64,000 bases of DNA from positions 3,845,287 to 3,909,286 of the forward strand of contig OZ253447.1 of assembly GCA_965261115.1 (NCBI GenBank), in the 5' to 3' direction. The notes below the pieces were generated by a model. The model did no database searches, was not told where the DNA came from, and saw only the letters and a list, made by a program, of their open reading frames with translations. Shown here in pieces: positions 1 to 64,000 of the stretch; the first letter of the stretch is position 1; each line of letters opens with the position of its first letter. The translations under genes and the position numbers were made by a program. This stretch comes from Candidatus Poribacteria bacterium (GTDB lineage: Bacteria > Poribacteria > WGA-4E > WGA-3G).

Positions 1-157
1 GCTCCGTTTAGCTACAGATGACTCGATGTACCTGATTCACCTCAGAACTGGCGACACACAAAAAACCGCTGTTACTGATCTCCTTTAGATGTTGTTGATT
101 GCCAAAAACGGGTGATGAATACAATTACCTTTCAGAGAAAGGAGTAAGATTAAAGAA

Positions 158-937
158 ATGAAAACGGAATCACAACGGACGCTGAATCTACTTTTACCGA
201 AAGGTAGTCTACAAGCAGATACCCTTGAAATGTTTCAGCGTGCCGGTTACGAACTCAACGGTTATACTGCAACCGACCGGTCTTATCGAGCAACCTTTCG
301 CAACGATGGCGAATTTCAAATCAAGATTTCACGTCCACAAGAGATACCGGTCTATGTCGGTATGGATGATTTCTATGATTTAGGGATTACCGGTCAAGAT
401 TGGGTTGAAGAGACCGATTCAGACGTTGAAGAAATTTTGCCTTTGGAATATGGACACATTGATATCATCCTCGCTGTTCGTGAAGAACGAGAAGATATCA
501 ATACATTTGAGGATTTGATGAACCTCGCTGATGGAGACATCCTCATCTCTACCGAATATTTGAATATCGCCGAGAAATACATCCTTAAAAAGACGGAAAA
601 TAAGGTCGCACCGGCGATCCTAACACCGTGGAAACGACTCAACACCGCCGGCTCTTACCAGTCACCCATCAGACTCATGCTGTCTTTTGGGGCAACCGAG
701 GGGAAACCGCCAGAGGAAGCCGATGCGATCATTGACAATTCGACGGCATCACGGCGGACAATCAAGGCAAATTCGCTCAAGGAGATTGAACGCTTACGCG
801 AATCCGAATCGACGCTCATCGCGAATCCGAAGGCACTCAAAGACGCTTGGAAACAGGAAAAGATTGAAGAATTCAAGCAGACACTTCAGAAAGGTTTGCG
901 GAGACGGCGGAGTCAAGCACTTCCCGGACACATTTAA
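158..937 (+). CDS. hisG: ATP phosphoribosyltransferase (HisG-like)
   Basis: N-terminus LNLLLPKGSLQADTLEMFQRAGY, ITGQDWVEE and ADAIIDNSTASRRTIKANSL resemble the HisG catalytic and PRPP-binding segments. It lies 16 nt upstream of hisS. At 259 aa it is between the short and long HisG forms. Confidence 0.7.
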   Translation: MKTESQRTLNLLLPKGSLQADTLEMFQRAGYELNGYTATDRSYRATFRNDGEFQIKISRPQEIPVYVGMDDFYDLGITGQDWVEETDSDVEEILPLEYGHIDIILAVREEREDINTFEDLMNLADGDILISTEYLNIAEKYILKKTENKVAPAILTPWKRLNTAGSYQSPIRLMLSFGATEGKPPEEADAIIDNSTASRRTIKANSLKEIERLRESESTLIANPKALKDAWKQEKIEEFKQTLQKGLRRRRSQALPGHI

Positions 938-953
938 TTAAGGAGCAAAACTC

Positions 954-2288
954 ATGGCAACCCCCTTCATTAAACCGCGCGTCCCGCGCGGGATGCGAGA
1001 CATTTTACCTGAACAGATGATTCGCAGGCAGTACGTCATAGATGTGATTCGCGAGGTATTTGAGGAATTCGGTTTTGAACCGTTACAGACACCCGCTCTC
1101 GAATTATCCGAAGTACTCACAGGCAAATACGGACCGGATGCGGAAAAACTTATTTATCAGGCAGGACACGTCGGTGGAAAAGAGGACATCTCCCTCCGTT
1201 ATGATCTTTCGGTCCCCCTCTGTCGGCTTATTGCGATGTACCCGCAGCTGCCGAAACCGTTTAAGCGATACCAGATTGATCCGGTGTGGCGAGCGGAGCG
1301 TCCACAAAAGGGACGCTATCGCCAATTCTTCCAGTGCGATGCGGATACAGTCGGCAGCGAGAGTATGCTTGCCGATGCTGAAAACGTCACGCTCATCTAT
1401 CAGGTACTAACGCGTCTCGGTTTCAAGCAATTCGAGATTAACATCAACGACCGGAAACTTATCACTGGCATTGGGCAATTTGCTGGCGTACCTACTGAGC
1501 AACTCGGCGGACTGTACCGTTCTATTGATAAATTGGATAAGATAGGGTTAGCAGGTGTCAGAGCAGAATTAGCCGAAAACCAGATTCCAGAGCCAGTTAT
1601 TGAGAAACTCCTTGCGTTGCTTGAGGTTGAAGGTGATGCAGCGACGGTCTTGAGTGCGCTTAGTGAACAACTTGGCAACTCTGAAGTCGCACGGGAGGGT
1701 ATCGCGGAATTGGAGGCACTGATCGGTTATCTCACAGCGCTTGGTGTGCCTGATGAATTCTACAAAGTGAATGTCTCGATGGTGCGTGGCTTGGAATATT
1801 ACACAGGTCCGATTTATGAGACGGTTGTCGAAGAACTGAAAATCGGAAGCATCACCGGTGGTGGAAGATACGATGAACTCATCGGAAGTTTCAGTAAACA
1901 GGGGTATCCAGCAACGGGTACCAGTTTTGGTATTGAGCGGATTATTGATATGATGGAAGAATTCGACATGTTTCCAGTCGCAGTCGGAAAGACAGTAACA
2001 CAGGTGTTAGTCACTGTTTTCGATGCCGATCTCGCGCAGGAATCCTTGAAAGTAGCGGCACTTCTGCGCCAAAGTGGTATTCGTACAGAGGTTTACTCCC
2101 GTCCGGCACGCATGAGTGCACAGATAAAATATGCGGATACCAAGGGCATTCCGTATGCTGTCATTCTGGGTTCTGATGAAGTAGAGGCAGGGACAGTTGC
2201 AATCCGAGACCTTGCGAATAGAGAACAGCACGTTGTCTCACGCGGCGAACTTATTGGACAAATTAGGAAACTATCGGAATCGGATTAG
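954..2288 (+). CDS. hisS: histidine--tRNA ligase
   Basis: Class II aaRS motifs are present: RGMRDILP, LRYDLSVP, ERPQKGRYRQFFQCD (motif 2), GGGRYDEL and GTSFGIERI (motif 3). A C-terminal anticodon-binding domain follows (VLVTVF...IPYAVILGSDEVEAGTVAIRDL). Confidence 0.88.
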   Translation: MATPFIKPRVPRGMRDILPEQMIRRQYVIDVIREVFEEFGFEPLQTPALELSEVLTGKYGPDAEKLIYQAGHVGGKEDISLRYDLSVPLCRLIAMYPQLPKPFKRYQIDPVWRAERPQKGRYRQFFQCDADTVGSESMLADAENVTLIYQVLTRLGFKQFEININDRKLITGIGQFAGVPTEQLGGLYRSIDKLDKIGLAGVRAELAENQIPEPVIEKLLALLEVEGDAATVLSALSEQLGNSEVAREGIAELEALIGYLTALGVPDEFYKVNVSMVRGLEYYTGPIYETVVEELKIGSITGGGRYDELIGSFSKQGYPATGTSFGIERIIDMMEEFDMFPVAVGKTVTQVLVTVFDADLAQESLKVAALLRQSGIRTEVYSRPARMSAQIKYADTKGIPYAVILGSDEVEAGTVAIRDLANREQHVVSRGELIGQIRKLSESD

Positions 2289-2334
2289 TTTATTCAAGTT
2301 AGCTGGGTGTGTAAGGTGTGGTTGTGATGTTTCG

Positions 2335-3963
2335 TTAAAGAGAGGAAGGCTTTTCTTGCATCACGGGAATGACATAACTTCGGATTGTAAAACCGTCCAA
2401 CGTCTCTGTCTCTACGCGAGATTCAGGATCCGTGCGGTGATCAAATACGATGTAGTATCCCTCCACTACATCCTCTAACTTGAGATAGGTTGCCAATTGT
2501 GCTTTGCCTGACTGATAGCGGCGTTCGCCTTCCCAAATCTTCGTTTCAACGATGTATTTCCGTCCGTTGTGCAAGATAAGCAGGTCAATTCTACCGCGTC
2601 CGGTTTGTACTTCAAGATACATACCACCGCCTACAACTCGGACAAACTGGTCAAGATAGGTATATAGGAGATATTGCCCGACAAATTCTTGCGGTGTATC
2701 GGGAACTTGCAAGATTCGGTACCCCGCGCGTGCGATGAAATCTTGAAAATTATCAAGGAATGCCTCCATCTCAAGTGTCCCGTCGGGTGTGAGATAATCA
2801 ATAAAGTCAACACCGGCATCTTGGGAGAAATATTCCCCTTCAAGTCCGTTAATCAAGGGTTGAAACGCCTGTATGATACATTGCTGATAAATTGGATTAA
2901 CAATCTCACACATACCGTCAGTACCTTTTGCAATAACACCATAAGTAGCGAGTTCGCTGATAATTTCATTACGAAGTGTGAATTGAACACCTCGGTCATA
3001 AGAGGCAATCCTCATCAAAACGCTTTCAAAACGAGTGTCTCTATTGATATTGGTTATCAGGTGCGTCAAGTTAGCGTTATTTTCCTGGAGGAGAAGCGCG
3101 TGTGCTTTTGCAAAGTGCACCATAGTAATTGTCTCAGTTTTTGGAATTTCCAATTCTTCGGTGAGAATCTGCGCAAAACGGTTGACGAGGAAAGGTTGAC
3201 CTGCAGTCTGCCTATGAAGTGTTTCAATAACTTCCGGCGCGAAGGCTTGTCCAACTTCATCCGTGTATTGCGTAAGCAATTCTTGGACCTGTTGTCGGGT
3301 GAAGTTGTATAGGTGGAATTCATCTTGTATATTGAAGGGTGAAACGGATCTATCGTAATTGAGTTGCTCAATACTTTTTACCCCGACGATACCGACGCTG
3401 TGCGGACATCGCTCCTCATCGGAGAGATAGATAGCGCGAAGTGTGTGAAGAAAATCACTTAAAACATCCTGAGGGATGCCATCAAACTCATCTATGATGA
3501 GGACAACTCTCTGCTCGCTATATTCGGTGTCTAAAAAACTTGTAAATTCCTCAAAGAACTCCATCATCGAAATGTGATTCGTGAGTTTCGTGCTATCTAA
3601 GAATCGCGTGAAGGCATCAGCAGGGACGTGTCCACGTTCTTGGAAAACCTGCTCAATTTCCTTGCGAACCCGTTTATAGAAAGCATCGTAAAAATCGGGT
3701 GGGGAGAGATTTTGATACGCTTCAAAATTGAGTTGAATTGGGAAATAGGTCGATGAGGCAGCTATGAGTGCATCAAGTGCTAACCGGAAGAATGTGGTCT
3801 TCCCGGTCTGTCGGGGTGCAAAGAGAACGATGTACCGACCCTCTTCAATACGCGTGATGAAATCGGCAATTTCTTCAGTCCGTGAGACAATATAGTGCCG
3901 ACCAGGATACACACGACCTTGGGTTCCGAAACGTCTCATTTTTTTCCTCGTTTCCCTTAACAT
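2335..3963 (-). CDS. AAA-ATPase-like protein with C-terminal PD-(D/E)XK nuclease-like domain
   Basis: Walker A (APRQTGKTTF) and Walker B-like (VVLIIDEFD) motifs. The C-terminus GRIDLLILHNGRKYIVETKIWEG matches the D...E-x-K restriction-endonuclease-fold pattern. The architecture resembles the 'predicted AAA-ATPase + PDDEXK' family. Confidence 0.6.
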   Translation of the reverse strand: MLRETRKKMRRFGTQGRVYPGRHYIVSRTEEIADFITRIEEGRYIVLFAPRQTGKTTFFRLALDALIAASSTYFPIQLNFEAYQNLSPPDFYDAFYKRVRKEIEQVFQERGHVPADAFTRFLDSTKLTNHISMMEFFEEFTSFLDTEYSEQRVVLIIDEFDGIPQDVLSDFLHTLRAIYLSDEERCPHSVGIVGVKSIEQLNYDRSVSPFNIQDEFHLYNFTRQQVQELLTQYTDEVGQAFAPEVIETLHRQTAGQPFLVNRFAQILTEELEIPKTETITMVHFAKAHALLLQENNANLTHLITNINRDTRFESVLMRIASYDRGVQFTLRNEIISELATYGVIAKGTDGMCEIVNPIYQQCIIQAFQPLINGLEGEYFSQDAGVDFIDYLTPDGTLEMEAFLDNFQDFIARAGYRILQVPDTPQEFVGQYLLYTYLDQFVRVVGGGMYLEVQTGRGRIDLLILHNGRKYIVETKIWEGERRYQSGKAQLATYLKLEDVVEGYYIVFDHRTDPESRVETETLDGFTIRSYVIPVMQEKPSSL

Positions 3964-4090
3964 TCTTAGCCATTTATTGTATCATATCATTTTATGGAAA
4001 TCCATATCTAATTTCTAATTTAAGCATACGACATGTTCTGATATTTTCTATTTCAGATTCGGCAAAATACATAACAGGAGACGCTGTAAA

Positions 4091-5290
4091 ATGCAAAATA
4101 ACGCCTTCCGCTTTTTGAACCGTCCTAATTTCACCCGCTATATCATTTTGCTCTGTTGCATTATTCAGGTTATACAGTTGACAAGTGCGGGGTGCAGTCA
4201 TACTAAGCCATATTACCATCCCGATGTCCCTGATATTGAAAGACGCGGGCGTGAAACAGAAGGCGTACTCCGTTACCGACTTTTACTACTGGGTGATGGT
4301 GGGGCACCGAAACCGAATGAACCTGTCCTGAAAACCCTCGGCGAATGGGCACGAAAGGACGCTGCGAAAACGAGTATTGTTTTTTTAGGGGACAATATGT
4401 ACCCTGAAGGGATGACAGAACGTCGAAAACATGAAGCAGCGGAACGACTCGTTCCACAACTCTCTGTTGTCAAAGATGCGGGTGTCCATGGACTCTTTAT
4501 CCCCGGAAACCACGATTGGGCAAGTAGTGGTTCGGAAGGACATAGCGCGCTCCTCGCGCAAGAAAAGTTTATCAATGATGCGCTTGCTGGTGAATCGAAT
4601 TTCCTACCGTCTGGAGGTTCACCGGGTCCCGTTGTCCTTGAGCTGCCGAAAGTTAATCCTGTCGTACGACTTATCGTTCTTGATACGCAGTGGTGGCTTC
4701 ACCAATATGAAAAACCAGAGAAATCACCGGAAACAGTTATAGAAGAACTGATAGCACTATTGGATACGGAATTGCCAGTCGTTGTTGTCGGACATCATCC
4801 ATTGCAAAGTTACGGTCCACACGGCGGCTTCTTTGACTGGAAGGCACATTTTTTTGCTGCCAGAGTTATAAAAAAATGGCTCTGGATTCCAACCCCGATC
4901 CTCGGTTCAGCGTATCCGTATGCAAGGGGACACGTTTACAAACTTGACCAAGATATGGGCAGCACGCGTAATAAGAATATGGTGGCGCAGCTGAAGCGAG
5001 CATTTTCTACGCGAAAGTCACCACCACAAGGGACACCGCTTTTGATCTATGTTTCAGGACATGAACATTCGCTACAAGTCCTAAAAGGTGAGATTGCTGA
5101 TTATCTCCTCGTCAGCGGGGCTGCCGCGAGTCGAAAAGTAACAGAAGTGTCGTCTGGCGAAAACACTTTGTTTGCGCATCAGCATACGGGTTTCATGGCG
5201 GTGGATTTTTTGGGCGGTGGGAAAGTCTTGTTGCGCGTAGTTGAACCTGAAGGTAAAAGTGTTGTCTTCCACCGATGGTTGATTTTTTAG
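4091..5290 (+). CDS. calcineurin-like metallophosphoesterase lipoprotein
   Basis: Lipobox LTSAGC. Metallophosphoesterase motifs appear in order: LLLGDGG, FLGDNMY, IPGNHDW, VVGHHP, SGHEHS. Confidence 0.75.
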   Translation: MQNNAFRFLNRPNFTRYIILLCCIIQVIQLTSAGCSHTKPYYHPDVPDIERRGRETEGVLRYRLLLLGDGGAPKPNEPVLKTLGEWARKDAAKTSIVFLGDNMYPEGMTERRKHEAAERLVPQLSVVKDAGVHGLFIPGNHDWASSGSEGHSALLAQEKFINDALAGESNFLPSGGSPGPVVLELPKVNPVVRLIVLDTQWWLHQYEKPEKSPETVIEELIALLDTELPVVVVGHHPLQSYGPHGGFFDWKAHFFAARVIKKWLWIPTPILGSAYPYARGHVYKLDQDMGSTRNKNMVAQLKRAFSTRKSPPQGTPLLIYVSGHEHSLQVLKGEIADYLLVSGAAASRKVTEVSSGENTLFAHQHTGFMAVDFLGGGKVLLRVVEPEGKSVVFHRWLIF

Positions 5291-5454
5291 GGCTTTAACG
5301 TGAGTTCGATAAACGAGAACTCTGTCAAAGTGACCGTCTACCGCAAGCTGACGCCCCAAATCAGATGATATAGGAACCTTACCACATATTTACTTCAAAT
5401 TTGTCGGTAAAAACGATTTGTGATTACAACTCCTCTGGATAACAAGTTAAGAGT

Positions 5455-6234
5455 CTACATCCCCTCGCCATTCAAATATTTGAGTGGACTTTCGACGATG
5501 TAATCCCCTGAATCCTCAAGGAATTGTTGAACGAGGAAAACATGCCCGGCACCGATCATCAACAGTACTCGATCATCGTCGGATTCGGTGATGCGTGTCA
5601 AGTTCACAAAGATTTTGAGATTTCTTTCGTACCAGCCCAATAACGAATCCAGTCCGACATATTGATCCGCTACACCAATTTGGGCGAGTGTGAACTGCGG
5701 CAGCGTGTTAATCTCATGTAAAACACGAAGGGTCTCTTCCCGATTGAGAAAGCGGAGCATGTCAATTACACTCCCAGTTTTTTGGATCTCCGTGAGGGTA
5801 GTAAGAGGTTCTTGTGCCATAGCTTGAACCATCGCGTCGGCTTTCTCCAATAATCCGCTTTGGTTATGAGTCTTTGCAAAAACTTCAACATCCACCGTTT
5901 CTTCCTCATCTGCCTTCTGAAACCAGTCAACGCAATAAATTTTCGGATGTTGCATCTTTCGCGCCAGAGGAAAACTGACTTGGTCACCTTCACTTCGCCC
6001 CGGCTGATATACACTATTTAGGTAATTTTGGTACTCTGTGTTGACTTCAGCGTCAAGACTGGTATCTGCCTCAACGGCTATCTTGGTGGGATTAAATCGC
6101 GCGAGCTGTTCAATGAGCTGCTGAAGTTCGCGCTGTCTTTTAGCGGTTAGCACGTCATCTGCTTCAAAGTTGACAGCATCGGCTTCTGGGTTGTCCATGT
6201 GATAGGTGCCGAGAATCATGACTGTGGGTTTCAT
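5455..6234 (-). CDS. hypothetical protein (DUF5694 / TraB-GumN-like suspected)
   Basis: 274-aa ORF. The likely start is the internal MKPTVMILGTYHMDNP. The pattern ILGT(Y/F)H...KRQ.EL..L...L..F.PTKIAVE is recalled from a conserved unknown-function family. No catalytic assignment is possible. Confidence 0.4.
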   Translation of the reverse strand: MKPTVMILGTYHMDNPEADAVNFEADDVLTAKRQRELQQLIEQLARFNPTKIAVEADTSLDAEVNTEYQNYLNSVYQPGRSEGDQVSFPLARKMQHPKIYCVDWFQKADEEETVDVEVFAKTHNQSGLLEKADAMVQAMAQEPLTTLTEIQKTGSVIDMLRFLNREETLRVLHEINTLPQFTLAQIGVADQYVGLDSLLGWYERNLKIFVNLTRITESDDDRVLLMIGAGHVFLVQQFLEDSGDYIVESPLKYLNGEGM

Positions 6235-6498
6235 GTGCGTGTTTCTCCGTTCTACACTGAGAAACTTTCCTCGTTTCAAGGTCTCGGTGTCTCAGTGCGT
6301 TCCTGATTATATAATACTAACTCTGATTGACGGTTTCTCTTAGAACGTCTACTATTTTTTGTTATGCCAGGTGCCTTCAAAAAAACTTTCGAGAATGCCC
6401 TACAAGCCCCTTGCAAAAGATGCTCCGCTATAGTAACCCTACCGAAAAAATATAGAGCCTTTTAACGGGTTTATAAGTGACAATTTAGGTTACTTCAA

Positions 6499-6540
6499 TA
6501 TACACACATCGTAACATGCACATGTTACGATGTGTGTATA
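6499..6540. repeat. perfect 42-bp palindrome (20-bp arms, 2-nt centre)
   Basis: TATACACACATCGTAACATG-CA-CATGTTACGATGTGTGTATA was read directly. A second 6-bp hairpin (CAGGAC...GTCCTG) follows at about 6544-6563. The palindrome lies just downstream of the stop of the minus-strand gene 6566..6925. Confidence 0.9.
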
Positions 6541-6565
6541 CGGACAGGACAAAGGTATGTCCTGC

Positions 6566-6925
6566 CTACGCTTTGCTTTTCTGAGTTTTGGAATTCTGAC
6601 GGGCGTACTTTAAAAATTCCATATTCCGTAGATGCGGCTCAACCTCTTCCAATTCAAACCGAATTTCCTGTAGGTCTCCAACAACCTGTTTTAAATCTGA
6701 GTCCACCTGATGGTAAATCTGCTGCGCGGTTTTCGGTTCGTATCCTGATTTTTTCAGGTAATACGATGTCGCCACCCAGACACATGCGATAATCGTGATT
6801 GTTGTCGCGCCGACGGCTATCGTCACGATAGTCGTAATTGCAGTGGCAGCCTGAAGCACAAATAAGAATACCAGTCCAAGAAAAATCAGGAGTAGTAGCA
6901 TCAACATACCAGTTTCCTCCTTCAT
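6566..6925 (-). CDS. small membrane protein with C-terminal coiled coil
   Basis: The N-terminal hydrophobic stretch (about 2 TM) ends in YYLKKSG and is followed by a charged heptad-like tail. It is a paralog of the upstream 86-aa ORF. Its start overlaps that ORF's stop by 4 nt. Confidence 0.5.
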   Translation of the reverse strand: MKEETGMLMLLLLIFLGLVFLFVLQAATAITTIVTIAVGATTITIIACVWVATSYYLKKSGYEPKTAQQIYHQVDSDLKQVVGDLQEIRFELEEVEPHLRNMEFLKYARQNSKTQKSKA

Positions 6926-7182
6926 GCATCTTTGCCTTTGGCGATTCGGATGAGTCGTTGCACTTCCTCTTTAAGGACAACGACCTCTTCTTGAACGTCT
7001 TTCACTTTTTGCTGCAGTGCCGCCATGTCGCTTTGCGATGCGCCTTTCGTTAACCCGTTTTTCTTTTTAAAGTAAGATAGACTCAACCAGAGGCATCCGA
7101 GTGTTGTTACTGAAATACTCGCAAATATAATAGCGACGATGAGTGTGATTTGTTCCATTTTTAATTCCTCCAATTTTTTCAA
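6922..7182 (-). CDS. small single-pass membrane protein with C-terminal coiled coil
   Basis: The TM segment ITLIVAIIFASISVTTLGCLWLSLSYF is followed by KKKNG and the coiled-coil-like DMAALQQKVKDVQEEVVVLKEEVQRLIRIAKG. It has the same architecture as 6566..6925. Confidence 0.5.
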   Translation of the reverse strand: MKKLEELKMEQITLIVAIIFASISVTTLGCLWLSLSYFKKKNGLTKGASQSDMAALQQKVKDVQEEVVVLKEEVQRLIRIAKGKDA

Positions 7183-7303
7183 AAAATTGTGATGTTACCT
7201 CATTAGAGTCTGCAAGACACAAAAGGATAGTGAAAAATGGGAGTCAAATTTCTGTATTGCCTGTATCACTGGAAACTATAGCAAAACCTATGATTGCTTA
7301 CAC

Positions 7304-7336
7304 ATAAAAAAACTGGCGGAGCTATAAACTCCGCCA
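7304..7336 (-). terminator. rho-independent terminator of the recombinase gene
   Basis: 9-bp stem CTGGCGGAG / CTCCGCCAG with a 7-nt loop. On the minus strand it is followed by a T-run (A-run 7304-7311 on the plus strand). It lies 67 nt downstream of the integrase stop. Confidence 0.7.
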
Positions 7337-7402
7337 GCGAAGACAGGAACGATTGTTTGCCTAAAGGTCGGCATATTTTATTTTCCCATAGTCTCGCCCA
7401 TT

Positions 7403-8182
7403 TTACCGATAAAGGTCTTTTTCGATTGATGGGTGTTTTTCTGTGGAAGGTTGAAAAGGTTGTTCTGATTTGTCTTCCTGAAGCAAGCGAGCCACGTCGT
7501 AGCCTCTACGGAGCAGTTCAATGAGAAGTTCGTCATCTGCAGCATCATTGACCGAACTTAACGTTTTCGTACTTACGTTAAGTTCAGAATGGATTGACAT
7601 CGCCTCCGATGCGTCCCGAACGCTGGCGTAATTTACCCCCAGATATCGCTGTGTTGTCACCACGCTTTTATGCCCTAACATCTCTTGCACGGCATAAATG
7701 TCGTTCGTTTGTTCATAAAGACGCTGTGCGTAAGACTTCCGCAGGGAATGCGTGCCGAGTTTTCCATTTAAACCTGCCGCTTCAAACGCCTCTTTTAGGG
7801 GATTGTGCGCTGCTATCCTCGTCATCGACTTTGAGCCTTGTCCTTTCCGGGACGGAAACAACGGGCGCTTAGGATCAAGGTCTCCATATATCTCGGTATG
7901 CCAAGCAATGAGATCTTCAATTGCCTGCCTACCGTCTACATTTACAGGCACAGCTCTTGATACCTCGCCACCCTTTACAATGTTCCGATCAAACAGTAAA
8001 TCCTTGACAGGCTTGTTATTCTGCCAGACATCCTCCACTTTCAAGGCGATCAACTCGCTAATCCGTGCCCCGACGGATACACCTAACATAAACAGACTCC
8101 GATTCCGAATGGCAAACGTACCACTAAAAGCCTCCGATACTTTTCGGATCTCGGCATTATCTAAAGGTCTTGTGCCTTTCAT
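7403..8182 (-). CDS. tyrosine recombinase / phage-integrase-family protein (catalytic domain only)
   Basis: Motifs GARISELIAL, HSLRKSYAQRLY and LGHKSVVTTQRYL give the R...H-x-x-R...H...Y signature. No N-terminal SAM-like DNA-binding domain is present. An acidic C-terminal tail follows. Confidence 0.8.
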   Translation of the reverse strand: MKGTRPLDNAEIRKVSEAFSGTFAIRNRSLFMLGVSVGARISELIALKVEDVWQNNKPVKDLLFDRNIVKGGEVSRAVPVNVDGRQAIEDLIAWHTEIYGDLDPKRPLFPSRKGQGSKSMTRIAAHNPLKEAFEAAGLNGKLGTHSLRKSYAQRLYEQTNDIYAVQEMLGHKSVVTTQRYLGVNYASVRDASEAMSIHSELNVSTKTLSSVNDAADDELLIELLRRGYDVARLLQEDKSEQPFQPSTEKHPSIEKDLYR

Positions 8183-8314
8183 ATAGAAAACTCCTTTGTT
8201 ATGATTGATACATATACTTAATAATACGGAATAAAAACGCTGCCGGTTTCCTAGGTAGTGTTTACATTGTATAAGTTATTGACATTTTGCTTAGGTTTTG
8301 GTAGCCTCTCAGGT

Positions 8315-8695
8315 ATGAAAACTGCACATATAGAAACCACTGAAAACCTACCTATGATGATTTCTGATGCTGCCTGGAAGAGCATCCACCCGTTTCTGAA
8401 AACGTTGCCCAACGTCTATGTCGGTAATCCTGAAGACTGTAGACGATTTCTCTCAGCAGTCGTCTGGATGACGAAAGAAGGTGCGTCTTGGCGCGCTCTT
8501 CCGAAAGTCTACGGGTATTGGAACACAACTTACCGGCGATTCGGTAGATGGTGCGATGCGGGTGTTTTTGAAAAACTCCATGAACATTTCCATGCTGCGG
8601 GTGAAGTCTCTGCGCTCCTGATTGATTCGACGGTTGTGCGTGCTCATACTTCTGCAGCGGGTGCCCCGAAAAAAAAACGGAGGTCAAGTCAATGA
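8315..8695 (+). CDS. IS5-family transposase, N-terminal part (OrfA)
   Basis: MISDAAWKSIHPFLK...CRRFLSAVVWMTKEGASWRALP..YG.W.T.YRRF.RW...GVF is the DUF4096-type N-terminal domain of IS5/IS427 transposases. The ORF ends shortly after the A9 run at 8669-8677. Confidence 0.75.
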   Translation: MKTAHIETTENLPMMISDAAWKSIHPFLKTLPNVYVGNPEDCRRFLSAVVWMTKEGASWRALPKVYGYWNTTYRRFGRWCDAGVFEKLHEHFHAAGEVSALLIDSTVVRAHTSAAGAPKKKRRSSQ

Positions 8696-9113
8696 GGCAC
8701 TCGGTCGGAGTCGTGGCGGTTGGACGACGAAACTCCATGCTGCAGTGAGTGTGGACTTTCTCCCCTTGCGTTTTACTTTGACAGCGGGGCAGCGTCATGA
8801 TGTCACGCAAGCGTCTGCCTTGATAGCGGATTACAAGTCTGCCTATGTTATTGCGGATGCTTCCTATGACTCGAATGCGTTTCGGGCGGAGATAGCTGCC
8901 GGGGGTTCGGAGGCAGTTATCCGTCCGCGTAAGAGTCGTCTTGAAGATATTCCTTATGATAAAGATGTCTATAAACTTCGCAATGTGATAGAACGTTTTT
9001 TTCATCGCTTGAAACAATATCGTCGGGTTGCGACACGGTATGATAAATACGCCGTGCGATACCTCGGGTTCGTCTATTTCGCAGCCATACTTATCACTGC
9101 TAAAAAAATGTAA
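8622..9113 (+). CDS. IS5-family transposase, DDE catalytic part (OrfB)
   Basis: GRSRGGWTTKLHAAV, VIADASYDSN and YKLRNVIERFFHRLKQYRRVATRYDK are the DDE_Tnp_1 hallmarks. Homology begins right after the A9 run. OrfB is in the +1 frame relative to OrfA. Confidence 0.75.
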   Translation: MIRRLCVLILLQRVPRKKNGGQVNEALGRSRGGWTTKLHAAVSVDFLPLRFTLTAGQRHDVTQASALIADYKSAYVIADASYDSNAFRAEIAAGGSEAVIRPRKSRLEDIPYDKDVYKLRNVIERFFHRLKQYRRVATRYDKYAVRYLGFVYFAAILITAKKM

Positions 9114-9139
9114 ACACTACCTAATCTATCCAGCCCTGT

Positions 9140-10555
9140 TTAGCGAGAACCGGATCTTCTCTCTGTCGAGGTAGTGCAGAGTTCGCATATTAGTTGCTCC
9201 AAAATGGATGTGGCATCTGATTTACTGGTTTTCAATTGGGTGTCTACCTCTAAGGTTTTCTCAAGCGCAGCGACTAATTCTTCGACTGTGAAAGCGTTGA
9301 GCGACTGAAAAGTTTTGTAGGCGACATAAGGGTTCTGTTTTAGGATATTGTCGGTCGTTGAGTTAGGTAGAAGTCCCCTTATTTCTTCAGCAAGCGGTTG
9401 GAAAATGTTCGTTGTAAAATCCCGAAGCGGCATCCGGCTTCGGAAGGTTCGAAGCCCCTGTCTTTCAGCGATTAACTTCGCTTGCAGGGCGAATCGGAAT
9501 TGCCTTACGATCATCACAATCACGTAGATCGGTTCTTCGCCGCTTGCTAACACCTCATGAAGCCCTTTCAATGCTTGTCCGATTGAGCGTTTTCCGATCG
9601 CATCCGTGAGATCAAAAATGCCATCGAACGTATTCTGTGCTACCATATTCCGAACATCTTGCTCGTCAACTTGGCGTTTATCGCCAACAAAATTGACAAT
9701 TTTATTGATGGCTTCAGCGACAGTGTGCATATCGCCGCCGGTTCGTTCCCGAAGTAGAGAGAACGCACGCGGTGTTATCTGCTTACCGTATTCAGTGAAT
9801 TTGTCCGAAACCTTTTTATATAATGGATCTCGGTTCAGCGACTGCCCTGCTTCCAAGGGATCGAAAGATCGGTAGCGTCCGACAGTTTCAATCGCTTTAA
9901 CAACACGGCTCCGCTCGTTTACAGTCCCTCGCACAGTAAATATCAGGACGCTACTTTTTGGAAGATCGCCTTGAAGCCATTCAAGTAGTAAGGTTGTGTC
10001 GTCAGTATCATCAACTGCTGCAGTGTATGTATCCAGTTGTTGGGCGATTTGCGGTGAACGTTCCAGAAAACCTCGCTCCTCATCGGTCAGTTTCGCACCC
10101 AACTCATCCATAAGCGCATTCACCGCATTTGTGAAGTCAAAATGATTTTCGGCAATCTGCTCAACACCAACCTCTAACAGTTTTGCCAATGTAGAGATAG
10201 ATTTCTGTGGATCTGTAATTTCAATTTTGAACGCATTTCGGATGATTGTTATCGGTGTTGTACGTTGCTGCGTTTTAAAGAACGGGGCATCTCGGACAAC
10301 CACGACCCGCCATTTTGACATGACGGGGTAGAGATCAACCTGACTCAAAATTTCTCGAATTGTTATATTAGTATCTTCTAAAAATGTGAGGTTGAAATCA
10401 CGGGTCTCAGGTGTAAGCAGGTGGTCGAGCATCTGTTTGAGCGTCCCTTCAATGAGAAAATTTTCCTCACCACAGAGCAGGTACACGGGCAAGACTTTAT
10501 CCTTTTGGATTTCTCGGAGAATATTTGGTGGTGGATTTGCAGGTTTTTGCTTCAT
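9140..10555 (-). CDS. holA: DNA polymerase III delta subunit-like (HolA) with internal insertion
   Basis: VLPVYLLCGEENFLIEGTLKQMLDHLL...FNLTFLED...DLYPVMSKWRVVVVRDAPFF matches the HolA N-domain. The C-terminal domains look HolA-like. The probable start is MKQKPANPP (10555). The protein is about 110 aa longer than typical HolA. Confidence 0.65.
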   Translation of the reverse strand: MKQKPANPPPNILREIQKDKVLPVYLLCGEENFLIEGTLKQMLDHLLTPETRDFNLTFLEDTNITIREILSQVDLYPVMSKWRVVVVRDAPFFKTQQRTTPITIIRNAFKIEITDPQKSISTLAKLLEVGVEQIAENHFDFTNAVNALMDELGAKLTDEERGFLERSPQIAQQLDTYTAAVDDTDDTTLLLEWLQGDLPKSSVLIFTVRGTVNERSRVVKAIETVGRYRSFDPLEAGQSLNRDPLYKKVSDKFTEYGKQITPRAFSLLRERTGGDMHTVAEAINKIVNFVGDKRQVDEQDVRNMVAQNTFDGIFDLTDAIGKRSIGQALKGLHEVLASGEEPIYVIVMIVRQFRFALQAKLIAERQGLRTFRSRMPLRDFTTNIFQPLAEEIRGLLPNSTTDNILKQNPYVAYKTFQSLNAFTVEELVAALEKTLEVDTQLKTSKSDATSILEQLICELCTTSTERRSGSR

Positions 10556-10767
10556 CAAAATTCCTTTAGGTATAGTTCGGCTATGGTGCAAAGCACAGAG
10601 ACCCCTAAACTGACGCATATAATGCGCTTACAAAGCACCCTACCTGTAGGCGTTAAAGTAAGGGTAAAACTCAGAAATAGAACGATCCTATTGTAATTAG
10701 TTTTTTACAGGTCAAATTGTTGGGACTGGAGATATAATTAGGACAAACTGCCCGCAGTTGGGATCGC

Positions 10768-10950
10768 TCAGGTGGCGTTATCGCTGGCGGTCTCCTTTTG
10801 AGTTCCGGCGGTAGCGAACGCGGAGAAGCGTTTCTTAGTGTCCTGTGCACCACAACTTGGGCATTTTGGGAGTTCGTTGGTATCACGTGTCCGCTGAAGT
10901 ACTTCAAAATCAGTAGCACATTCATCGCAATGATATTCAAATATTGGCAT
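10768..10950 (-). CDS. FmdB-family zinc-ribbon protein
   Basis: MPIFEYHCDECATDFEVLQ....LPKCPSCGA is the CxxC-x(n)-CxxC 'FmdB/CxxC_CxxC_SSSS' signature. Confidence 0.8.
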   Translation of the reverse strand: MPIFEYHCDECATDFEVLQRTRDTNELPKCPSCGAQDTKKRFSAFATAGTQKETASDNAT

Positions 10951-10960
10951 CGTTTTTCCT

Positions 10961-13408
10961 CTAAGCCGTGACGGGCCGAATGATTAACTTTACCTTTGTC
11001 CCTTTTGGCGGAATCACATCGGTATTAACGCGGTAGGTTCTGTCATCTGTGCCAGTGGGTAAAGGGTGATTGAATAAGGAGTCCGGGTCGCGATAGACGG
11101 CAACGATGTTATGGAAAAGTTGCGTCGTAAATTGACCGTTTTTGTATCGTCCACCTGTGAAGATCCATTTTGTATCTTGCATCGGTTGGTCTGTAAAGGC
11201 GTTCCATAGCAGCTCGCGAGCCGGCCGCGAAACTACCTCCTCACCTTGTTGCCACTCTACCCAGATTTCGACAGGTGAGCCTATTGGCATTCTCGGATCG
11301 CCTTCGACCTCAAGATTCATGCCCGCCTCTAAATCTAAAGTCCCGAGTGCTGCAAATATATAAACCGGTTCTGCGTCAACGATCAAAATGCTTTCATGTG
11401 TTTTGCCGAGTTTACCACACGCGAAGAATTCTATATTCGCATCTCCACCCACAATGTTAATTTCCCCCGGCACACTTACTTCGCGTTTATTGGTATCGAA
11501 AACAACGTTGCCGAGTTGATAAACATTTTCACTCAACTGCGTCGGTTTCGCCAACTGGACATCCGTCGCCGCGGTGGATTTTGGATGGATTATAAGTTTT
11601 TCTGAAGCCGTATTGTCGGTTTCGTCTGTATCGGTTAGGTCTACACGCGCCACAAGTTCTATTTCACCTTCCATCGTAGGTGCCCAGTCAGCTGAGACGA
11701 CAGTCTCTCCAAGTTTCGGTGTCCAAAGTACTTCGGCAGTGGTAGCCTGCTCACCATTCACGTGAAAATGGACGTTGAGAATCCCGTCAAAAGGCGTTCC
11801 CGTATTCCGAAGGGTCGCGCTGAGCCGAACCACCTCACCGACGCGCGGCGCAGGCGGTGAAAACCGAAGACTTCGTGGGACAATCCCGATATTCGGTTCC
11901 GTTGGACCGGCGAGCGCGTGGCTTAAGGACATCACAGCGAAACATGTTGCCAAAAAATCGCTCTCAGATCCACGCCATCTTCCGTCACCTTCTTGTCGCT
12001 CCACCATCATCTGTGAAATCTCATCGTACCAATCATAGCCAGCAAACGTGTCTACAGTTGGTGGAATATCGCAGAACCGTTGCAGTGAAAGTAAATAGTA
12101 ATAGAGCCATGAGTTAGAACCTGGATTTCGGGTTAAAGTCCAGTGCTTTTTCACCCATGCCATGCCTTTCTGGACCTGTGGATCCTCGACTGGAACCCCA
12201 CATGCGCGAAGTGCCCACAACCCGGTTGCGGTCATACTACCGTAGACACCGATCGCCCAGGGTGAACCGTCGTCGACCAAATTATAGAGCCATCCGCCTG
12301 TTTCGGTTTGGTTTCGGCGAATCCACTTCTCAGCGCGTGTCCAAACGTCTTGCGGGATATCAAGTCCCCACTGCTTCGCAGCATAGAGCGCGTAGATAAC
12401 CATGTTCATGTGTGCACCATCAGCAGTGTAACCGTAGCCCCAACCGCCGTCATCTCTCGGATCCGTGTAATCACTACCACTGATAGGGAGTTGCTTTTTG
12501 ATTAATTGATTCACAGCAAATTGGGCGCGTTCCCGATGTGCTTCGTCTTGCGTCGCTACCAGAACTGGAATAATAACTGCATATTGGTAAACTGCGAATT
12601 CATTCCAATCCTGTTCGATCAGGAATTCTAAGCCTCTCTTAACGGATGGATGCGAAGTTGAGTGTCCTGTTGCGAGCAAGGCTTGCAATGCGAGTGCTGT
12701 CTCTTGTGTCTGATCTTCACCGAAATTCCACACAGCATCCGGCTCGAAATTTTCAGCGAGCCCTTTCAGACTCGCCTGACAGGTAATGCAGATTAAAATG
12801 AGTTGGTTTTCGGTGCCACATTGCAAACAGGTGCGACTGTGTTTACCCTGCTGTGCTTCTATCCAAGCGATCCCTTTCGTTATAGAGTTCTGAATCTCTT
12901 CGGACGTAACAGACGGAAAAGTCAGTGCTTGTGCGACAACTGTTGCATGGGTAACGTTATTCCCTGCATCCGCTTCCTTAATATGCTTATCTCCTGCGGG
13001 GTTAACAACGGCGTAAAGTTCCGTTTTACCGGGCGGCGGTTGCCATTGCGCTTTTATCCTATCGGCCTGTTTCGACTTCAGTTCCAAGATCACATCCTTA
13101 CAGACGATTTGGAGGGGTTGCGTCGCGGGATCTCCTTCGTAAAGCTCAACGACGAGATCTTCGTTCATCGTCGGGGTAGCATCCCCGATGTTCTTCACCT
13201 CAACCCAAATGGTAATCTCTTCGCCTTCAACCGGAGTCGGGTTGGAAAAGGTAATACTATTAGCATCAACACGGAAATCTGGAAGCTGCGCGAATCCACT
13301 CGTGGTACACAATCCAACAATATAAATCCCGATTGCGAATTTTAACAGGAATCTTTGGAAGCCTGAATGCTTTACCAAAAGGTGAGACCTAACCATAATA
13401 CACCTCAT
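10961..13408 (-). CDS. secreted multidomain protein (CARDB-like + prenyltransferase/terpene-cyclase-like alpha-toroid repeats)
   Basis: A signal-like N-terminus is followed by CARDB-like segments (PVEGEEITIWVEVKNIGD; RVGEVVRLSATLRNTG). The central region has GGWGYGY / TGGWLY repeats typical of prenyltransferase/squalene-cyclase-type repeats. The C-terminal domain is unassigned. Confidence 0.5.
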   Translation of the reverse strand: MRCIMVRSHLLVKHSGFQRFLLKFAIGIYIVGLCTTSGFAQLPDFRVDANSITFSNPTPVEGEEITIWVEVKNIGDATPTMNEDLVVELYEGDPATQPLQIVCKDVILELKSKQADRIKAQWQPPPGKTELYAVVNPAGDKHIKEADAGNNVTHATVVAQALTFPSVTSEEIQNSITKGIAWIEAQQGKHSRTCLQCGTENQLILICITCQASLKGLAENFEPDAVWNFGEDQTQETALALQALLATGHSTSHPSVKRGLEFLIEQDWNEFAVYQYAVIIPVLVATQDEAHRERAQFAVNQLIKKQLPISGSDYTDPRDDGGWGYGYTADGAHMNMVIYALYAAKQWGLDIPQDVWTRAEKWIRRNQTETGGWLYNLVDDGSPWAIGVYGSMTATGLWALRACGVPVEDPQVQKGMAWVKKHWTLTRNPGSNSWLYYYLLSLQRFCDIPPTVDTFAGYDWYDEISQMMVERQEGDGRWRGSESDFLATCFAVMSLSHALAGPTEPNIGIVPRSLRFSPPAPRVGEVVRLSATLRNTGTPFDGILNVHFHVNGEQATTAEVLWTPKLGETVVSADWAPTMEGEIELVARVDLTDTDETDNTASEKLIIHPKSTAATDVQLAKPTQLSENVYQLGNVVFDTNKREVSVPGEINIVGGDANIEFFACGKLGKTHESILIVDAEPVYIFAALGTLDLEAGMNLEVEGDPRMPIGSPVEIWVEWQQGEEVVSRPARELLWNAFTDQPMQDTKWIFTGGRYKNGQFTTQLFHNIVAVYRDPDSLFNHPLPTGTDDRTYRVNTDVIPPKGTKVKLIIRPVTA

Positions 13409-13495
13409 TTAGCTTTATCAGTGAAGTTGTAATCATGCCCGCGAGTGGCTCCATAGATAGACGAACGTAGGGACGCAACCCGTGACGGTTCAGGA

Positions 13496-14464
13496 TTAGT
13501 TTCCTTCCCAAAATCCGGCCGAAACAGAGGAAGGCTGCGGAATCGGGTTTGCGAAGAGTTTCGTTCCATTTGTAGAGAACTTGCTGACTTCGCCTGTGAA
13601 CGTTGCCCCGAGCATGTCCGCGACCCAAATACCGTTATCTGCGGGTGAGAGACTTATTCCGACAACAGCCATACCGGCGGCGAATTCACTCATCTGCGTC
13701 CCGTCTGCTGATAAGTTTACCAACATTGACTGCGATGAAACTACCCAGACACTGCCATCCTTAGGATTGATACGCGGCGAAGTCGGACTGGGGATAGTGG
13801 TAATTTTTACCAGTTCTTGACCGGTTGCTGAAACTCGAAGGAGTGTACTGAATTGACTATCAGCGACCCATGCATTTCCTTCATAGTCAACGGCTACACC
13901 TGCCTTCGGTTCTCGCATTGTTGGACCGGTTGCAATCAGAGTGCCATTGGCATCGTAACGATTAATGGGACCGCGTGCATCCGTTACCCAGCAACTGCCA
14001 TCCTTCGGGTTCACAGCGACATTGAATCGACCTGTTTCCACGTTGGGCTGCTCTGGGTTATAATCTGCTGGAAATACCTGTGTGAGAATTTGTTTCCCGT
14101 CGCTTGAGAACTTTGACACCCCGTTTAGCCATGCCACCCAGACGGTGCCGTCTGCTGGATTCACAGCGATCATGTTTGGACGTTCGATCGCGGGTGCTTG
14201 TGTAAATTCGCCTGTTGACTGATCAAACCTGAAAACAGCGTTCGCTGCAGAAATGGCGATCCAAGCGACACCGTTTGCAGGATTGACCTCTGCAGCACTC
14301 GCTTGCGTTAAATCTGGAATCACCGTCGGGTCGGCATTGCCATTTGCATGTAATTTGTAAACTGTATCCCCACCACTCACAACCCAACATTCACCGTTAT
14401 ATTGTCCGTAACTGGTAGCAACGCACATCACAAACAGTGCTGCTACCCAAAACACTTTTTTCAT
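13496..14464 (-). CDS. secreted beta-propeller repeat protein
   Basis: A signal peptide (MKKVFWVAALFVMCVATSYG) precedes about 6-7 repeats ending in DG(T/S)(V/C)WV.., GNAWVAD, NGIWVAD. These are NHL/Vgb-like blades. Confidence 0.55.
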   Translation of the reverse strand: MKKVFWVAALFVMCVATSYGQYNGECWVVSGGDTVYKLHANGNADPTVIPDLTQASAAEVNPANGVAWIAISAANAVFRFDQSTGEFTQAPAIERPNMIAVNPADGTVWVAWLNGVSKFSSDGKQILTQVFPADYNPEQPNVETGRFNVAVNPKDGSCWVTDARGPINRYDANGTLIATGPTMREPKAGVAVDYEGNAWVADSQFSTLLRVSATGQELVKITTIPSPTSPRINPKDGSVWVVSSQSMLVNLSADGTQMSEFAAGMAVVGISLSPADNGIWVADMLGATFTGEVSKFSTNGTKLFANPIPQPSSVSAGFWEGN

Positions 14465-14702
14465 AGGAAATATCTCCTGTTTTGCCCTATATGTTTGACT
14501 AACTTAAAGCCTATGGAATGGAATCCATGTTTTAAATGGTAGCATTTTTCTGTGTAATTTTCAAGGAATTTTGCATATCCACGCGGTACCTATAACACAC
14601 CTAAAGATTATAAGACACGCTTTGCTTATTTCATAGCAAATTTCGTGCCGACTTGAACAATATCACACTGATAGGATACTTCATACAATATCCATAAAAT
14701 GC

Positions 14703-14752
14703 TGCACAAAATAGGGCAGATTTTAGCGCGAAATTGCACGAAATGGGGCAGA
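14703..14752. repeat. 18-nt direct repeat pair in a long non-coding region
   Basis: TGCACAAAATAGGGCAGA (14703-14720) and TGCACGAAATGGGGCAGA (14735-14752) match at 16/18 positions. Start-to-start spacing is 32 bp. Confidence 0.6.
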
Positions 14753-15031
14753 ACCTAAATAAGGGGTGCCGAAGAACGGATCAGTCCGGTGTTAATGACG
14801 GCTACCGCTGCTCGTCTTGCCGGTTTTGTATTACATCGTCGAATTAAGTTGGGTAGCGAGTTTTCAACGTAGAAGTGAAAATCGTAAATTATGTGATACT
14901 TCGTAAACTTTTTTGCAGTGCTGAACGTTTACGTTTTTAGGCAGTCAAATTCACATTGTAAAACTTAGGATTTTGACTTTTTCTAAAATTATGCACCCTT
15001 TTTATTGCGAGATCGCGTCATTAATGGTTAC

Positions 15032-15121
15032 AGGACTTACACAAAATTAGTACGTATACTGAGGCATCACAGGCGAAGTTTGAAACCTTGACAGCAAATG
15101 TAGCGGGTTTGCGTAAGTGCT
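15032..15121. mobile_element. degenerate copy of the 91-bp MITE-like element seen at 44801-44891
   Basis: Ends AGGACTTACACA / TGCGTAAGTGCT are imperfect inverted repeats (10/12). They match the TIRs of the 44.8-kb element. Internal ACGTAT...CAGGCG..GTTT.AAACC blocks align. The copy is 90 bp with no clear TSD. Confidence 0.45.
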
Positions 15122-15212
15122 AACAGGTTAGATAGGGAGTCTGAAAGTGAAAAGGTATCTCATGCCGATCTATGTTGCTCTTTTTTTAGATTGAATTGCT
15201 CCAGTGATTTTT

Positions 15213-15243
15213 TTGCAACTTTTTTTAGTGAATGGTGTATAAT
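15213..15243 (+). promoter_or_regulatory. candidate sigma70-type promoter for 15281 gene
   Basis: TATAAT at 15238-15243 with TTGCAA at 15213-15218. The 19-nt spacer is suboptimal. It lies about 40 nt upstream of the SD GGGAGGAG. Confidence 0.35.
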
Positions 15244-15280
15244 GGAACAAGAAACGTAAACCTACAGATTAAGGGAGGAG

Positions 15281-16027
15281 ATGAAGAAAATGAAACGTGC
15301 ACATTTCTATTGGCTCACTTTTCTGGTGGTCCTTCTACTTGTCGGAATCAGCATGGTGAGCATGGCTGAAGAACCTGTCGTCTTGAGAATAGAGATTTCC
15401 GATGTTGTGAGCAATGCCGATGCGTTGCAGATTCGACGATTGTTGAAACCGTGGGCAGATCCAAAGGATATTACGTTCAGCACACCTGTTGACAAGCACG
15501 GTAGGAAGCGACTTTTCACCACCGTTGTGGAAGTCAAGCCGAGACATGGCGTTAATGAATATAGTGAGACGCATACGTTTGATGTCTATGACATCATGAA
15601 ACAGCTTAATGATTCGCGCTTTCGGGGTCGCCACGGGATCGGGGGTGCTCGTGTCCTCAAAACTGAGGCGACTATTCGCGGTCACATGTTTGCACATCCG
15701 GGTTTCTCGCGGAGTTATATCCGAAACGTTCCGTCGTGGCGACGCTGGCGACCTGACACCTCTAATATCCAGCATGCATTCACCACAGGGAATCCGGGAC
15801 AGAAATTCGTTTTCGATGCGAATCCTGAATTCGATCAACTTCGGACAGATGCCGGAAATAGCGGTAAACCGGTTGAAATCCAAGGTGTCGTCACTGGATT
15901 TGATGGTCCCTATCCGATTATATCGGTACGTAAGTCTGAGGTGGGCTACCATCTCAGGAACAATGCATCTGAAGAAGAAGAGGAAACCAAGGAAAAGCCG
16001 ACTTACGACTATCTTGAAGATCGGTAG
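15281..16027 (+). CDS. hypothetical exported protein
   Basis: N-terminal TM/signal segment (FYWLTFLVVLLLVGISMVSMA) and an acidic C-terminal tail. No recognisable catalytic motif. The start may be the second ATG at 15290, which has better SD spacing. Confidence 0.5.
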   Translation: MKKMKRAHFYWLTFLVVLLLVGISMVSMAEEPVVLRIEISDVVSNADALQIRRLLKPWADPKDITFSTPVDKHGRKRLFTTVVEVKPRHGVNEYSETHTFDVYDIMKQLNDSRFRGRHGIGGARVLKTEATIRGHMFAHPGFSRSYIRNVPSWRRWRPDTSNIQHAFTTGNPGQKFVFDANPEFDQLRTDAGNSGKPVEIQGVVTGFDGPYPIISVRKSEVGYHLRNNASEEEEETKEKPTYDYLEDR

Positions 16028-16037
16028 TGATTACGCT

Positions 16038-17279
16038 TTATGCTTGATAGCCACCCGTATTGAATAGGACAACACGCTCGGAAGGTTCAATCATTCCGTT
16101 GGCAAGGAGTTGTTTGAGTGCAGCGACGGTCGCTGCACCTTCGGGACAGGTCAAAAGTCCTTCGGTTGTCGGGAGTAGTTGCATTGCCTCACGGATGGCA
16201 TCATCTGAAACGGCAATCGCGGCACCGTTGCTTTTACGGATCGCCTCTAAAATAAGGAAATCGCCGATCGCTTGTGGCACGCGTAGACCGCTCGCAACGG
16301 TATGCGCGTCCTGCCACGGGGTCGCTTCAGTTGCCCCTTCCTCCCACGCCTTAACAATCGGTGCACAGCCTGTCGATTGTACTGAGATAAAGCGTGGTCT
16401 TTTTTTTCCGATCCATCCGATCGCTTCTAATTCCGCAAAGCCTTTCCACATCCCAACAATCCCGGTGCCGCCACCGGTTGGATAGATGATAACATCGGGG
16501 AGTTCCCAACCGAATTGCTCTGCAAGTTCAAAACCCATCGTCTTTTTGCCTTCCACTCGGTACGGCTCTTTGAGGGTTGACACGTCAAACCACCCTTCCC
16601 GCGCCTTACGTTCCGCGACAATTCTGCCAGCATCGTTGATAAGGCCATCAATCAGCGTAACGTTCGCGCCTGCGAGTTGACAGGTCTCTTTATTGAAAGC
16701 GGGTGTGTCTTGTGGCATAAAGATGTGTGCGGTGATGCCTGCGGCGGCGGCATAAACCGAGAGTGCTGTCGCAGCGTTGCCAGCGGACGGGATTGCTAAC
16801 TGTGTCAATCCGAGAGACTTCGCCTTGGATACCGCCATCGCTAAACCGCGTGCCTTGAAACTGCCAGTAGGGAGTCGCGATTCATCTTTTACCCATATCT
16901 CTGAAAGCCCAAACTTCGCACCTAACCTTTTCGTCCGGATGAGCGGTGTCATTGTCTCTCCGAGCGTCACTATGTCCGTAGGATCGGATATAGGAAGGAG
17001 TTCACTATAACGCCAGAGCGATGCGGGTCTTGATAGCAGCGTATCGCGTGTCCATGTCTCTGATAGTTGTTCAAGGGCGTAACGGGCAAGCAGCGGTTTC
17101 CCGCAAGTGTTACAGACGTTCTGAGGTTCTGCGTGTGGATAGGTTTCGCCACACTTGCTGCATTCAAGTCTTTCTAATTTTCCTTGCGGTTCGGTGGAGC
17201 GAATTGGGGGTTTTATGCCTCTTTTCGCAGACTCGCCCGGCGCGATGCTTGGGCTTACGCTCTTTGGAGAAGAATGCAC
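16038..17279 (-). CDS. thrC: threonine synthase with N-terminal zinc ribbon
   Basis: CSKCG...CNTCG zinc ribbon, PLP-lysine motif SFKARG, and the glycine loop PTGGGTGIVG. The GTG start gives a ~35-aa N-terminal extension that contains dispersed motif copy A. Confidence 0.85.
   Translation of the reverse strand: MHSSPKSVSPSIAPGESAKRGIKPPIRSTEPQGKLERLECSKCGETYPHAEPQNVCNTCGKPLLARYALEQLSETWTRDTLLSRPASLWRYSELLPISDPTDIVTLGETMTPLIRTKRLGAKFGLSEIWVKDESRLPTGSFKARGLAMAVSKAKSLGLTQLAIPSAGNAATALSVYAAAAGITAHIFMPQDTPAFNKETCQLAGANVTLIDGLINDAGRIVAERKAREGWFDVSTLKEPYRVEGKKTMGFELAEQFGWELPDVIIYPTGGGTGIVGMWKGFAELEAIGWIGKKRPRFISVQSTGCAPIVKAWEEGATEATPWQDAHTVASGLRVPQAIGDFLILEAIRKSNGAAIAVSDDAIREAMQLLPTTEGLLTCPEGAATVAALKQLLANGMIEPSERVVLFNTGGYQA
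17169..17195 (+). repeat. dispersed motif copy A (TCTTTCTAATTTTCCTTGCGGTTCGGT)
   Basis: Contains the 14-nt core CCTTGCGGTTCGGT, which is identical in five copies in this window. This copy is antisense within the 5' end of thrC. Confidence 0.8.
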
Positions 17280-17334
17280 AGGAGGTTCCTTTGATAAAGT
17301 TTTATCTAATATCCGCCAAAATTCTGTATTTGAA

Positions 17335-18273
17335 TTAGGCGTGCGCGAGTAATCTGAGCAGAATCGCTTTCATGCTATGGAGGCGGTTTTCGGACTGTTC
17401 AAAGATAATTGAGCGTTCATCGTTGACGAGTTCACCCGAAATTTCATACCCGTGATGCGCGGGAAGGCAGTGCATAACCTTGCCCCCGTGTCCGTCTAAC
17501 AGTTCGGTATTCAATTGGTAGGGCATCATCTTTTTTAGCCGCCGTTCCCGTTCTTCAGCAAAAGCAGGATCTGTGAAAAATTCCATGTCCACCCACGTAT
17601 CTGTATAGACAATATCGCTTTCGGCGATGACGCTTTCCAATGCACTACCGATGTTGATACTGCTTGTATCAAGTACTTTATAAAGGCCTTTCCGAGCGGC
17701 TGCGTTCCACAATTCTTTATCAACAGCAGCGGGGTTCACTTCCGGTGCGACGACAGTTACCTCAATGCCTACCTTCATACCAGCGGCAATCAGCGAATTA
17801 CAGACGTTGTTATGTACACCGATGAAGCACAATTTGACCCCTTCAAGTCTACCGAGATGCTCCTGTATCGTCATCAGATCGCCGAGTGCCTGTGTTGGAT
17901 GGTATCTATCGCAGCACCCGTTAATTATCGGGACAGTTGCGGCAGCGGCGGCTTCAACGAGGTCCGCGTGTTTCAAGAAGCGCGCTAAAATAATATCGAC
18001 ATACGCCGAAAGCACCCGCATTTCGTCGCTGAGGTCGGCTAAAGCGAAATTTGTTGTTCGCCAATCGAGGTAGTGTGCGTGTCCACCGAGTTGTGTAATA
18101 CCGATTTCACCGGCGCAGCGCGTTCGCGTGGAGGTCTTTTGGAACAGCAGACAGAGGCTTTTCCCACCTACAGCGTGCCTATATTTTTCGGGATATTTTT
18201 TTATATTTAGGCTGTCTTCAACGGTTTCAAGAATATCTTTTTCTGACCATGGGTTCAGTGTAATTAGGTGCAT
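17335..18273 (-). CDS. carbamoyltransferase of the OTC/ATC superfamily (ornithine carbamoyltransferase-like, atypical substrate loop)
   Basis: STRTR, HPTQALGD and HCLPA motifs are present. The OTC 'DxxxSMG' loop reads DTWVDMEF. The start was chosen at ATG 18273, preceded by GGAGA and 5 nt. Confidence 0.7.
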   Translation of the reverse strand: MHLITLNPWSEKDILETVEDSLNIKKYPEKYRHAVGGKSLCLLFQKTSTRTRCAGEIGITQLGGHAHYLDWRTTNFALADLSDEMRVLSAYVDIILARFLKHADLVEAAAAATVPIINGCCDRYHPTQALGDLMTIQEHLGRLEGVKLCFIGVHNNVCNSLIAAGMKVGIEVTVVAPEVNPAAVDKELWNAAARKGLYKVLDTSSINIGSALESVIAESDIVYTDTWVDMEFFTDPAFAEERERRLKKMMPYQLNTELLDGHGGKVMHCLPAHHGYEISGELVNDERSIIFEQSENRLHSMKAILLRLLAHA

Positions 18274-18367
18274 AATTATCTCCACGAGTAGGTCTCCAAA
18301 ATTAGAAACTATAATTATACCGAACTTTTTAAAAGAAGTCAAATATTTTCTAATTGCCAGGAAAAAT

Positions 18368-19438
18368 TCACTGCCTCTGCCATGGAATTCTGACACCTAA
18401 CTCGTCCGCGAGTTGTTCGAGTGTTCGCAACGGTTCGTTGTGAAGGGGTATCCCGTTTACGAGGCGTTCTTGTGTTAATTCCGACTCAATCTCACCGGGT
18501 AGCGTGACGCGGGTAAAACCGGCGCGTGGTGTGGCTTGACGCGTCATCCGAATTTGCCGATCGATTTCAGCCTTGAACTCTGAAACAGCGGTGAAATTGG
18601 CGATGTTAATTGCAAAGAAAAAGTGCGCCGATACGCGTTTTTCGAGTGGCGTGTCTCCGGGCTGAAACCGTTTGTTGATGCCCATCAATCCACCGCTCAA
18701 CGGACCGCATAAAACATCCATCACGATTGCAAGCGCGGAACCTTTGGGACCTGCGGCGGGTAGGATCACGGCGACTTGCCCCGGATCCTCAGTTTCGTTA
18801 CCGTCTGCATCGAGTGCCCATCCCAACGGGATTTTTTCCTGATACAACCTTGCGGTTCCGATCCGTCCGGCGGCAGCAGCACCGCACGCCATATCCAACA
18901 CAATCGGCGGTTCCTCGCCAGCGGGGATGGCATAGGAAAACGCGTTATTGCCGATCGAGACGCTCCTTGCACCGAAAACAGCGACATTTACACCGAGTCC
19001 GTTGGTCGTTGCGAAACCGATCATATCGTGTGGTAAGGCTCGCATGGCGTGACTTGAGGCAGCTCCGAAGTGATTGCTATTCCGAACGATAGCCACGCCA
19101 ATTGAGGTATCCTTCGCCTTTTCAATAGCCATGTTCATTGCCCGAATACTGACGAGATGTCCCAACCCGCGGTCGCCATCTAACAGAACAGAGGCAGGAT
19201 TATCCTCAAGCGTCTGGAGTTGCGGATTGGGATTAATATTCCCGCTGATGATGCCCCGGACATAACCGGGTAAGCCGCGTGTTGCGTGTGAATGAACACC
19301 CCGCAAGTCCATGAGGACCTGCATTTCCGCAATGGTATCCGCATCCGATTTGGCTACACCGACTTCTTGGTAAAGTTGGCTGCAGACACTTTGCAACGCG
19401 TCTGCGTCTACAATCATTTCTTGTTCGTGTTGGTTCAT
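18368..19438 (-). CDS. Ldh_2-family NAD(P)H-dependent oxidoreductase (malate/L-lactate/ureidoglycolate dehydrogenase family)
   Basis: HATRGLPGYV and VRNSNHFGAASSHA are characteristic of the Ldh_2 family. The likely start is MNQHEQEM (19438). Confidence 0.72.
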   Translation of the reverse strand: MNQHEQEMIVDADALQSVCSQLYQEVGVAKSDADTIAEMQVLMDLRGVHSHATRGLPGYVRGIISGNINPNPQLQTLEDNPASVLLDGDRGLGHLVSIRAMNMAIEKAKDTSIGVAIVRNSNHFGAASSHAMRALPHDMIGFATTNGLGVNVAVFGARSVSIGNNAFSYAIPAGEEPPIVLDMACGAAAAGRIGTARLYQEKIPLGWALDADGNETEDPGQVAVILPAAGPKGSALAIVMDVLCGPLSGGLMGINKRFQPGDTPLEKRVSAHFFFAINIANFTAVSEFKAEIDRQIRMTRQATPRAGFTRVTLPGEIESELTQERLVNGIPLHNEPLRTLEQLADELGVRIPWQRQ

Positions 19439-19498
19439 GGCTGAAATGCTCCTTTGAATTGGGAATCGCGATCGACAAGAAACCCCCAAGCAAAAACA

Positions 19499-19575
19499 CT
19501 CGCTCCTACAGAGGAAGACATATCCATATATCGCGAGCACAGCTCGCTCCTACAGAGGAAGACATATCCATATAT
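19499..19575. repeat. 33-bp perfect direct repeat (period 44 bp)
   Basis: CTCGCTCCTACAGAGGAAGACATATCCATATAT occurs at 19499-19531 and again at 19543-19575. The linker forms the hairpin GCGAGC-ACA-GCTCGC with the start of unit 2. Confidence 0.9.
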
Positions 19576-19740
19576 ATAAAGTGAATATGTAAAACTAAAT
19601 ACCCTGATCTCCTTCGCGCTTTTGCTTGATTTTACACATCGTATCATGGTATTATTACTATAATATCACAGAAAACATAAATAGACACAATATTGTTTGC
19701 AAAGTGCAATTTAATCTTGTAGTTTTGGGAGCATAAATCC

Positions 19741-22269
19741 ATGATCTCACTTAATTACATATTGCGATGCCTCTGTCTGATTTCGGTGTTGATACTCGTT
19801 GTCTTTACCCTCAGTTTGGGTGAGAATCAAAACACCAGTTTTTCACGCGAAGGTACCCCATTCTTAAAACAGTTCTGTTTTGACTGCCACGCCGGCGATG
19901 AACCTGCTGCAGAACTCGCGCTCGATGCCTTTACGGATAACCTTTCGTTGATTGAAAATCGCGATGTCTGGGACCGGGTGCTTGATATGTTAACGACGGG
20001 GCAGATGCCACCCTCGGAGAGTGAGCATCAACCAACGCTGGAAGAATCCGATGCGTTTGTTGCGCATATTGAGGCGATTTTTGAACACGCGGATCGCACG
20101 GCTAAGCCGGATCCTGGACGTATCACGGTGCGCCGTCTTAATAAAGTCGAATACAAAAATACTGTTCGAGATCTGCTCGGTGTTGATTTCGATCCGACCG
20201 AAAGTTTTCCTGCTGATGACGTAGGACACGGATTTGATAATATCGGTGATGTACTGACGATGTCGCCGCTGCTGATGGAACGCTATCTTGAAGCAGCAGA
20301 AGCCATTGCGACGCGTGTGATTTTGGTGGAACCACCACCGCCCTTGAAACGCTACCAAAGAGGATGGCGCCTTGAGCCACACCACGATGAGGTCCCTGAT
20401 CAACGTTTCCGGCTTCTTGACCCAACGGCTACAGAGCAATGGAAATCGGGTCCCTTCACGACAGGTGCGCCCTATTTTAACATGTTCCCCGAGGAAGAAA
20501 TTCTCTACAAGGCGACACTCTACGTTGAACCGGATAATGGAACCCCTGCTGCTGAGAACGATCCTTATAGTGAAACCTCGGGTGCTGAACCTGATAATGA
20601 AACGCCTATTGCTGCGCCTGAGCGTCAAACGCCTGTTGAAATCGCCTTATTTATTCAGGGTGCAGCCTTAGAAGGGATCTCTCCGCCAGAGGAACTTGCC
20701 CGATTGGTTGGTGTGGACCCGGCAGCCGATAACAAGATCAAGATTCTGAAAACCTTTGAGATTACTTCCCGCGACCCGAAAAAGACACAGACAGTTGAGG
20801 TGCTGGTTACCGGCATTCCGAACATCGAAAGGGCAGGGATTGCGATGGTTAAATCTACAGACGGTGAGCCGTCCGCCAAGCTCCAAATCCGGGCACTCTG
20901 GGCGGAGGGGCCATTGGATACTCGCCCTGATACCCAACTCGAAATCTTGGCATGTACACCGGACATCCCACAAATAGAACAGACGCGTGAAGTATTGACC
21001 CGCCTGCTTCGTGGTGGATATCGCCGTCCGCCGACTGAAACCGAAATCGAACAACTCACGCAGTTTGTTGCATCCGTCCAAGCCGATGGTGCGAAATGGG
21101 AAGCCGGTATTCAAGAAGCGATTAAAGTCATTCTCTGTTCACCGAAGTTCCTATTTCGATTGGAGTTAGATGATCGTCCGCAGAGTCCAGAGCCGTACCC
21201 AATTGATGAGTTCCAACTCGCCTCTCGGCTTTCCTACTTCCTTTGGAGCAGCATGCCTGATGACGAACTCTTTGCGCTTGCCGAGAAAGATCAGTTGACC
21301 CCGAATCTTGAAGCACAAGTTAAACGGATGTTGGCGGATCCGAAGGCGGCGGAATTGGCACGCGACTTCGGCTCACAATGGCTGCAAATCCAACGCATCG
21401 CGACGGTTACACCTGATCGTGAACGTTTTCCGGTCTTTGGTCGCAGATTGCGTGCGGCGATGTTGGGGGAGACAGAACTCTTTCTCGAATCAATCTTCCG
21501 TGAGGATAGGAGCGTCCTTGATCTACTTGACGCAGATTACACTTTCCTCAATCAGGAATTGGCGAACCATTACGGTATTGCTGACACCAAGGGGAACTGG
21601 ATGTATCAGGAGAAAACTGTACCCGGTGGCGAAGCGATTAAAGGTAGAGAGTTTCGGCGTGTTGCGTTGCAAGGTGCCTCACGCGGCGGTATACTTACCC
21701 ACGCCAGCGTCTTGACAGTGACTTCTAACCCGACCCGAACCTCACCCGTAAAACGAGGACGTTGGGTGCTGGAACAGATTCTCGGTTCACCACCACCGCC
21801 GCCACCACCGGATGTCCCGGAATTGGAAGAGGATCACGATGCTATTACCGGAACCACTTTGCGAGAACGTCTTGAGCAGCATCGAGAAGACCCCGCATGT
21901 GCCAACTGCCATGCCAAAATGGACCCCATCGGGTTCGCACTCGAAAACTATAATGCAATTGGAGCGTTTCGGACCAAAGAGGGTGAATTGGAGATTGATA
22001 CAACAGCGGTATTGCCGGATGGTACCTCTTTTGACGGTATAGCAGACCTGAAACAGATCCTTAAGGATAGGAAACAACAGTTTGTGCGCTGTTTGACGGA
22101 AAAGATGTTGACGTATGCTCTGGGTAGAGGATTGGAATATTACGACCGACCGACTATTGATCGGATCGTCGCACAGCTTGAAGTTGCAGACTATAGAAGT
22201 TCGGTACTGATTACTGAAATTGCTAAAAGCGATCCGTTCCGGTTACGACGCGGTACTGAGGATAATTGA
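19741..22269 (+). CDS. DUF1592/DUF1595/DUF1587/DUF1588/DUF1585-type protein (planctomycete cytochrome-c-like domain family)
   Basis: N-terminal FCFDCHAG heme-c-like CxxCH, C-terminal [18 protein letters not shown], and a poly-Pro tract. The 842-aa size and order match the family that usually partners with DUF1552. Confidence 0.72.
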
Positions 22270-23465
22270 CGATGCGAATTTTTCTAAGTTTCCTTGCGGT
22301 TCGGTCGGCTGGGCGCGTTAAGTTGACGGTCCCATTCTGTATATCTGAAAAAATCCACAGAAACACCCAAGCAAAACCATTCCACTTCGTTTCAAGTTAC
22401 GCGTCTTTTAATTTACCCTTCAGTTTTGCTGCTCTCTTTCTATTAATCATAATTCTCCAAGCGAGTTGTTATACACTGCCCCCTGAAACATCAAGTAAAT
22501 ATCCGCTCTTACGGTTGCAGGAAAAATATTCTATCTACTTAGATTCTACATGGACGCCAAAAGACGCTGCTGCGCTTTTAAAGGTCTTTGAAACCATATC
22601 TCCAGATCTGATAAATCCACAGTTTTCTTCATGGAATGTAAGCGATGATGCGTTAGAAAACGGGATTAAGATTGAATTTAAAGATAAGTCAAAACACGTT
22701 ACCATTAGTAGGGACGTGCTGCCAACCGAAGAATCTCAGGGAATAGCATCACCGGAGAAACGTCTTTTTCATGCTGTCGTTCAATTCATAACTGAAAATG
22801 GGACAAATAGATCCGCAATAAAATCAATAATGAAAACGAGGTATGGTATAGATGTCCCGTCTCATGCTGCATTACCCCCGCGTACGAAAAACAACACAGC
22901 CAAAGGTTATTCGGATTTTGGAAATGACGATCTGATGCTTATTATGTCCGTCCTTGAAGAATTCCCTCAGGCATTACGTAAAACACCGCAATTAAAGTAT
23001 ATAGTCCGTAGAGTTGATACGGAAGAAAAAGGGATCAGTTCTGCAATGGTAAGTCGCGGTTATATAACATTTGCTGAATCTATTTTCCTTCGCTATCGCG
23101 ATCATCGTGATGATCTCGGTCGCTTTCATCGCGATGATACGCGTAAGATAATTGCCCACGAAAAGGCCCATTTTTTATGGTGGTATGTTTTTGATCCTCA
23201 ACTTAAAAAGGATTGGGCGAAACTTGGCGGATGGCAACAAGATTTAACAAGTGAATCCGGCTGGTCAACGACTCAAGAGCGATCGAAGTTTGTAACGGAT
23301 TACGCTTATACAGAAAATCCAGATGAGGATATAGCCGAAAGCATCGGCTTCTATTTTGTTTATCCCGATAAACTCCGTTCTTGTTGTCCTGAGAAATATG
23401 AATTTATTCATAATCGGATTATGCTGATGTATGGCAACCGTTGGAGTCCATCCAATCCTATGTAA
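22266..23465 (+). CDS. lipoprotein with HExxH metalloprotease-like motif
   Basis: Lipobox LQASC after a hydrophobic stretch. HEKAHFLWW is followed downstream by NPDEDIAESIGFY (gluzincin-like third ligand?). The true start is uncertain; TTG at about 22323 is possible. Confidence 0.45.
   Translation: MTMRIFLSFLAVRSAGRVKLTVPFCISEKIHRNTQAKPFHFVSSYASFNLPFSFAALFLLIIILQASCYTLPPETSSKYPLLRLQEKYSIYLDSTWTPKDAAALLKVFETISPDLINPQFSSWNVSDDALENGIKIEFKDKSKHVTISRDVLPTEESQGIASPEKRLFHAVVQFITENGTNRSAIKSIMKTRYGIDVPSHAALPPRTKNNTAKGYSDFGNDDLMLIMSVLEEFPQALRKTPQLKYIVRRVDTEEKGISSAMVSRGYITFAESIFLRYRDHRDDLGRFHRDDTRKIIAHEKAHFLWWYVFDPQLKKDWAKLGGWQQDLTSESGWSTTQERSKFVTDYAYTENPDEDIAESIGFYFVYPDKLRSCCPEKYEFIHNRIMLMYGNRWSPSNPM
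22279..22305 (+). repeat. dispersed motif copy B (TTTTTCTAAGTTTCCTTGCGGTTCGGT)
   Basis: Carries the identical 14-nt core. It lies 10 nt downstream of the DUF1592 gene stop. Confidence 0.8.
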
Positions 23466-23514
23466 GGACACATATTAGCAAAACGTACTGGTCGGAATAT
23501 AAGGAAGCACACCC

Positions 23515-23925
23515 ATGAGAAAATACAGGACATGGCACGAAATACTAATGGAACAACTTTCTGATAGGGATGACGCGATTGACTATCTTCAGGTGACATT
23601 GGAAGAGTACCAAGTGGACGGCGATACCTCATTTTTTCTCAGTGAGATCCGTACCGTTGTAGAAGCACAAGGGGGAGTCTCCAAACTTGCCGAGAAAATT
23701 GATGTTGAGCCACAGGTACTATCAGATATGCTCACCAGTAAAGTTGCACCACGGCTTGATATGTTCAGCACCATTCTCCAGGCACTTGGGTGTCGACTAT
23801 CGATTGAATCGCTAAGTGACACCGGTTGTAGCCCACAGTGTGTGAATAAGGATCATCCTGTTGCATCAAACAAGGTCGTAGACGTTAATCTTGAAGTTGC
23901 TACTGAAAATAGGGATCCGAGTTAA
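23515..23925 (+). CDS. HTH antitoxin-like protein (HigA/COG3636-like 'addiction module antidote')
   Basis: The N-terminal part, W.E.L...L.D.D.A..YL...LEE...DGD...FL..IR.VVEAQGG.SKLAEK......LS.MLS....P....F..IL.ALG..L, matches that family pattern. No cognate toxin ORF lies upstream. Confidence 0.5.
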   Translation: MRKYRTWHEILMEQLSDRDDAIDYLQVTLEEYQVDGDTSFFLSEIRTVVEAQGGVSKLAEKIDVEPQVLSDMLTSKVAPRLDMFSTILQALGCRLSIESLSDTGCSPQCVNKDHPVASNKVVDVNLEVATENRDPS

Positions 23926-24012
23926 GCAATACCTTGTTGCCTTAGCGTGATAACACCCACTATTTGAAGGTAGAGAAAACCTCGGTTTCATTGCGATTGC
24001 GGTATTGCCTAA

Positions 24013-24177
24013 GGGTTAACCGCTTATGTAAGTTCTGGTATCTATCGAAGTCGTGATCGTGCAGCGTATTGGGATGGGACGAATGAAATGGGTGAATCAG
24101 TGGCAAGTGGTATCTACTTTTACACGCTTTCAGCAGGCGATTTTAAGGCTACTCGCAAAATGTTAATCATAAAATAA
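24013..24177 (+). pseudogene. remnant of a FlgD-Ig/T9SS-type C-terminal sorting domain
   Basis: The open 54-codon frame ends in ...YRSRDRAAYWDGTNEMGESVASGIYFYTLSAGDFKATRKMLIIK*. This is the typical tail of such domains. It has no start codon and no upstream body, because a stop lies at 24010. Confidence 0.5.
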
Positions 24178-24230
24178 CGTGACGAATATACAAGCGTATG
24201 GTAAACTAAACTTTAGTGACGGAGGTGCTT

Positions 24231-25271
24231 ATGAACACATCAAAACAACTTTCACGTCGAACATTTTTACGGGGTCTGGGTGTCAGTGCCGTTCTGCCGG
24301 TACTCAATCCCCTGACCACTTGGGCAGATATTCCCTCAAAAGAGGGACCGATTACCCGTTATCCCGATCCAGCGGTTGAAGTTATTGACCCGCGTTTTGC
24401 GAAATACAAAATCGGGAACGCTGTTGTGGAGCGATTGTGGACAGGTGCGCGTTGGTCTGAGGGACCTGTCTGGTTCGGCGATGGTGGGTACCTCCTCTGG
24501 AGCGACATTCCGAATAACCGTATCCTGAAATGGCAGGAAGCCACGGGTAAGGTAAGTGTCTATCGCAAACCGTCTAACTACACCAACGGTCATACGCGCG
24601 ACCGGCAAGGTCGGCTCATCAGTTGCGAACACGGCACACGACGCGTCACTCGCACCGAATATGACGGAACGGTTACTGTCCTGATTGATAACTTTGAAGG
24701 CAAACGGTTCAACGCACCGAACGACGTGGTCGTCCACCCTGACGGACACATCTGGTTTACGGATCCGGGATACGGTATTCTGTTCAATTACGAAGGGCAT
24801 AAGGCACCCTTTGAATTGCCGACCTCCGTCTATCGTCTGAATCCGGACACTGGGAAAGCGACGGTTGGGACGGAAGAGCTCGAAAGACCGAACGGTATCT
24901 GCTTTTCGCCTGATTACGAAAAACTCTATATTGCTGACACAGGCACACCTAAAAATATTGTTGTCTTCGATGTCGTAGACAGTGAGCGGTTGAGCAACAA
25001 GCAGGTCTTCGCTGAGATGGCACCCGGTGCTGCTGATGGTATGCGGTGTGATACTGATGGCAATGTTTGGACTGGCACAGGCTGGGTCGGTGAAGGTTAT
25101 GATGGGGTACATATCTTTGCACCGGACGGCACGCTTATCGGTAAGATTCACCTCCCAGAAATCTGTTCAAATATCTGTTTCGGTGGTGTGAAGCGGAACC
25201 GGCTCTTTATGACAGGCAGCCAGTCCCTCTACTCGGTTTATGTTGAAGCGCAAGGGGCTCCGCTGTTTTAG
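24231..25271 (+). CDS. SMP-30/gluconolactonase/LRE-like beta-propeller with Tat signal
   Basis: Twin-arginine signal SRRTFLRGLG. EGPVW...LLWSDIPNNRI, NGHTRD, RFNAPNDVVVHPDG.IWFTDP, PNGICFSPD and DG(M)RCD match gluconolactonase family blades. GGAGG lies 5 nt before ATG 24231. Confidence 0.8.
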   Translation: MNTSKQLSRRTFLRGLGVSAVLPVLNPLTTWADIPSKEGPITRYPDPAVEVIDPRFAKYKIGNAVVERLWTGARWSEGPVWFGDGGYLLWSDIPNNRILKWQEATGKVSVYRKPSNYTNGHTRDRQGRLISCEHGTRRVTRTEYDGTVTVLIDNFEGKRFNAPNDVVVHPDGHIWFTDPGYGILFNYEGHKAPFELPTSVYRLNPDTGKATVGTEELERPNGICFSPDYEKLYIADTGTPKNIVVFDVVDSERLSNKQVFAEMAPGAADGMRCDTDGNVWTGTGWVGEGYDGVHIFAPDGTLIGKIHLPEICSNICFGGVKRNRLFMTGSQSLYSVYVEAQGAPLF

Positions 25272-25321
25272 CGTCCCTCTCATACAAATATGTGAGCACG
25301 CCGCGATAGGGGCTCCACACG

Positions 25322-25372
25322 ATACGCTCGTAGGGGTTGGGTAACCCAACCCCTACGGTTCCGCGAGCGTAT
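25322..25372. repeat. REP-like palindrome P1 nested in an outer stem
   Basis: GTAGGGGTTGGGT-A-ACCCAACCCCTAC (25330-25356) is flanked by ATACGCTC (25322-25329) and GAGCGTAT (25365-25372). It is intergenic, downstream of the gluconolactonase gene. Confidence 0.85.
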
Positions 25373-25399
25373 GCAAATAATTATGAGCTTTACTATAAT

Positions 25400-26479
25400 A
25401 TGCTACCTCGAAACTTTTACAGCAGATGCCCATCATCTTATACGTTTTTAATTTTGCTTCTGCTACTCATACCTATATTCTCAGGATGTGAGCGGATTCA
25501 GCAGGTCACCACTGACAAAATAACAGTGAAAAAAAACTGCACAGCCGGTAAGCGCGTTCTTAATTTCGGTTTCTATGCCTATTTCGCACCTGTGAGTTAT
25601 AGTGCCAACGAAGACCCGAATTCCGAAGGATTCAACGTCCATCAAGGTTATGAAGCGGACCTATTAACGGGACTTGAAGCCATGGAGGACGCAGACTTAT
25701 CTTTTTCTCGAAGTGCGATCGCCGAATGGCACGGCATCTGGCTCAAAGCTGCCGATCCGGAATACGATATTATTGGTGGCGGAATTACGATCCTCGATTC
25801 TCGGACGCGAGACACAACAGGCACCCCGCTCGTTAACTTTACATCGGGACATATCAAGTTCCGCCAATCGCTCCTGGTCCGCGCCGAGGACGCTGAATGG
25901 CTCCCAAGTTACGCTGCGCTCACGCGTGATGTCCGTGTTGGTGCACTTTCCGGCACAACAGGAGAAGCGCGCTTACTTGAAATCATAGGTATTGTTGATG
26001 CCAATGGCGTTCTTATGGAAGGAACGCGCATTGAAACCCTCCAAGGTACTGTTATTGCTGATGGAACATCGGATTATATGATTACCGCAGCAGGTGCCAC
26101 TCCAAACTTAGCGGGCAGGCGCCATCTCTATCCGCCTTTAGAAAATATGCCACAGATTATCTATCTCGGAGACGAAGTTGGTGAATCGGAATTACTTGAA
26201 GCCCTCGCCGAAGGCAGTATTGATGCTATTGCCAGAGGTGAGGTAGGCAACAGGGATGCTACCTATGCTACTGGGGACACGTTTGTTGTTACTGCACTTG
26301 ACGATCAGGTCGAGTTCGGGGGGTTTACCCTTGCATTGGAAGATGCTCAATTGACGACATGTATTGATGAAAGGCTCAACTATTTAACCGATAACGGAAA
26401 CATCGGTTACGGAGAATGGCTGCAGAATCGTGAGATATTCCTAACCCGCGCCGAGATGTGGAATGCCGAGAAGCGATAA
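25400..26479 (+). CDS. periplasmic solute-binding lipoprotein (family-3 / PBP2-like)
   Basis: Lipobox IFSGC. FGFYAYFAPVSY...GYEADLL...GGITILDSR...VGALSGTTGE is compatible with type-2 periplasmic binding proteins. The start was chosen at MLPRNFY. Confidence 0.5.
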   Translation: MLPRNFYSRCPSSYTFLILLLLLIPIFSGCERIQQVTTDKITVKKNCTAGKRVLNFGFYAYFAPVSYSANEDPNSEGFNVHQGYEADLLTGLEAMEDADLSFSRSAIAEWHGIWLKAADPEYDIIGGGITILDSRTRDTTGTPLVNFTSGHIKFRQSLLVRAEDAEWLPSYAALTRDVRVGALSGTTGEARLLEIIGIVDANGVLMEGTRIETLQGTVIADGTSDYMITAAGATPNLAGRRHLYPPLENMPQIIYLGDEVGESELLEALAEGSIDAIARGEVGNRDATYATGDTFVVTALDDQVEFGGFTLALEDAQLTTCIDERLNYLTDNGNIGYGEWLQNREIFLTRAEMWNAEKR

Positions 26480-26511
26480 TACTGACAAACGCAGCGCAGA
26501 GAAACAAAGAC

Positions 26512-26540
26512 TTGACATTGACCTAAAAATGTAATATAAT
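26512..26540 (+). promoter_or_regulatory. consensus sigma70 promoter upstream of the DUF1552 gene
   Basis: TTGACA (26512-17), a 17-nt spacer, then TATAAT (26535-40), read directly. It lies 64 nt upstream of ATG 26605. Confidence 0.7.
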
Positions 26541-26604
26541 TTAGGCATACATAAAATTGAGGTTCCCTGCTTTTCAGCAATAGGCGACATCGCGAAGGAA
26601 AATT

Positions 26605-27948
26605 ATGAACACATCAAAACAGTTTTCACGTCGAACATTTCTACAGGGTTTAGGCGTTACCATTGCGCTACCGTGGTTGGAAGTGATGGGACCTGTGACA
26701 TCGTGGGCAGCAACGCCGACAAGTGCAACGCAGACAGTTCCGAATCGGATGGCGTTCCTCTATGTGCCGAACGGAAAGATTATGGAGGATTGGACGCCGA
26801 AACAGGTAGGTGCTGGCTATGAACTCACAGAGATCCTGAAACCGTTAGAGCGTGTGAAGGACAAAACATTGGTACTCAGCGGTTTAACTGCTGATAAGGC
26901 GCGCGCAAACGGTGACGGCGGTGGCGATCATGCCCGTGCAATGGCAGCCTTTCTTACAGGCGCGCAACCCCGTAAAACCGACGGTTCCGATATTCACGCC
27001 GGAATTTCCGTTGACCAAGCAGCCGCGTCACATATCGGTCAGCAAACTCGCCTCCCGTCGTTGGAACTCGGCATTGATCCGGGGTACAGATCAGGAAATT
27101 GCGATTCCGGTTATAGTTGCGTCTACTCTGCAACGTTGTCGTGGCGTTCCGCGACGCAGCCGCTCCCGAAAGAGGTTAATCCGAAACTCGCCTTTGAACG
27201 GCTGTTCTCCACTATGCCGGATGCTCAGCGGGAGCAACGCGATCAACAACGAAAAAGTATCCTCGATTTTGTCGTGCAAGACTCAAAAGATTTGATCCGT
27301 CAAGTCAGTGGAAACGATGTACGTAAACTCGATGAGTACTTCTCCGCTATCCGTGACATCGAACTAAGAATTGACGCGGCTGAAAAATTCCCGCCAATCG
27401 AAAGTCCCGATTACACCGCACCGGAAGAGATTCCTAAAGATTTCCAAGAACATGTCCGACTCATGATGGACCTGATTGTCCTTGCGTTCCAGACAGATGT
27501 GACCCGTGTTGTGACTTTTACGTTAGCAAATGAAGGCAGTAATAAGTCGTATCCGGCTATCAATGTTACTGATGGACACCATAACTTGTCGCATCACCAG
27601 GGTGACGAGGAGAAGGTGGCAAAAATCCGCAAAATTGACATCTTCCATACACAACAGTTGGCATACTTCTTGGAAAAACTGGATGCAACCGCTGAAGCGG
27701 ACGGCTCCCTACTCGACCATTCAATGATCTTGTATGGCAGTGGAAACGCAGACGGCAACCGACACAGCCACCATGATCTCCCGATACTGCTTGCAGGCAA
27801 CGGTTGTGGCACGCTTAAAAGTGGTCGCCATATCCGTTACCCGAAAGAGACACCGCTCAACAATCTCTGGCTGTCAATGCTCAACCGCATGGATGTCGGT
27901 TTGGCAAAATTAGGCGATAGCACCGGCAGTTTGCCAGACCTTTCCTAA
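26605..27948 (+). CDS. DUF1552 domain protein with Tat signal
   Basis: SRRTFLQGLG twin-arginine signal. The body motifs match my recollection of the DUF1552 family of PVC bacteria: FLYVPNG, LSGL, HA.A...FLTG, PSLELG, H..LSHH, ILYGS...DGN.H.H.DLP.LLAG. Confidence 0.78.
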   Translation: MNTSKQFSRRTFLQGLGVTIALPWLEVMGPVTSWAATPTSATQTVPNRMAFLYVPNGKIMEDWTPKQVGAGYELTEILKPLERVKDKTLVLSGLTADKARANGDGGGDHARAMAAFLTGAQPRKTDGSDIHAGISVDQAAASHIGQQTRLPSLELGIDPGYRSGNCDSGYSCVYSATLSWRSATQPLPKEVNPKLAFERLFSTMPDAQREQRDQQRKSILDFVVQDSKDLIRQVSGNDVRKLDEYFSAIRDIELRIDAAEKFPPIESPDYTAPEEIPKDFQEHVRLMMDLIVLAFQTDVTRVVTFTLANEGSNKSYPAINVTDGHHNLSHHQGDEEKVAKIRKIDIFHTQQLAYFLEKLDATAEADGSLLDHSMILYGSGNADGNRHSHHDLPILLAGNGCGTLKSGRHIRYPKETPLNNLWLSMLNRMDVGLAKLGDSTGSLPDLS

Positions 27949-27973
27949 AGCCGCGCTTTCCCATGTATGTTTG

Positions 27974-27999
27974 CTGGTGAGGTTCACCAACCTCACCAG
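27974..27999 (+). terminator. hairpin downstream of DUF1552 gene
   Basis: 11-bp stem CTGGTGAGGTT / AACCTCACCAG with loop CACC, 26 nt after the stop. No clean U-tract follows, so terminator function is uncertain. Confidence 0.4.
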
Positions 28000-28095
28000 C
28001 CAAAACTTTCGGGTTTATGCTTATCCCCGTAATCCCTAAATCCCATAAATCACAGTTCAGATACTAAAATGACAATCTCACGGCTGCAAGTTTCT

Positions 28096-28119
28096 AACCG
28101 CACCTACCGGCCCTGGGGA
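28096..28119. repeat. 24-nt repeat S1 (AACCGCACCTACCGGCCCTGGGGA)
   Basis: It matches S2 at 28376-28399 (AACCGAACCTACCGGGTCCGGGGA) at 20/24 positions. S1 is also the left arm of a 10-bp inverted repeat, TAACCGCACC...GGTGCGGTTA. Confidence 0.7.
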
Positions 28120-28215
28120 CGAACATTACACGCTAAATTGACATCTATGGTGCGGTTACACACCTCACCATAGGGGGCAATTTAGGGGTTTTGACAGCGT
28201 TTTACGGATCACAGA

Positions 28216-28288
28216 TATAAACATGCCGCCCTTACAGGGCTAAATGTTTTTTACATGCATTTCTATAAACATGTTGTCGCTACGCGAC
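28216..28288. repeat. two TATAAACATG boxes, each followed by a 5-bp hairpin with a TAC loop
   Basis: TATAAACATGCC-GCCCT-TAC-AGGGC (28216-28240) and TATAAACATGTT-GTCGC-TAC-GCGAC (28264-28288). The stem sequences differ but pairing is preserved. Confidence 0.7.
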
Positions 28289-28375
28289 TGAAGAGATTTC
28301 TGAAGTCTTCAAGGTTTCCGCGTAGTATCCGGTTCGGTTAGGAATGCAGATCGCATTTGGGTGAGTACACCGCAA

Positions 28376-28399
28376 AACCGAACCTACCGGGTCCGGGGA
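28376..28399. repeat. 24-nt repeat S2
   Basis: See S1. It is preceded by ACCGCAA, and it contains AACCGAACC, which is related to the dispersed CCTTGCGGTTCGGT motif (reverse complement ACCGAACCGCAAGG). Confidence 0.7.
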
Positions 28400-28766
28400 T
28401 CAGAGATATTTTTCTTAAATAGAAAAACAACTGATAAATTTTATCGAATTGTGAAATTTATTCAAGTCGGGTTCACTTCCAATTTTTATCTCTCCATCAA
28501 CATTTCCCCAACAACCAACCTCAAACAACCCAGAACCAATGCTCTCGTTCCGGATGGCAGTGATAGACTTTCTATCTAAAATCTTAGCATCAGATTTCCA
28601 AAGTTTAGAGGCTATAAACCCAGATGATGACTATATTTTTAGGCGAATATCATTACTTAGGAAAAACATAGTTGATATTGGGTTTCATTATCAATAAGCA
28701 CAACTGCCGAATATTTAGATACGGTTGATGGTTTTCTAAATTTTATCTAACTGAGTTATTGGGGAA

Positions 28767-30671
28767 TTACCAATCTTTAAAGGGGAATATTCGAGTTTCT
28801 GTTGCCATGCCGTAGAAACTCCATAAACTGCCCGCGACGAATTCACCGAGAATTAAACCGAGGAAAAAAGGTGCTGCTTTTCGGTGTAATTGCAAGCCGC
28901 CCTGTTTGATAATCAACCATTTTGCGACTGTGCTAATCATGAGTGAGATCCAGAGCCAGTTCATACACCAATCCGCTGCGCCGGAAACAGCATAGCCGAC
29001 AGCGTGGAAGGGCCACCAAAAGAACCGCATCCGTAGAAACATCAGGAGAAAGGTGAACCCCATTCCGATACCCATAAACGTCACTTCGGGAATATTCGTG
29101 CCTGTCGGGAAATTGAGTTGTTGCTGGAGTCGATTGAAAGGGTGGTGCGCGAAACTGCCCGATGAGCCGAAGCGGTAGACATCATGCAGATATGCCCAGA
29201 AAGAACCGATAGAACCGACGACTACCGCTAAGAGTATTACCCACACCAACGGTTTAGGATTAAATCGCGCTCGTGAAGCGAGTTGGAACCCCTCCAATTG
29301 GTGCGGCATCGGATGGCTACGGTGCGCCCGATTGAAGAAAAACAGAAAAGTGAGTGCTGTGAGGTTGGAACCGCCCATGCGACGTGAACCTAAAATCGCC
29401 GGTAAAGCGTAATCCGGTCCCATAAAGTGCAGGTCATGTGCAGGCGCGCCGGATTCAACCCGCATGCGCGTGATCCCCGTTGACAATGCGAAATACATCG
29501 CAAAGAAGGCGATACCGAGTGAAATACTGATGCCTATCTTCACAGAAAACGCTATGAGATAGATACATCCGAACACAATACCGAGGATAGCCGCACGATA
29601 CCGCATCGGTTCAACCGATTCGTCGAGGCTTGAACGTCCTGTGGTCACCTGTTTAAAGACTTCAGCGAGGTATTTACGGCTTGCCCATACTGCGAAAATT
29701 GCAAGTCCAAGATACGCGCCCAGCGACTGCTGTCGATCATAAGGGAATCCGGGTAAACCCCGAACGCCAACGATGGCACCACCGACCCGTTGCATCTTAC
29801 GGAACAGATAAAAGAACCAACAAGAAAACGACAAATCTAAGGGCATGAAGAATCCGAGCCCAATGACAAACGGATAGATAGAAAACGGTGTCCATCCGAT
29901 AGCATTCCACGGTTTTTCAGTGAAAAAGTGGCTGATATTCCGGAACCGGACACCGACAATTGGAATCGTTGGAAAGAGATAGCTGAGTCCGTTAATAAGG
30001 TTTAGGAGTGAGACGAGGATAAATGCTGTCCAAAAGACCCTGCCCCGGAAGAAGTTGGCACCGCTATCCCGCGTCATCTCTAACGGTAGTTGAATGATTG
30101 GATAGGCGAGTTTTTCGCGTTCTGTCCACTGTTTCCGTAGCACAACATTGATGCAGAGCATAACAAATACGAGTGCGAGAATAAAACTTGTCCACCACAG
30201 TGTCGGCCCCACCCATGCCCGTAAAACTTCAAGGTCATAAACTGTGGATTGCCCTTCATAAAACCCCTCTAAGATCCGTTTATCTTGGACTGTTCCCCAT
30301 GTCGGTATGTACCGGTATAGAAGTTCTCGCCACTCGTTTTCAGGTGTATCGAACCAGAAGACGTGTCCGATCATCGGGATAAGTACCTGTGCGTGGTCGT
30401 GTGATGCGATAGCACTCGCCATACAGAGCATCACATAGATGACGAGCAGCTCGCCGTGTGTCAATGCCCACTGCTGTTTGACGCGCCGCAGCAGTAGATT
30501 GAAGAGCGTAATAATAAACAGAAAGAAGACCGCATTGAAAAAAAGCGACATCGTTGTCGGAAAAAGTCCCCACCAAACCATTTCCGTATACATAATCCAG
30601 TAGCAGTTGATCGGGATAAGGATAAGTGCCAGTGTAACCGATTTTAGGGTGACACCGCGGGTCAGAGCCAT
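28767..30671 (-). CDS. large polytopic integral membrane protein, unknown function
   Basis: 634 aa with at least 12 hydrophobic segments and abundant W/F/Y. No transporter signature was recognised. It is the last gene of a tightly packed four-gene minus-strand unit. Confidence 0.55.
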   Translation of the reverse strand: MALTRGVTLKSVTLALILIPINCYWIMYTEMVWWGLFPTTMSLFFNAVFFLFIITLFNLLLRRVKQQWALTHGELLVIYVMLCMASAIASHDHAQVLIPMIGHVFWFDTPENEWRELLYRYIPTWGTVQDKRILEGFYEGQSTVYDLEVLRAWVGPTLWWTSFILALVFVMLCINVVLRKQWTEREKLAYPIIQLPLEMTRDSGANFFRGRVFWTAFILVSLLNLINGLSYLFPTIPIVGVRFRNISHFFTEKPWNAIGWTPFSIYPFVIGLGFFMPLDLSFSCWFFYLFRKMQRVGGAIVGVRGLPGFPYDRQQSLGAYLGLAIFAVWASRKYLAEVFKQVTTGRSSLDESVEPMRYRAAILGIVFGCIYLIAFSVKIGISISLGIAFFAMYFALSTGITRMRVESGAPAHDLHFMGPDYALPAILGSRRMGGSNLTALTFLFFFNRAHRSHPMPHQLEGFQLASRARFNPKPLVWVILLAVVVGSIGSFWAYLHDVYRFGSSGSFAHHPFNRLQQQLNFPTGTNIPEVTFMGIGMGFTFLLMFLRMRFFWWPFHAVGYAVSGAADWCMNWLWISLMISTVAKWLIIKQGGLQLHRKAAPFFLGLILGEFVAGSLWSFYGMATETRIFPFKDW

Positions 30672-30684
30672 TGCGTTCTCCTAT

Positions 30685-32811
30685 TTATTTCATTGCCGCT
30701 TTGAGCATCTCCACAATTTCTGGATGCCCCTTTGATTCGGCGAGCGTTAGTGCTGTATTGCCTTGCTTATTTTTCAGGGTAACATCAGCACGGTTTTCAA
30801 GCAACAGCTGAACAATTGCCGAATATCCGTGCCACGCTGCATACATGAGTGCTGTTTCACCAGTGCGGTTTTGGGTATTTACGCTCGCGCCTTTTTCAAG
30901 CAATCGCTGGGTTACCTTCGGATTTCCTGTCTTGTTGATAATGAAAACCAAAGGCGTATTACCGTTGGCATCCGCTACGTTCACATTCGCACCATTTTCA
31001 ATAAGAAACATCGCTACATCAATGTTTCCCTTTTCCGCTGCAATGTGTAAAGGTGTCCGTCCTACGGTATCCTTCAGATTTACGTCTATATTCATATCAC
31101 GAAGGGTTGAAACGTCACCCGTCCACGCTGCTTTGAAGAGTCTATCCGCTGGTGTATCTGAAAATTCAGAAACAGTATGCACTTGATTGGCGGGAAGATT
31201 TTCAAAGATTTGCACAACACCGCTCTGCCATCGCACCTCAAGTCTATCAATAGCAGTGTTGGTCCCCAATCCAAAATGGCATCGCGGATCATGGCTGGAC
31301 AGGTAGCTCGCGCCTGGATTGACTTCCTGTATCTGCGTGTGTTCATCTGCCGTTACGGTGATACGTGTGCCTATGCCGTCTCGGTTGCTAATCATCCCGA
31401 CGGTTTTAATCGATGCCCAATTGCTTTGCGTTTCAGTTTTATTTTCCAATAAAGTCGCGGGCCCGTTAGACTGTGTGACGAGTGTGTCAACGTCGCCATC
31501 GTTATCATAGTCTCCAAAAAGCGCGCCTCGGCTCACCGTGGCACGTTGAAAATAGGCACCTGCGCTCTCCGAGACCTCTTGAAATGTGCCGTTTCCCTTA
31601 TTACGGAACAGTTGATCGGGTTGGCGATACGTCAGGACATCGTGCGTGTCCTCGATGTTATCAAGAATATGTCCATTGGCAATAAAAATATCTTGCCACC
31701 CATCATTATCAGCATCAAAGAACCGTGTACCGAACCCGACGAATAGAAAACTCTCTTTACCGAGATGTGCTTCATAGATTACGTCGGTAAATGTGCCGTC
31801 GCCGTTGTTGCGGTAGAGTGCGTTGGTTTCATAAGAGAGGTTTGTAACAAAGATATCGAGCCAACTGTCGGCGTTGTAGTCTGCAACGGTAACCCCCATC
31901 CCCGCTTGTGCTATGCCGTTGAAACTGTAAGCGCATCCAGCGAGTAGCGAGATCTCACTGAACGTGCCATCGCCGTTATTATAGAAAAAATCGTTTCGGG
32001 TGTCGTCGTTAGCAATGTAAAGATCGGGTGCGCCGTCGTTGTTGAAGTCTGCTGAAACGACCCCTAACCCCTTCCCGTGGAACATGCCACCAATGCCGCC
32101 AACGCCAGTCGCTTGACTCACATCGGTAAATGTGCCGTCGCCGTTATTCCGATAGAGTGTGTCAGGCGCGCCTTCAAATAGCGAAGGATGACAATAGGTC
32201 TGTGTCCCATCTTCCCCACACGGCAAATAGGGAACATCGAGCGAATATACAAGATAGTTGACGACGAACAGGTCGAGGTGTCCGTCAGTGTTGTAATCCA
32301 GAAAACAGGCACTGCTACTCCATCCGGGATCACCGACCCCTGCGGACATTGTGACATCCGTAAATGTGCCGTCGCCGTTGTTTCGGTAAAGGACATTCGC
32401 GCCGAAATTGGTTACATAAAGATCAACGTTCCCATCGTTGTTGTAATCTGCACACGCCGCTCCTTGTCCATAGTTCCCGCGGTTCTCCACCCTTGCGGTC
32501 GTTGTGATGTCCGTAAAAGTTCCGTCACGATTGTTTCGGTAAAGTGTGCTTACTGCCTGTCTTGCCGATGGTGGTTTGTCCCAGTAGCCGCTATTGACGA
32601 GATAAATGTCAAGAAATCCGTCGTTGTTCGCATCAAAGAAGGCACCACCAGCACCGAGTGTTTCGGGCAGATGAAACGCGCCTTCTGCGCCATTGACGTG
32701 ATGAAAATCGATGCCTGCTTCTTCGGTTACATCAACGAATTGGATCGCTGCAGCGGCGCATAAGGGATATATGAGCAGAATTATGAGCAGGAATATATTC
32801 TTACTTTTCAT
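30685..32811 (-). CDS. exported FG-GAP/VCBS repeat + ASPIC/UnbV protein with C-terminal ankyrin repeats
   Basis: Signal peptide (MKSKNIFLLIILLIYPLCAAA). Repeated (Y)RNNGDGTFTDV / D(Y/F)NNDG(x)DL(Y/F)V FG-GAP units. UnbV_ASPIC-like NRDGIGTRITV...SYLSSHDPRCHFGLG...LEVRWQSG. Four ANK repeats follow (GRTPLHIAAEKGNIDVAMFLIENGANVN...). Confidence 0.78.
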   Translation of the reverse strand: MKSKNIFLLIILLIYPLCAAAAIQFVDVTEEAGIDFHHVNGAEGAFHLPETLGAGGAFFDANNDGFLDIYLVNSGYWDKPPSARQAVSTLYRNNRDGTFTDITTTARVENRGNYGQGAACADYNNDGNVDLYVTNFGANVLYRNNGDGTFTDVTMSAGVGDPGWSSSACFLDYNTDGHLDLFVVNYLVYSLDVPYLPCGEDGTQTYCHPSLFEGAPDTLYRNNGDGTFTDVSQATGVGGIGGMFHGKGLGVVSADFNNDGAPDLYIANDDTRNDFFYNNGDGTFSEISLLAGCAYSFNGIAQAGMGVTVADYNADSWLDIFVTNLSYETNALYRNNGDGTFTDVIYEAHLGKESFLFVGFGTRFFDADNDGWQDIFIANGHILDNIEDTHDVLTYRQPDQLFRNKGNGTFQEVSESAGAYFQRATVSRGALFGDYDNDGDVDTLVTQSNGPATLLENKTETQSNWASIKTVGMISNRDGIGTRITVTADEHTQIQEVNPGASYLSSHDPRCHFGLGTNTAIDRLEVRWQSGVVQIFENLPANQVHTVSEFSDTPADRLFKAAWTGDVSTLRDMNIDVNLKDTVGRTPLHIAAEKGNIDVAMFLIENGANVNVADANGNTPLVFIINKTGNPKVTQRLLEKGASVNTQNRTGETALMYAAWHGYSAIVQLLLENRADVTLKNKQGNTALTLAESKGHPEIVEMLKAAMK

Positions 32812-33661
32812 AGGGCGGAGTCGCATCTTTCGCGAGCCGGAATCCGATAAAACTGGTGCCGATTGCGGGGTGTTGACCGAACCGTGTGGCACACCTTGCG
32901 AATGTCTCTGGGTTTAACCACGAACCGCCTTTCACAATACGGTGACTACCGACCGCGGGTCCCTTTGGATTTCGATCAGGACTACGGTAGTAGAAGGTTT
33001 CTGAATACCAGTCTGCTACCCATTCCCAGACATTACCTGCCATATCGTGTGCACCGTAAGGACTGATCCCCGTGGGGTAAGTGCCAACCGGTTGCAAATG
33101 TGCCCCTGACTGTTGCCAAACGTTTGCGTGGATAGTGGTATCCTTAATGCGTTGTGTGAAGGTGTTTCCCCAGGGCCACCGTTTAGCGTTCGTTCCACGT
33201 GCGGCTTTTTCCCATTCTGCTTCGGTGGGCAGCCGCATGCCTCGCCACGCCGCATAGGCAACAGCCGCATCCCACGAAATACCGATGACAGGATGGTTAG
33301 GCTTTGTTTTTGCAATCTCGGGCCAGATACCGAATTCGCCACCGTAACTGATGGGGGTATGTTCACTATCGGTGCCACCGCTTTCAAGCCAAAACGGATA
33401 ATACTCGGCGTTGGTGACTTCAGTTTTACTGATATAGTAGGCATCCAGATAGATTTTGTGTGCGGGTGCTTCATTCGGGAGGTTATCATCACTCCCCATC
33501 GTAAAGGTGCCAGCGGGGATGAGGCAGAGCTCAGGTTCAGCCAATGCACAAGGTAAGCCCGCTATAACTGCGGAAAGTAGGATGAGGCACCTTATAAACG
33601 GGTAGGCACGAAGACCTACCCTTGTGATGGTGTTATTTTTTCTTTGACGTAAGACGCTCAT
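32801..33661 (-). CDS. formylglycine-generating-enzyme (FGE/SUMF1) domain protein
   Basis: IPAGTFTMGS, HPV.GISW.DA.AYA.W.G.RLPTEAEWEKAARG, GN.WEW..DWY and RI.KGGSW are FGE-sulfatase domain hallmarks. A signal peptide is present. Confidence 0.8.
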   Translation of the reverse strand: MSVLRQRKNNTITRVGLRAYPFIRCLILLSAVIAGLPCALAEPELCLIPAGTFTMGSDDNLPNEAPAHKIYLDAYYISKTEVTNAEYYPFWLESGGTDSEHTPISYGGEFGIWPEIAKTKPNHPVIGISWDAAVAYAAWRGMRLPTEAEWEKAARGTNAKRWPWGNTFTQRIKDTTIHANVWQQSGAHLQPVGTYPTGISPYGAHDMAGNVWEWVADWYSETFYYRSPDRNPKGPAVGSHRIVKGGSWLNPETFARCATRFGQHPAIGTSFIGFRLAKDATPPYEK

Positions 33662-34835
33662 ATTCTTGATAGATTTTCGCGGCTTCTGTATGAGCACCGG
33701 CAAGCTCGTAAGCCTTAGAAAGGTTTAGATAGAAACGCGGTTCAGTTGGTTGTAAGTGGATGGCGGTTTGGTATTGCTCAATTGCTTCAACATAATCTTC
33801 TAACATCAGATAAACCCCGCCGAGGCTGTTACGGTAGGTAGCGACATTCGGCTTATGTGCAATCACCTTTTCATACATTGTTTTCGCCTGTGGATAGTTT
33901 TGCCGTTGAAACTGGACATAGCCGAGTGCTTCATAACCGCGCGTCTCTTGTGGTGCAAGCGTGACGTAACGTTCCAAAGATTGCGTTGCCTCCTGCCATA
34001 ACTTCCGTTTCAGTTGGAGTCTACCGAGTCGGTACCACGCTTCTGCGTTGGTAGGGTTTTGTTGCGCAAATTTTTTGAGATGTGTCAGCTTTTCTTCCTC
34101 AATAGACAGCACTTCAAAACGTTGTAAATTCTCCTGTGCCGCTTTCATTTCACCCATACGACGGTACGTTGTGCCTAAACTGAAGTACGCCTTTGCGTGG
34201 AATGGATCAATTTCAATCAGTTTTTTTAAAGTATCAATAGCGGATTGCCACGCTTCCTTCTGAAGAAAAGCAGTGCCGAGCGTGTAATGTGCTGTCTTCA
34301 AAGTCGGATCGAGTTTAATAGCGCGTTGAAGTTCACTGATGGCAGCATCGGTTCGATTATCACGAAAATAGGCGATGCCTAATAGGGTCCTCGCACGCGC
34401 ATGATCGGCGTCCATTGTAATTGCCTTCTGTAGCACCTGTGTCGCCTGTGCGGAGTCGCCTAAGTGGATGAGTAGTATATCACCAAGTTCACAATACGCT
34501 TCAATATAGTTTTTATCTGCGATTGTTGCCCGTTGAAACGCCTCAGCTGCGGCATGGACTTCCTCGGCACCTTTATAAATCATTCCCAAAACGCAGTGTG
34601 CATCCGCTATTGATCCATCAAGTTTGACCGCCTTCTCTAAATTAGTTCTCGCTTTTTTCTCGTCTCCATGTGTGAGCGCGCGGACCCCTGCGTCATACAA
34701 CCGTGCCGCTTCGGGATGAAACCGTGGCGCGCCAACCGCAAGGAGTGTGTGAAGGAATATAAGAAGTGTGAAGGTGTATTTAAATAGTTGCATACGGCTC
34801 AATGGCATAACCGACACAGCGCGTTGAGGCATCAA
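33633..34835 (-). CDS. TPR repeat protein (exported)
   Basis: About 9-10 tandem 34-aa TPR units (A...Y..G......G....A...F.KAI.LDP). N-terminal hydrophobic signal. Confidence 0.8.
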   Translation of the reverse strand: MMPQRAVSVMPLSRMQLFKYTFTLLIFLHTLLAVGAPRFHPEAARLYDAGVRALTHGDEKKARTNLEKAVKLDGSIADAHCVLGMIYKGAEEVHAAAEAFQRATIADKNYIEAYCELGDILLIHLGDSAQATQVLQKAITMDADHARARTLLGIAYFRDNRTDAAISELQRAIKLDPTLKTAHYTLGTAFLQKEAWQSAIDTLKKLIEIDPFHAKAYFSLGTTYRRMGEMKAAQENLQRFEVLSIEEEKLTHLKKFAQQNPTNAEAWYRLGRLQLKRKLWQEATQSLERYVTLAPQETRGYEALGYVQFQRQNYPQAKTMYEKVIAHKPNVATYRNSLGGVYLMLEDYVEAIEQYQTAIHLQPTEPRFYLNLSKAYELAGAHTEAAKIYQEYERLTSKKK

Positions 34836-35029
34836 TTTGGCTCTATTTTATTCTAAGATACGCGCAATGTCAAGCGGAATCTATGAAAGTAAGCAGGAAA
34901 GAAGGTGTTGAAAAAACGTTGCGGATTTGATAAGTTGATAACGCATGAGATGTCCTCCTAAGTATAATCTAACGTGTAGTGCCTCCTTGATGACTTTGAT
35001 AAATATTTGTGAGATTATTTTTCCGCTTA

Positions 35030-35038
35030 TCGCGTCAC
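35030..35038 (+). promoter_or_regulatory. conserved TCGCGTCAC box in the leader of the sigma-fusion gene (possible ECF-type -10 CGTC)
   Basis: An identical 9-mer lies at 40930-40938, at similar distances (48 and 45 nt) from the two paralogous ATGs. The leaders are alignable from this box to the ATG (shared ATGTGAAATA). Confidence 0.3.
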
Positions 35039-35085
35039 TATATGTTGATGTGAAATAATGAACATTCCCTTTTCAGAGGTATCCG

Positions 35086-38055
35086 ATGAAAAACGATGAT
35101 GCTCAGCTTATCCAACGCGTGCTTGATGGTGATGATACGGCGTTCTCCACACTCGTGAAAAAATATCAGCGATCCGTTCACGCGCTGGCGTGGCGGAAGA
35201 TCGGCGATTTCCATATCGCTGAGGATATTACACAAGAGACGTTCCTGAAAGCGTATCAGAGACTCTCTACACTGAAGGAACCACAGTCCTTTGCGAGTTG
35301 GCTTTATGTGATAACCGCACATCACTGCACAGCGTGGCACCGGAAAAATCGGACGTGGACGCAGTCGTTGGAAGACACGAGCAGCGCACACTTAGAAAAA
35401 GCGACGTATTCTGGATATGTCATTGCGGAGAATGAGCGAATGACAACGGAAGCACAACGCGAAGTCGTCAAAAAGTTGCTTGCGAAGTTGCAGGAGAGCG
35501 ATCGAACTGTCATCACGCTCTATTACCTTGGGGGAATGACGTACGAAGAGATCAGCGAGTTTTTAGGTGTGTCGGAGGCGGCGATTCGGAATCGTCTCTA
35601 CCGTGCACGTCGCCGTTTAAAGAAGGAGGAATCCATGATTAGAGAGGCTTTAGAACATTTCCAAATTACGCCAAATCTTACAAAGAATATCATGCGCGAG
35701 GTTTCGCGTCTGAAACCGGTTATTCCATCAGGCAGTAAATCGTTGGTGCCGTGGGCAATCGCCGTTTCCACAATAGTTGTAATATTTTTGATGTTAGGTG
35801 TCGGTAGTCAATATTTATCTCGTTTCCAGAAACCTTACAGTTTCGATGCTGTGTCAGAGATGACGATTGAACTCATTGAAGCCCCCGTCGTGCTAAACCT
35901 TGAATCCAAGCCAGATGTTCAGACGCAACTTGGAAGCACTGCTGTGTCCAGTATAAACGATGGGTTTGGTCAGCGACCTGATGAGATTTTACTTGCTGCT
36001 GCGCAGGTGGATGGAGAGGACGTTCCTATCTCGAAACAACAGTGGGTTCAGACGAACGAGCCTGGAGGCATAGTGGTAATGGCTTTGGCTGCTGTGCCTG
36101 AAGGCAATCTCTACACCGTTGATGGCATGGGTGATGTCTACAAATTATCAAACAATGAAAACGGATGGCAACGCATCTTCAACATTGGTTCACTGAATAC
36201 CCCTTGGGGTGGCAATCCGCCTATTGCGAAGTGGAACAATACCCTTTACCTCGTCCCGTCTAACGAACTTTTTGCTTCAACAGATGATGGCAAGACATGG
36301 AATTCACTATACGCTTGGCACGAAGGCTATAGATATCCGGTTGAATTGGTGCCGACAGATCAAGCATTTTATCTTGCTTTTGATAACGGTATTTTCCGTT
36401 CTGAGGATACCGGCAAGACATGGAAGCTAATGGACAATGGGTTGACGGGGAGAATTGAATCCTTCGTCAAGATCCAAAATACACTGTTTGCTGGAACAAG
36501 AACCGGACTCTACCGCTTAAACACTGACAACTGGCAACGCTTACAATTTCCGGTGTCTGAAGCCGAAACCATTCAATCGGTAGCGGCAACTCAAGAGAAA
36601 CTCTATGTTGCGGCACAGTTAGACTGGAGAAAACTGAGCAGAGATGATAGGCAGCAAATATCCGAAGGACAGAGACGCTCCTGGTGGATATTTCGTTCAA
36701 CTGACAAAGGAGATTCGTGGACAGATATAACCCCCACAGATGCTTGGACAATCCTTGGGTATCCACCACATATCATACTGATCGCTAAAGAAACAGTGCT
36801 CTTGGCAATAGGTATGAGTGACGGTGTCGTGGTTCGCTCAATTGATGGTGGGAATACATGGGTATACGAGGAGACTACCGGTATTTCTCCTACACGCTTC
36901 AGTGTAACGGAGGCTGTAGCATTCAACGAAAGCACTTTTTATGCAGCAGGAAACCGCGGTATTTATCGCTCTACCAATGGTGGCGTATCGTGGCACCGGT
37001 TTAATAGAAAGATGAAGAGTCGGGTTGATAACCTTATCACATTCAGAGAAACTGACAACGGACAGGGTACATCTGCAGCACTTTACGCGAGGGTCAACGG
37101 AGAGTTAGTTAAAACCACCGACTACGGTCATTCTTGGAAAACCGTTCAGGTGAAAATACCGATGAAAGCGCCTCACAGAGAAGATCCACCGCTTATTGAC
37201 GAAATAGTATCGTCTGGTGATGCGCTTTATGCAAAGGGTAAGGTTCCTTTTGAAGAAGTGCGCCTGTATCGCGTCTCTACAAATAGCAATACACTCATAC
37301 GGATTCAAGAAGTACCGGTCTTTTACCCGCTGGGGTTAATGGATAAGGCGTTCATTGAGCAGCTCCAAGGGCGTCTTCATGGTGCGACCCAGTTTTTCAA
37401 GCAGTTGGCACAACCGAATCTCCAGTGGTCAGATGAACTCATACGCGGTGGCTTGCGTGGCGCGTTTGCTGTTAGCGACGATACGTTCTATATGGAATAC
37501 AATTATAAACTCTTCCGATGGAGGCCTGGTGAGGCAGAATGGTACGATACCGAAATGGAAGAAACCTCTGAAATCTCAAGGGATCAGATGATGCGCGGAT
37601 TTGAACTTGCGGTTTCAGGGAGCACTGTCTATGTTGGAAAACGCGATGGACACCTCGTTGTCTCGTTTGATAAAGGAAATAATTGGCTTGATCTCACACC
37701 AAGCCTGCCGTTTCCTGTTAAACATTTCAACGATATTATGTTTGCGGGTTCCACAGTATATGTGGCAACCGACGCAGGCGTTATGACCTCAGATAATGGA
37801 AAAAACTGGCGTGCGATCACCGATGCTACAGGAACGTCTCTCACCGTGGATCGATTGGCAGTTGATGGCACAAACATTTATGGTGTTTCCAAAACGGGTA
37901 TCTATCGGTTGCAAACGGATACCGGTTTGTGGGATCAAATTGCACCTGAGATACCAGAAGCATCGGATTCGGTGACTTCATTTGATATTGATGGAAATGT
38001 GTTGTATGTCGGAACTTATGGCAGCGGCATGTTTTACTTCAATCTTAGCCAATAG
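35086..38055 (+). CDS. ECF sigma factor fused via one TM helix to extracytoplasmic BNR/Asp-box beta-propeller domain(s)
   Basis: Residues 1-183 form a complete sigma70 region 2 plus region 4 (DDTAFSTLVKKYQRSVHALAWRKIGDFHIAEDITQETFLKAY; MTYEEISEFLGVSEAAIRNRLYRARRRLK). The TM helix is LVPWAIAVSTIVVIFLMLGVG. At least 8 S-x-D-x-G-x-(T/S)-W Asp-box repeats follow (STDDGKTW, SEDTGKTW, STDKGDSW, SIDGGNTW, STNGGVSW, TTDYGHSW, SFDKGNNW, SDNGKNW). Confidence 0.8.
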   Translation: MKNDDAQLIQRVLDGDDTAFSTLVKKYQRSVHALAWRKIGDFHIAEDITQETFLKAYQRLSTLKEPQSFASWLYVITAHHCTAWHRKNRTWTQSLEDTSSAHLEKATYSGYVIAENERMTTEAQREVVKKLLAKLQESDRTVITLYYLGGMTYEEISEFLGVSEAAIRNRLYRARRRLKKEESMIREALEHFQITPNLTKNIMREVSRLKPVIPSGSKSLVPWAIAVSTIVVIFLMLGVGSQYLSRFQKPYSFDAVSEMTIELIEAPVVLNLESKPDVQTQLGSTAVSSINDGFGQRPDEILLAAAQVDGEDVPISKQQWVQTNEPGGIVVMALAAVPEGNLYTVDGMGDVYKLSNNENGWQRIFNIGSLNTPWGGNPPIAKWNNTLYLVPSNELFASTDDGKTWNSLYAWHEGYRYPVELVPTDQAFYLAFDNGIFRSEDTGKTWKLMDNGLTGRIESFVKIQNTLFAGTRTGLYRLNTDNWQRLQFPVSEAETIQSVAATQEKLYVAAQLDWRKLSRDDRQQISEGQRRSWWIFRSTDKGDSWTDITPTDAWTILGYPPHIILIAKETVLLAIGMSDGVVVRSIDGGNTWVYEETTGISPTRFSVTEAVAFNESTFYAAGNRGIYRSTNGGVSWHRFNRKMKSRVDNLITFRETDNGQGTSAALYARVNGELVKTTDYGHSWKTVQVKIPMKAPHREDPPLIDEIVSSGDALYAKGKVPFEEVRLYRVSTNSNTLIRIQEVPVFYPLGLMDKAFIEQLQGRLHGATQFFKQLAQPNLQWSDELIRGGLRGAFAVSDDTFYMEYNYKLFRWRPGEAEWYDTEMEETSEISRDQMMRGFELAVSGSTVYVGKRDGHLVVSFDKGNNWLDLTPSLPFPVKHFNDIMFAGSTVYVATDAGVMTSDNGKNWRAITDATGTSLTVDRLAVDGTNIYGVSKTGIYRLQTDTGLWDQIAPEIPEASDSVTSFDIDGNVLYVGTYGSGMFYFNLSQ
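35623..35637 (+). promoter_or_regulatory. internal Shine-Dalgarno AAGGAGG + in-frame ATG (codon 184) at the sigma/tether junction
   Basis: AAGGAGG (35623-29), 5 nt, then ATG (35635-37), in frame. The same arrangement occurs at 41520-41534 and 38481-38495. Confidence 0.5.
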
Positions 38056-38291
38056 TAAAACAAATTGTAGGGAGGGGCTATTTGCGCCTTGCGAATGAAG
38101 TGCCTCCCTATTTTCCATTCATCCAATCACCCAATTAACTTCCCGACTCGATATTGAAGTTCGCATTCACTATCATCTTCAGATGATGTTCAAGTTTTCG
38201 CGCGGACGGAATCCACCGAATTGCCTCAAGAATAAGTTTCTCCTATAAACGGACTTCTTTCGGGGTCATTCAATTTTCAAATTGTCTGAAT

Positions 38292-38325
38292 CGCGGAGGA
38301 CGCGGAGGGCGCGGAGGACGCGGAT
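38292..38325. repeat. 9-bp tandem repeat (GCGGAGGAC x ~3.7)
   Basis: CGCGGAGGACGCGGAGGGCGCGGAGGACGCGGA was read directly. Intergenic. Confidence 0.85.
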
Positions 38326-38430
38326 TTTCGTGTTTAGGGATGCCAAAATCATAAGGGAATTTAGCTGTTTTCCAGAGAATTGAATGGCCCTGTACTTCTT
38401 TTCGGACGTATGCACTTTTGGTTGGGTTTA

Positions 38431-38439
38431 TGGTATAAT
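38431..38439 (+). promoter_or_regulatory. extended -10 promoter element (TGGTATAAT) for the sigma-less paralog
   Basis: TGnTATAAT match, 54 nt upstream of ATG 38493. Confidence 0.55.
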
Positions 38440-38480
38440 TCCATTAACAGATGAGATGCGTCTTTACCGTGTATGTCAGC

Positions 38481-38495
38481 AAGGAGGAACCCATG
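38481..38495 (+). promoter_or_regulatory. SD AAGGAGG + ATG start of the sigma-less paralog
   Basis: AAGGAGG, then AACCC, then ATG. This is identical to the internal site at 41520-41534. Confidence 0.7.
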
Positions 38496-40841
38496 ATTCG
38501 GAATGCTTTAGATAATTTTCAAATCACACCGAATCCCGGCAAGAACGTGATATATGAGATGCCGCGCGCCAAGTTTGCTGCTTCCTCTGATGGTAAACCG
38601 TTTGTGCGGTGGGTAATCACTGCTTTAGTGATGGTCGTGCTGCTGATCCAGACACATCGGGTTTTAGCCAACCCAGAGGACTACACCCGATGGGGTTTGC
38701 CTGAAGGTGCAAAAGCGCGGATCGGGAAAGGCACCTTCACTGATATGCAGTTGTCCAGCGATGGTACTCGCTTGGCGATTGCGAGTTCCGCGGGTGTATG
38801 GCTTTATGATGTTAGTACTGGTGATGAAATTGCGCTTATCACAGAGAATACGGATTTAATCGGATTGGTGGCATTTTCTCCTGACGGTGCAACACTTGCT
38901 ACTGCTGGTGGGGACAACGAATGTCGTATCTGGGATGTTGAAAGTCAGAAACTGCTACTAACATTCAAGCTACCTGATTATTGGATCCATACATTGACAT
39001 TCTTGGATGATGGAAGAACCCTTGTCGGTGAGGGATCGATTGACAAAGCTTCACACGATCTGATTGGTGGAGATCCTTGGAGATGGGATGTCCCTAAGGT
39101 CTGGATGTGGGATGTTTCCTCTGGAAAGCAGTTAGACACTTTCACCACCAAGTTACCGAGATTTAATCCGCTTAAAGATGCACGGACCAGTGTTAGGGTG
39201 AAGGCATTTGCGGATGGTACGCGTGTTATCTTTGCTTTTGAGAACAGAGACGGAACGATTAGTGTTAAAGATGGACGTACGAATCGCGAGATAGTTACAC
39301 TTCCAAAACCTGAGAGACAGGTAAGAGCGTTCAGTTTTACGCCAGATGGCAGAAGGCTTGCGGTTGCGACTTCCAGAAACGTACATCTCTGGGATCTTGT
39401 TGATACAGGAGAACAGTTGGCAACGTTTCCAAAAAGGGTCGCGGATTTCGAGGGGTATCCAGCGATACTTGCATTCTCAAAAGATGGAAAAACCCTTGCT
39501 GTTGCCGGGTTAGATGACATTGAGATATGGAATATGGATACATATTCGCAGGTTGCTACACTTGAAAATAAGAGTGGTGGTTTGTGGGAATTTGTGTTAT
39601 CGGCGGATGGTGCAACCGTTGTAACTATGAATCACCACGGCACAGTGGATTTATGGTCGGCACAGACCGGCAAACATGAACGTACCTTGACGACGGGATG
39701 GACCAGTAGGTTTTCCACGTTGGTGTTCTCGCACGATGGGAAAACGATTGCGAGCAGCACGGGTAGCAAAATCCATCTGTGGGATACAAACACTTGCACC
39801 GAAAGATTGCGGATGCAACTTCCCGGACGCGTTGAAGGTGTAAACAAACACATTGAACCGAATTTGCGAGCTGCTGTGCCCATGGTACGTGGGAGCGAAA
39901 TCGCCAGTTTAGCATTTTCTGAATATAACACGCCTCTTGCCGCTTCTGCATATAGTACCACCCTCGCCGTTTGTACCGTTTCCGACAAAGTTGAAATATG
40001 GGATGCCGCTACAGGAAAATATAATACTGATTACACGCTCCCGGGCAGACTTCGTAGGGTGCCGCATGGCCCATTGACTGATGATTTAGGTACTGTGCCA
40101 GTGCCGCGAACCCCGGCGATATACCATATCTACGCAACATCATTTGAGAGCACAGGGCATACCGTACATGCAGCCGCTTTCTCACCAAACAGTGAAAAAC
40201 TGGCTATTGAAATCCAGAATGGTGTGATGGAGATATGGGACATTCTTACCCAAAGACGCTTATGCACGCTCCCAGGTCAAGTCCCAAACTGGAGTGCGGC
40301 GTTCACGTTTACTTTCGCATTTACACAGGATGGTGAGGTGCTTGCAATCGGCAAAGGAACGGAGGTCCACTTGTCGAATACCGATACTGGCGAGACATTT
40401 GCTACATTCAGTGTTGCTAAGGAGAAACTGGATTTGATAGATAAATTACAAAAATTTCTCGGCTTGAAGCGTTTTGATGTGCCAGTGGGTGCTGTGGCAT
40501 TGGGACGAGCTGGGGAACCTCTCATCGTTGCTGCGAGTGCAGGTAAAACAATCTATTTATGGGATGTCGCGACCCGGAAATCTGTAATGCTTGAAGGGCA
40601 CACAAGTGAAGTCTGTAAATTAGCATTCGCGCCCAACGCGACTTTTCTGGCAAGTGGAGATATAGATGGCACAATTCACCTGTGGTTGCTACCTGCCGGA
40701 CACAAACTTGCCACCTTCAAGCCATACGTGAGCCCCGTTAAAGAATTGGTGTTTGCGCCTGATGGGAAAACCCTCGCAAGCACAAACCTGTATTCCCGCT
40801 TTGCTGGAACGATACTCCTATGGGACGTTCCACCTAAATAA
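38493..40841 (+). CDS. single-pass membrane WD40 beta-propeller protein (sigma-less paralog of the fusion proteins)
   Basis: It starts MIRNALDNFQITPN..., homologous to the tether MIREALEHFQITPNL of both fusions. The TM helix is FVRWVITALVMVVLLI. WD40-like blades follow (VAFSPDGATLATAGGDNECRIWDV; LAFAPNATFLASGDIDGTIHLW). Confidence 0.8.
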   Translation: MIRNALDNFQITPNPGKNVIYEMPRAKFAASSDGKPFVRWVITALVMVVLLIQTHRVLANPEDYTRWGLPEGAKARIGKGTFTDMQLSSDGTRLAIASSAGVWLYDVSTGDEIALITENTDLIGLVAFSPDGATLATAGGDNECRIWDVESQKLLLTFKLPDYWIHTLTFLDDGRTLVGEGSIDKASHDLIGGDPWRWDVPKVWMWDVSSGKQLDTFTTKLPRFNPLKDARTSVRVKAFADGTRVIFAFENRDGTISVKDGRTNREIVTLPKPERQVRAFSFTPDGRRLAVATSRNVHLWDLVDTGEQLATFPKRVADFEGYPAILAFSKDGKTLAVAGLDDIEIWNMDTYSQVATLENKSGGLWEFVLSADGATVVTMNHHGTVDLWSAQTGKHERTLTTGWTSRFSTLVFSHDGKTIASSTGSKIHLWDTNTCTERLRMQLPGRVEGVNKHIEPNLRAAVPMVRGSEIASLAFSEYNTPLAASAYSTTLAVCTVSDKVEIWDAATGKYNTDYTLPGRLRRVPHGPLTDDLGTVPVPRTPAIYHIYATSFESTGHTVHAAAFSPNSEKLAIEIQNGVMEIWDILTQRRLCTLPGQVPNWSAAFTFTFAFTQDGEVLAIGKGTEVHLSNTDTGETFATFSVAKEKLDLIDKLQKFLGLKRFDVPVGAVALGRAGEPLIVAASAGKTIYLWDVATRKSVMLEGHTSEVCKLAFAPNATFLASGDIDGTIHLWLLPAGHKLATFKPYVSPVKELVFAPDGKTLASTNLYSRFAGTILLWDVPPK

Positions 40842-40929
40842 GACCTTCACCTATAGACAATCATTATTTCGGTTCCTGAAACTTACTATTCAAGAAATTG
40901 CAGAATTCTGCAACCGTTTTCGCCCTAAG

Positions 40930-40938
40930 TCGCGTCAC
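40930..40938 (+). promoter_or_regulatory. conserved TCGCGTCAC box (second copy)
   Basis: As at 35030-35038. Here it is preceded by TGCAAC about 18 nt upstream, a loose ECF-like -35 AAC. Confidence 0.3.
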
Positions 40939-40982
40939 AAGGTATTAATGTGAAATACTAAAAACTCCTCTGGAGATATTCG

Positions 40983-43931
40983 ATGAGAAATGACGATACT
41001 CGACTGGTTCAATGTGTCCTTGAAGGCGATGATGCCGCTTTCGCTGAACTGGTGAAAAAGTACCAGCAGCCGGTTCACGCGCTTGTGTGGCGGAAGGTTG
41101 GAGATTTCCATGTCGCTGAGGAGATTACACAAGACACTTTCCTGAAAGCATACCAGAAACTGACGACACTCAAGGAGCCGCAGCGTTTTGCGAGTTGGCT
41201 TTATGTGATAGCCACAAACCGTTGTAAGGCATGGCTGCGTAGGAAGCGTTTATGGATGCAGTCGCTGGATGCCACAGGTGGCATGCAGTTGGAAAAGGCT
41301 ACATATTCTGGGTATGTCATTTCGGAGAACGAACGCGTAACAGCAGAATCACAGCGCGAAGTCGTCAAAAAGCTGCTCGCGAAGTTACAGGAGAGTGAGC
41401 GGACTGTCATGACACTCCACTATTTCGGGGAGATGACGTGTGAAGAGATTAGCAAGTTTTTGGGTGTATCGGTGGGTGCGATTAAGAGTCGCCTCAGCCG
41501 TGCGCGCCACCGCTTAAAGAAGGAGGAACCCATGATTCGCGAGGCTTTAGAACATTTCCAAATCACACCGAATCTTACAGAGAATATCATGCGCGAGATT
41601 TCGCGTCTGAAACCGGTTACCCCGTCAGGCGGTAAACCGCTCGTGCCGTGGGCAATCGGTGTTTCCACAATAGCAGTCGTCCTTTTGATGTTAGGTATCG
41701 GAAACCATCAATACCTGTCGCGTTTTCAAAAACCGTATAGTTTCGACGCACCATCAGAGATGGCAGTTGAACTCATTGAAGCACCGATTGTGCTGAACCT
41801 TGAAGCCAAACCGGATATTCGGACGCAGTTTGGAAGTGTCAATACACCGAGCGAGGGTGCTATTTCCAACCAGCAACCTAACGACGTTTCGGCATCGGTT
41901 GCAGACGCAGAATCAGATGAGACATCTGAAAACCACGCACATTGGAAGTTGCCCAAAGCGGCGAAAGCGCGCTTCGGAAAAGGTGGGATTACCACAATCC
42001 AGTTTTCGCCAGATGGCACCCTACTTGCAGTCGGTAGCAATATCGGGGTATGGCTGTATGATGTGGAAACAGGTGAAGAGAAATCTCTGTTTGGCAGCGG
42101 CGTGTGTGAAGCCCTCAGCTTTTCACCTGATGGCCGTTTCCTTACCGTTTCTTCTCGGGAGACGCTCATCCAATTGTGGGAGATTGCTACCGAGCGCGAA
42201 GTGCCGCTTATCGACTTGTACGGGGCTGCTTCCGTATTGCGATTCTCTTCGGATGGGAAAACGCTTATCGGTTTGAGTAGTTCCGGTGCAATTACCCGAT
42301 TGAATATTGAGAACGGGAAAGGGAAAACAAAACACCTCAAAACTGGATTATTCGGGATCGGTCTCTTTAGTTCGGAGGATTTTCAGGGTGTCTACGCGAT
42401 GACAAGCGATAAAATCGCGATTGGAAAAGCGGACGGGACGATCCAGTTATGGGACGTAGCAACCCGTAAAAAGTTATCAACGCTCAGAGGACACATAGAT
42501 TTGCCGCTGCAACCGTTGAATAAACCTGTGCATCGCATATTTAAAAATAATTGGGTCTTAGCAGTGGCGTTTTCGCCGGATGGCACGCGTCTCGCCAGTG
42601 GCAGCACAGATACGACAGTCCGATTGTGGGATACCACTGGTGACACGGATTGGATGACGCTGCAGAAACATACTGGACCGACAAATGTGCTGGCGTTTTC
42701 ACCCGATGGAAAAATGCTTGCCAGTGGCAGTACCGATAAAACAGTGCAATTGTGGGACACCACCACTGGCGACCCCCTCGCGACGCTCACTGGACATATC
42801 AACGGTATTACTGCGTTAGCATTTTCACCCGATGGTCGGACACTCGTCAGCGGGAGTACGGATGGCACAATCCGATTCTGGCAGACAGCGACTGGGGCTC
42901 CAGTGGATACCCTTATCACTGGGCACACACACTCCATAAAAGCGGCGACCTTCTTTGAGGATAGTTCCACACTTGTCAGCGCGGCGTTTAACGGTGAAAT
43001 TACCTTTTGGAATGTGGAAACATCGCAAAAGTCTACTGTCCAAAATAGTAGACATCGGGATTGGTATTCAGCAGTGGCGTTTTCGCCAGATGGCACGAAA
43101 CTCGTCAGTGCAGCGGCGGATGGTACTATAGCTTTCGGTAAGTTTCCTACTACTACAAAGCCAGATAATCTAATTCGGTTGACGGATGTATCGACTGGAG
43201 ACGAACTTGCGAGATTGCCGCGAGGCACCGAAAAACTCATCTTTTCTCCTGACGATAGAACTAAAACTGTAGCGATTACTAATCTTGACATTCGTTTGTG
43301 GAATACGGAAACAGGCGATGAATTGATAATTCCTGTTAATGATGACCTGAAACCCGGCTTTCGCGGCAATCTACCAATGATTTTGGCAGCGGCGTTTTCA
43401 CCGGATGGTAGATGGCTTGTGAGTGGCACTACAGAAGGCGACATCCGAATGTGGGACGTTGCGACCGGTGAAGTTTTGACTGTCTTTGCAGAACCGACAG
43501 AACAAGAGAATCTGGGGCATATTTCGGCAGTGGCGTTTTCACCGGACCGCGCCTTGCTCGCTGCTGGCACACACACGCAACTCCATTTATGGGATGTGCG
43601 TACCGGTCATAAAATTTTTTCGGTTAGTACTGTGCATAAACGCGGTTGGGGTATATACCATGATTATTCAAGACCGTTGGTGTTTTCGCCGGATGGCACA
43701 ATTCTTATCAATGGGCATAACAGCGGTACAATCCAGTTATGGGATGTTGAGACAGGAGATAGAATTGCTGTGCTTGATGGACATACACAGGAAGTGGAGA
43801 CGTTGAAATTTTCACCTGATGGGGAAACACTGGTTAGTACGGCGCAGGATGGCACAATTTTCTTGTGGGATTGGGATGAGGCTATCACCGGTTCGGCCAA
43901 CACCGACGAATATAAGGGGTTAAAGAAATAA
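40983..43931 (+). CDS. ECF sigma factor fused via one TM helix to extracytoplasmic WD40 beta-propellers
   Basis: Residues 1-183 are a complete ECF sigma, highly similar to 35086's. The TM helix is LVPWAIGVSTIAVVLLMLGIG. More than 12 WD40 repeats follow (AVAFSPDGTRLASGSTDTTVRLWD, VLAFSPDGKMLASGSTDKTVQLWD, ALAFSPDGRTLVSGSTDGTIRFWQ ...). Confidence 0.85.
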   Translation: MRNDDTRLVQCVLEGDDAAFAELVKKYQQPVHALVWRKVGDFHVAEEITQDTFLKAYQKLTTLKEPQRFASWLYVIATNRCKAWLRRKRLWMQSLDATGGMQLEKATYSGYVISENERVTAESQREVVKKLLAKLQESERTVMTLHYFGEMTCEEISKFLGVSVGAIKSRLSRARHRLKKEEPMIREALEHFQITPNLTENIMREISRLKPVTPSGGKPLVPWAIGVSTIAVVLLMLGIGNHQYLSRFQKPYSFDAPSEMAVELIEAPIVLNLEAKPDIRTQFGSVNTPSEGAISNQQPNDVSASVADAESDETSENHAHWKLPKAAKARFGKGGITTIQFSPDGTLLAVGSNIGVWLYDVETGEEKSLFGSGVCEALSFSPDGRFLTVSSRETLIQLWEIATEREVPLIDLYGAASVLRFSSDGKTLIGLSSSGAITRLNIENGKGKTKHLKTGLFGIGLFSSEDFQGVYAMTSDKIAIGKADGTIQLWDVATRKKLSTLRGHIDLPLQPLNKPVHRIFKNNWVLAVAFSPDGTRLASGSTDTTVRLWDTTGDTDWMTLQKHTGPTNVLAFSPDGKMLASGSTDKTVQLWDTTTGDPLATLTGHINGITALAFSPDGRTLVSGSTDGTIRFWQTATGAPVDTLITGHTHSIKAATFFEDSSTLVSAAFNGEITFWNVETSQKSTVQNSRHRDWYSAVAFSPDGTKLVSAAADGTIAFGKFPTTTKPDNLIRLTDVSTGDELARLPRGTEKLIFSPDDRTKTVAITNLDIRLWNTETGDELIIPVNDDLKPGFRGNLPMILAAAFSPDGRWLVSGTTEGDIRMWDVATGEVLTVFAEPTEQENLGHISAVAFSPDRALLAAGTHTQLHLWDVRTGHKIFSVSTVHKRGWGIYHDYSRPLVFSPDGTILINGHNSGTIQLWDVETGDRIAVLDGHTQEVETLKFSPDGETLVSTAQDGTIFLWDWDEAITGSANTDEYKGLKK
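41520..41534 (+). promoter_or_regulatory. internal SD AAGGAGG + in-frame ATG (codon 184)
   Basis: AAGGAGG (41520-26), AACCC, then ATG (41532-34). The offset from the gene start is 549 nt, exactly as in the 35086 gene. Confidence 0.5.
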
Positions 43932-43932
43932 A

Positions 43933-44754
43933 ATGAAACGATCATTTCTCTATGCCTTATTCATCGTTCTAACGCTTATCACGGGCGGATATGTAACCGC
44001 AGGTCTTGATAAAGGACTTGTCGTTTATTTCACGTTCGACAACGTCCTGGGTAAGCGGATTCTTGATGAATCTGGTAACGGACTTGATGCTGAAATTGTC
44101 AAAGAGACTCAATTTGTCAAGGGTAAATATGGGAACGCTGTCCATATTACTAATGATACTGAAGATTGTGTGAATGTACCTGCCGCCGATGAACTGGAAA
44201 TCAGTGAAGAGATCACAATGATGGCATGGGTATATCACGAGAATTGGAAGGGGAGCTCTTCACAGTGGTTTGATAAAGGGTGTTATAGTGCGAGATCCAA
44301 TAGTATATACGGTATGGGAGTTTTCGATGAAAATGATGATCCTGATCTCGGATTCCCTTCAGGCGTTGGGATTATTTTAGGGACGCGAGAATTTCATGTG
44401 CGAATCGTAATAAAGAAGGAAATGAGGAATGGAACGTGGCATCATATTGTCGGCGTATGTGAGGATCTCAACGTGAGAATGTATCTTGATGGTGAAAACA
44501 TTCATGAATCTAATCAAAGAGCACCTTTTAATTTTAATGGCATAAACGAGGAAGATTTGCGGATCGGATGTGCCAAAGGTAAGCCTGCGTATGCGTTTGC
44601 GGGAGGTTCTATTGACGAAGTCGCGATATGGAATCGTGCGCTTAGTGAAACCGAAATCAGGGCTGTGATGCGGGGTACCTTGTTCGCGGTTTCACCGAAG
44701 GATAAAATCGCTACAACATGGGGAAATATTAAGCGGAAAGCACTTCAACCGTAG
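43933..44754 (+). CDS. secreted LamG/concanavalin-A-like lectin domain protein
   Basis: Signal peptide. LVVYFTFDN...DESGNG.DA......FV.GKYGNA and the C-terminal SIDEVAIWNRALSETEI are typical of Laminin_G_3 domains. The ATG lies 1 nt after the stop of 40983..43931. Confidence 0.72.
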   Translation: MKRSFLYALFIVLTLITGGYVTAGLDKGLVVYFTFDNVLGKRILDESGNGLDAEIVKETQFVKGKYGNAVHITNDTEDCVNVPAADELEISEEITMMAWVYHENWKGSSSQWFDKGCYSARSNSIYGMGVFDENDDPDLGFPSGVGIILGTREFHVRIVIKKEMRNGTWHHIVGVCEDLNVRMYLDGENIHESNQRAPFNFNGINEEDLRIGCAKGKPAYAFAGGSIDEVAIWNRALSETEIRAVMRGTLFAVSPKDKIATTWGNIKRKALQP

Positions 44755-44793
44755 CGAAACCGATAGTCTAAGGTTCTAAACGTACTCACCGAT

Positions 44794-44898
44794 ATTACGT
44801 AGGACTTACGCATTTTTCCATGATAACGAACGTATGACGCACTGCAGGCGGGGTTTAAAACCCCGCCTGCGAGGGAGGCTGCGTGAGTCCTATTACGT
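44794..44898. mobile_element. 91-bp MITE-like element (44801-44891) with 7-bp target-site duplication
   Basis: TIRs AGGACTTACGCA (44801-12) and TGCGTGAGTCCT (44880-91) match at 11/12. They are flanked by a perfect direct repeat ATTACGT (44794-800 and 44892-98). Confidence 0.65.
44844..44870. terminator. GC-rich hairpin inside the MITE, between convergent genes
   Basis: GCAGGCGGGG-TTTAAAA-CCCCGCCTGC. The 10-bp stem is extendable by TTT/AAA. It sits between the LamG gene (+) and the 1256-aa gene (-). Confidence 0.6.
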
Positions 44899-47800
44899 TA
44901 AAGTTCCGCACTGACGGTCATCTCCAGACGGTGTTCGGGTTTTCGCTCTTTCGTTGAGAGTAGACGGTAATTGAGTCGCAGTAGTAGATCGGTGAATTTC
45001 CGTAATCTGTAGTCTGCTATCGTCCGGATTTCGTGGCTGATGCCTTCGTAGAACGTATATTGCGCGAAGGGTATGCCGCCACTGCTTTTGCCGTAGCCGA
45101 GTTTGTAGTTGAAATCAATGCGTCCCTTACCGATGAGACTGTAGGTGACGCGGCTCTCAAACGAAAAGGTGCGCGTTTTGGCTTCGGGTTCCTCGTCAAG
45201 TTGCTCCTCGTCGGTTGTCCGTTTATAGCCACTGATACCGCTCCATCGTAGGGTCTTACTCAACTGGTATCGGATATTTAGTTCAGTTATCTGCTCAAAC
45301 TGACGCAAGTCTGAGATAGGTGTCGGAGAAGGCTCTCTCATTTCCTTGGTAGGATCGGTTTCTTGTGCGAGGTCTTCAAAATCGAATTGGCTATATTTTT
45401 CGGTTTCCCGACGTTGTTCCCTGTTCGCGCCAACAGAGAGACGTTGGGTCGGATTCATAGAGAAGCCAACATCCCATGTGTTGTGGTGTCTGTGGCGTTC
45501 TTGGTTATTAATCCGCTTGTTGAGCGTCTCCCCTGCCCGGAAGTTAAGTTCAAAACTGAACGCCGTTGAGGGGACGAATTCGAGTCGATGGTGTTGGTTC
45601 ACTCGCCCGAAAACCGTATCTGAACCTTGTAGATTTTGGAGTAGATATAGCGAAACAGCATCTTCTACCTCCTGTTCCTCAGTCAGCCAGAGTCGTGTTT
45701 GACCTCTGAGCGCGTTCAGAAACCATTCCATCCGAGAAGGACGCACGCTTTGCTGTGATGCTGGCGGTGTTGGCCGTAAACTATCACCTTTCAACATCGC
45801 CTCTCGTTGCAGCTGTTGTTGCCGCGCCCGGTTGCGCCGTGCGAAAAACTGGCGGGGTTGAAAACGGAGGCGAAAATCCGCATCTACCGCCGTTGTTGGT
45901 TTATCACCGACGTGTTGGTGGATTTTGATGTAAGTGCCTTCTTCGGCATCCTCTACGTAGTGTAGATCGTCCAACTTCACGTAATATCCGTCCCCGGGTT
46001 GGAGCCGGACACCGGTATGTGGATGGATGTTGGTATAGACTTCGCGGCGTTGGCTTGTCAATTTTTTATCTAATTCGTAGGTGAGTTCTATGTCAATTGC
46101 CCGGCTTAGGGGTGTCAACTGAATATTAATATCTGCGAGTTGCGTCGTTGTATTCGCACCGAGATCGGTGTGTGCTTTGAGCGTCCGACGGGCGAGGTTT
46201 GCGGTCAGATTCATACCGCCGCTGAGAAAGGATTTCTGTTGTGAAAAGATGCCGACTTTCCATGTGCGTCCGGTCGTATTCCGTTGCCAATCCGATAAAC
46301 CGATCGGTTCGTCATCAACAGTGAGCAACGGCTCTTTGGCGTAAGCCTCCTCAAGTTCGTAGCTGGTATTCAGAGATGCCCAACTAAAATCAACGAGATT
46401 GATACGTCCAATTGCGCGGTTCCGCTTTCGGTTGAGCGTGGCATTACGCGCCTCGTTTGATTCCACCCTGCCCAATGTTCCCAAAATTCTGAACGGTCCG
46501 AGCGGATAAGCTAAGTTGCCTTCCTGCCGTAACTTCTGCTGCGATTGTGTCCGTGTTGAATCCTCATCCTCCACACGCGAACTACTCCGATAGTCATCCC
46601 AACGGAGATTCGGTAATTTCTGTAGGGGCGAGGTCACCTCGCCCCTACGGCCTTTAGACAGGTTTTGTTCCGATGCAGGGGTTGCTTTCTCTTGCCCACT
46701 GATGCGCGTGTTTCCGCGTCTGGTGGTAGCGGTTATACCTCCACTGCCTGACCGGCGATTGAAGTTCACACCCCAATTGAAATTATTGCGGATCGTTGCG
46801 TTTGTCGTTGGTGATGCTTCTGTTCCGTCCGCCAACCCCCCTTTATCCCCCCTTATCAGGGGGGTGGGTGGTTCTTTCTCTTCGCTTCTACCGATGCCAG
46901 CGTCAACCGCCAACCAATCTGTTGGAATCAGTTGGATGTCAAAGTTCGCAGTTCTCTCATCTCGTGCGGTTTGTGAAGGCGAGGTAACCTCGCCCCTACC
47001 AAACAGGAACGCGTCATCAAAACCCTCTTTGGTGTATTGCGTTTCATAACGGGAGCGATTCCGATTACTACTTGACGCACCGACAGGGACAAAGTCGGCG
47101 TCCATCGCTCGGATGTCGAGATTTGTGTTCAATTTAGGTCGCAGTTTATCTGTCCATGTCGCAAAGTCCCAATCCGCGTAACCGGTCAGTTTCCACGCCT
47201 GACTCACCTCTTTACGGTCTATGGTGGAATAGGTGTTCTTATCAAGATTGCTGTAGGCGAGTTCACCTTCGATCCACGCTTTTTCAGTAATGTTCACGCG
47301 GCTTTCTAACCCCCATACAGTATGTTTCTGGGGTGCTGTGAGCAGCGACCCATCTTCTTCGGGGTCAAGGATATTTTGACGGAGTGCCTCGATATCGGTC
47401 TCTTCAAGTATGATTAAAGCCTGTTCCGGTTCCTTCAGGTCTGCCTCAACGGCATAGGAAGCACCGAGTGTTATCCATTCTCCGTAGGGGCGAGGTAACC
47501 TCGCCCCTACACTGAGTCCATAGAGATTTTGTTGATATGCGCGATCTTCTGGGATGTATTCAAAGTCGATCCGAATTGTGTCGTTGCTTGTGATGAGGTG
47601 TTTGCTGTTGAACTCGACGATTGGGTCTCCATATTCTCGGATGATGTAATCGTTGTTTTCACCGCGCCGCATCCTTTCACCATTCAGCCAGACGATTTCA
47701 CTGCCTGCCTTTACGATGACGTATTGCCCATCGACGGTGAGCCGATATTCGCTCCGTCCTTCTTCGCCGCGAAGGACTAAGCTGGTAGACTGCCCTTTCG

Positions 47801-48668
47801 GAATGGCACTTGGAATAAGGTGGAAGCTCCCCCACTTGAAATCGCCTTCGACTTGTATGCCTTCCAAGGCACGTGGAAAAAAGATGAATTCAGAGGTGCC
47901 AAGCGACCCCTCAAAGTCGCCTAAGGTGCCTTTCATGTTTGGGTGTGTGATACGAATCAATTTCTGATCGATGTCTTGAATATTTTCGGTTGTTCCTTCG
48001 GGTTGAATAGGTAGATCTTGGTCGGATAGTAGTGCGAGGACGCTGATGTTTTCGGAGACTTTACCTTCTACATTGACACGGAGTTCCTGATTCTGTGAGA
48101 TGCTACGTCCGCTGCCGAGCGAAATACCGAATGTTTGGCTACCGGACACTTCGAGTTGTGATGTCCCGTCACCTGTAGAGGAGGTGCTTCCAAGTTCACC
48201 GAAAGGCTGTCCAGTCACCTTTTCAGATTCGTCAGTTTTGGGGAGGAGACCATCAGTAGATTCTGTTGATGGAGTTTGCGTGCCATAAAGGTCGCGTTTG
48301 TAGACCTCTTTAATTGCGAAAGGCAGCGTGCGGTAGGTTATCTTTAACTTGTAAGGGGTGGTCGTAGCATCGGGTGCTTCTATAGTGATTTTTCCTGAAT
48401 AGAAATCGATTTGATAGTCTATACTTCGCACGAGGGTTTTTCCATCCACTTCGATTAACTGTTCAGTGTCAGGGAGGATTGGTGGGTACTTCACCGTGAA
48501 TTCCCGCTCACCCGTTTTTAGTTCAATGGATTCGGTTTTCTGGAGGACGGAAAAGGTCGGGAGTTCGAGGGCTTTAGTTTTGTCGTCAGCGGATTCTTGT
48601 GCCGTGCTTCCGGAACGTGGTAGCAGGCACAAACAGAAGGAGACAAGGAACAAAAGTGGGGTACGCAT
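44898..48668 (-). CDS. very large secreted protein, probable outer-membrane beta-barrel
   Basis: 1256-codon uninterrupted ORF with signal peptide MRTPLLFLVSFCLCLLP..STAQ. It has long stretches of alternating hydrophobic/polar residues rich in Y/R/N/T/G. The C-terminal strand is RLEMTVSAEL. No named family was recognised. Confidence 0.55.
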   Translation of the reverse strand: MRTPLLFLVSFCLCLLPRSGSTAQESADDKTKALELPTFSVLQKTESIELKTGEREFTVKYPPILPDTEQLIEVDGKTLVRSIDYQIDFYSGKITIEAPDATTTPYKLKITYRTLPFAIKEVYKRDLYGTQTPSTESTDGLLPKTDESEKVTGQPFGELGSTSSTGDGTSQLEVSGSQTFGISLGSGRSISQNQELRVNVEGKVSENISVLALLSDQDLPIQPEGTTENIQDIDQKLIRITHPNMKGTLGDFEGSLGTSEFIFFPRALEGIQVEGDFKWGSFHLIPSAIPKGQSTSLVLRGEEGRSEYRLTVDGQYVIVKAGSEIVWLNGERMRRGENNDYIIREYGDPIVEFNSKHLITSNDTIRIDFEYIPEDRAYQQNLYGLSVGARLPRPYGEWITLGASYAVEADLKEPEQALIILEETDIEALRQNILDPEEDGSLLTAPQKHTVWGLESRVNITEKAWIEGELAYSNLDKNTYSTIDRKEVSQAWKLTGYADWDFATWTDKLRPKLNTNLDIRAMDADFVPVGASSSNRNRSRYETQYTKEGFDDAFLFGRGEVTSPSQTARDERTANFDIQLIPTDWLAVDAGIGRSEEKEPPTPLIRGDKGGLADGTEASPTTNATIRNNFNWGVNFNRRSGSGGITATTRRGNTRISGQEKATPASEQNLSKGRRGEVTSPLQKLPNLRWDDYRSSSRVEDEDSTRTQSQQKLRQEGNLAYPLGPFRILGTLGRVESNEARNATLNRKRNRAIGRINLVDFSWASLNTSYELEEAYAKEPLLTVDDEPIGLSDWQRNTTGRTWKVGIFSQQKSFLSGGMNLTANLARRTLKAHTDLGANTTTQLADINIQLTPLSRAIDIELTYELDKKLTSQRREVYTNIHPHTGVRLQPGDGYYVKLDDLHYVEDAEEGTYIKIHQHVGDKPTTAVDADFRLRFQPRQFFARRNRARQQQLQREAMLKGDSLRPTPPASQQSVRPSRMEWFLNALRGQTRLWLTEEQEVEDAVSLYLLQNLQGSDTVFGRVNQHHRLEFVPSTAFSFELNFRAGETLNKRINNQERHRHHNTWDVGFSMNPTQRLSVGANREQRRETEKYSQFDFEDLAQETDPTKEMREPSPTPISDLRQFEQITELNIRYQLSKTLRWSGISGYKRTTDEEQLDEEPEAKTRTFSFESRVTYSLIGKGRIDFNYKLGYGKSSGGIPFAQYTFYEGISHEIRTIADYRLRKFTDLLLRLNYRLLSTKERKPEHRLEMTVSAEL
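46622..46648. repeat. REP-like palindrome P2 inside CDS
   Basis: GTAGGGGCGAGGT-C-ACCTCGCCCCTAC (13-1-13, perfect). It is translated as RRGEVTSPL on the minus strand. Confidence 0.9.
46847..46864. repeat. C/G-tract hairpin inside CDS
   Basis: CCCCCCT-TATC-AGGGGGG, preceded by a second CCCCCCTTTAT. It is translated within ...PLIRGDKGGLADG. Confidence 0.8.
46973..46999. repeat. REP-like palindrome P3 (left arm decayed) inside CDS
   Basis: GTGAAGGCGAGGT-A-ACCTCGCCCCTAC. The left arm matches at 10/13. It is translated as GRGEVTSPS, in the same frame as P2. Confidence 0.85.
47484..47510. repeat. REP-like palindrome P4 inside CDS
   Basis: GTAGGGGCGAGGT-A-ACCTCGCCCCTAC, perfect. It is translated in a different frame, as VGARLPRPY. 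Confidence 0.9.
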
Positions 48669-48830
48669 TAATAGTTGTCAGAAGATTAGCAGTCAGCCAT
48701 CAGCATGCTTCGCAGTGAGAACAGTCAGTAAGAAACCGATGTGGTGGTTCAACGCATCTCACATGCGACACACCGACAGCTCAACCAATGGTTTCCGATG
48801 TCCACTATATTTGGGAATCGAGGTTCCCTC

Positions 48831-49892
48831 CTACAAGAGGTATTTGATAAGGTGCGTAAGTTTTATACGAAAAACTTGGAACACTTTTATGTCGTTCGCT
48901 TCAGCGTCGCTCACAAAGACGCGTCCGGTTTTTGAGACTGCGACCCCTACGGGTGCTAAGAGCGCTGTGTTACTAAATTCTGTGATGCTCTTGCCATTAG
49001 GTGTGAAGATTTGGATGCGTCGGTTGCCGCTGTCGGTTACATAGACATAATTCCAGTCGTCTAAGGCGATGCACTTCGGTTCTCGGAGTTGTCCAAGTTT
49101 ATCGCCTTCACCCCCCCAAGCACTCATCGGATTGCCGCTGAAGTCGTATTTTTTGATGAGATGGTTCCCAGTGTCAACGACATAGACATTCCCGTGGGTA
49201 TCGACACCGAGGTCTGTCGGATTCCATAGTTGTTCTGTTCCGCTCCCGAAGTTCCCTCTTGCTGTAACTGGGACCCCTGCGACATTGAATTCAATCCAGC
49301 GATGATTGCCTGTGTCTACGATATAGACCTCACCATTCCGTCCGATCCCGATGCCTTCGGGTTGATCAAGCAGGATGTCATCTACATTCTCGGTGAGTGG
49401 GTAGAAGATCCGATCCACAAAATTGCAGTATTGTATCCGATTATTGCCCGTATCTACGACATAGAGGCGGTAACTCCTTTGGAAACTTAAGGCTATATCA
49501 GATGGGTGATCGAACTCGCCTCTCTGCCACCCACGTCCACCGAATTCTGTGATGAAATTTCCGAGGTCGTCAATAACTTGTACCCGATTGTTCCCAGCGT
49601 CGGCGACGTAGATTCTATCTGCTTCATCTATTGTGAGCCCCAAGGGCATCTGAAATTCACCTGCGCCTTGTCCAGCATTGCCGAGTGTTTTGATGTAGTT
49701 GATACCTACGATTAGCGTAGGTTTCCGTTCACGGTTTGATGGGAGAATTTCGACCGGCTGTGCAAGTTCATTTTCGGGCAGGGTGCAACTCAAACAAAGT
49801 GCAAGGAGCAAAAACCAGATTTTTTTATATTTCCTTGCGGTTCGGTTTTTTATATTTCCTTGCGGTTCGGTTAGGTCTGTTTGAGATTTCAA
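48831..49892 (-). CDS. NHL-repeat beta-propeller lipoprotein
   Basis: Six blades with (V/I)YV(A/V)D.GN.R(I/V)Q.. motifs (IYVADAGNNRVQV, LYVVDTGNNRIQY, VYIVDTGNHRWIE, VYVVDTGNHLIKK, VYVTDSGNRRIQI). Lipobox LALCLSC. The TTG start is uncertain; the N-terminal extension contains the tandem dispersed motif. Confidence 0.75.
   Translation of the reverse strand: MKSQTDLTEPQGNIKNRTARKYKKIWFLLLALCLSCTLPENELAQPVEILPSNRERKPTLIVGINYIKTLGNAGQGAGEFQMPLGLTIDEADRIYVADAGNNRVQVIDDLGNFITEFGGRGWQRGEFDHPSDIALSFQRSYRLYVVDTGNNRIQYCNFVDRIFYPLTENVDDILLDQPEGIGIGRNGEVYIVDTGNHRWIEFNVAGVPVTARGNFGSGTEQLWNPTDLGVDTHGNVYVVDTGNHLIKKYDFSGNPMSAWGGEGDKLGQLREPKCIALDDWNYVYVTDSGNRRIQIFTPNGKSITEFSNTALLAPVGVAVSKTGRVFVSDAEANDIKVFQVFRIKLTHLIKYLL
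49821..49871 (+). repeat. dispersed motif copies C1+C2 (tandem, 23-bp period)
   Basis: TTTTTTATATTTCCTTGCGGTTCGGT occurs twice back to back. Both copies contain the identical 14-nt core. Confidence 0.85.
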
Positions 49893-49974
49893 GCGTCTTT
49901 TCCGTTTATCCGCATGCGCCGTTGTTGCATGCTGCGTTTTGTTTTTTCATCGGAAGCCTGCGGGGGCCCCAAGC

Positions 49975-50622
49975 TTAGCCGCGTTGTACCTTAAATTTGA
50001 AGACGAAGGTTGTTTGTTGGTTATTGAAATCGCTTGTGACTCTTGGCACAATGATCCGTAAATTGCTATAATTAATACTCCGTTTGCGGAAATAGAGGAA
50101 GAATCTTGCGTGGTGCTTCGGCATGACCGTGGTTTTTTCGATGTCTGCTCTCGGTAGGACTGCTGGTCCCCCTTGTATTCTGATGGTTTTATCCCATCGG
50201 AACACTTCCGCTGCAAATTCAGGGGGCAGCGTCGGTTTAAAGTTCTTTTTCAAATAAAAGGATTCCTGCGATTTGTCGATCGGTTTCGTAACATTCATGG
50301 TGCCATCAAGCATCTGACAATCTTTCTTTTTAAAGGAGATCCAGTGGTCGGTCCCATTATAGATAAAGATAGCGAATGCATCGACCGCCTTGACATCGTT
50401 GAGCGGTACTGCCATTGCCTTGATGCCGTTTTTGAGGTACCCGACGGTGCCTGTCTGCGGCATAATGTAAGCATCAGGATCAAAGACGGGGACAATGATC
50501 TCTGGTCGGAAGGTGTCTTTTACGAAATCTGACACCTTTGCACAGCTTAACGGAATTAATGCTAAACAGAGGAGTGCTAAAATTTGTAAGAGGGACACTC
50601 GATAATGTATCTCATTTTTCAT
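49975..50622 (-). CDS. hypothetical lipoprotein
   Basis: Signal plus lipobox (LALIPLSC). No recognisable domain. Confidence 0.45.
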   Translation of the reverse strand: MKNEIHYRVSLLQILALLCLALIPLSCAKVSDFVKDTFRPEIIVPVFDPDAYIMPQTGTVGYLKNGIKAMAVPLNDVKAVDAFAIFIYNGTDHWISFKKKDCQMLDGTMNVTKPIDKSQESFYLKKNFKPTLPPEFAAEVFRWDKTIRIQGGPAVLPRADIEKTTVMPKHHARFFLYFRKRSINYSNLRIIVPRVTSDFNNQQTTFVFKFKVQRG

Positions 50623-50852
50623 TTTTTTAAAGTTCCTTTATTGAAGTTATATTGCGTAAAACATGAGAATTTAGTCCGATAGGGAACGAAAGGGAGATCA
50701 TTTGTGTCCTTTTCTCTCCGCCTCAGATCCCGATTTGATTTGAATTCTTACCTCTTACTCGCTATGGGTTGAATAAGAAAGGCACGCATGCTTTTTACCC
50801 AAGCTTCAGGGGCTTCTATTCTGAGCTGATCTAAGAGGCGAAGTTCTTCTTT

Positions 50853-51464
50853 TTAGCCCCAGCGTTCTTCTTGTTCTATTATAGAGCGTAGCAGGTTTCT
50901 TGTTGTTTCAAATGCCTGTTGATTATCAGGACCCGGAAAGAGGAAATACAATGCTGCCGACTTAGCAACCATTTGAATAGCACGCTCAAGTGTTACAATT
51001 CCGCTTCGCTGCATTCGATCACGCTCTACGATGTAACGAACCTGTGGGATGTCTCCGAATTGTTGGAAGAATTGAGCTTCGCGATGTTTTTTGCGTACCG
51101 CTTCGTCTACATCCGCAAAGGCCCAATTTTGGGGAACTTCAAGGTTCCTGAGTTCTTTGACTTCCGCGTCTGTTAACCTGATCCAATCTTCGTCTTTCAA
51201 CTTTTCCCAATCTTCCTCTTTTAAATTTCCCCAGTCTTTGAGCGTTAAGTGTAGCCATTGTTTAGCGTCTTTCAAGTCTATGTCGTCTATGTCTGTCAAT
51301 TGTGGTAATTGATCATCAGATTGTAGGGGGTGTTCATCGAACGTATTATAGTTCGGTTTGATTACTTCTTGCTCGTCTTCGGTGTCTCCACAACCGAAAC
51401 AGATCAGGAGACTGAGGATAGCTGTAAAATAAAAAAAGTTGGAAAGGATAAATCCGTTTTTCAT
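50853..51464 (-). CDS. hypothetical lipoprotein
   Basis: Likely start MKNGFILSNFFYFTAILSLLICFGC (lipobox). Acidic, W-rich repeat region (DWGNLKEEDWEKLKDEDW). No family recognised. Confidence 0.45.
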   Translation of the reverse strand: MKNGFILSNFFYFTAILSLLICFGCGDTEDEQEVIKPNYNTFDEHPLQSDDQLPQLTDIDDIDLKDAKQWLHLTLKDWGNLKEEDWEKLKDEDWIRLTDAEVKELRNLEVPQNWAFADVDEAVRKKHREAQFFQQFGDIPQVRYIVERDRMQRSGIVTLERAIQMVAKSAALYFLFPGPDNQQAFETTRNLLRSIIEQEERWG

Positions 51465-51515
51465 GGTGTGCTCCATTGGTCCAAACAAGTTATGAAATTT
51501 GACAGATTTTATTCC

Positions 51516-51568
51516 AAAACCAACAACTCGTGCCTTAACATTTATAACGGAGTCGAGTTGTTGGTTTT
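51516..51568 (-). terminator. terminator hairpin after the accD-like/galK/glk unit
   Basis: 15-bp perfect arms AAAACCAACAACTCG / CGAGTTGTTGGTTTT with a 23-nt loop. The T-run is contiguous with the stem on either strand. It lies 26 nt downstream of the glk stop. Confidence 0.6.
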
Positions 51569-51593
51569 AATAGCCGATAAACGAGATAACGGT

Positions 51594-52667
51594 TCATTTA
51601 AAAGATCCTTCGAGTGCAAGCATCGCGGCTCCCACAATGCCAGCGTCATTTCCGAGGTGTGCTTTTACGATTTTCATCTGCGACGGGATGTCCATCGCAC
51701 GTTTAGAGAATTCAGCGCGGATCGGTTCAAAGAGCAGTTTCTCACCAGCTTCTGCGATGCCCCCGCCGATGATCGCGATTTGAGGATTGAGAATATGCGC
51801 TATTGAAGTGAGGGCAATGCCTATATACCGTCCCGTTTCAGCAAAAATCTCAGTTGCGAGTTCGTCCCCTGCTTGCGCGGCTTCCGCTATCATCCGCGGC
51901 GTTAATGGCGTTCCGGCGTTTGTTGCGGAGGCTAAAGTAGTGCTGCGTCCAGCTGCTATCTTCTCTTGGATGCGTTCCACGATGTTTTTTGCGCCAGCAT
52001 AAGCCTCAAGACACCCTTGATTGCCGCACCCACAATAACGTCCATTGGGTTCAACGACGGTATGTCCCAATTCGCCCGCAGTGTTCTGACTGCCGTGATA
52101 GACCTCACCATCAATCACTACGCCGCCACCTACACCTGTGCCGAGTGTCAATGCGACAAGATTCTTATATCCGACCCCGGCTCCGTGATGAAGTTCACCT
52201 AAAGTCATTACATTCACATCGTTGTCCATCCCGCTGAGGACAGGCTTGTACTGTTTATTAATATTCCGCGCTGCCACACGTTTTGGGGTGTGTAGTTTTG
52301 ATAGTTCTGTGTTGACATAGGTAACAAGCGGGATGTCGCTCCACCCCGGAAAGTTTGGTGAGAAGTGGACGACCCCTGTTTCGGCGATAATGAGTCCGGG
52401 TGAACCGAGTCCAACCCCAATTTCAAACGCTTCGTCATCGGATCCAGATTCTCTCGCTGCTGTTACATGGATGTCTGCTGTTTCTGCTTTTACAAGCACT
52501 TGTCGGACGGCTTCAGCGATCCGCGCAGCGACTACTTTAGGCCCCCCTGTTTCTACATCTGTAGGGACGACCACGCGACAAGAAACATCACCTTCTGATG
52601 AGACCAAGCCGGCTTTAATATCCGTTCCGCCGAGGTCAACGCCGATACTATGTTTCGTTGTTTCCAT
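51594..52667 (-). CDS. glk: ROK-family glucokinase
   Basis: IGVDLGGTDIKAGLV (ATP site), LGTGVGGGVV, and the ROK zinc motif CGCGNQGCLEAYAG. The start was chosen at METTKHSIGVDLGG. Confidence 0.8.
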   Translation of the reverse strand: METTKHSIGVDLGGTDIKAGLVSSEGDVSCRVVVPTDVETGGPKVVAARIAEAVRQVLVKAETADIHVTAARESGSDDEAFEIGVGLGSPGLIIAETGVVHFSPNFPGWSDIPLVTYVNTELSKLHTPKRVAARNINKQYKPVLSGMDNDVNVMTLGELHHGAGVGYKNLVALTLGTGVGGGVVIDGEVYHGSQNTAGELGHTVVEPNGRYCGCGNQGCLEAYAGAKNIVERIQEKIAAGRSTTLASATNAGTPLTPRMIAEAAQAGDELATEIFAETGRYIGIALTSIAHILNPQIAIIGGGIAEAGEKLLFEPIRAEFSKRAMDIPSQMKIVKAHLGNDAGIVGAAMLALEGSFK

Positions 52668-52675
52668 AGCGTTTA

Positions 52676-53956
52676 TCAAGATAATTCCGTGCTCCAAAAA
52701 ACTTGTGCGCCGTTCCCGACATGACAGCGGTAAATTTCAGGTTCAATGCCGATCTGTTTTTGATATTCCTTCCGCACACGGGTTTGGAACGTTTCTATAG
52801 CGTCTTTATGAACGATGTTAACGGTGCAGCCGCCAAAACCTGCCCCTGTCATGCGACTTCCAATCACCCCCGTAATGCTACGTGCGATGTCGGTAAGTAG
52901 GTCTAACTCCTTGCAGCTGACTTCATAATCGTCGCGCAGTCCGTTATGTGACGCGTTCATTAGATTACCGAATTGTATGAGTGCTTCGTCTGTTTTTTCT
53001 GTTATCTGTTGATTACGCGCCTTGAGGACAGAAACTGCCTCTAATACACGCGTGTTTTCTTCAATCACATACCGACATCTCTTTTGTGTTAGTGCCGGTA
53101 ATTCTTCTTCGTGTTTTTTGAAATCCGTTAAGGCGACATCACGAAGTGAAGAGATACCGGGTATCCACTGGCTGAGGATATCTACGCCTCTTTCACATTC
53201 CGCGCGGCGTTTGTTATATTCTGAGGCAGCGAGTTCCCGTTTTACCTTTGTGTTACAAATCGTAATATAGTGGCCTGCTAAATTAAGCGGAACATGCTCA
53301 TATTCAAGCGAACGACAGTCAAGGAACAGTCCGTGGTTTTCCTTTCCTAACAGCGAGATCGTCTGGTCCATGATACCACAGTTAACTCCGGCAAATTCGT
53401 GTTCGACGCGTTGGCATAATGCTGCGAGTTCTTTCTTATGATTTTCAGGGATGGGAAACCCGTCCCCTACACGTTCGGAGCCGGCAGTTAAAAAAGCGAG
53501 TGTGGCGGAGACTGAAAGTGCGGCTGAAGAACTTAACCCTGCGCCAATTGGGATGTCGCCGGTGATAACGGCATCTATCCCCGCTACTGTTCTCCCTGAT
53601 GCTTGGAGAAGGGATGCAACACCGATAAGGTAATGGCTCCACGCGGGTGCTTGTTGTGGGATAGACTGGAGCGCGTCAAGGTTGAATTCCCAAGAATCGT
53701 TCACATCTGAGGCGTGTAGTGTGACACGTCGGTCAGTTCGCTGACGCGCGGCGATGTTAATATATTTATCAATGGCGACTGGAAACACATAACCGTCGTT
53801 GTAATCTGTATGCTCACCGATGAGATTCACTCTGCCAGGGGCTGATGCGATGAATGTAGGCGGGCTGCCGAAGGTCTCCTCAAACTTCTGTGTAATAGGG
53901 GAGATTCGCTTGGGTTGTGGGTCGAGAGTTTGGTTGTTTGAAGCGTCTTTTTTCAT
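52676..53956 (-). CDS. galK: galactokinase
   Basis: Galactokinase signature GRVNLIGEHTDYNDG, GHMP motif PIGAGLSSSAA, and the C-terminal GAGFGGCTV. Confidence 0.87.
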   Translation of the reverse strand: MKKDASNNQTLDPQPKRISPITQKFEETFGSPPTFIASAPGRVNLIGEHTDYNDGYVFPVAIDKYINIAARQRTDRRVTLHASDVNDSWEFNLDALQSIPQQAPAWSHYLIGVASLLQASGRTVAGIDAVITGDIPIGAGLSSSAALSVSATLAFLTAGSERVGDGFPIPENHKKELAALCQRVEHEFAGVNCGIMDQTISLLGKENHGLFLDCRSLEYEHVPLNLAGHYITICNTKVKRELAASEYNKRRAECERGVDILSQWIPGISSLRDVALTDFKKHEEELPALTQKRCRYVIEENTRVLEAVSVLKARNQQITEKTDEALIQFGNLMNASHNGLRDDYEVSCKELDLLTDIARSITGVIGSRMTGAGFGGCTVNIVHKDAIETFQTRVRKEYQKQIGIEPEIYRCHVGNGAQVFWSTELS

Positions 53957-54678
53957 TTTTCGTTAAAAAAATTCAGAAGTCGTCCTAACATGTCAGGAAG
54001 TTCTTCGCGCGAGATATAGCAATCAACACTTATGTCAGGCTCTCTCTGGGGTTTTGATGTTGGGAGCTGCGTCAGGAGTTGTTCTTCTGGGGCATGCAGT
54101 GCGGGTTGTAAATTGGGTTGTACCGATTTTTGGGAAGCCGATGTCCTTTCCGCGATAACCAATTCGCCGACGGGGAGGTGCGTGGCAAGTGGGTGTATGT
54201 CTGTTTCAGTCAGAACGGTGATATGGGGAAGTGCTGCGTCTGCTAATCGTTGCAGTTGCATTGTCAAATAGGTGGTTTCCGTCAAAGTCTCTTCGGATCC
54301 CTCCGGTTGGCATGCAACAATTGTAATTAGGGGCATCCGTTTTTGTAAAACGGTTTCAATGGCTGAAAGAAGAAGGGACACATCAATCTCAACAGGAATC
54401 ACATCCATATCAGCGATGAAAAGAGAGGCGGGGTACCCTGAAATCGTTCCTTCGGCGATAATACCAGCGGCGTTAGTCGAGCTGATTTTTGCTGTTGAAG
54501 GATTGTCAAGTAGGTGCTCAAGACGTTTTTCGGCAAGTAAAGGGAACAAGGCACCACAGTGTGAGCAGGTATAAAGGTTCCGTTCAAGTTCACCTCTGAA
54601 AACGAATTCGTTGCACCCAGTGCATTTATACCATAAATTGATGCTTTGTGCTGTGTCAGTAGAGATACGCGCTTCCAT
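53953..54678 (-). CDS. AccD-like protein (acetyl-CoA carboxylase carboxyltransferase beta homolog) lacking catalytic glycine motifs
   Basis: The N-terminal zinc ribbon WYKCTGCNEFVFRGELERNLYTCSHCG...AEKRLEHLLD aligns with AccD. The downstream region is collinear, but FMGGSMG reads VIPVEID, SGGARMQE reads CQPEGSEE, and TMGGVSASFA reads DIHPLATHLP. Its stop overlaps the galK start by 4 nt. Confidence 0.7.
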   Translation of the reverse strand: MEARISTDTAQSINLWYKCTGCNEFVFRGELERNLYTCSHCGALFPLLAEKRLEHLLDNPSTAKISSTNAAGIIAEGTISGYPASLFIADMDVIPVEIDVSLLLSAIETVLQKRMPLITIVACQPEGSEETLTETTYLTMQLQRLADAALPHITVLTETDIHPLATHLPVGELVIAERTSASQKSVQPNLQPALHAPEEQLLTQLPTSKPQREPDISVDCYISREELPDMLGRLLNFFNEK

Positions 54679-54690
54679 ATTTGTATAGTT

Positions 54691-54836
54691 GTTAGTTAAC
54701 AGTTATAAGTTTTTAGTTAAGAGGGTTCTGATTATTCAAGTTTCTTTGGTAACCGTCAGTACTTCAATTGAGTAGAGACTTCTTGGAATAACGATCAAAC
54801 ATCAAAAACCAAACTTATAACTTATAACTTATAACT
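54691..54836. repeat. inverted AGTTATA/ACTTATA heptamer arrays in the intergenic region
   Basis: Left: GTTAGTTAACAGTTATAAGTT (54691-54714). Right: (ACTTATA)x3.5 at 54812-54836. Confidence 0.8.
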
Positions 54837-54850
54837 ATTCCCGTTTGAAC

Positions 54851-55210
54851 CTATAGGAAATGACCTATAGCCTCTGCTTCTGTATTGTAACAGTCAAAGA
54901 TTGTCATCAGTTTTGCCATAACAATAAGGCTTCTGATGTTGCCTCCAAGATTGAGAAGTACGACACTTCCTTCATTCCTGCGAATGGTGGTATAAGAAGC
55001 GACAAGCACGCCTAAACCGGAACTATCCATCATCTGGACCCGCTCCAGGTTTAAAATTAAGTTAAGTTTTTCGTCCTGTTCTGCTTCGTTATTTACTGTT
55101 TCAATCTGTTGGTCAATGATGGATTTAAGGGCTAAAGCATCTGCCCCAATAACTTTACCCTCAATATCTAAAATTGTAATACTGCCTTTATGTCGAACAT
55201 TAACTTGCAT
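54851..55210 (-). CDS. STAS-domain anti-sigma-factor antagonist (SpoIIAA/RsbV-like)
   Basis: About 119 aa with the conserved phosphorylatable-serine motif MMDSSGLGVLV. Confidence 0.8.
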   Translation of the reverse strand: MQVNVRHKGSITILDIEGKVIGADALALKSIIDQQIETVNNEAEQDEKLNLILNLERVQMMDSSGLGVLVASYTTIRRNEGSVVLLNLGGNIRSLIVMAKLMTIFDCYNTEAEAIGHFL

Positions 55211-55421
55211 AGTAATTCCTTGAGATATAAAATAGTCCCAAACCTAAAGTGGCAATTGCCGCATGCGATGCCCTATCCATCCGCTTTGATGAGGTCCGAT
55301 GCTTTATGCGCTGCGTCCTATAGACGGAAAGGCTTGGATGTATTGGATGAAATAGGTTTTAAGACAGACATCTTTCTGGTAGGCTTGGTTGGTATTAGAT
55401 CTACAAAAATATGAATAAATA

Positions 55422-56168
55422 TCATTGCGCCTCCAGTTCTGCCATGTATTTAACCATTTTGATGATGGTGCCATTGGCTTCATAGGTTACAGCGTCCATA
55501 CAGGCTTCCATGAGAAATATGCCTCTGCCACTGCTTTTGAGCAAATTCGCTGGATCAAGAGGGTCAGCAACTTCTTGGCGTGTGAATCCATCGCCTTGGT
55601 CCTCAATAACAATAGTTAATTTATCTTCATCAAGAATAAACTGGATTGTTGCCCTTTTGTGTGGATCCTCTTTATTTCCATGTTTAATAGCGTTTGTACC
55701 CGCTTCAATGGCGGCCAGGTTAATCTGCTCTTGCGTTTCCTCGGAGAAATTCGTCCCTTTCAATATCTCGGTAACGACAACGTCGAGCAGGTAAACGTGT
55801 TGCATTGAGCTTGGGAGAGAAAGCATAATAACCCGTGCGGTTTCGGTTTCTTTATGTTTGAATCCTTCGCTTTCTTCCAGGGTGTTAATGGTAAGTTCGT
55901 TCTCAGTCAGTATTAACTGAAAAGTTATTTGTTTGGTCGGATCCTCTCTATTGCCGTTTTCAATAGCGTTTGTACCCGCTTCAATGGCAGCAAGGTTAAT
56001 CCGCTCTTGGGTGTCTTCATCGAAATCCGTTTCGTTGAGGATTTCGGTGACAACAGCCTTGAGCAGGTAAACATGTTGCATTGAGCTTGGGAGAGAAAGC
56101 GTAATAGCTTGTTCAGTCCTCTCGCCCACGTTTGAAGCTCCTTCTCTGTGCACTTGGATATTTTCCAA
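55422..56168 (-). CDS. RsbW/SpoIIAB-like serine kinase (anti-sigma factor type) with a duplicated, degenerate N-terminal half
   Basis: Second half: N-box EAGTNAIKHG, G1 DQGDGF, G2 GRGIFL. The first half repeats ~95 aa (LSLPSSMQHVYLL..VVTEIL...EETQE.INLAAIEAGTNAIENG) but lacks G1/G2. Confidence 0.75.
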   Translation of the reverse strand: MENIQVHREGASNVGERTEQAITLSLPSSMQHVYLLKAVVTEILNETDFDEDTQERINLAAIEAGTNAIENGNREDPTKQITFQLILTENELTINTLEESEGFKHKETETARVIMLSLPSSMQHVYLLDVVVTEILKGTNFSEETQEQINLAAIEAGTNAIKHGNKEDPHKRATIQFILDEDKLTIVIEDQGDGFTRQEVADPLDPANLLKSSGRGIFLMEACMDAVTYEANGTIIKMVKYMAELEAQ

Positions 56169-56255
56169 GGGTGTCTATAAGATGGACTTGAGAATAGTCC
56201 GATCTTTCGTTATTTTGTTAGGCGGGCAGTGCCTACACGGCATGCCCATCGTGTT

Positions 56256-57470
56256 TTAGACATTGCGTTTTATAACAATTAAAGCCCGATCATCATGGGT
56301 TTGTGTGCTTCCACTGAACCGTGCTAAATCTTCAACAATTGCTTCGCATAGTGCTGATGCTGATAGTGAAGCATTTTTAGAGAGGCAAGCAGCGAGCCTA
56401 TCCCCACCATAGAACATGTTGGTCAGTATTGCGTCTTCATGCCCATTATCCGATTCTGAAGCCGTGCTATCTCCAGTTTCTGTTTCAGTGATACCATCGG
56501 TATAGAAAGCGATGATATCGCCGGGGGCCAGGTGGCAGGTGCCGGTTGTGAAAGTTGCTTCGTCAAATGCCCCTATTAACATACCGCCGGTTTTTAAGAC
56601 GGTTATGTTGCTGTCCTGAGTCCAGTGAAATGGATAGCAGTGTCCACCGTTTGAATATGTAAAGGTTGAAGCGGTTGTGTCTAATATCCCGTAGACCATT
56701 GTTGCGAATAGATCCGCTTCGGTGTCTCGGACGACTAAGTCGTTAATCCGTTTAAGGATTGAAGCGGGTGCCTCTTCCTCATGACAGAGGAGTCGGAGTG
56801 CTGTCCGGATCATCACCATTAGGAGTGCTGCTGGAATACCACTCCCCTTTACATCACCGAGAACGATCCCAATCTGTGTTTCGGTCAACGGTATGAAATC
56901 GTAGAAGTCGCCAGAGACGGATGTAGAACTTTGTAACAGGGTTGCAATGTCAAATCCATCAATATTGGGTGCCTGTTCTGGTAATAATTTTTTCTGAATA
57001 GCAGCGGCGGCTTGAAGATGTCCTGCGAGTTGTTCCAACCCCTTTTCGCTAAACCCTTCGCCCATTGCTCGCATAAGGGGGTTGATGTATTTAATGGGTC
57101 GCGTTCTGCCGAGGACGGCTTCAATGCGTGCGGTTACTTCGCGTAAATCAAAGGGTTTTGTAATGTAATCATCAGCACCAGTATCCAACCCACGGACTTT
57201 ATCCTCCGTCTGCCCGCGCGCCGTAACGAGAATGATTGGAACGTTTTTTGTCTCCTGTATATCTTTTAGTTCTTCTATGACCTGGAACCCATTTTTATGT
57301 GGCATCATCACATCGAGAAGTATCAGATCTGGTGGATCTGTGGAGGCACTTTGTACTGCGCTTTCCCCATCACTTGCGGTCTGTACATCGTAGCCCTCTG
57401 GTTCAAGGTTCATCTTTAGTAGTTCAAGTATGTCCAGATCGTCATCGACGACTAAGATCGTTTCAGCCAT
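56256..57470 (-). CDS. response regulator receiver fused to PP2C/SpoIIE phosphatase (RsbU-like)
   Basis: REC domain: ILVVDDDLDILELL...DLILLDVMMPHKNGF...PIILVTAR. PP2C domain: SGDFYDF, GDVKGSGIPAAL, YTDGITE, DDRALIV. The start was chosen at MAETILVVDD. Confidence 0.85.
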   Translation of the reverse strand: MAETILVVDDDLDILELLKMNLEPEGYDVQTASDGESAVQSASTDPPDLILLDVMMPHKNGFQVIEELKDIQETKNVPIILVTARGQTEDKVRGLDTGADDYITKPFDLREVTARIEAVLGRTRPIKYINPLMRAMGEGFSEKGLEQLAGHLQAAAAIQKKLLPEQAPNIDGFDIATLLQSSTSVSGDFYDFIPLTETQIGIVLGDVKGSGIPAALLMVMIRTALRLLCHEEEAPASILKRINDLVVRDTEADLFATMVYGILDTTASTFTYSNGGHCYPFHWTQDSNITVLKTGGMLIGAFDEATFTTGTCHLAPGDIIAFYTDGITETETGDSTASESDNGHEDAILTNMFYGGDRLAACLSKNASLSASALCEAIVEDLARFSGSTQTHDDRALIVIKRNV

Positions 57471-57515
57471 ATTTTTAGATTCTTTAGATATTGTGTTTCT
57501 GCTGCGACTCACTGC

Positions 57516-57542
57516 ACCGAACCGCAAGGCACTTTAGAAAGA
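57516..57542 (-). repeat. dispersed motif copy D (minus orientation)
   Basis: The reverse complement reads TCTTTCTAAAGTGCCTTGCGGTTCGGT. The TAA is the stop codon of the histidine kinase. It lies between the HK and the response-regulator start. Confidence 0.8.
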
Positions 57543-59930
57543 CGGAATAAAAAATTGGAAGTTGCACCCTTGTCCGTTATCTCCGGTGTCCACCCATAGT
57601 TTTCCACCGTGTGCTTCGACGATTCCAGATGCGATTGAGAGTCCTAAGCCGCTTCCGCCCTGTTGCCGCGTCTGTACATTTCCGAGTTGTCTGAATTTAT
57701 CGAAAACCTTTTCTCTCTCTTCAGGCGGGATACCTGGTCCCGTATCGATCACTTCAACGTGAAAACCGTCGCGTTCCCTCCCGTTCTGGGAAGCGTTTGA
57801 TATTCTAACGGTTACCTTTCCGTTATCAGGGGTAAATTTAATAGCGTTTCCAATCAGGTTGATAAAAATTTGTCCAATTCGGTCGGCGTCGGCAATCATG
57901 AGCGGTAAATTCGGTGGTGTCTCCAAGAGTAGAGAGATAGATTTCTCATCTGCTTGTGGACGGAGTTCTTCGATCCGGCGTTTTGCGATCCAATCTATCT
58001 GTACTTGTTCCTGCTTCATCTCAATCCGTCCGGATTCGATTCGGGAAACGTCAAGCAGATCGTTGATAAGGACAGCAAGTCGCTTTGATTGACGATGTGC
58101 CCGGCTCAAGCTTTCGTGCTGTTTCTGATTAATTTGACCGGTTTTCCCCTCAAGGATCAGTGAAATAAAGCCGATGATGGAAGTTAGAGGTGTCCGTAAT
58201 TCATGCGACACAAGAGACACAAACTCCGATTTCATTTGTTCTATTTCGTGTTCATTCGTGATGTCATCAAAGACATAAACTGTACCAGCGACGTTGTTGC
58301 TCTCATCAGGAAACTGACTGGCTATAATGCGGAGGACTCGAGCCTGATCACCGTTGTGTTGATGTCCATTGACACTCATTTCCGCGATCATCGTTTGGTG
58401 CTGTGTCATCTCACGTTGCGAGGCAGACAGAATTTTCATATCAACCGTTTGTGTTTCTTGCATTTGGGGTTCTTCGGTTGATTCTGATGCTTTTGTCCAG
58501 CGGATTGTACCGGTTTCTGTGTCAATTGTGATATAGTTTTCGTAACCGGTGGTTTCTCCAAGGTTAAGGAGTCGTTCAGCCACAGGATTGACGTACAGCA
58601 CATGTCCGGTGGGTTCAACAACAATCAGCCCTTCACCGAGGTTATCTACGATGGCGGTAAGTTTTCTCTCCTCTCGCGTGAGTTTGTCAACTGCGGTTTT
58701 CAGGTTTCGGCGCATCTCGTTGAATGCTTCAGCGAGGGTGCCGACTTCGTCATCGCTGTCAACGACGATTTCGCTATCAAATTCACCTTGTCCGATACTA
58801 CGTGCCGCTTGTGCCACTTTCAATATAGGTGTTGCGATTCGTTGTGCTGCCCACCATGCAATAAGTACAACGATACAACTTGACACAATGGTAACATAAA
58901 AAATATAGTTGTTTAATTTGGCGACCCCAACATAAGCCGAAGCAGTTGGTCGTGAAATAAAGACGATCCAATTGCTGAAGTTTTGCCGAACCTTCCACGG
59001 TTCGTCAGATGAGCGTTGGGTTCGCGCCCAGCCGTACACACGCGGTTCGTTGAAGCTATCCGTTTCACCTTCTGCTTCATAATCGTAGTATTTTCCTTGA
59101 TCCGCCTTTTTTGCCTCGATAATTGCTTCCTCTGCTGCATTGTTCATCTCCATGTAGGTATCTACTTGATACCCACTTTTCGATGAAGCCGCAATGATTT
59201 TACCGGATTCATCTGTTAAGATAGTGTGTGTTTTCTCCGATTCGAGGCTTGACTCCACAATACGTGTGAGTTCAGGGAGTACCAGTACAATCCGCAACAC
59301 GCCCACCGTGTTATTTTCTGCATTTGCTGCCGAGGCTTCGGATGTCGTACGTATTGGAAGTGCGATTGGTAGCAGATGTACTTTCCGTCTTTTGTCATAA
59401 CTGATGTCTTCAGCAAATGGGTAACCTATACCGTTGTTGTATGCGCTCTGCCACCAGGTTGTGTTATTTACCTGATGTGGGATGCCTCTTTGGATGGAGT
59501 AATCCAGTTGCTGGTTGTTTGAACGGATCACATATCCGGATGCATTGGTAATAGTTACCACAGTTTTGTCACCGGCATAAGTTTCAAGTAGCCGTATACT
59601 ATCCACGAGCTGCGTCCAAACTTTAAAAAATACGATTTCTTCTCCATTAGCAGTGTTGGAACGTACAACTGCTGTTCGGATATTTGGGAGTTCAGCTTGG
59701 ATTTTTTCGATTTTCTCGGAAATGGCATTGTCCACGCGGGCGAGTTTTTCTTGCGCCAGAAGTACATGGTTTTCGCCGACAGTTCCTTTTAAAGCGTTTT
59801 CACCCAACACCTTGATCGCCAGTGAAATGGCGAACAGTGGCATGAGTGCGACTAACAGAAAAAGCACCACCTGTTGACCGCGTAGCCCAACCTTAAACCG
59901 AAAACGCTCTGTACGATTTTTGTCTTTCAT
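57534..59930 (-). CDS. sensor histidine kinase (two TM, large periplasmic domain, HAMP, PAS, HisKA, HATPase)
   Basis: H-box SHELRTPLTSIIGF, N-box NLIGNAIKFT, G1 DTGPGI, G2 GGSGLGLSI. The HAMP-like segment follows the second TM (IVVLIAWWAAQRIATPILKV). Confidence 0.85.
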   Translation of the reverse strand: MKDKNRTERFRFKVGLRGQQVVLFLLVALMPLFAISLAIKVLGENALKGTVGENHVLLAQEKLARVDNAISEKIEKIQAELPNIRTAVVRSNTANGEEIVFFKVWTQLVDSIRLLETYAGDKTVVTITNASGYVIRSNNQQLDYSIQRGIPHQVNNTTWWQSAYNNGIGYPFAEDISYDKRRKVHLLPIALPIRTTSEASAANAENNTVGVLRIVLVLPELTRIVESSLESEKTHTILTDESGKIIAASSKSGYQVDTYMEMNNAAEEAIIEAKKADQGKYYDYEAEGETDSFNEPRVYGWARTQRSSDEPWKVRQNFSNWIVFISRPTASAYVGVAKLNNYIFYVTIVSSCIVVLIAWWAAQRIATPILKVAQAARSIGQGEFDSEIVVDSDDEVGTLAEAFNEMRRNLKTAVDKLTREERKLTAIVDNLGEGLIVVEPTGHVLYVNPVAERLLNLGETTGYENYITIDTETGTIRWTKASESTEEPQMQETQTVDMKILSASQREMTQHQTMIAEMSVNGHQHNGDQARVLRIIASQFPDESNNVAGTVYVFDDITNEHEIEQMKSEFVSLVSHELRTPLTSIIGFISLILEGKTGQINQKQHESLSRAHRQSKRLAVLINDLLDVSRIESGRIEMKQEQVQIDWIAKRRIEELRPQADEKSISLLLETPPNLPLMIADADRIGQIFINLIGNAIKFTPDNGKVTVRISNASQNGRERDGFHVEVIDTGPGIPPEEREKVFDKFRQLGNVQTRQQGGSGLGLSIASGIVEAHGGKLWVDTGDNGQGCNFQFFIPSF

Positions 59931-59936
59931 GTGCTA

Positions 59937-60045
59937 AAGTTATAAGTTATAGGTTGTAAGTTATAAACTACGATGCTGTGAATACCACAACAAAACTACC
60001 TGCCACAAGAAGTTAACTGTTAACTTATAACCTATAACCGTTAAC
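59937..60045. repeat. inverted AGTTATA/ACTTATA heptamer arrays (second intergenic region)
   Basis: Left: AGTTATA-AGTTATA-GGTTGTA-AGTTATA (59937-59968). Right: AGTTAACTGTTAACTTATAACCTATAACCGTTAAC (60011-60045). Confidence 0.8.
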
Positions 60046-60062
60046 TCTCTATGGTTTTTCTC

Positions 60063-60401
60063 TTACATGAAAGCGGCGCGCGCGGCCTCCTCCGTATCAT
60101 AAATTTCGATAACGGTTGCGAGCTGCGTTACCTCCAAGACTTCTTGAACTGCTTTCTGTGGGTTAAGCAAAACGAGTTTCCCACCAGATTCCTGACAGCA
60201 TTTTAAGGTGGTTACAATCGCGCCTAACGCGCTGCTGTCGATTAGCGAAACGTTCGTTAGATCAACAACTAATTTATCGCGCCCCGTTTGAAGTTGCAGT
60301 TCCATTTCCTTGCGAAAAGTATCGGTGGCGTTTCCAAGGATCTTACCTTCAATATGAAGGGTGGAGATATTGCCCGTCTCAATTGTTGTCTCAAAATTCA
60401 T
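60063..60401 (-). CDS. STAS-domain anti-sigma-factor antagonist (second copy)
   Basis: MNFETTIE...LIDSSALGAIV carries the conserved serine. About 112 aa from the internal ATG. Confidence 0.8.
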   Translation of the reverse strand: MNFETTIETGNISTLHIEGKILGNATDTFRKEMELQLQTGRDKLVVDLTNVSLIDSSALGAIVTTLKCCQESGGKLVLLNPQKAVQEVLEVTQLATVIEIYDTEEAARAAFM

Positions 60402-60441
60402 AAGACTTATCCTTAGTATTTCTTTTGTCGGCTTTGTTCTT

Positions 60442-61119
60442 TTATTCGGTTGTGTTAACACGGTGCATCACAACATAACCTCGGTTGAGTTTTGAATTGA
60501 TAAAGACAGTTTCAACGCATCCACCGAGCGCGCTCAAGTGTGTGGTGCTGTTGTTAATTTCACTATTTATTATTTTTTCTCCAGACTTGTAAGCTACCCA
60601 TTTCCCCGTTGATTTTAGGAAGGGTAGGCAGTACACTGCTGAGTCTTGGATACTTGCGACGTAGCGAGTGAAAACCCAATCATAGGCACCAACGCGATCG
60701 GGGTCTTGGGCACAAACTTCCGCACGTTCAGTCAGTACTTCAGTGTTGACTGCTTGATGAAGGTCGAGTTGCAAGATCAGAAATTTTAGGAAACTACTTT
60801 TCTTTTTTGATGCTTCAACAAGTGTTAGCCGAATATCTGGTCTGTAAATTTTCAGTGCGATTCCAGGGAACCCTGCACCTGTTCCGACATCAATCACGGC
60901 ATCACCGCTTTTAAGTGAAATATGTTCTAAAACACTCAACGAATCGAGAAAATGCTTATGAATAATCTCATCTTCATCTGTAATTGCTGTCAGGTTGATA
61001 TGTTTATTCCACCGGAGCAGTTCGGTGCGATATTGATCAAACTGTGCTACCTGCTGTGTCGTTAAAGGAAATCCGTACTGATCAAACGTCTTTTTTAAAA
61101 CGTGCATGTCCGTTGCCAA
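60442..61119 (-). CDS. rsmG: 16S rRNA (guanine527-N7)-methyltransferase
   Basis: LLRWNKHINLTAI, HFLDSL and the SAM motif VIDVGTGAGFPGIALKI. It sits immediately downstream of mnmG, the classic gidA-gidB arrangement. Confidence 0.85.
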   Translation of the reverse strand: MATDMHVLKKTFDQYGFPLTTQQVAQFDQYRTELLRWNKHINLTAITDEDEIIHKHFLDSLSVLEHISLKSGDAVIDVGTGAGFPGIALKIYRPDIRLTLVEASKKKSSFLKFLILQLDLHQAVNTEVLTERAEVCAQDPDRVGAYDWVFTRYVASIQDSAVYCLPFLKSTGKWVAYKSGEKIINSEINNSTTHLSALGGCVETVFINSKLNRGYVVMHRVNTTE

Positions 61120-61120
61120 G

Positions 61121-62998
61121 TTATCGTGCGCTTTGTTGATGAAGCATAACCGTCAAGATCGAAATATCGGCTGGCGAAACACCCGGCAGTCGTGACGCTT
61201 GCCCGATAGAGGCGGGACGAATCTTTGCGAGTTTCTCTCGTGCCTCTGTCTTTAGTCCGTGAACGTTGGCATAGTCAAATGTATCTGGAATTTGAAAATT
61301 TTCCAATTTCTTGAATTGGTGAATTTGTCGCTGTTGTCGTTGGATATATCCGTCGTATTTAATCTGAATTTCTACCTGTTCTGTCACAGCTGGCGACAGC
61401 ATCTCGGTAGACGGTGCGATTTGTGTTATGTGTTCATAACAGAGTTCTGGACGTTTCAAGAGGTCCGCCAAGGATGTGGGTTGCTTTAGTTCACCTGTCT
61501 TAAGGATATTTGCCAAATTGTCCACGGTTTCTGCGGTTGGTTTAAGAATTGTCTCCTGTAACCGTTTCAGTTCTGTTTGGATGTCTGCTGCTTTCTGTTG
61601 GAACTGGTGGTATCTGTCGTCATCAACCAACCCGATTTGCCTACCGATTTCGGTGAGTCGCAAATCGGCGTTGTCCTCTCGTAATGCTAATCTGTATTCA
61701 GCGCGTGATGTGAACATACGGTAAGGTTCACGGATGTCCAACGTAACCAGATCGTCAATAAGCACGCCTATGTATGCTTGTGCCCTATCCAGAACGAGGG
61801 GTTGTTCGCCTTTAACCTTTAAAGCGGCATTGACGCCAGCGATAAGCCCTTGCGCAGCGGCTTCCTCATACCCTGTGGTGCCGTTGAGTTGTCCGGCGAA
61901 ATAGAGTCCGGGGACCTGTTTTGTTTCAAGTGTTGGTTGTAATTGCGTTGCTGGTGCGAAATCGTATTCTACGGCGTATCCGAAGCGCATGATCTCAGCG
62001 TTCTCTAACCCTTTGATGCTATGCACCATCTCTACCTGTACATCTTCAGGGAGACTTGCAGAGATGCCGTTCAAGTAAATTTCGTCGGTGTCTCGTCCCT
62101 CTGGTTCTACGAAGACTTGATGTTCTGTTTTTTCTGAAAAGCGGACGACCTTATCCTCAATTGATGGACAATAACGGGGCCCGATGCCGACGATGCGCCC
62201 GCTATACATTGCTGACCTGTGAAGGTTCTCGCGAATGACATCGTGTGTTTTTTCATTTGTGTAGGTTAGATAACACGGTAGTTGGGGTTGTGTGATCCGT
62301 TCGGTTGAAAATGAGAAAGGCAGCGGATTTTCATCACCGGGTTGGATTTCCATCTGGTTGAAGTCAATTGTATGGGCATTGACGCGTGGTGGTGTACCGG
62401 TTTTAAGCCTACCGATCTCGAATCCAAGGCTTAAAAAACTGTCTGAGAGTTTCTCAGCGGAGGATTCACCTGCTCTGCCTGCGCTGTATGAGACATCACC
62501 GATATGGATAATGCCTTTCAAGAAAGTCCCCGTTGTCAGAATTACAGCATCTCCGAAATAGGCGGTTTGTGTCTGACTCAGGATTCCGATGCACTTTCCA
62601 TTTTCTACGAGGAGTTCTTCAACCAACACCTGTTTGATGTCAAGTTTTTGTTGTGCCTCTAAGACGCGTTTCATTTCATCTTGGTAGGCCTTTTTATCGG
62701 CTTGTGCGCGGCTGGAACGGACCGCGGGTCCCTTTTTGGTATTCAAGCGTCGAAATTGGATCCCGGTTTTGTCAATGTTTTTTGCCATTTCGCCGCCGAG
62801 CGCGTCTATCTCTTTGACAAGATGCCCCTTGGCGAGTCCACCGATAGCAGGGTTGCAGGACATCTTAGCGATCGTGTCCAGGTTAATGGTGACGATGAGG
62901 GTTTCGCAGCCCATTCGCGCCGCGGCGAGTGCGGCTTCGCAGCCTGCGTGCCCCGCACCGACAACAATGATGTCATAATGTTTTTGATAGGTATTCAT
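61121..62998 (-). CDS. mnmG: tRNA uridine-5-carboxymethylaminomethyl modification enzyme MnmG (GidA)
   Basis: FAD motif YDIIVVGAGHAGCEAALAAARMG, plus SCNPAIGG.AKGHLV.EIDALGG, GPRYCPSIEDK and FAGQ.NGTTGYEEAAAQG. Confidence 0.9.
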   Translation of the reverse strand: MNTYQKHYDIIVVGAGHAGCEAALAAARMGCETLIVTINLDTIAKMSCNPAIGGLAKGHLVKEIDALGGEMAKNIDKTGIQFRRLNTKKGPAVRSSRAQADKKAYQDEMKRVLEAQQKLDIKQVLVEELLVENGKCIGILSQTQTAYFGDAVILTTGTFLKGIIHIGDVSYSAGRAGESSAEKLSDSFLSLGFEIGRLKTGTPPRVNAHTIDFNQMEIQPGDENPLPFSFSTERITQPQLPCYLTYTNEKTHDVIRENLHRSAMYSGRIVGIGPRYCPSIEDKVVRFSEKTEHQVFVEPEGRDTDEIYLNGISASLPEDVQVEMVHSIKGLENAEIMRFGYAVEYDFAPATQLQPTLETKQVPGLYFAGQLNGTTGYEEAAAQGLIAGVNAALKVKGEQPLVLDRAQAYIGVLIDDLVTLDIREPYRMFTSRAEYRLALREDNADLRLTEIGRQIGLVDDDRYHQFQQKAADIQTELKRLQETILKPTAETVDNLANILKTGELKQPTSLADLLKRPELCYEHITQIAPSTEMLSPAVTEQVEIQIKYDGYIQRQQRQIHQFKKLENFQIPDTFDYANVHGLKTEAREKLAKIRPASIGQASRLPGVSPADISILTVMLHQQSAR

Positions 62999-63002
62999 TG
63001 TT

Positions 63003-63995
63003 TTATAGTCCGTCGTAAACAATGCTGATAACGAGTGTAGCGACAACCTCTAAACTCTTAGGACTACATTTGTCGACGGTATCTTCAATTGTGTGCCAGT
63101 ATGGATAAGTAAAGTCGATGATATTAACCATCGGGATTCCGACTTTGATTAATGGGACGTGATCATCCATAATTTTCTGCCCCAAGCGTTGTTGAAAAGG
63201 TGCTAAACCGAGTGTTATCGCTCGATTCCATATTGCCTCAGTAAAGGCGGGGTTCGCCTCCCAAGAAAATCGTTCTATTGGGAGTGCCAAATCTTTGTCG
63301 CCGACCATGTCTAACAGGATTCCGTAGTCTGGCTTCCATTTTCCGAGGTTTCGGGCAAAGAATCGGGAACCGATAAACATATCGTCGATAGATCTGCCGT
63401 AATCCTCGCCATCGAAGAGGACAATAACAACTCGCCGTGGTGGTGGTTGCTCCTTTAATACTCTGGCAATTTCAAGCAGGACAGCAACGCCGGAAGCCCC
63501 ATCGTTTGCACCGAGGATCGGTTTATCCCGATTTTCTGGTTTTGGATCGTGGTCTGCGAATGGACGCGTATCCCAATGTGCCGCGAGTAGAATTGTTTCT
63601 CCGTTCTGCCCGTTCTCAGTAACGGGTGGGTGGGGCGGTACGAACTCTGCCAAGATATTATTCAAGTGGAGTGTTTCGGTTTCTGCCTTGTAGGTATGCG
63701 GTTGAAGGACGACACTGTTTGCGTATTTCTGAAGTTCTTTAAATAGATAATTCTGTGTTTCGGTATGTGCCTTTGAGCCTGGTGGTCTCGGGCCGAATTC
63801 GCACTGTTTTTCTAACATTGTAAACGCACGTTGCGCATCAAAGATTACATTCGCCTGACGGGCTGTGCTGGTGCTGAAGTCGGCAGCGTTTCTTGCTTCG
63901 GTGTTTCGGTTTTCTGAATCTGCCTTCTCACACGCGATGCTAAACACACCGCAGCATAGGATAACTAAAAGTGATATAAGCCCTTGTGTTCTCAT
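63003..63995 (-). CDS. M28-family peptidase / glutaminyl-peptide cyclotransferase-like lipoprotein
   Basis: Lipobox SIAC. AAHWDTRPFAD, GANDGASGVAVLLE, LFDGEDYG and YWHT.ED match the QC/M28 zinc-site pattern. Confidence 0.68.
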   Translation of the reverse strand: MRTQGLISLLVILCCGVFSIACEKADSENRNTEARNAADFSTSTARQANVIFDAQRAFTMLEKQCEFGPRPPGSKAHTETQNYLFKELQKYANSVVLQPHTYKAETETLHLNNILAEFVPPHPPVTENGQNGETILLAAHWDTRPFADHDPKPENRDKPILGANDGASGVAVLLEIARVLKEQPPPRRVVIVLFDGEDYGRSIDDMFIGSRFFARNLGKWKPDYGILLDMVGDKDLALPIERFSWEANPAFTEAIWNRAITLGLAPFQQRLGQKIMDDHVPLIKVGIPMVNIIDFTYPYWHTIEDTVDKCSPKSLEVVATLVISIVYDGL

Positions 63996-64000
63996 TAAGC

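Follow-up and report, generated by a model that had tools for sequence, protein, structure and literature searches.

Architecture of the g1, g2 and g3 genes

The window, a stretch of 64,000 nucleotides from a Candidatus Poribacteria bacterium, contains three paralogous genes, g1, g2 and g3; all features given below lie on the + strand. The open reading frames that the preliminary description had reported for g1 (35086..38055, 989 aa) and g3 (40983..43931, 982 aa) were found at these positions, and each encodes a sigma factor fused to a sensor. Residues 1–183 (35086..35634 in g1, 40983..41531 in g3) matched Sigma70_r2 (PF04542, residues 23–89) and Sigma70_r4_2 (PF08281, residues 127–178) above the Pfam cut-offs in both proteins, and TIGR02937 (sigma70-ECF) was matched with 106 bits in g1 and 97 bits in g3 at an NCBIfam cut-off of 42.9. 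By profile models, g1 and g3 are ECF (group 4) sigma-70 factors which comprise the sigma2 and sigma4 regions only, and both regions are intact, as had been proposed. The PDB chains closest to the sigma part were SigW, AlgU and RpoE; for the sigma domain of g3, SigW was the nearest solved structure (2e-25, PDB search).

In g1 the sigma domain is followed by a tether (residues 184–218, 35635..35739) with two short amphipathic helices, MIREALEHFQ and LTKNIMREVSRLK (hydrophobic moment 0.67); a flexible, Pro/Gly-rich segment of about 10 residues, KPVTPSGGKP, separates helix 2 from the transmembrane (TM) helix. The latter (residues 219–241, 35740..35808) was delimited by the hydropathy maximum and a positive-inside charge bias (+2.5 vs +0.8). 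That there is a single hydrophobic helix was borne out, since only the segment at residues ~219–241 stood out in the Kyte-Doolittle profile (19-residue window, maximum 2.2–2.4). The juxtamembrane stalk (residues 242–285, 35809..35940) has a mean identity of 70% across the paralogs. The g3 protein has the same order of tether (residues 184–218), TM helix (219–241) and stalk (242–287), encoded at 41532..41843 and defined by hydropathy, family conservation and omega. Thus, the conserved stalk of about 45 aa seen before in these proteins is present in both. Beyond it, the ectodomain of g1 (35941..38055) is built from BNR/Sortilin-Vps10-type beta-propellers (Sortilin-Vps10, BNR and PSII_BNR; PF15902, PF14870, PF02012) and that of g3 (41844..43931) from WD40 beta-propellers (PF00400 at 1.8e-81, 7 stretches), which agrees with the propeller types named at the outset. 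The two proteins are 64% identical across residues 1–345 and unrelated beyond residue 345.

The gene between them, g2 (38493..40841), had been described as the same protein without the sigma part. The sigma domain is indeed absent, tether and TM helix are common to g2 and its neighbours (45% over 58 aa) and the WD40 propellers are distantly related (27%), but the conserved stalk is missing, too. The best start of g2 is at 38493 with AAGGAGG upstream of it at 38481–38487, and upstream of this start about 25 nt are left over from the 3' end of a former sigma part. Orthologs of g2 were found in loci L004, L014, L037 and L018, with a dN/dS of 0.20. In this lineage tether and TM helix are relaxed to an omega of 0.58, helix 2 of the tether has diverged and the stalk was lost; the propeller is held at 0.18. 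In several genomes g2-type genes lie directly upstream of g3-type genes. Furthermore, the family includes sigma-less genes whose start is exactly at MIRE..., and these evolve under purifying selection.

A Poribacteria family encoded in one open reading frame

The preliminary description had seen a family of three paralogs. The family is far larger: at least 560 relatives were confirmed in Poribacteria genomes, and among clusters with names it is confined to sponge- and coral-associated Poribacteria. Among 1.84 billion representatives, the module was found in no more than 253 clusters, and it nearly always starts at residue ~184; a full sigma domain with the module starting at residues 183–187 was found in 99 of the best ~145 representative clusters. 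Of 128 copies in 78 Poribacteria loci, some of them on closed chromosomes, 115 read from sigma through stalk in one frame, and 79 of the 92 complete ORFs encode at least 870 aa. Sigma factor, TM segment and extracytoplasmic part are, therefore, held by one conserved ORF, and the proposed fusion of a sigma factor with a TM helix and an extracytoplasmic sensor in one polypeptide is not the product of a missed stop.

Short sigma-only proteins in the databases were considered as stand-alone or split ancestors and rejected; they are frameshifted fragments whose tails correspond to the tether in a wrong reading frame. Two proteins that end at the junction were rejected as well: the gene in L080 carries a nonsense mutation (in-frame TAG), and that in L079, on a contig of low coverage (7x), an insertion and several frameshifts. 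Both split copies are secondary.

Tether, putative internal start and promoter motif

Across the paralogs, omega amounted to 0.10 for the tether as well as for sigma2 and sigma4, to 0.13 for the stalk and to 0.44 for the post-stalk segment, with dS above 1 in these estimates. The tether is near-invariant across the family with both helices amphipathic, and four residues of the TM helix (P222, W223, S228 and G238) are strictly conserved. Searches of Pfam and PDB (both at E ≤ 10) with tether, TM helix and stalk gave no match. It had been argued that the tether is too short for an anti-sigma domain. A class I anti-sigma domain (ASDI), a cytoplasmic four-helix domain of ~80–90 aa, was not found; the stretch from sigma4 to the TM helix is only 35 aa long, with two predicted helices. 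Nor was a zinc-finger anti-sigma domain found, as the tether lacks a Cys/His motif and gave no zf-HC2 match at E ≤ 10 in Pfam. However, the argument from length fails because residues 1–39 of the anti-sigma factor Tt-TolB from Thermoanaerobacter tengcongensis suffice for binding of its sigma factor, Tt-RpoE1, and are followed by a membrane span and a beta-propeller (PMC3397946). Both systems have a cytoplasmic segment of less than 40 aa, a TM helix and a beta-propeller, a likeness of architecture alone; Tt-RpoE1 and Tt-TolB are encoded by two separate genes and the propeller is of the TolB type, whereas the Poribacteria proteins are encoded by one ORF. Since the tether is constrained like the sigma domains and relaxed after loss of the sigma domain (0.58), it is more likely to be a minimal in-cis anti-sigma element than a passive tether. 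AlphaFold2 gave poor models, judged by summary scores alone, for residues 1–281 (118-sequence family alignment; pLDDT 65, pTM 0.45) and for residues 1–218 (132-sequence family alignment; pLDDT 58, pTM 0.38). Foldseek matched separate sigma domains only, with a global RMSD of ~20 Å, and was uninformative on docking of the tether.

Alignment of the three junctions and family codon statistics revealed an internal Shine-Dalgarno sequence (SD), AAGGAGG, and an ATG (Met184) at 35623..35637 in g1 and 41520..41534 in g3, exactly at the joint of sigma domain and tether and kept at synonymous sites. The codons AAG, GAG and GAA at positions −4, −3 and −2 are extreme among all conserved K and E columns, and 63 of the 76 occurrences of AAGGAGG are at the junction. 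GGAGG is absent in 10/10 copies without the ATG, compared to 81/102 copies with the ATG in which it is kept, a co-loss that comes from only about four independent lineages; 21 ATG-bearing copies, about a fifth, have no strong SD. In a synonymous test of all codons (KL divergence) the junction codons were no outliers (0.87, 0.71 and 0.40 vs a 90th percentile of 1.14), and codon conservation is raised in general across the module. The case for selection on the SD is thus made only by the like-for-like comparison of K and E columns, combined with the co-loss of SD and ATG. Judged from these signals, most genes of the family probably also express a sigma-less isoform that consists of tether, TM helix and sensor, the classical form of an anti-sigma factor.

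The genes of the family have, furthermore, one ECF-type promoter motif in common which is found almost only upstream of family genes. Its consensus, TTGCAGAATTATGCAcCCGTTT-N13-GCGTCACTATA, scored above 15 bits in 98/112 family upstream regions, and 85 of the 89 strong matches in the loci are located no more than 120 nt in front of a family gene. The promoter-like motif upstream of g3 (40897..40943), TTGCAGAATTCTGCAACCGTTT-N13-GCGTCAC, reached a PWM score of 56.7, and its upstream box forms a perfect palindrome of 16 bp. Upstream of g1 (34997..35043) the downstream GCGTCACTATA box is intact and the upstream box is degenerate (PWM 12.0 vs a shuffled-window maximum of 1.3). A further PWM site is at 14980..15026. 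The CGTC box agrees with the −10 type of ECF promoters, with tGTTAC-N16-CGTC as comparison; Tt-RpoE1 is autoregulated through such an N16-CGTC promoter (PMC3397946). With ~18 nt between the putative −35 element (TGCAAC/TGCACC) and CGTC, the spacer is among the longer ones of ECF promoters. Since the upstream box is dyad-symmetric, it may instead be the site for a dimeric regulator. The ECF-type motif was not found upstream of g2 (PWM −31.7); in front of g2 there is an extended −10 element of the sigma-70 type, TGGTATAAT (38431..38439), and the same element is present upstream of the ortholog in L004. Downstream of g1 there is a terminator-like hairpin (38067..38111) with a minimum free energy of −25.3 kcal/mol and z = −3.3. 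The window had no matches in Rfam or tRNA scans.

Models of sigma control and known fused ECF factors

The best model, to which we assign a probability of roughly 0.55, is a sigma/anti-sigma pair in cis that is released by regulated proteolysis and autoregulated, probably with a sigma-less isoform besides. In this model g1 and g3 are single-pass signalling proteins of the inner membrane with the ECF sigma domain (residues 1–183) in the cytoplasm, where the tether as minimal anti-sigma element and the membrane anchoring would keep it from RNA polymerase. Binding of a ligand to the ectodomain would lead to cleavage in or near the periplasmic stalk; a site-2 protease would then cut within the membrane and, as shown for IutY, set the sigma factor free. 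The freed sigma factor could then read the ECF-type promoter before nearly every family member, resulting in positive autoregulation, and the conserved internal start could set the sigma:anti-sigma stoichiometry inside the fused gene.

A possible but clearly less probable alternative is that the internal start makes a free sigma-less anti-sigma factor/sensor in excess over the fused form and that the near-identical sigma domains of the paralogs are controlled mainly in trans, by these isoforms and by g2-type genes, in a cross-regulating network instead of independent one-polypeptide devices. This is what one would expect from an SD and ATG that are kept at synonymous sites and lost together, from sigma-less genes starting at MIRE..., from the position of g2-type genes next to g3-type genes, and from one promoter motif common to paralogs with highly similar sigma2 and sigma4 domains. 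The relaxed tether and diverged helix 2 of the g2 lineage argue against a strongly selected role of g2 in trans, the SD is absent from part of the ATG-bearing copies, and SD and ATG could be a relic retained from a two-gene ancestor. We tentatively consider, with slightly less confidence again, that each family gene could be a unit with two outputs, a tethered sigma factor and its own sigma-less anti-sigma factor/sensor. With dozens of paralogs per genome, near-identical DNA-recognition domains and one promoter, this would give a network from many sensors to one regulon, with positive feedback and buffering in trans, and many Poribacteria WD40 "eukaryote-like proteins" would be input domains and not host-mimicry factors.

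It is unlikely that the sigma factor acts in its anchored state, in which the uncleaved protein would draw RNA polymerase and promoter DNA to the membrane in the manner of membrane-bound activators such as ToxR or CadC. No site-1 or site-2 protease gene was found in the window, which also speaks against the best model, and the segment before the TM helix is flexible, both of which would suit such a mechanism, but this segment is so short that a holoenzyme-bound sigma factor would be held right at the surface of the membrane; moreover, the strict conservation of TM helix and stalk better fits recognition by a processing machinery, and the sole characterised fused sigma/anti-sigma factor is proteolytically released (PMC8999054). 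That the genes are really separate sigma and anti-sigma genes joined by a hidden stop or frameshift, as the operon-like SD and ATG at the joint and the many short sigma-only gene calls might suggest, is effectively refuted by the independent in-frame copies, which include closed long-read chromosomes and the ortholog locus L001 (96% identical), and by the origin of the short calls and of both split copies described above.

The preliminary description had also considered that the proteins may belong to a characterised fused ECF group. Fused sigma/anti-sigma ECF factors with a described mechanism do exist, but the defining features of these groups that were tested are absent here. IutY of Pseudomonas putida (ECF243) is a sigma/anti-sigma hybrid activated by regulated proteolysis, by Prc and then RseP, and other known ECF factors of fused design are ECF48/52/53 and the WD40-bearing ECF57 (PMC8999054). 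Like the Poribacteria proteins, IutY combines an N-terminal ECF sigma factor, one TM segment and a periplasmic sensor part in one polypeptide (PMC8999054). Unlike IutY, which is of the FecI/FecR type and works with a TonB-dependent receptor, the family has a cytoplasmic anti-sigma part of only ~35 aa and, as ectodomains, propellers, lectins or Ig-like domains; no FecR family was among the Pfam matches, and the best matches of the SigW/RpoE-like sigma part were SigW and RpoE, not FecI. The actinobacterial ECF48/52/53 (e.g. SCO4117) have an anti-sigma-like extension that spans the membrane and has a carbohydrate-binding domain on the outside; proteolytic activation was proposed for them (PMC8999054). 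The fusion to a membrane-spanning extension with an outside domain is common to both, but ECF48/52/53 carry a zinc-finger (ZAS) anti-sigma domain, HxxxCxxC, between sigma4 and the TM segment, and the 35-aa tether contains no Cys and had no Pfam match at E ≤ 10. ECF57 (formerly ECF01-Gob) of Planctomycetes has many WD40-like repeats in a long C-terminal extension and occurs in several copies per genome (PMC8999054; PMC7826278). A WD40 extension is likewise present in g3 and other family members; the family differs in phylum and in that WD40 is absent from g1 (BNR) and from the Big_5, lectin and LamG classes, a separation that follows the published descriptions of the group. The original account of ECF01-Gob reportedly also mentioned a TM helix downstream of sigma4. 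The defining feature of ECF57 is a pair of conserved cysteines that link sigma2 and sigma4; in the family C81 is present in 100% of copies, and the only other recurrent Cys (position 153) occurs in 39% and is absent from g1. The general design, a sigma factor fused to its own anti-sigma factor, is thus already known from IutY, ECF52 and ECF57, and since such fusion and proteolytic release are established, the family extends a known idea and overturns nothing.

Poribacteria are dominant, uncultured symbionts of sponges and corals. Their abundant repeat proteins, WD40 proteins among them, have until now been interpreted as "eukaryote-like" factors of host interaction (PMC3909097). In our literature search, no paper was found that links Poribacteria with ECF or anti-sigma factors. 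Many of these repeat proteins are the outside halves of membrane-tethered sigma factors, and thereby an observation of gene content becomes a signalling hypothesis which is testable in E. coli. The family offers a 35-aa minimal candidate anti-sigma element and a natural series in which a constant module of sigma domain, tether, TM helix and stalk is combined with many ectodomains. The sensor part is indeed interchangeable, as had been suspected: WD40, BNR, Big_5, C-type lectin and LamG plus TPR ectodomains occur within the family, with WD40 repeats in ~61 of 94 ectodomains, including g3. Finally, a gene for a secreted LamG protein (Laminin_G_3, Pfam; 43933..44754) starts 2 nt after the g3 stop and is probably co-transcribed with g3. 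Homologs of it follow family genes at a distance of 0–26 nt in L006, L049 and L051 and also in the ortholog locus L001; the LamG protein is possibly an accessory protein.

Gene anatomy and reality of the fusion

Three open reading frames on the + strand, g1 (35086..38055, 989 aa), g2 (38493..40841, with 38493 as best start; the longest ORF begins at 38451) and g3 (40983..43931, 982 aa), were present where the preliminary description had placed them. The intact sigma regions 2 and 4 claimed for g1 and g3 were recognised by Pfam as well as NCBIfam ECF models: both proteins matched Sigma70_r2 (residues 23-89) and Sigma70_r4_2 (residues 127-178) above the Pfam cut-offs and scored 106 (g1) and 97 bits (g3) with TIGR02937, the NCBIfam ECF superfamily model (cut-off 42.9). 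None of the NCBIfam equivalog models reached its cut-off, the best being of the SigW, RpoE and SigM types. The nearest solved structures by sequence were SigW (2e-25), AlgU and RpoE, and the alignments to solved sigma structures all stopped at residues ~181-190. The sigma part (residues 1-183) is followed by a tether (184-218), a TM helix, a stalk (from 242) and an ectodomain, which according to Pfam consists of Sortilin-Vps10/BNR/PSII_BNR propellers in g1 and of WD40 propellers in g3; g2 likewise carries WD40 propellers. As described before, there is one hydrophobic segment per protein, at residues ~219-241 in g1 and g3. Family-wide, the flanking charges are +2.5 on the N-side vs +0.8 on the C-side and, since this obeys the positive-inside rule, the topology is predicted to be N-in/C-out. 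g1 and g3 are 64% identical over residues 1-345 and unrelated beyond.

A missed stop codon or frameshift could have simulated the fusion. Homology search with one genome per species gave at least 588 matching stretches, 560 of them confirmed, and 78 loci were kept, all from Candidatus Poribacteria or MAGs without name and including closed chromosomes. They contained 128 copies of the family; several genomes had multiple, frequently tandem copies. Sigma through stalk were in one frame in 115 of the 128, closed chromosomes included, and 79 of the 92 copies with a complete 3' end encode at least 870 aa (median near 980). When 1.84 billion representative proteins were searched exhaustively with tether, TM and stalk as query, no more than 253 clusters came up; of the ~145 best, 99 had an entire sigma, with the module beginning at residues 183-187, 25 were N-truncated and 25 sigma-less, many of the latter beginning exactly at MIRE. 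The many short "sigma" gene calls in databases turned out to be frameshifted fragments that end in an out-of-frame translation of the tether. Two short calls ending at the joint, the sigma/tether boundary at Met184, were examined: L080 carries a TAG stop mutation in frame, and L079, on a long-read contig of 7x coverage, a 2-nt insertion together with further frameshifts. The fusion is thus conserved and the prevailing state of the family, and an artefact was rejected.

Many Poribacteria "sigma factor" calls of 183-317 aa, often 217 aa, are frameshifted pieces of the ~1000-aa family genes (P0313-P0379 and others). Indel errors in long-read MAG assemblies are the likely cause, and such calls would make stand-alone ECF sigma factors look more numerous in the phylum than they are.

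A constant module with different ectodomains

Across the 112 distinct copies the N-terminal module stays constant. Mean pairwise identity and omega (dN/dS) were 0.75 and 0.10 for sigma2, 0.73 and 0.10 for sigma4, 0.76 and 0.10 for the tether, 0.65 and 0.18 for the TM helix, 0.70 and 0.13 for the stalk and 0.31 and 0.44 for the post-stalk part, with dS above 1 and hence saturated synonymous sites in the omega estimates. The tether hardly varies (M184 I R E A L.. F Q I. P. L T. N I M. E.... K P) and is predicted to form two short helices, both significantly amphipathic. The sensor part is interchangeable, as had been proposed: the 94 ectodomains comprised about 61 WD40 and about 20 BNR/Sortilin types besides smaller classes with Big_5, C-type lectin plus CarboxypepD_reg, LamG plus TPR or nothing recognisable.

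The view of g2 as the same protein minus sigma was correct in part: g2 has only tether and TM in common with g1 (58 aa, 45%), and the stalk is missing. Its WD40 part is 27% identical to that of g3. The g2 lineage offers a natural control: here the stalk is gone, tether helix 2 has diverged, and dN/dS amounts to 0.20 overall, 0.18 in the propeller and a relaxed 0.58 in tether plus TM. The constraint on tether and stalk thus depends on the presence of sigma, as expected if both segments regulate or release sigma. The lineage has its own extended -10 element, TGGTATAAT. Orthologs of g2 lie directly upstream of g3-type genes in the loci L004, L014, L037 and L018, and the two proteins may work together. 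The pair of a sigma-less TM-WD40 gene (38493-40841) and a sigma-fused WD40 gene (40983-43931) is syntenic in several Poribacteria genomes.

Putative internal start site and shared promoter motif

Overlooked before, the sequence at the joint is AAG-AAG-GAG-GAA-yCC-ATG, in which a strong Shine-Dalgarno (SD) sequence is followed by ATG. Counted from Met184, AAG encodes K(-4) in 87% of copies (top among 20 conserved K columns), GAG encodes E(-3) in 86% (top among 21 E columns) and GAA encodes E(-2) in 94% (lowest GAG fraction among E columns); in 291 kb of family genes, 63 of 76 AAGGAGG occurrences fall at the joint. Because a control revealed the module to be codon-conserved as a whole, the codon bias at the joint alone is suggestive only. 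Met184 is replaced (GTC, GTA, ATA, ATC, TTC, CTG) in 10 copies, and the GGAGG core is also gone in 10/10, vs 81/102 ATG-bearing copies that kept it (Fisher 8e-7, about four independent lineages). The g2 start is the same SD+ATG sequence, with ~25 nt of a former sigma 3' end surviving upstream. At the sequence level, there is moderate evidence that most family members also make a sigma-less isoform of tether, TM and sensor.

Also unremarked was a bipartite motif, TTGCAGAATTATGCAcCCGTTT-N13-GCGTCACTATA, in 98/112 family upstream regions, at fixed spacing with CGTCA ~53 or ~29 nt upstream of the start codon. Of 89 strong matches in about 680 kb of flanking DNA, 85 sit immediately upstream of a family gene. 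The scoring matrix (PWM) gave 56.7 for the site of g3 and 12.0 for that of g1, whose upstream box is degenerate (shuffled maximum 1.3); in the scan of the window the motif was absent before g2. ECF promoters of the -10 CGTC type are known, tGTTAC-N16-CGTC (PMC3397946), and the CGTC box of the family motif resembles this type. Dyad symmetry marks the upstream box (9.9 of 16 positions vs 4.5 in shuffles), which has TGCA-N6-TGCA in 29/68 copies and is a perfect palindrome, TTGCAGAATTCTGCAA, before g3 (40897-40912). Its symmetry makes it a possible operator and hints at a dimeric DNA-binding regulator of the family promoters.

A further copy at 14980-15026 (+, PWM 32.5) adjoins no family gene. ORF 15281..16027 (248 aa, signal-peptide-like N-terminus, no match in the Pfam search) begins ~255 nt downstream of this copy and is preceded by a TGGTGTATAAT-like element of its own at ~15233; the copy possibly marks a regulon member or a relic promoter. 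The g1-g2 spacer contains the tandem repeat CGCGGAGGA x3.7 at 38292-38324 (+).

Proposed mechanism and genomic context

The best supported mechanism is an in-cis sigma/anti-sigma with regulated release, for which we infer tether-sigma contact, proteolysis and promoter use. The tether as minimal anti-sigma, plus membrane anchoring, would restrain sigma; the ectodomain would detect a ligand, and a cut at or near the stalk, then one inside the membrane, would free sigma, which would switch on the shared promoter in positive autoregulation. The internal start would supply extra free anti-sigma/sensor. No protease gene was found in the 64,000-nt window. Two precedents exist: Tt-TolB, which binds its sigma with residues 1-39, located ahead of a membrane span and a propeller (PMC3397946), and IutY, a fused sigma/anti-sigma freed by Prc and RseP (PMC8999054).

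The design principle is already known from IutY/ECF243, ECF48/52/53 and the WD40-bearing ECF57 (formerly ECF01-Gob). The preliminary description had allowed for an already characterised fused ECF group; such designs exist, but the Poribacteria family differs from each in the defining features that were tested. It lacks the FecR domain of IutY/ECF243 and the ZAS motif of ECF48/52/53, has only one invariant cysteine whereas ECF57 has two, and belongs to a different phylum. None of the papers in the library searched linked Poribacteria with sigma-fused sensor proteins; a 2014 single-cell study listed their WD40 genes only as eukaryote-like repeat proteins. The family stands out by one constant module that has expanded across the phylum with many ectodomains, by a candidate anti-sigma of 35 aa and a conserved stalk, and by the SD+ATG inside the gene and the single promoter motif that its members share.

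A gene for a secreted LamG (Laminin_G_3) protein (43933-44754, +) starts 2 nt after the g3 stop and may encode an accessory protein or co-receptor. In L006, L049 and L051, homologs with 47-72% identity come 0-26 nt after family genes whose ectodomain, unlike that of g3, is of the Big_5 type; another lies 159 nt downstream of the family gene in the ortholog locus L001, and in L067 LamG is a fused ectodomain. On the - strand, 44898-48668 encodes 1256 aa with a signal-peptide-like N-terminus (no Pfam match at 1e-5). A 735-aa protein with FG-GAP/VCBS, ASPIC/UnbV and C-terminal ankyrin repeats (30685-32892, -), an adjoining FGE-sulfatase gene (32801-33703) and a TPR protein (33633-34835) represent repeat-protein content typical of Poribacteria. 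Planctomycete-type PSCyt/PSD (DUF1592/1588/1585/1587/1595) and DUF1552 genes (19741-23465 and 26605-27948, +) are consistent with PVC-like gene content, and a possibly truncated phage-integrase-family gene (7403-8182, -, 259 aa) next to unannotated ORFs may mark a mobile-element remnant. A partner-switching-type module (55422-59930, -) with HATPase_c_2 (RsbW/SpoIIAB-like), a response-regulator-SpoIIE phosphatase and a dCache-HAMP histidine kinase is a separate sigma-regulation system of the window.

Follow-up and report, generated by a model that had tools for sequence, protein, structure and literature searches.

ECF sigma factors and their anti-sigma partners are well known from two-gene operons with translational coupling, such as sigW-rsiW and rpoE-rseA. 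In such operons, the Shine-Dalgarno (SD) sequence of the downstream gene normally lies within the last codons of the sigma gene. In other bacterial genes, in-frame internal starts give rise to N-terminally truncated isoforms, as exemplified by infB (IF2 alpha and beta), clpB and cheA (long and short forms). A genome-wide map of bacterial internal starts has been presented, in preprint form, from ribosome profiling with retapamulin (bioRxiv 10.1101/520783). Sigma and anti-sigma functions may also be combined in one protein: IutY of Pseudomonas putida (ECF243) and the predicted ECF48, ECF52 and ECF53 fusions are sigma/anti-sigma hybrids activated by regulated intramembrane proteolysis (PMC8999054, PMC5411451). 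A term search of the IutY mutagenesis paper found neither 'internal' nor 'translation'. Lastly, ECF57 proteins have WD40-type C-terminal extensions and are enriched in Planctomycetes, with an average of 5.3 copies per planctomycetal genome (PMC8999054, PMC7826278).

The window analysed here, a 64 kb stretch of DNA from Candidatus Poribacteria, a sponge-symbiont bacterium, contains three paralogues on the + strand, denoted g1, g2 and g3. Their features are as follows, in coordinates of the window.

35011-35038, + strand: ECF-type promoter candidate of g1, GAGATT (-35-like), spacer, GCGTCAC (-10-like)
35086-38055, + strand: fusion gene g1, 989 aa (ORF list; Pfam Sigma70_r2, Sigma70_r4_2, Sigma70_ECF, Sortilin-Vps10 and PSII_BNR)
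35623-35637, + strand: internal SD and ATG of g1, with SD AAGGAGG at 35623-35629, a 5-nt spacer and ATG at 35635-35637 (codon 184)
35752-35805, + strand: hydrophobic segment of g1, WAIAVSTIVVIFLMLGVG, codons 223-240 (from the translation), predicted single membrane helix
38431-38439, + strand: TGGTATAAT, putative extended -10 element of the housekeeping (sigma-70) type, 54 nt 5' of the g2 start
38481-38495, + strand: SD AAGGAGG, 5-nt spacer and ATG of g2, its likely true start
38493-40841, + strand: sigma-less paralogue g2, 782 aa from the ATG at 38493 (ORF from 38451)
40910-40938, + strand: ECF-type promoter candidate of g3, GCAACC, 17-nt spacer, (G)CGTCAC
40983-43931, + strand: fusion gene g3, 982 aa (ORF list, Pfam and NCBIfam)
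41520-41534, + strand: internal SD and ATG of g3, with SD AAGGAGG at 41520-41526, a 5-nt spacer and ATG at 41532-41534 (codon 184)
41649-41702, + strand: hydrophobic segment of g3, WAIGVSTIAVVLLMLGIG, codons 223-240, predicted membrane helix

In the g1 product, residues 1-182 form an ECF sigma domain with regions 2 and 4, which a tether and a single membrane helix connect to a beta-propeller of the BNR/sortilin type. The g3 product likewise has an ECF sigma domain, tether and membrane helix, here followed by WD40 propellers (265 bits in Pfam), and that of g2 starts with the tether helix MIRNALDNFQITPN, followed by a membrane helix and WD40 propellers. Unlike that of g3, the g1 propeller has no WD40 match in Pfam. 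The presence of sigma regions 2 and 4 and the absence of regions 1 and 3 place the sigma domains in the ECF class (group 4). In g1, the Pfam matches are Sigma70_r2 at residues 23-89, Sigma70_r4_2 at 127-178, Sigma70_r4 at 131-180 and Sigma70_ECF at 6-182. The sigma domain of g3 scores 100 bits with NCBIfam TIGR02937 against a cut-off of 42.9. The best NCBIfam match of the sigma domain is SigW, whose profile position 183 of 187 falls at residue 181. As judged from hydrophobicity, segment 223-240 of both g1 and g3 probably spans the membrane, and in g1 it follows approximately 38 cytoplasmic tether residues.

As continuous ORFs joining a sigma domain, a hydrophobic segment and a predicted extracytoplasmic domain, g1 and g3 have the layout of sigma/anti-sigma hybrids. 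As in the IutY-like proteins, one polypeptide joins a cytosolic ECF sigma factor at the N-terminus, through a single membrane segment, to a C-terminal domain that would be extracytoplasmic, and by analogy the logic of the family is likely to be the same, namely a membrane-held sigma factor that needs release or activation. They differ from those hybrids in that the sensor is a beta-propeller and that neither the tether nor the sensor has a match in any known anti-sigma family; searching Pfam and NCBIfam with the tether alone returned zero matches at E values up to 0.1-1, with FecR, ZAS and RskA types all absent. By its described domains, rather than by ECF group models, the family also resembles ECF57, with an ECF core, WD40-like repeats and many copies per genome. 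In contrast with ECF57, the membrane helix between sigma factor and propeller would make the latter extracytoplasmic, BNR/sortilin propellers occur on this N-terminal module too, as in g1, and the family appears to occur in Poribacteria only. A tether profile run against 1.84 billion proteins found only 262 representatives, nearly all with the tether at residues 184-262. The genes g1 and g3 apparently belong to a large family restricted to this phylum, in which the ECF sigma factor, short cytoplasmic tether and one membrane helix precede an outer beta-propeller of the WD40 or BNR/sortilin type. The paralogues are numerous, with at least 587 copies in all, and clustered in genomes.

The motif AAGGAGGNNNNNATG has exactly three exact matches in the window, all on the + strand, at 35623-35637, 38481-38495 and 41520-41534. 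The first copy reads AAGGAGGAATCCATG, and the other two both read AAGGAGGAACCCATG. In the shuffled window, 0.10 copies are expected, and none of 100 shuffles reaches three. Nevertheless, the three copies belong to paralogues, which makes shuffling the wrong null and comparative tests the relevant ones. The first-pass annotation had reported AAGGAGG-N5-ATG in frame, 549 nt into both fusion genes and at the sigma/tether junction. A pattern search and the ORF list confirmed the arrangement: the ATGs at 35635 and 41532 are in frame, 549 nt past the first ATG of each gene, which makes them codon 184. The junction claim also stands, as the Pfam and NCBIfam sigma models finish at approximately residues 178-182, and therefore ATG184 sits at the position where a free-standing ECF sigma factor would stop. 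K-K-E-E had been described as encoding the last part of region 4, which holds approximately, with region 4 models ending at 178-182 and a helix at the end of the sigma domain predicted by AF2 to span residues 164-189. The SD is complementary to the 3' end of the 16S rRNA and lies 5 nt before the in-frame ATG, within the range of 4-9 nt, with an anti-SD duplex energy of -11.7 kcal/mol in g1. Of note, ATGAT always provides a TGA in the +1 frame across the ATG.

Comparison of related sequences makes it probable that selection maintains the motif as an internal start of translation and that each fusion gene gives two products. A single mRNA, whose promoter is probably of the ECF type and autoregulated, would encode both the full-length sigma-tether-membrane helix-propeller protein and a sigma-less tether-membrane helix-propeller protein beginning at Met184. 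The latter would be started by the SD, the 5-nt spacer and the in-frame AUG where the ECF sigma domain passes into the membrane tether, and ribosomes may initiate at codon 184 in the fusion mRNAs. It is tempting to speculate that the short product influences how the fusion signals, as a partner, a decoy or a trans-acting anti-sigma-like subunit with the same tether helix and sensor; that it could compete with or regulate the fusion was already suggested in the first-pass annotation. As a counterpoint, ribosomes arriving from the 5' start could occlude the internal site.

Like those of known internal-start genes, the proposed site lies within a longer ORF at a domain boundary and combines an in-frame AUG with a properly spaced SD; the short product would be the C-terminal part of the protein, organised in domains of its own. 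The site differs from them in that it rests on sequence comparison, is located at a sigma/membrane-sensor junction, is present in hundreds of paralogues across the phylum, and has an SD stronger than that of the 5' start. As for sigW-rsiW and rpoE-rseA, the likeness lies in the SD inside the last sigma codons, with SigW as the best NCBIfam match. Unlike in these operons, there is no stop codon in the fusions, so that the frame runs on, and the split versions found here appear to derive from fusions.

The comparison set comprised 157 fused copies from approximately 70 Poribacteria loci, with a pooled total of 164 junctions after seven additional non-ATG members were included. Codon 184 is ATG in 148 of the 157 copies, 129 of which have retained xxG-GAG. 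Among the 157, 135 have GAG and 11 have GAA at codon 181, and the third base of codon 180 is G in 140. GAG thus makes up 92% of Glu codons 181, versus 38% of Glu codons in long ORFs of the same loci, where AAG represents 34% of Lys and AGG 8% of Arg codons. As GAG, AAG and AGG are non-preferred, conservation of the SD opposes the codon bias. Furthermore, the G before GAG persists across amino acid replacements at codon 180 (AAG 92 versus AAA 15, GAG 23 versus GAA 1, CAG 4 versus CAA 0, and for Arg 19 AGG and 1 CGG with no other codon).

That this conservation should reflect protein-level or codon-context constraint only, through mutational or codon-pair preference or through gene conversion among paralogues, appears very unlikely to us. 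Other codons are equally or more conserved (Lys2, AAA in 127/130; Lys210, AAA in 144/148; Asp41, GAT in 149/157), and many clustered paralogues would favour gene conversion. However, most other conserved sites follow the genomic bias towards A/T-ending codons, which the SD sites oppose, and the other KK and EE pairs of the same alignment show no such preference, with approximately 26-72% G. The neighbouring synonymous sites are mixed (Pro CCG 99, CCC 32; Ile ATA 86, ATT 57; Leu TTA 96, CTA 26, TTG 19), and this free variation indicates that the junction has not been homogenised by conversion. When changes were counted on the tree by parsimony, the SD's three synonymous positions came 6th, 13th and 20th for conservation among 78 two-fold sites; they appear moderately conserved by this measure and are not unique outliers. 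With ranks of this order, the main weight of the case falls on three points: conservation opposed to the codon bias, independence of codon 180 from the amino acid encoded, and coupling of SD and ATG. Codon 182 is GAA in 147 of 155 copies, a conservation like that of the SD sites that anti-SD pairing does not explain.

Over the 164 junctions, 129 have both ATG and SD, 19 ATG without SD, one SD without ATG, and 15 neither (Fisher, 4e-11). The motif is gone in 15 of the 16 non-ATG members, mostly through synonymous changes that leave K-E-E-P unchanged, and need for the protein sequence cannot account for such losses. In the seven newly fetched non-ATG members, K-[KQ]-E-E-P is kept and xxG-GAG is found in 0/7. 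ATG status changes approximately eight times on the tree, and simulating the SD as a two-state character on it yielded P = 0.006, or 1/5239 among simulations with a comparable number of leaves lacking the SD. The first-pass annotation had proposed synonymous variation of the K-K-E-E codons as the check on its claim; in this comparison, the SD varies synonymously almost only where the ATG is lost, which favours two products. As 19 of 148 ATG members are devoid of the SD, some lineages can do without the site. Of the non-ATG members added, several lie in genes split past the tether and may be decaying copies under relaxed constraint. A scan of metagenomes with a degenerate DNA pattern for further non-ATG members gave one unrelated chance match, in locus L079.

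The internal SD is also strong. The median anti-SD energy is -11.7 kcal/mol at the junction versus -7.1 at the genes' own 5' starts, and the junction SD beats the 5' SD in 124 of 134 genes. In 111 of the 157 copies, the junction is the strongest or equal-strongest SD site of the whole coding sequence, and an SD at or below -10 precedes only 0.4% of the 2282 other in-frame ATGs. The organism does use SDs, as GGAGG or GAGG is found 5' of 113 of 140 true starts, with a spacing of 6 nt versus 5 nt at the internal site. In the surrounding 1080 nt, the most open 15-nt stretches end +31 to +45 past the internal ATG (covering approximately +17 to +45), and the SD-to-ATG stretch ranks 112th of 1066 for openness.

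A match to the anti-SD that is the strongest of the coding sequence, located at a domain boundary approximately 40 codons ahead of the membrane helix, might instead impose a translational pause for sigma folding or membrane targeting, with the ATG an incidental codon for a hydrophobic Met. The replacement of Met184 by Ile, Leu or Val in some members is consistent with a residue that merely needs to be hydrophobic. We nevertheless regard a pause as quite improbable. Pausing does not need a start codon, yet loss of the SD follows loss of the ATG; the spacing between them is constant at 5 nt, as at real starts, and the same element starts the sigma-less paralogues. In addition, SD-induced pausing in ribosome profiling has itself been seriously questioned.

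In the sigma-less g2, the motif had been taken for the real start, which our results support. The alternative ATG at 38451 has no SD, lies only 12 nt past the TGGTATAAT box and has no counterpart in the g2 orthologues of three other genomes, where the upstream in-frame ATG is absent; the start is therefore likely to be at 38493. DNA homology between g2 and g3 begins exactly at AAGGAGG, with 89% identity over 55 nt from the SD. The g2 gene is intact in four genomes, with dN/dS values of 0.19-0.27 relative to its orthologues in the three other genomes, which indicates purifying selection. Sigma-less copies have arisen several times separately, by deletion or by nonsense mutation (as at locus L042), and every one examined looks to be derived from a fusion rather than ancestral. 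They retain the SD at the junction position, where it forms with the ATG their only start, and their tether helix MIRxALxNFQ is conserved.

The position of the motif would also suit a stop-loss origin, which the first-pass annotation had offered as the alternative to two products. An anti-sigma-like gene, formerly on its own, would have joined the sigma gene when the stop codon disappeared, and the motif would have served this gene as ribosome-binding site and start. The ATG falls exactly at the end of the ECF sigma models, the SD is placed as operons of this kind place it, in the last sigma codons, and the TGA of ATGAT is reminiscent of overlapping stop-start junctions. The motif might then be a functionless relic, kept by inertia and by the need of the protein for K-K-E-E-x-M; Glu181 and Glu182 are indeed conserved as residues, and the parsimony ranks of the synonymous sites are, as stated, not extreme. 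Such a relic is in our opinion unlikely. With a median nucleotide distance of 0.33 in the alignment and well-mixed Pro, Ile and Leu codons next to the motif, inertia by itself is insufficient. A relic accords neither with the keeping of non-preferred codons and of a G at codon 180 across four amino acids nor with the fact that synonymous changes destroy the SD specifically in members that have lost the ATG. Moreover, no unfused ancestor was recognised among the 262 matches to its profile in the 1.84 billion representatives.

Returning to an internal start maintained by selection, both products would depend on transcription from upstream of the fusions. GCGTCAC is found 5' of 89 of 137 family members, at a constant distance (N16-17) from an element of the GCAACC/GCACCA/GAGACT type, and this pair may act as an autoregulated ECF-type promoter, a kind with an AAC-type -35 and a CGT-type -10 element. 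The putative sigma-70 element of g2 has counterparts, as TGgTATAAT is kept 5' of its orthologues at loci L031, L034 and L062, and TATAAT boxes are present 5' of other sigma-less copies. A sigma-70 consensus scan of positions 34800-44900 identified 12 sites versus 14.8 expected, with none convincing within the sigma-coding parts. GGAACC inside the motif was considered as an ECF -35 element and rejected as a resemblance only, since inspection showed no CGTC 16-17 nt downstream. SD-stimulated frameshifting of the dnaX or prfB type was likewise rejected, because no slippery heptamer was seen 3' of the SD; A_AAA_AAG occurs in some members only, upstream of the SD and overlapping it. An Rfam search of the whole window for structured RNAs yielded zero matches.

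More tentatively, each fusion gene might hold a whole sigma/anti-sigma module in a single frame, which we consider possible rather than likely. The 5' start would provide the membrane-held sigma factor, and the stronger internal start an excess of sigma-less tether and sensor that would serve as a partner or inhibitor in trans and set the switch threshold, with constitutively transcribed g2-like paralogues as an extra layer. Whether the tether binds the sigma factor in the manner of an anti-sigma domain was examined with AF2 on residues 1-290 of g3 and 84 homologues. Both sigma domains were modelled with pLDDT values of approximately 70-90, with an overall pTM of 0.33, and a helix was predicted with low pLDDT at 225-236 in the hydrophobic segment. 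Tether residues 188-290 have pLDDT values below 50, with no confident model and no readable docking, and thus the model does not support a sigma-binding role for the short product.

ECF sigma-sensor fusions are usually viewed as one-protein units. If the dual-product reading is true, those of Poribacteria would be two-protein systems in one frame, which would change models of their stoichiometry, inhibition and activation, and they would offer a clean, phylum-wide case of selection on synonymous sites for an internal ribosome-binding site. Natural knock-outs exist in the members in which the ATG was replaced by an Ile, Leu or Val codon together with synonymous loss of the SD. Should the module reading also hold, hundreds of genes would make up a large and hitherto unrecognised class of surface-sensing regulators with two products and 'eukaryote-like' propellers. 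The family further suggests that the WD40 and BNR propeller proteins found in sponge symbionts may act as envelope sensors that feed into transcription. Genome annotation is affected as well, as gene callers sometimes place the start of these Poribacteria genes at residue 184.

The motif AAGGAGG, a 5-nt spacer and ATG occurs three times in the window (35623, 38481 and 41520; 0.1 expected from shuffled sequences), in two fusion genes (g1 and g3) and in the sigma-less paralog between them (g2):

35086-38055, g1: ECF sigma regions 2 and 4, then a BNR/sortilin-type propeller
38451/38493-40841, g2: without the sigma part; WD40 propellers
40983-43931, g3: sigma module as in g1, then WD40 propellers

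The first-pass annotation had placed this motif 549 nt from the start of both fusions, in frame, at the junction between the sigma domain and the tether, the short cytoplasmic segment that follows. Both points are borne out: the first and internal ATGs are 549 nt apart in g1 and g3, making the latter codon 184, and sigma profile matches end at residues 178-182. As position 183 of the SigW profile (187 positions long) aligns with residue 181, the internal ATG lies where a free-standing ECF sigma factor would end. Some 38 residues (MIREALEHFQITPNLTENIMREISRLKP...) separate this ATG from a hydrophobic segment (residues 223-240), after which a conserved RFQKPYSFD motif leads into the propeller; from this order we infer a sigma domain inside, a single membrane pass and a sensor outside. 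The N-terminal modules of g1 and g3 (sigma, tether, membrane helix) are 74% identical over 284 aa, with similarity extending through a conserved APxVLNLE motif and fading beyond. The sensor domains on this shared module are unrelated, BNR/sortilin in g1 versus WD40 in g3, an indication that domains have been shuffled downstream of a signalling module that is itself conserved.

A tblastn search of 71 loci from species-representative genomes with the tether yielded 176 distinct junctions, 157 of them fused copies with complete flanks. The median nucleotide distance within the family is 0.33.

Codon use around the junction in fused copies
Leu178 (synonymous codons mixed): TTA 96, CTA 26, TTG 19
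Codon 180: G-ending in 140/157; Lys AAG 92, AAA 15; Glu GAG 23, GAA 1; Arg AGG 19, CGG 1, no other; Gln CAG 4, CAA 0
Codon 181: GAG 135, GAA 11
Codon 182: GAA 147, GAG 8
Pro183 (synonymous codons mixed): CCG 99, CCC 32
Codon 184: ATG 148, GTG 1, non-start 8
Ile185 (synonymous codons mixed): ATA 86, ATT 57

At codon 180, the third-position G is retained irrespective of the amino acid. Judging by the long ORFs of the same loci (AAG 34%, GAG 38%, AGG 8% of Arg codons), the codons that form the Shine-Dalgarno sequence (SD) are the non-preferred ones; KK and EE pairs elsewhere in the alignment have G in ~26-72%. The signal is less marked when changes are counted by parsimony on a neighbour-joining tree: codons 182, 181 and 180 rank 6th, 13th and 20th among 78 two-fold sites for paucity of changes, and most other slow two-fold sites follow the A/T-ending bias. 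Glu182 (35629-35631 and 41526-41528) is GAA in 147/155 copies versus a 62% background. This matches the conservation of the SD sites, although the A's form no pairs with the anti-SD; an A-rich spacer may be preferred, or the GGAACC hexamer may be what is kept. Two lysines are also almost invariably AAA, Lys2 (40986-40988; 127/130), as expected directly after a real start, and Lys210 in the tether (41610-41612; 144/148), a very conserved synonymous site.

The SD is coupled to the ATG. Of the nine fused copies in the genome set with a non-start codon 184 (eight; ATA, ATC, CTC, GTC, GTA) or GTG (one), eight have lost it. We added seven family proteins with Ile, Leu or Val at residue 184 and K-[KQ]-E-E-P unchanged, and fetched their DNA: none keeps xxG-GAG (AAG GAA twice, CAG GAA, CAA GAA, AAA GAG three times), although some belong to genes that are split downstream of the tether, so that general decay could contribute. 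Over the 164 pooled junctions, the SD is present in 129 and absent in 19 with ATG, and present in 1 and absent in 15 without (Fisher's test, 4e-11). Synonymous variation at the KKEE codons, which the first-pass annotation had singled out for comparison, is thus found almost only in non-ATG members, of which 15 of 16 have lost the SD, while 129/148 ATG members keep it. Disruption of the SD has taken at least six forms, and by parsimony its state has changed ~17 times, that of the ATG ~8 times. With a two-state model of SD evolution fitted to the tree, at least 15 of 16 non-ATG leaves lacked the SD at a frequency of 0.006 in 20,000 simulations, and in 1 of the 5239 whose total of SD-less leaves was similar; these figures are approximate, given a simple neighbour-joining tree and a crude model.

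A translational pause site, which we consider improbable, would leave this coupling unexplained. That the motif is an evolutionary relic is unlikely but somewhat less so, and its upkeep by protein-level constraint is the least probable; neither explains why the motif is conserved against codon bias, why codon 180 keeps its G across amino acids or why the SD is lost synonymously where the ATG is lost. The best explanation, and a fairly probable one on comparative grounds, is a functional internal translation start at this motif. The fusion genes would then yield two products, the full-length protein and a sigma-less one starting at Met184; this earlier proposal is favoured by the SD/ATG coupling and the conservation against codon bias. 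What the short product does can only be inferred; AF2 modelled the tether without confidence, and no anti-sigma homology of the tether was found.

Poribacteria do use SDs, as among the 140 true starts aligned from family genes, 113 have GGAGG or GAGG 6 nt upstream. With ACCUCCUUA, the median energy is -11.7 kcal/mol for the internal site and -7.1 for the genes' own starts. The internal site is stronger than the gene's own 5' site in 124/134 genes, and the strongest or equal-strongest of the whole coding sequence in 111/157; a site of -10 or lower precedes just 0.4% of the 2282 other in-frame ATGs that these genes contain. Local folding prediction places the SD-to-ATG stretch in about the top 10% for openness, the most open 15-nt stretches in 1080 nt being those ending +31 to +45 (~+17 to +45) after the internal ATG.

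Twelve junctions have no intact upstream sigma. The g2 family (window, L031, L034, L062) lies each time between two fusion genes, retains only RLK-E-x-P-like codons of the sigma part just upstream, and keeps the SD at the same spacing with dN/dS of 0.19-0.27, in agreement with the motif having been read as the start of the sigma-less paralog; in the window, DNA homology of g2 to g3 begins exactly at AAGGAGG. In L014, L035 and L051, the sigma-less copy directly follows a fusion gene and a ~30 nt relic of the sigma 3' end including its stop codon. The adjoining fusion gene lacks its internal SD, a single evolutionary event and thus anecdotal. In L042 (7916), sigma is complete but a TAA nonsense codon interrupts the frame 7 codons ahead of the internal ATG, and in L064 (10001) a precise deletion joins the promoter -35 element to the junction. 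Taken together, these groups argue that viable sigma-less proteins beginning at this ATG have repeatedly been derived from fusions. They retain the tether helix MIRxALxNFQ. Elsewhere, sigma is frameshifted (L043, 17372) or 5'-truncated (L055, 16165).

Candidate promoters, repeats and neighbours are as follows:

33633-34835, minus strand: TPR protein, 400 aa, upstream of the cluster
35011-35038 and 40901-40938: candidate ECF-type promoters, ~60-80 nt upstream of the fusions, as in most family members in the 71 loci
38068-38110: perfect inverted repeat TAGGGAGG / CCTCCCTA, 8 nt, 27 nt between arms
38292-38324: tandem repeat CGCGGAGGA, 3.7 copies, g1-g2 intergenic, GGAGG in each unit
38431-38439: TGgTATAAT, extended -10, conserved ~55-70 nt upstream of sigma-less genes (also L031, L034, L062); a TATAAT-type box just after the preceding stop codon in L014, L035 and L051
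43933-44754: LamG/concanavalin-like protein, 273 aa, its ATG sharing one base with the g3 stop codon (g3 end, 43931)
44898-48668, minus strand: 1256-aa ORF with zero Pfam matches

The ECF-type candidate is conserved (TTGCAGAATTATGCAACC, 16-17 nt, GCGTCACTAT), and its -35-like hexamer varies from one paralog group to another (GCAACC, GCACCA, GAGACT, GAGATT, GAAACT), which suggests autoregulated fusion genes with paralog-specific promoter recognition. As the candidate -10 of the sigma-less paralogs is of housekeeping rather than ECF type, these may be constitutively expressed. The inverted repeat, 13 nt past the g1 stop and followed by ATTTTCC, may be a terminator; a consensus terminator scan did not pick it up because of its long loop.

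Fused sigma/anti-sigma proteins such as IutY, released by Prc and RseP, have been described (PMC8999054, PMC5411451), as have ECF sigmas with WD40 extensions, the ECF57 group, present in several copies per planctomycetal genome (PMC7826278, PMC8999054). In-frame internal starts are likewise on record for bacteria (bioRxiv 10.1101/520783). In the literature, we found neither an account of this Poribacteria family nor one of an internal start conserved where sigma and sensor join in fusions of this kind. A 2014 single-cell study of Poribacteria (PMC3909097) notes that WD40 proteins are abundant; searching it for the term 'sigma' gave no occurrence.

Among the 1357 proteins matched by the N-terminal 284 residues, every named one is from Candidatus Poribacteria, which are sponge symbionts; of the 120 listed, almost all span sigma as well as tether. 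The tether alignment matched at least 587 stretches in species-representative genomes; the 71 loci kept are Poribacteria MAGs and a few records titled only 'uncultured bacterium'. Since, in addition, just 262 of 1.84 billion representative proteins match the tether profile, most of them over residues 184-262, and the tether has zero Pfam or NCBIfam matches, the sigma/tether module appears phylum-specific. The 120 listed matches are all <500 aa, the genes in our loci mostly 900-1300 aa. In several public assemblies (L072-L078), the sigma-tether ORF stops after 338-419 aa and the propeller occupies a separate ORF; the cause may be genuine gene splitting, decay of the copy or a frameshift in the assembly.

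Follow-up and report, generated by a model that had tools for sequence, protein, structure and literature searches.

A probable 93-bp MITE with ISPlag1-type IS701 ends between two convergent genes of Candidatus Poribacteria

The window, which is the whole 64,000-nucleotide stretch of Candidatus Poribacteria DNA analysed here, contains two convergent genes whose spacer raises the question of what sits between them and where its ends come from. The upstream gene (43933-44754, plus strand) encodes a 273-aa LamG-domain protein (Pfam PF13385, E = 9e-21) whose orthologues are named LamG proteins of Candidatus Poribacteria; the best hits of the window's genes likewise carry that name, which identifies the host as a poribacterium. 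The downstream gene (44898-48668, minus strand) encodes a 1256-aa protein whose N-terminus resembles a signal peptide and for which Pfam gave no match. The spacer between them is 143 bp, and a sequence-only reading had placed in it a 91-bp MITE-like element with 12-bp inverted ends and a 7-bp target duplication, recently inserted and acting as a terminator. The letters are as it described them: ATTACGT at 44794-44800, AGGACTTACGCA at 44801-44812, a 67-bp interior, TGCGTGAGTCCT at 44880-44891, and ATTACGT at 44892-44898. The inverted 12-mers match at 11/12 positions, the flanking 7-mers are identical, the minus-strand stop codon of the 1256-aa gene (44898-44900) shares one base with the right 7-mer, and the hairpin GCAGGCGGGGTTTAAAACCCCGCCTGC lies at 44844-44870. 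Occurrences of the 12-mer with at most one mismatch number four in the window against 0.28 expected, and none of 100 shuffles reached four. These four form two inverted pairs of similar spacing, 91 bp and 90 bp. The evidence presented below indicates that the spacer very probably holds a non-autonomous MITE of 93 bp with the ends of ISPlag1-group IS701 elements.

Family statistics were used to set the borders of the unit. The pattern AGGACTYACRCA-N55-80-TGYGTRAGTSCT was scanned in one genome per prokaryotic species and returned at least 120 loci (L001-L120), each an element of ~90 bp with the ends of the window element. The ends are near-invariant over these at least 120 loci; the interiors are unrelated between lineages and conserved within them. 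The base before the 12-mer (before AGGACT) is a pyrimidine (T/C) in 117/120 listed members, and the base after AGTCCT is a purine (A/G) in 118/120. A direct repeat flanks the listed 120 members at positions -6..-2 / +2..+6 with 76-86% identity compared to a background of ~30%. The resulting 5-bp duplication is perfect in 74/120 listed members and carries one mismatch in a further 17, and the targets are AT-rich. Based on the terminal-base and direct-repeat statistics in the 120 listed members, the unit is 44800-44892, non-coding, with 13-bp ends and a TTACG duplication. The left terminal inverted repeat is TAGGACTTACGCA (44800-44812, plus strand), the right one is TGCGTGAGTCCTA (44880-44892, plus strand) with one mismatch to the consensus TGCGTAAGTCCTR, and the target copies are TTACG at 44795-44799 on the left and TTACG at 44893-44897 on the right. 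The stop codon of the 1256-aa gene directly follows the right copy.

The element described earlier is thus real, but its length is 93 bp rather than 91, and its inverted ends extend over 13 bp, matching at 12/13 positions, rather than 12. The proposed 7-bp target duplication is replaced by one of 5 bp, as positions -7/+1 and -1/+7 are unenriched across the family (0.23 and 0.17). The two outer matching bases are a coincidence because they have no family-wide enrichment; they arise where the terminal A of the element meets a flanking A and its terminal T meets a flanking T. A reading with IS630/Tc1-like duplication of TA (TA|GGACT...AGTCC|TA) was rejected, since the outer bases vary (T/C before AGGACT, A/G after AGTCCT) and the duplication lies beyond them. 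The terminal base pairs among the 120 listed members are T/A (34), C/A (32), C/G (26) and T/G (24), so that the terminal Y and R bases are not complementary within elements, a point that counts against the MITE explanation. Element lengths cluster at ~84-85, 90-94 and 103-104 bp, a spacing near one helical turn; since the lineages are not independent, this is no more than a hint.

The literature was searched for the end sequence, and the ISPlag1 paper (PMC2464740) was the sole match. ISPlag1 of Planktothrix is described there as a 1306-bp element with a 337-aa transposase of the IS701 group and inverted repeats that begin CAGGACTTACGCA (PMC2464740). The element was recovered from a Planktothrix plasmid (L126, 1231-2535) with the ends CAGGACTTACGCA...TGCGTAAGTCCTG; its gene is annotated as 'IS701-like element ISPlag1 family transposase' and the product scores 408 bits on NCBIfam NF049921. 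The protein collection contains more than 7258 homologues of this transposase. The best 120 of these are all 64-100% identical, the few named organisms among them are cyanobacterial or Legionellales relatives, and a Poribacteria copy was not seen among these best 120. Ten full-length IS copies with located ends were compared, consisting of two copies of ISPlag1 and eight copies from three homologues whose transposases are 65-77% identical. The eight non-ISPlag1 copies are 1150, 1394 or 1531 bp long and have unrelated subterminal sequences. The ends CAGGACTTACGCA...TGCGTAAGTCCTG are found in 10/10 copies and equal the consensus YAGGACTTACGCA ... TGCGTAAGTCCTR. Both flanks could be read for eight IS copies, and five of these have perfect 5-bp duplications (ACTAA, TTTGG, AATCA, TAATA and TTTTT), which lie directly outside the 13-mer in the same register as in the window element. 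An autonomous IS with AGGACTTACGCA-type ends, which the sequence-only reading had suggested looking for, therefore exists in the ISPlag1 group, with 5-bp duplications. The left end of the window element is identical to these IS ends except for its first base (T for C). All ten full-length IS copies have C...G as terminal bases, unlike the MITEs.

The window element lacks coding capacity: its 93 bp contain no ORF of 80 aa or more and no gene for a DDE transposase of the NF049921 / PF13546+PF01609 type. It is a derivative of the ISPlag1 group and not a member IS because it has no gene, and it is a MITE by definition because it combines the ends and duplication of the IS copies with the lack of a gene. 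With the ISPlag1 transposase as query, tblastn found nothing in the window, in the MITE or in the Poribacteria loci compared, in agreement with the earlier statement that no IS of the window has matching ends. Full-length IS were also sought inside the 120 listed loci, using ends paired at 0.9-2.2 kb and the ISPlag1 C1 motif, and only false pairs with ordinary genes between them were obtained. The same reading had held that the inverted repeats of an IS5-family element in the window differ from the MITE ends. The small IS meant is probably an ~870-bp unit at 8252-9123 with 24-nt inverted repeats TAGGTAGTGTTTACATTGTATAAG at its borders; the ends of this unit are unrelated to those of the MITE.

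The listed matches to the family pattern are mostly from Cyanobacteria (Nostoc, Trichodesmium, Okeania, Microseira and others). Other hosts listed are Burkholderiales (Undibacterium), Chloroflexi, a Daviesbacteria MAG (CPR), Planctomyces (Planctomycetes) and Desulfobacteraceae, and six Candidatus Poribacteria MAGs are among the listed matches (L019, L020, L036, L037, L086 and L115). From phylum to phylum the ends stay conserved and the interior is wholly replaced, and for this reason the ends, not the hairpin, define the mobile unit. The same observation bears on a different mechanism, in which the element is of the REP/REPIN type and is moved by a Y1 (RAYT) single-strand transposase, with the hairpin as its active part and the outer repeats incidental. 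The internal hairpin does occur outside intact TIR-bounded units (L140, L141). A metagenome scan for the hairpin core covered the JGI collection, which has few Poribacteria, and returned five contigs; a few of the contexts found on metagenome contigs are decayed or TIR-less. Other REP-like palindromes exist in the genome. REP elements, however, carry GTAG or CGTC tags and make no target duplication, whereas the MITE hairpin is untagged and its unit is flanked by a 5-bp duplication. The true GTAG-tagged palindromes at other places in the window do not resemble the MITE. Together with the 13-bp ends common to DDE-type IS copies, these differences make movement by a Y1 transposase highly improbable.

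A second, decayed copy of the family that the sequence-only reading had missed is located at 15031-15122 in the window, in an 816-bp spacer between two divergent genes. The copy is 92 bp with the ends CAGGACTTACACA and TGCGTAAGTGCTA, and its 12-mer-bounded span is 15032-15121 (90 bp). Its interior aligns with that of the 44800-44892 copy (CAGGCGAAGTTTGAAACC vs CAGGCGGGGTTTAAAACC) and its hairpin is eroded (fold z = -0.07 and -2.7). GGTTA is found immediately to the left, and the GGTTA on the right is 3 nt further out than expected. Another Poribacteria MAG (L115) has a copy that is 91% identical to the window's at an unrelated site with the duplication ATTAA, and a related copy occurs at yet another site in a further Poribacteria MAG (L019). 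Contigs assembled from four public runs, three unlabelled and one a coral metatranscriptome, were mapped on the region. Summed contig depth rose from ~100-800 in the flanks to 6,000-87,000 exactly over 44781-44891, a ~100-500-fold increase in the four runs, and dozens of contigs diverge into different flanks at 44800 or 44801. The divergence of the contigs and the depth independently confirm the left border and a high copy number in these communities. Other copies, for which the earlier reading had proposed a search, are therefore present in the window, in L115 and L019, and as metagenome repeats. Its claim of a non-autonomous transposable element is borne out by the inverted ends, the 5-bp duplication, the dispersed copies and the presence/absence of the element among relatives.

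The junction of the LamG and 1256-aa genes was compared across seven orthologous junctions, that of the window included. The MITE is found in the window and in L036, the Poribacteria MAG SB0101; 5/7 junctions are without it (L121, L123, L124, L138 and L139), and its presence varies among relatives as expected of mobile DNA. SB0101 shares synteny with the window (84-90% nucleotide identity) and has the MITE at the identical site, with ~8 differences in 93 bp and the flanks TTACG/TTACA, the right target copy having one change. It has the consensus A at the position of the right-end mismatch in the window copy. The closest relative (L121, 93-96% identity) has an unrelated 84-bp heptamer-repeat hairpin (L121 3364-3447) in place of window positions 44787-44899. 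The stop codons overlap in L123 and L138, leaving no spacer; the L124 junction (3382-4212) has an extra 276-aa gene; and the L139 junction (2355-2625) has a different ~265-bp element with GTAGGTTGGGTTGAACGG inverted ends. The search for empty-site alleles proposed earlier thus succeeded in finding junctions without the element, but none of these has a clean empty site with a single intact TTACG, and other sequence or no spacer is found there instead.

These comparisons do not fit the recent insertion that had been deduced from the intact duplication. The insertion is not recent because the identical site is occupied in SB0101, a different species-level MAG, where the flanks are 84-90% identical and the two copies have accumulated the ~8 differences; the intactness of a 5-bp duplication is a poor guide to age. 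The absence of the element from the closest relative (L121) and its presence in the more distant L036 call for one of two histories: either the element was later lost or replaced in the L121 lineage, or lineages recombined. In the neighbouring gene, other small indels have a mosaic pattern among relatives like that of the MITE. Around the element the identity of the window and SB0101 is ~96%, which is not decisive for recent horizontal exchange because the adjacent gene ends are equally conserved in element-free relatives. The identical position in SB0101 and the well conserved surrounding spacer of these two genomes could also be read as signs of an intergenic structure that is old and vertically conserved, such as a terminator or a regulatory hairpin, and that is immobile and flanked by chance repeats. 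This is barely credible, given the 5/7 orthologous junctions without the element and the 100-500-fold rise in metagenome depth. The ends of the unit are identical to those of transposase-encoding IS with a matching 5-bp duplication, and the second window copy and the copies at unrelated loci of other genomes already contradict an immobile structure.

The hairpin at 44844-44870 consists of the GC-rich arms GCAGGCGGGGTTT-A-AAACCCCGCCTGC with a predicted stem of 12-13 pairs. The predicted fold of the whole unit is -53 kcal/mol (z = -8.2) on one strand and -47 kcal/mol on the other. One hairpin pair is variable (G-C, A-T or G-T) and its pairing is kept (L019, L036, L115 and L140-L144). The core CAGGCGRGGTTTNAAACCYCGCCTG recurs in other subfamily copies, a small sample in which the search pattern itself limits the visible variation, so that the kept pairing is not taken as covariation. 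No Rfam family matched, either at the gathering threshold or with E up to 1. The proposal that the element supplies a terminator to the convergent genes was not upheld. A T-run after the stem is absent on both strands (plus-strand sequence GAGGGAGGCTG, minus-strand sequence AGTGCGTCATA), and a consensus terminator scan found no site within the element. The one RNA run among the four consists of assembled contigs that break off at the repeat. A hairpin is missing from three of the seven orthologous junctions, namely L123 and L138 without a spacer and L124 with an unstructured one (z = 0.02), so a hairpin is not required at this junction.

A wider form of this proposal is that the MITE was co-opted and its hairpin now serves the LamG and 1256-aa genes as a bidirectional terminator or as a stabiliser of mRNA 3'-ends. 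The very stable predicted fold of the hairpin and the whole element (-53/-47 kcal/mol, z about -8) is consistent with such a role, and the 143-bp spacer has no other strong hairpin. SB0101 retains the fold in its orthologous copy (-48.5 kcal/mol), and the closest MITE-free relative (L121) has a different hairpin element at the junction. MITEs are also described in general terms as folding in mRNAs and altering their stability (PMC3733652). The missing T-run and the empty terminator scan speak against it, the overlapping stops in L123 and L138 and the unstructured spacer of L124 indicate that a hairpin is dispensable at the junction, and co-option is accordingly considered unlikely. The hairpin could conceivably protect RNA 3'-ends or cause pausing, and an effect of the insertion on transcription of its neighbours is unproven.

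Three unrelated small elements are found at this one junction: the ISPlag1-type MITE, the 84-bp heptamer-repeat hairpin and the ~265-bp element with GTAGGTTGGGTTGAACGG ends. This site looks like a hot spot of small insertions, those in L139, L121 and L124 all being different. It may repeatedly recruit hairpin-bearing selfish elements, in which case the MITE hairpin would be kept to insulate or stabilise the converging transcripts without a U-tract, and the 13-bp end would act in many phyla as a portable site for transposases, with unrelated hairpin cargo. This combination is rated as distinctly improbable.

Other repeats and genes of the window were recorded. GTAG-tagged REP-like palindromes GTAGGGGCGAGGT-N-ACCTCGCCCCTAC are located at 46621-46650, 46973-46999 and 47482-47511, inside the 1256-aa ORF on the minus strand, and leave its frame open. 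They are read in two frames as GRRGEVTSPLQ, GRGEVTSPSQ and VGARLPRPYG. The 46621 palindrome is absent from L121 and L036, the 46973 palindrome is present in L121 and not in L036, and a palindrome CCCCCCTTATCAGGGGGG near 46868 is shared by the window and L036 and is not found in L121. The palindromes in this ORF resemble polymorphic REP insertions that have kept a coding gene in frame. At 54685-54838 and 59938-60046, tandem heptamers (AGTTATA / TAACTTA type) are arranged in inverted arrays that make up long imperfect hairpins, and the 84-bp insert of L121 belongs to this type. Three large tandem genes (989, 796 and 982 aa) at 35086-43931 are rich in WD40 repeats, and orthologues of the third (982 aa) have N-terminal ECF-sigma (Sigma70_r2/r4) domains fused to WD40 propellers.

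The closest known system is ISPlag1 of Planktothrix agardhii (PMC2464740), which has the same 13-bp ends, (C/T)AGGACTTACGCA, and whose autonomous relatives make a 5-bp duplication in the matching register. The 197-bp remnants of ISPlag1 are likewise short, bounded by inverted repeats and free of transposase (Christiansen et al. 2008, PMC2464740). The window element differs from ISPlag1 in being 93 bp long without a transposase gene, in having no trace of the ISPlag1 subterminal sequence AGCACGCTATATATAG, in its Poribacteria-specific hairpin interior, in its host phylum and in its first base, T rather than C. Among bacterial MITEs, Nezha of Anabaena/Nostoc, Correia/NEMIS of Neisseria, RUP and ERIC (reviewed in PMC3184786) resemble the window MITE: they are small, non-coding, intergenic elements with inverted repeats, target duplications and stable hairpins, they vary in presence between relatives, and their ends are common to an IS (PMC3184786). 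Nezha differs in being 130-170 bp long and linked to ISNpu3. For Correia elements, effects as promoters, as terminators and through RNase III have been documented, and none is shown for the window MITE. The window MITE is an ordinary kind of element from a known IS family.

A further group of the IS701 family can be likened to the window element. The ISAba11 group, the subject of work by Rieck et al. in 2012, is reported to have a typical 5-bp direct repeat. Its terminal inverted repeats reportedly have extensive identity within the family, with distant homologues in Cyanobacteria and Proteobacteria. The 5-bp repeat and the family-wide inverted repeats are the features in common.

These data suggest a route by which the element could have reached its present site. 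Judging from its ends, we infer that the unit would have been mobilised in trans by an ISPlag1-group transposase in the window's genome. A DDE transposase of ~337 aa (NF049921), encoded elsewhere, would bind both 13-bp ends YAGGACTTACGCA and excise or copy the unit. Insertion at an AT-rich target cut with a 5-bp stagger, followed by repair, would give the TTACG duplication, and the GC-rich hairpin interior would be carried as cargo. The window copy would have landed between convergent genes, where insertions may do little harm. This would have taken place before the window and SB0101 lineages split, or the element may have been exchanged between them by recombination. The window MITE would now be a fixed and slowly decaying passenger.

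For annotation, one intergenic repeat is explained and its borders are corrected. The family can be searched for by the rule YAGGACTTACGCA, ~65-80 bp, TGCGTAAGTCCTR, with a 5-bp duplication on both flanks. A single 13-bp end spans phyla in IS copies and in at least 120 short elements, a breadth for which no description was found in the literature searched. This cross-phylum reach is the only mildly notable aspect of the element, and the 13-bp end may serve as a marker for the horizontal spread of the ISPlag1 group.

Follow-up and report, generated by a model that had tools for sequence, protein, structure and literature searches.

Double-foot GTAG REP palindromes in the reading frame of a Poribacteria outer-membrane barrel-like protein, with host bases exchanged at their junctions

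How do short palindromes come to lie inside a long bacterial reading frame without breaking it, and why would the gene tolerate them? The question is raised by a stretch of 64,000 nucleotides from a Candidatus Poribacteria genome (hereafter the window, meaning the whole stretch that was analysed). An earlier note, made from the letters of this DNA, had pointed to two perfect palindromes with arms of 13 bases around one central base. A pattern search with GTAGGGGCGAGGT-N-ACCTCGCCCCTAC bore this out, with perfect 13-1-13 matches at copy 1 (GTAGGGGCGAGGTCACCTCGCCCCTAC) and copy 3 (GTAGGGGCGAGGTAACCTCGCCCCTAC) of table 1, while none of 100 dinucleotide shuffles of the window held any palindrome match. 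A third copy, GTGAAGGCGAGGTAACCTCGCCCCTAC at 46973-46999, has three mismatches to the same pattern. All three lie within one open reading frame (ORF), and codon mapping agrees with the note that two of them are read as (R)GEVTSP and one in another frame. Our preferred reading, to which we give a probability of roughly 0.8, is that the three palindromes are members of a single double-foot GTAG REP family, of the type of RAYT subclass 2.4; they would have entered this gene for a predicted Poribacteria outer-membrane barrel recently and at separate times, would be tolerated in loops and open frames, and would be translated with the host protein.

Table 1. Positions of the palindromes and their host gene in the window, and host bases exchanged at filled sites in the window and in close relatives.
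Feature	Position	Strand	Host bases removed	Bases gained	Description
Host gene	44898..48668	-			1256-aa predicted secreted outer-membrane beta-barrel protein; conserved in Poribacteria, large uncharacterised family
REP copy 1	46622..46648				perfect 13-1-13 double-foot palindrome; read on minus strand as RRGEVTSPLQ, aa 674-683
REP copy 2	46977..46999				23/27 nt of REP; read as GRGEVTSP, aa 557-564
REP copy 3	47484..47510				perfect palindrome; read in the other open frame as VGARLPRPY, aa 387-395
Related double-foot REP variant, GTAGGGGTTGGGT-A-ACCCAACCCCTAC	25330..25356				intergenic, 59 bp past the SGL gene stop
Junction, copy 1	46622		GCGCAGCTGCTAAAA (15 nt)	CGTAGGGGCGAGGTGACCTCGCCCCTACAG (30 nt)	
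Junction, copy 2	46973		ATACAGCAGGCATT (14 nt)	23 nt	
Junction, copy 3	47484		CAGTGTCTTCAAACTGCC (18 nt, SVFKLP)	27 nt	window
Junction, same site as copy 3	47484		20 nt	35 nt	L125
Junction, host gene	residue ~954		23 nt	32 nt	L124
Junction, neighbouring WD40 gene	~42966		12 nt	30 nt	L122 compared with the window

The perfect copies are predicted to fold, as single-stranded DNA, into a 12-bp stem of -14.1 kcal/mol (z -6.4 to -6.8), and none of 200 shuffles was equally stable. The element would thus be a G+C-rich hairpin whose stem runs from GTAG-GGG to CCC-CTAC, a type tied to the HUH-Y1 RAYTs of subclass 2.4. Both GTAG...CTAC feet are present at 46622 and 47484 and one foot only at 46973; three G-C pairs at the base of the stem (GGG/CCC) adjoin the foot. 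These traits have been described before. GTAG-tagged REPs form a superfamily distributed over several phyla, with members inside coding regions as well (Di Nocera et al. 2013, PMC3733652), and the REPs of TnpA_REP (RAYT) subclass 2.4 are long, the stem beginning at its base with three G-C pairs (Quentin et al. 2018, PMC6006769). The 'double foot' form of this subclass carries 5' GT[AG]G and 3' C[TC]AC, and in-frame insertions of such REPs into RAYT genes have been reported (PMC6006769). Judged by its letters, the window palindrome fits the double-foot long REP of subclass 2.4 (Bertels group 4) exactly, sharing its feet, its three basal G-C pairs and its long stem, and the match of feet and hairpin to a described class upholds the GTAG-type REP identity suggested in the earlier note. 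The note had also regarded REPs as strictly extragenic. However, in-frame GTAG REPs are already documented (PMC3733652, PMC6006769), in several species according to the former, e.g. Opitutus terrae. The classical extragenic definition does not describe the three window copies, all of which are in an ORF, and PMC3733652 had already relaxed it. In-frame REPs are hence a known phenomenon, and the element belongs to a known REP class.

Several other identities were rejected. An intrinsic terminator was ruled out by the lack of a T-run after every copy, on either strand, and a CRISPR array by the number of copies (three), their uneven spacing (324 and 484 bp) and their location inside a conserved ORF. 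The ends of an IS200/IS605 element, or another palindrome-associated transposable element, do not fit copies that stand alone, with neither a Y1 transposase nor TnpB adjacent to them in the window. An assembly or adaptor artefact was dismissed since copies occur in independent assemblies and isolates, in frame and with graded decay. Rfam and tRNA scans of the window returned nothing, and a literature search with the sequence string found no relevant paper. A Rickettsia palindromic element (RPE) was ruled out as well, the present unit being 27 bp long, devoid of conserved flanks and hosted by Poribacteria, Chloroflexi and others. Elements of the RPE-1 type are roughly 100-150 bp long and restricted to Rickettsia, and have no known link to RAYTs. 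What RPEs, as cited in PMC3733652, have in common with the window copies is that they are in-frame palindromic repeats whose ORFs stay functional.

One of the palindrome's reading frames contains a TAG, so that just two are open, and all three copies use these two; since the sequence is palindromic, the same rule applies on both strands. Copy 2, which the earlier note had described as having a decayed left arm, is better seen as being mostly a junction. In gene orientation the REP ends in ...CGCC(C/T) and is followed by TCAC, host sequence that is also in the empty allele; positions 46973-46976 (GTGA; TCAC on the gene strand) are therefore retained host bases, and the far CTAC foot was never present. 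Compared with the L122 allele, this copy differs by a single C>T.

The host protein has no Pfam match, and a profile search of PDB sequences gave none either. An exhaustive search collected 2201 representative protein clusters, mostly of 1100-1200 aa. The N-terminus of the window protein is signal-like and its relatives likewise begin with signal-like peptides; among 105 full-length relatives 92 have a C-terminal F, in the manner of a beta-signal; the last residues of the window protein are ...MTVSAEL. A structural model of residues 60-720 based on diverse relatives had a mean pLDDT of 81 and a pTM of 0.75, with many antiparallel strands of 13-15 residues (a model of residues 60-1256 based on close orthologs only had a pLDDT of 29). 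Its top fold matches are all outer-membrane barrels (Occ/OprD porins, MOMP, maltoporin, ushers, LptD), at E 3e-6 to 1e-4 and with TM scores of only 0.13-0.46. Copy 3 corresponds to model residues 328-336, at the tip of the predicted beta-hairpin between strands 321-334 and 337-351, copy 1 to residues 615-624, where a low-confidence loop ends, and copy 2 to residues 498-505, in another low-confidence loop. The model suggests an outer-membrane beta-barrel-like host with the copies in a hairpin tip and two loops, much as the earlier note had supposed when it spoke of a tolerant, probably loop-rich outer-membrane protein. We propose that the copies persist because they landed in the hairpin tip and two surface loops and in a stop-free frame. 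Such a site and such a frame would lead to their translation into 8-10 residues, added or substituted: VGARLPRPY or (R)RGEVTSPL(Q).

To establish when the copies arrived, the host protein can be compared with its orthologs. It has 458 homologs at E<1e-5, the best 120 of which (72-95% identical) made up the comparison; the source-named members among these 120 are all Candidatus Poribacteria. GEVTSP occurs in 20 of the 120 and the peptides are missing from the other 100, so that the absence of the 9-codon blocks from orthologs, proposed in the earlier note as a check, was indeed observed; VGARLPRPY was found in the window only. Sites are empty in orthologs that are ~92-95% identical, with LS-SVFKLP-GEW at 47484, LF-DTAGI-SQ at 46973 and KG-AQLLK-KLP at 46622, and in the alignment all three are short variable patches flanked by blocks conserved at 93-97%. 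The DNA of close relatives, ~94% identical over 20 kb of shared gene order, presents several combinations: L121 is devoid of all three copies, L122 has only that at 46973, L123 has those at 46622 and 46973, and L124 lacks these two. Independent hits on site 47484 occurred in P0057/P0060 (other frame, CRGEVTSPLQIA) and P0081 (a variant REP, read as VGVGLPNPY); the REP of P0081 is nearly identical to the intergenic variant at 25330, from which it differs in the centre base. REP-derived peptides are found at at least 14 positions across the 120 orthologs, many of them decayed (e.g. RRGEGTSSLQ near residue 954). Filled and empty alleles were found at six orthologous sites between genomes 90-95% identical, the presence/absence pattern of a mobile element, and by these alignments the three copies are derived and polymorphic.

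This pattern also bears on whether the hairpins are kept for a role as nucleic acids (pausing of translation or transcription, stabilisation of the mRNA, binding of a protein) and are not neutral passengers. In its favour, roles in termination and in the stability of mRNA were reported for REPs elsewhere (PMC3733652, PMC6006769), two of the copies are still perfect and the hairpin is very stable. Yet presence and absence vary among orthologs that are ~92-95% identical, positions differ by lineage, no copy is followed by a T-run, and older copies decay freely at the DNA and protein levels, with no purifying selection on stem pairing (compensatory changes) in the decayed copies. We regard such a role as very improbable.

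The palindrome is not confined to this gene family. As the earlier note had anticipated, there are further copies, in many Poribacteria genomes and in other phyla. The exact 27-mer is present in more than 120 stretches of a species-representative genome collection, with several per Poribacteria genome, and its hosts include Poribacteria, Anaerolineae, Zixibacteria, Acetothermia, Nitrospirota and cyanobacterial isolates, among others; a search of 2.9 million viral contigs gave no copy. Around 123 copies, the flanking sequences show no relationship, except for a preference for a pyrimidine before GTAG and a purine after CTAC (Y|GTAG..CTAC|R). Tabulating genic and intergenic copies with a crude ORF call gave a mixed answer: the genic habit holds at Poribacteria loci, where 17 of 27 copies are inside ORFs, and not in other phyla, where 24 of 96 are. 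Bona fide genes are among those that carry the 27-mer in Poribacteria: it separates the two nucleotide-binding domains of an ABC ATPase, takes the place of the usual SPDG loop in a WD40 protein, and is also found in the genes for glycine cleavage protein P, a BatA/VWA protein and a GHMP kinase. The sharing of an identical 27-mer across phyla could reflect transfer or convergence: 7 of the 13 arm bases belong to the shared foot, and other stems with the same foot co-occur in these genomes. One might alternatively suppose that the repeated peptide, RGEVTSPL or VGARLPRPY, is a functional protein motif whose palindromic DNA is incidental, given its recurrence at many sites in the family. The frame and ortholog comparisons already contradict this, with the same DNA read in two frames and most orthologs devoid of the peptide; moreover, identical nucleotides occur in unrelated proteins and the DNA is mostly intergenic in other phyla. 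We give this idea almost no credence.

If the palindromes are REPs of this type, a RAYT should be associated with them, and the earlier note had named a RAYT gene as something to look for. Part of this expectation stood: at 4 loci among 120, all from other phyla, the 27-mer was found in or beside a RAYT gene. L022 has it within the gene, directly behind the HuH motif, with the reading VGARSPRPY. In L096 it likewise follows the HuH motif directly, here in a second copy of the RAYT gene; L114 has it in a fragment of a RAYT, with a full RAYT gene 1.4 kb away; and L111 has it ahead of the RAYT gene, 13 bp upstream of the start codon. Against NCBIfam NF047646 (REP-associated tyrosine transposase), these RAYTs reach E 1e-14 to 8e-21, scores below the family's curated cut-off, and their best PDB match is 4ER8, the E. 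coli TnpArep. A RAYT profile search returned more than 8000 relatives, many of them named RayT, and 3 of the top 120 (P0122, which is the L022 protein, P0153 and P0168) have VGARSPRPY or RRGEVTSP downstream of the HuH motif. Among the RAYTs that adjoin the identical 27-mer, mutual identity is just 33-47%, which indicates a loose tie between the exact 27-mer and one enzyme lineage.

The other part of the expectation did not hold: neither the window nor 342 kb of Poribacteria DNA yielded a RAYT to tblastn or to a profile built from 120 RAYTs, and there were no Poribacteria among the named proteins in the top 120 of the more than 8000 RAYT homologs. On a contig 75-81% identical to a Poribacteria locus (L042) there is a RAYT scoring 89 bits, against an NCBIfam cut-off of 80, and it is flanked by a different, single-foot REP class (GGTGCGGTTAGGAAACCGCACCTACCGG). 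Relics of that class are present in the window at ~28080-28400; the 800-bp gap at 27948-28767 contained only such other-class REP-like repeats, and a RAYT coding remnant was not found there. For the source genome, the proposal that a RAYT acting on single-stranded hairpin DNA moved the copies is therefore a matter of inference.

The filled and empty alleles also reveal what happened at the junctions. The earlier note had expected a clean insertion of 27 bp, or 9 codons, but the net changes at the three window sites are +9, +9 and +15 bp, with 14-18 host bases gone. The same holds more widely: none of the six filled/empty DNA comparisons is a clean +27 bp insertion, and overall 12-23 host nt were lost and 23-35 nt gained (table 1). 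At the protein level, about ten more sites had 3-8 residues exchanged for 8-12. This counts against the preferred reading, since the absence of clean insertions is not predicted by a peel-and-paste model of the IS200/IS605 type. Selection on the frame alone cannot explain it, because a clean +27 would keep the frame too. An exchange of one hairpin for another was rejected, as the removed host segments fold no better than shuffles (z -1.5, +0.9, +0.1), and REP-like targets (microhomology or foot-like sites) are unsupported: by eye, several junctions look foot-like, e.g. CGCAG..CTAA at site 1, but the local alignment scores of the removed segments against the REP are not above those of all windows of the same gene (Fisher p 0.60). 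An intergenic filled/empty pair was sought at the REP of position 25330, where the closest ortholog of the adjacent gene is just 88% identical and synteny is different.

The replacement of host bases is what would be expected if REPs were copied in by errors of repair or replication (template switching, or short-patch gene conversion with another REP as donor, following a break or the stalling of a fork) and not by a transposase. All the DNA-level and protein-level exchanges described above agree with this, as do the missing terminal CTAC of copy 2 and the lack of a detected RAYT in the Poribacteria DNA searched. Nevertheless, the removed segments resemble the REP no more than random windows of that gene do, and they form no hairpins, so there is no visible homology or structure that could have guided a conversion. 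The inserted tracts are almost pure REP, without donor flanks, and the flanks of the 123 copies are unrelated; elsewhere, RAYT genes are physically linked to the 27-mer. We therefore consider copying without a transposase unlikely, if less so than a nucleic-acid role. Either integration removes a short tract of the target, or selection on loop length keeps only those events that came with a concomitant deletion. The nuclease activity of RAYTs was shown in vitro, and the mechanism by which REPs disseminate is not known (PMC3686654). As a tentative suggestion, which we find possible but would not favour, integration itself may swap the hairpin for 12-23 nt of target DNA and involve no simple addition, for example if the excised hairpin were ligated to a nascent strand and synthesis resumed slightly downstream; the Poribacteria pairs would then be the first natural record of such junctions, and REPs would routinely remodel protein loops in these bacteria.

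The closest known systems differ from the present one in instructive ways. Like the double-foot REPs of subclass 2.4 (PMC6006769), the window element is found in scattered phyla and in frame without breaking the ORF, and, in line with that paper, its exact 27-mer occurs in or beside RAYT genes, behind the HuH motif. Here, however, it is not the RAYT gene that hosts the element but ordinary chromosomal genes of a phylum, Poribacteria, that the text of that paper does not mention; the window is without a RAYT, and the junctions replace host bases. The intragenic GTAG REPs surveyed in PMC3733652 are likewise GTAG palindromes in coding regions, adding short extra peptides to diverse proteins, and are thought, as here, to be tolerated in linkers or loops. 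In that survey the GTAG tag sits unpaired at one end, and dimers or groups make up more than half of the inserts inside genes, whereas the present copies are single perfect palindromes in which GTAG is paired with CTAC. The REPINs of Pseudomonas and E. coli (Bertels and Rainey 2011, PMC3116915) share with the element its association with RAYTs, hairpin formation, multiple copies and non-autonomy; they are, in contrast, extragenic inverted doublets of single-foot REPs, while the units described here are self-symmetric, single and, in Poribacteria, often intragenic.

What this locus adds to those descriptions are clear before/after alleles, a mapping of the copies onto loops and a consistent signature of replacement. 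Together with its close relatives, it provides the exact sequences before and after at least six independent acquisitions, all with the loss of a short host tract, and this loss is a concrete and testable signature for the study of how REPs spread. For annotation, the peptides RGEVTSPL and VGAR[LS]PRPY flag segments derived from REPs. Since the same 27-mer is translated in ordinary enzymes and envelope proteins, REPs would be a recurrent source of loop variation in Poribacteria.

The double-foot GTAG REP carried by the 1256-aa gene, which encodes a predicted outer-membrane beta-barrel protein, also occupies a site in a sigma-70/WD40 gene of close Poribacteria relatives (loci L121 and L122, ~94% DNA identity over 20 kb of gene order shared with the window). 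The corresponding site is empty in the window. The L122 ortholog of ORF 40983..43931 is filled with a REP copy (CAGTAGGGGCGAGGTCACCTCGTCCCTATG), whereas the window allele reads AAGTGTGGAACT. The same copy is found in L121, but there it is interrupted by a further insertion. Orthologs of the three very large genes of this region encode, in both relatives, either ECF sigma-70 regions together with WD40 beta-propellers or WD40 alone; in the window itself, the domain scan covered the WD40 content of ORF 40983..43931.

Features of the window and of a related locus
Feature	Sequence	Position	Setting
Near-perfect palindrome, 42 bp	TATACACACATCGTAACATG/CATGTTACGATGTGTGTATA	window 6499-6540	non-coding stretch
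Relics of a single-foot GTAG REP class	…AACCGCACCTACCGG; GGTTCGGTTAGGA…AACCGAACCTACCGGG	window 28080-28400	800-bp non-coding gap
Three very large genes (989, 796, 982 aa)		window 35086-43931	
Empty REP site		window ~42955-42975	in ORF 40983..43931
Perfect 13-1-13 palindrome, GCAG/CTGC feet	GCAGGCGGGGTTT-N-AAACCCCGCCTGC	window 44844-44870	
Second G+C-rich repeat (gene strand)	CCCCCCTGATAAGGGGGGATAAAGGGGGG	window 46836-46864	inside 1256-aa ORF
18-bp segment	GAGGGAACCTCGATTCCC	window 48812-48830	spacer upstream of 1256-aa gene
TnpB (OrfB_IS605/Cas12f-like) gene		L122 19084-20355	

The second G+C-rich repeat of the 1256-aa gene is translated as TPLIRGDKGG. Close orthologs are polymorphic for its presence, and it, too, replaces host sequence. 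The 18-bp segment upstream of this gene occurs in the window only; its presence creates a REP-like GTAGGAGGGAA-CCTCGA-TTCCC in the spacer.

In several intergenic spacers of L121 and L122 (for example around 3300-3500 and 4200-4400 in L121), a 7-bp unit (TTATAAG / AGTTATA) is repeated in arrays, and composite inserts of greater length also occur; the window lacks all of these. Both relatives also share a 139-bp intergenic segment with another GTAG palindrome (GTAGGGGAAACCGGGTTACCCAGTTCCCCCTAC), which aligns to window position ~43913, where the segment is missing and the flanking genes abut. In L122, the TnpB gene sits at a breakpoint of gene order with the window.

The relics in the 800-bp gap show 91% identity over 70 bp to the repeats flanking the REP-associated tyrosine transposase (RAYT) of L042, a contig 75-81% identical to a Poribacteria locus. 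They belong to a class different from the double-foot REP of the 1256-aa gene. A search of this gap for a RAYT remnant detected none.

Two further palindromes were observed. The longer one has two 20-nt arms separated by 2 nt. The other is located where the 1256-aa gene and a Laminin_G_3 gene converge, in the space between their ends, and has the architecture of the REP except for its feet. No copy of it was found in any compared locus other than the window, L121 and L122, and in these two relatives it is kept at the same place. This palindrome may serve as a terminator hairpin for both directions; alternatively, it may be a REP of a different class that has become fixed.
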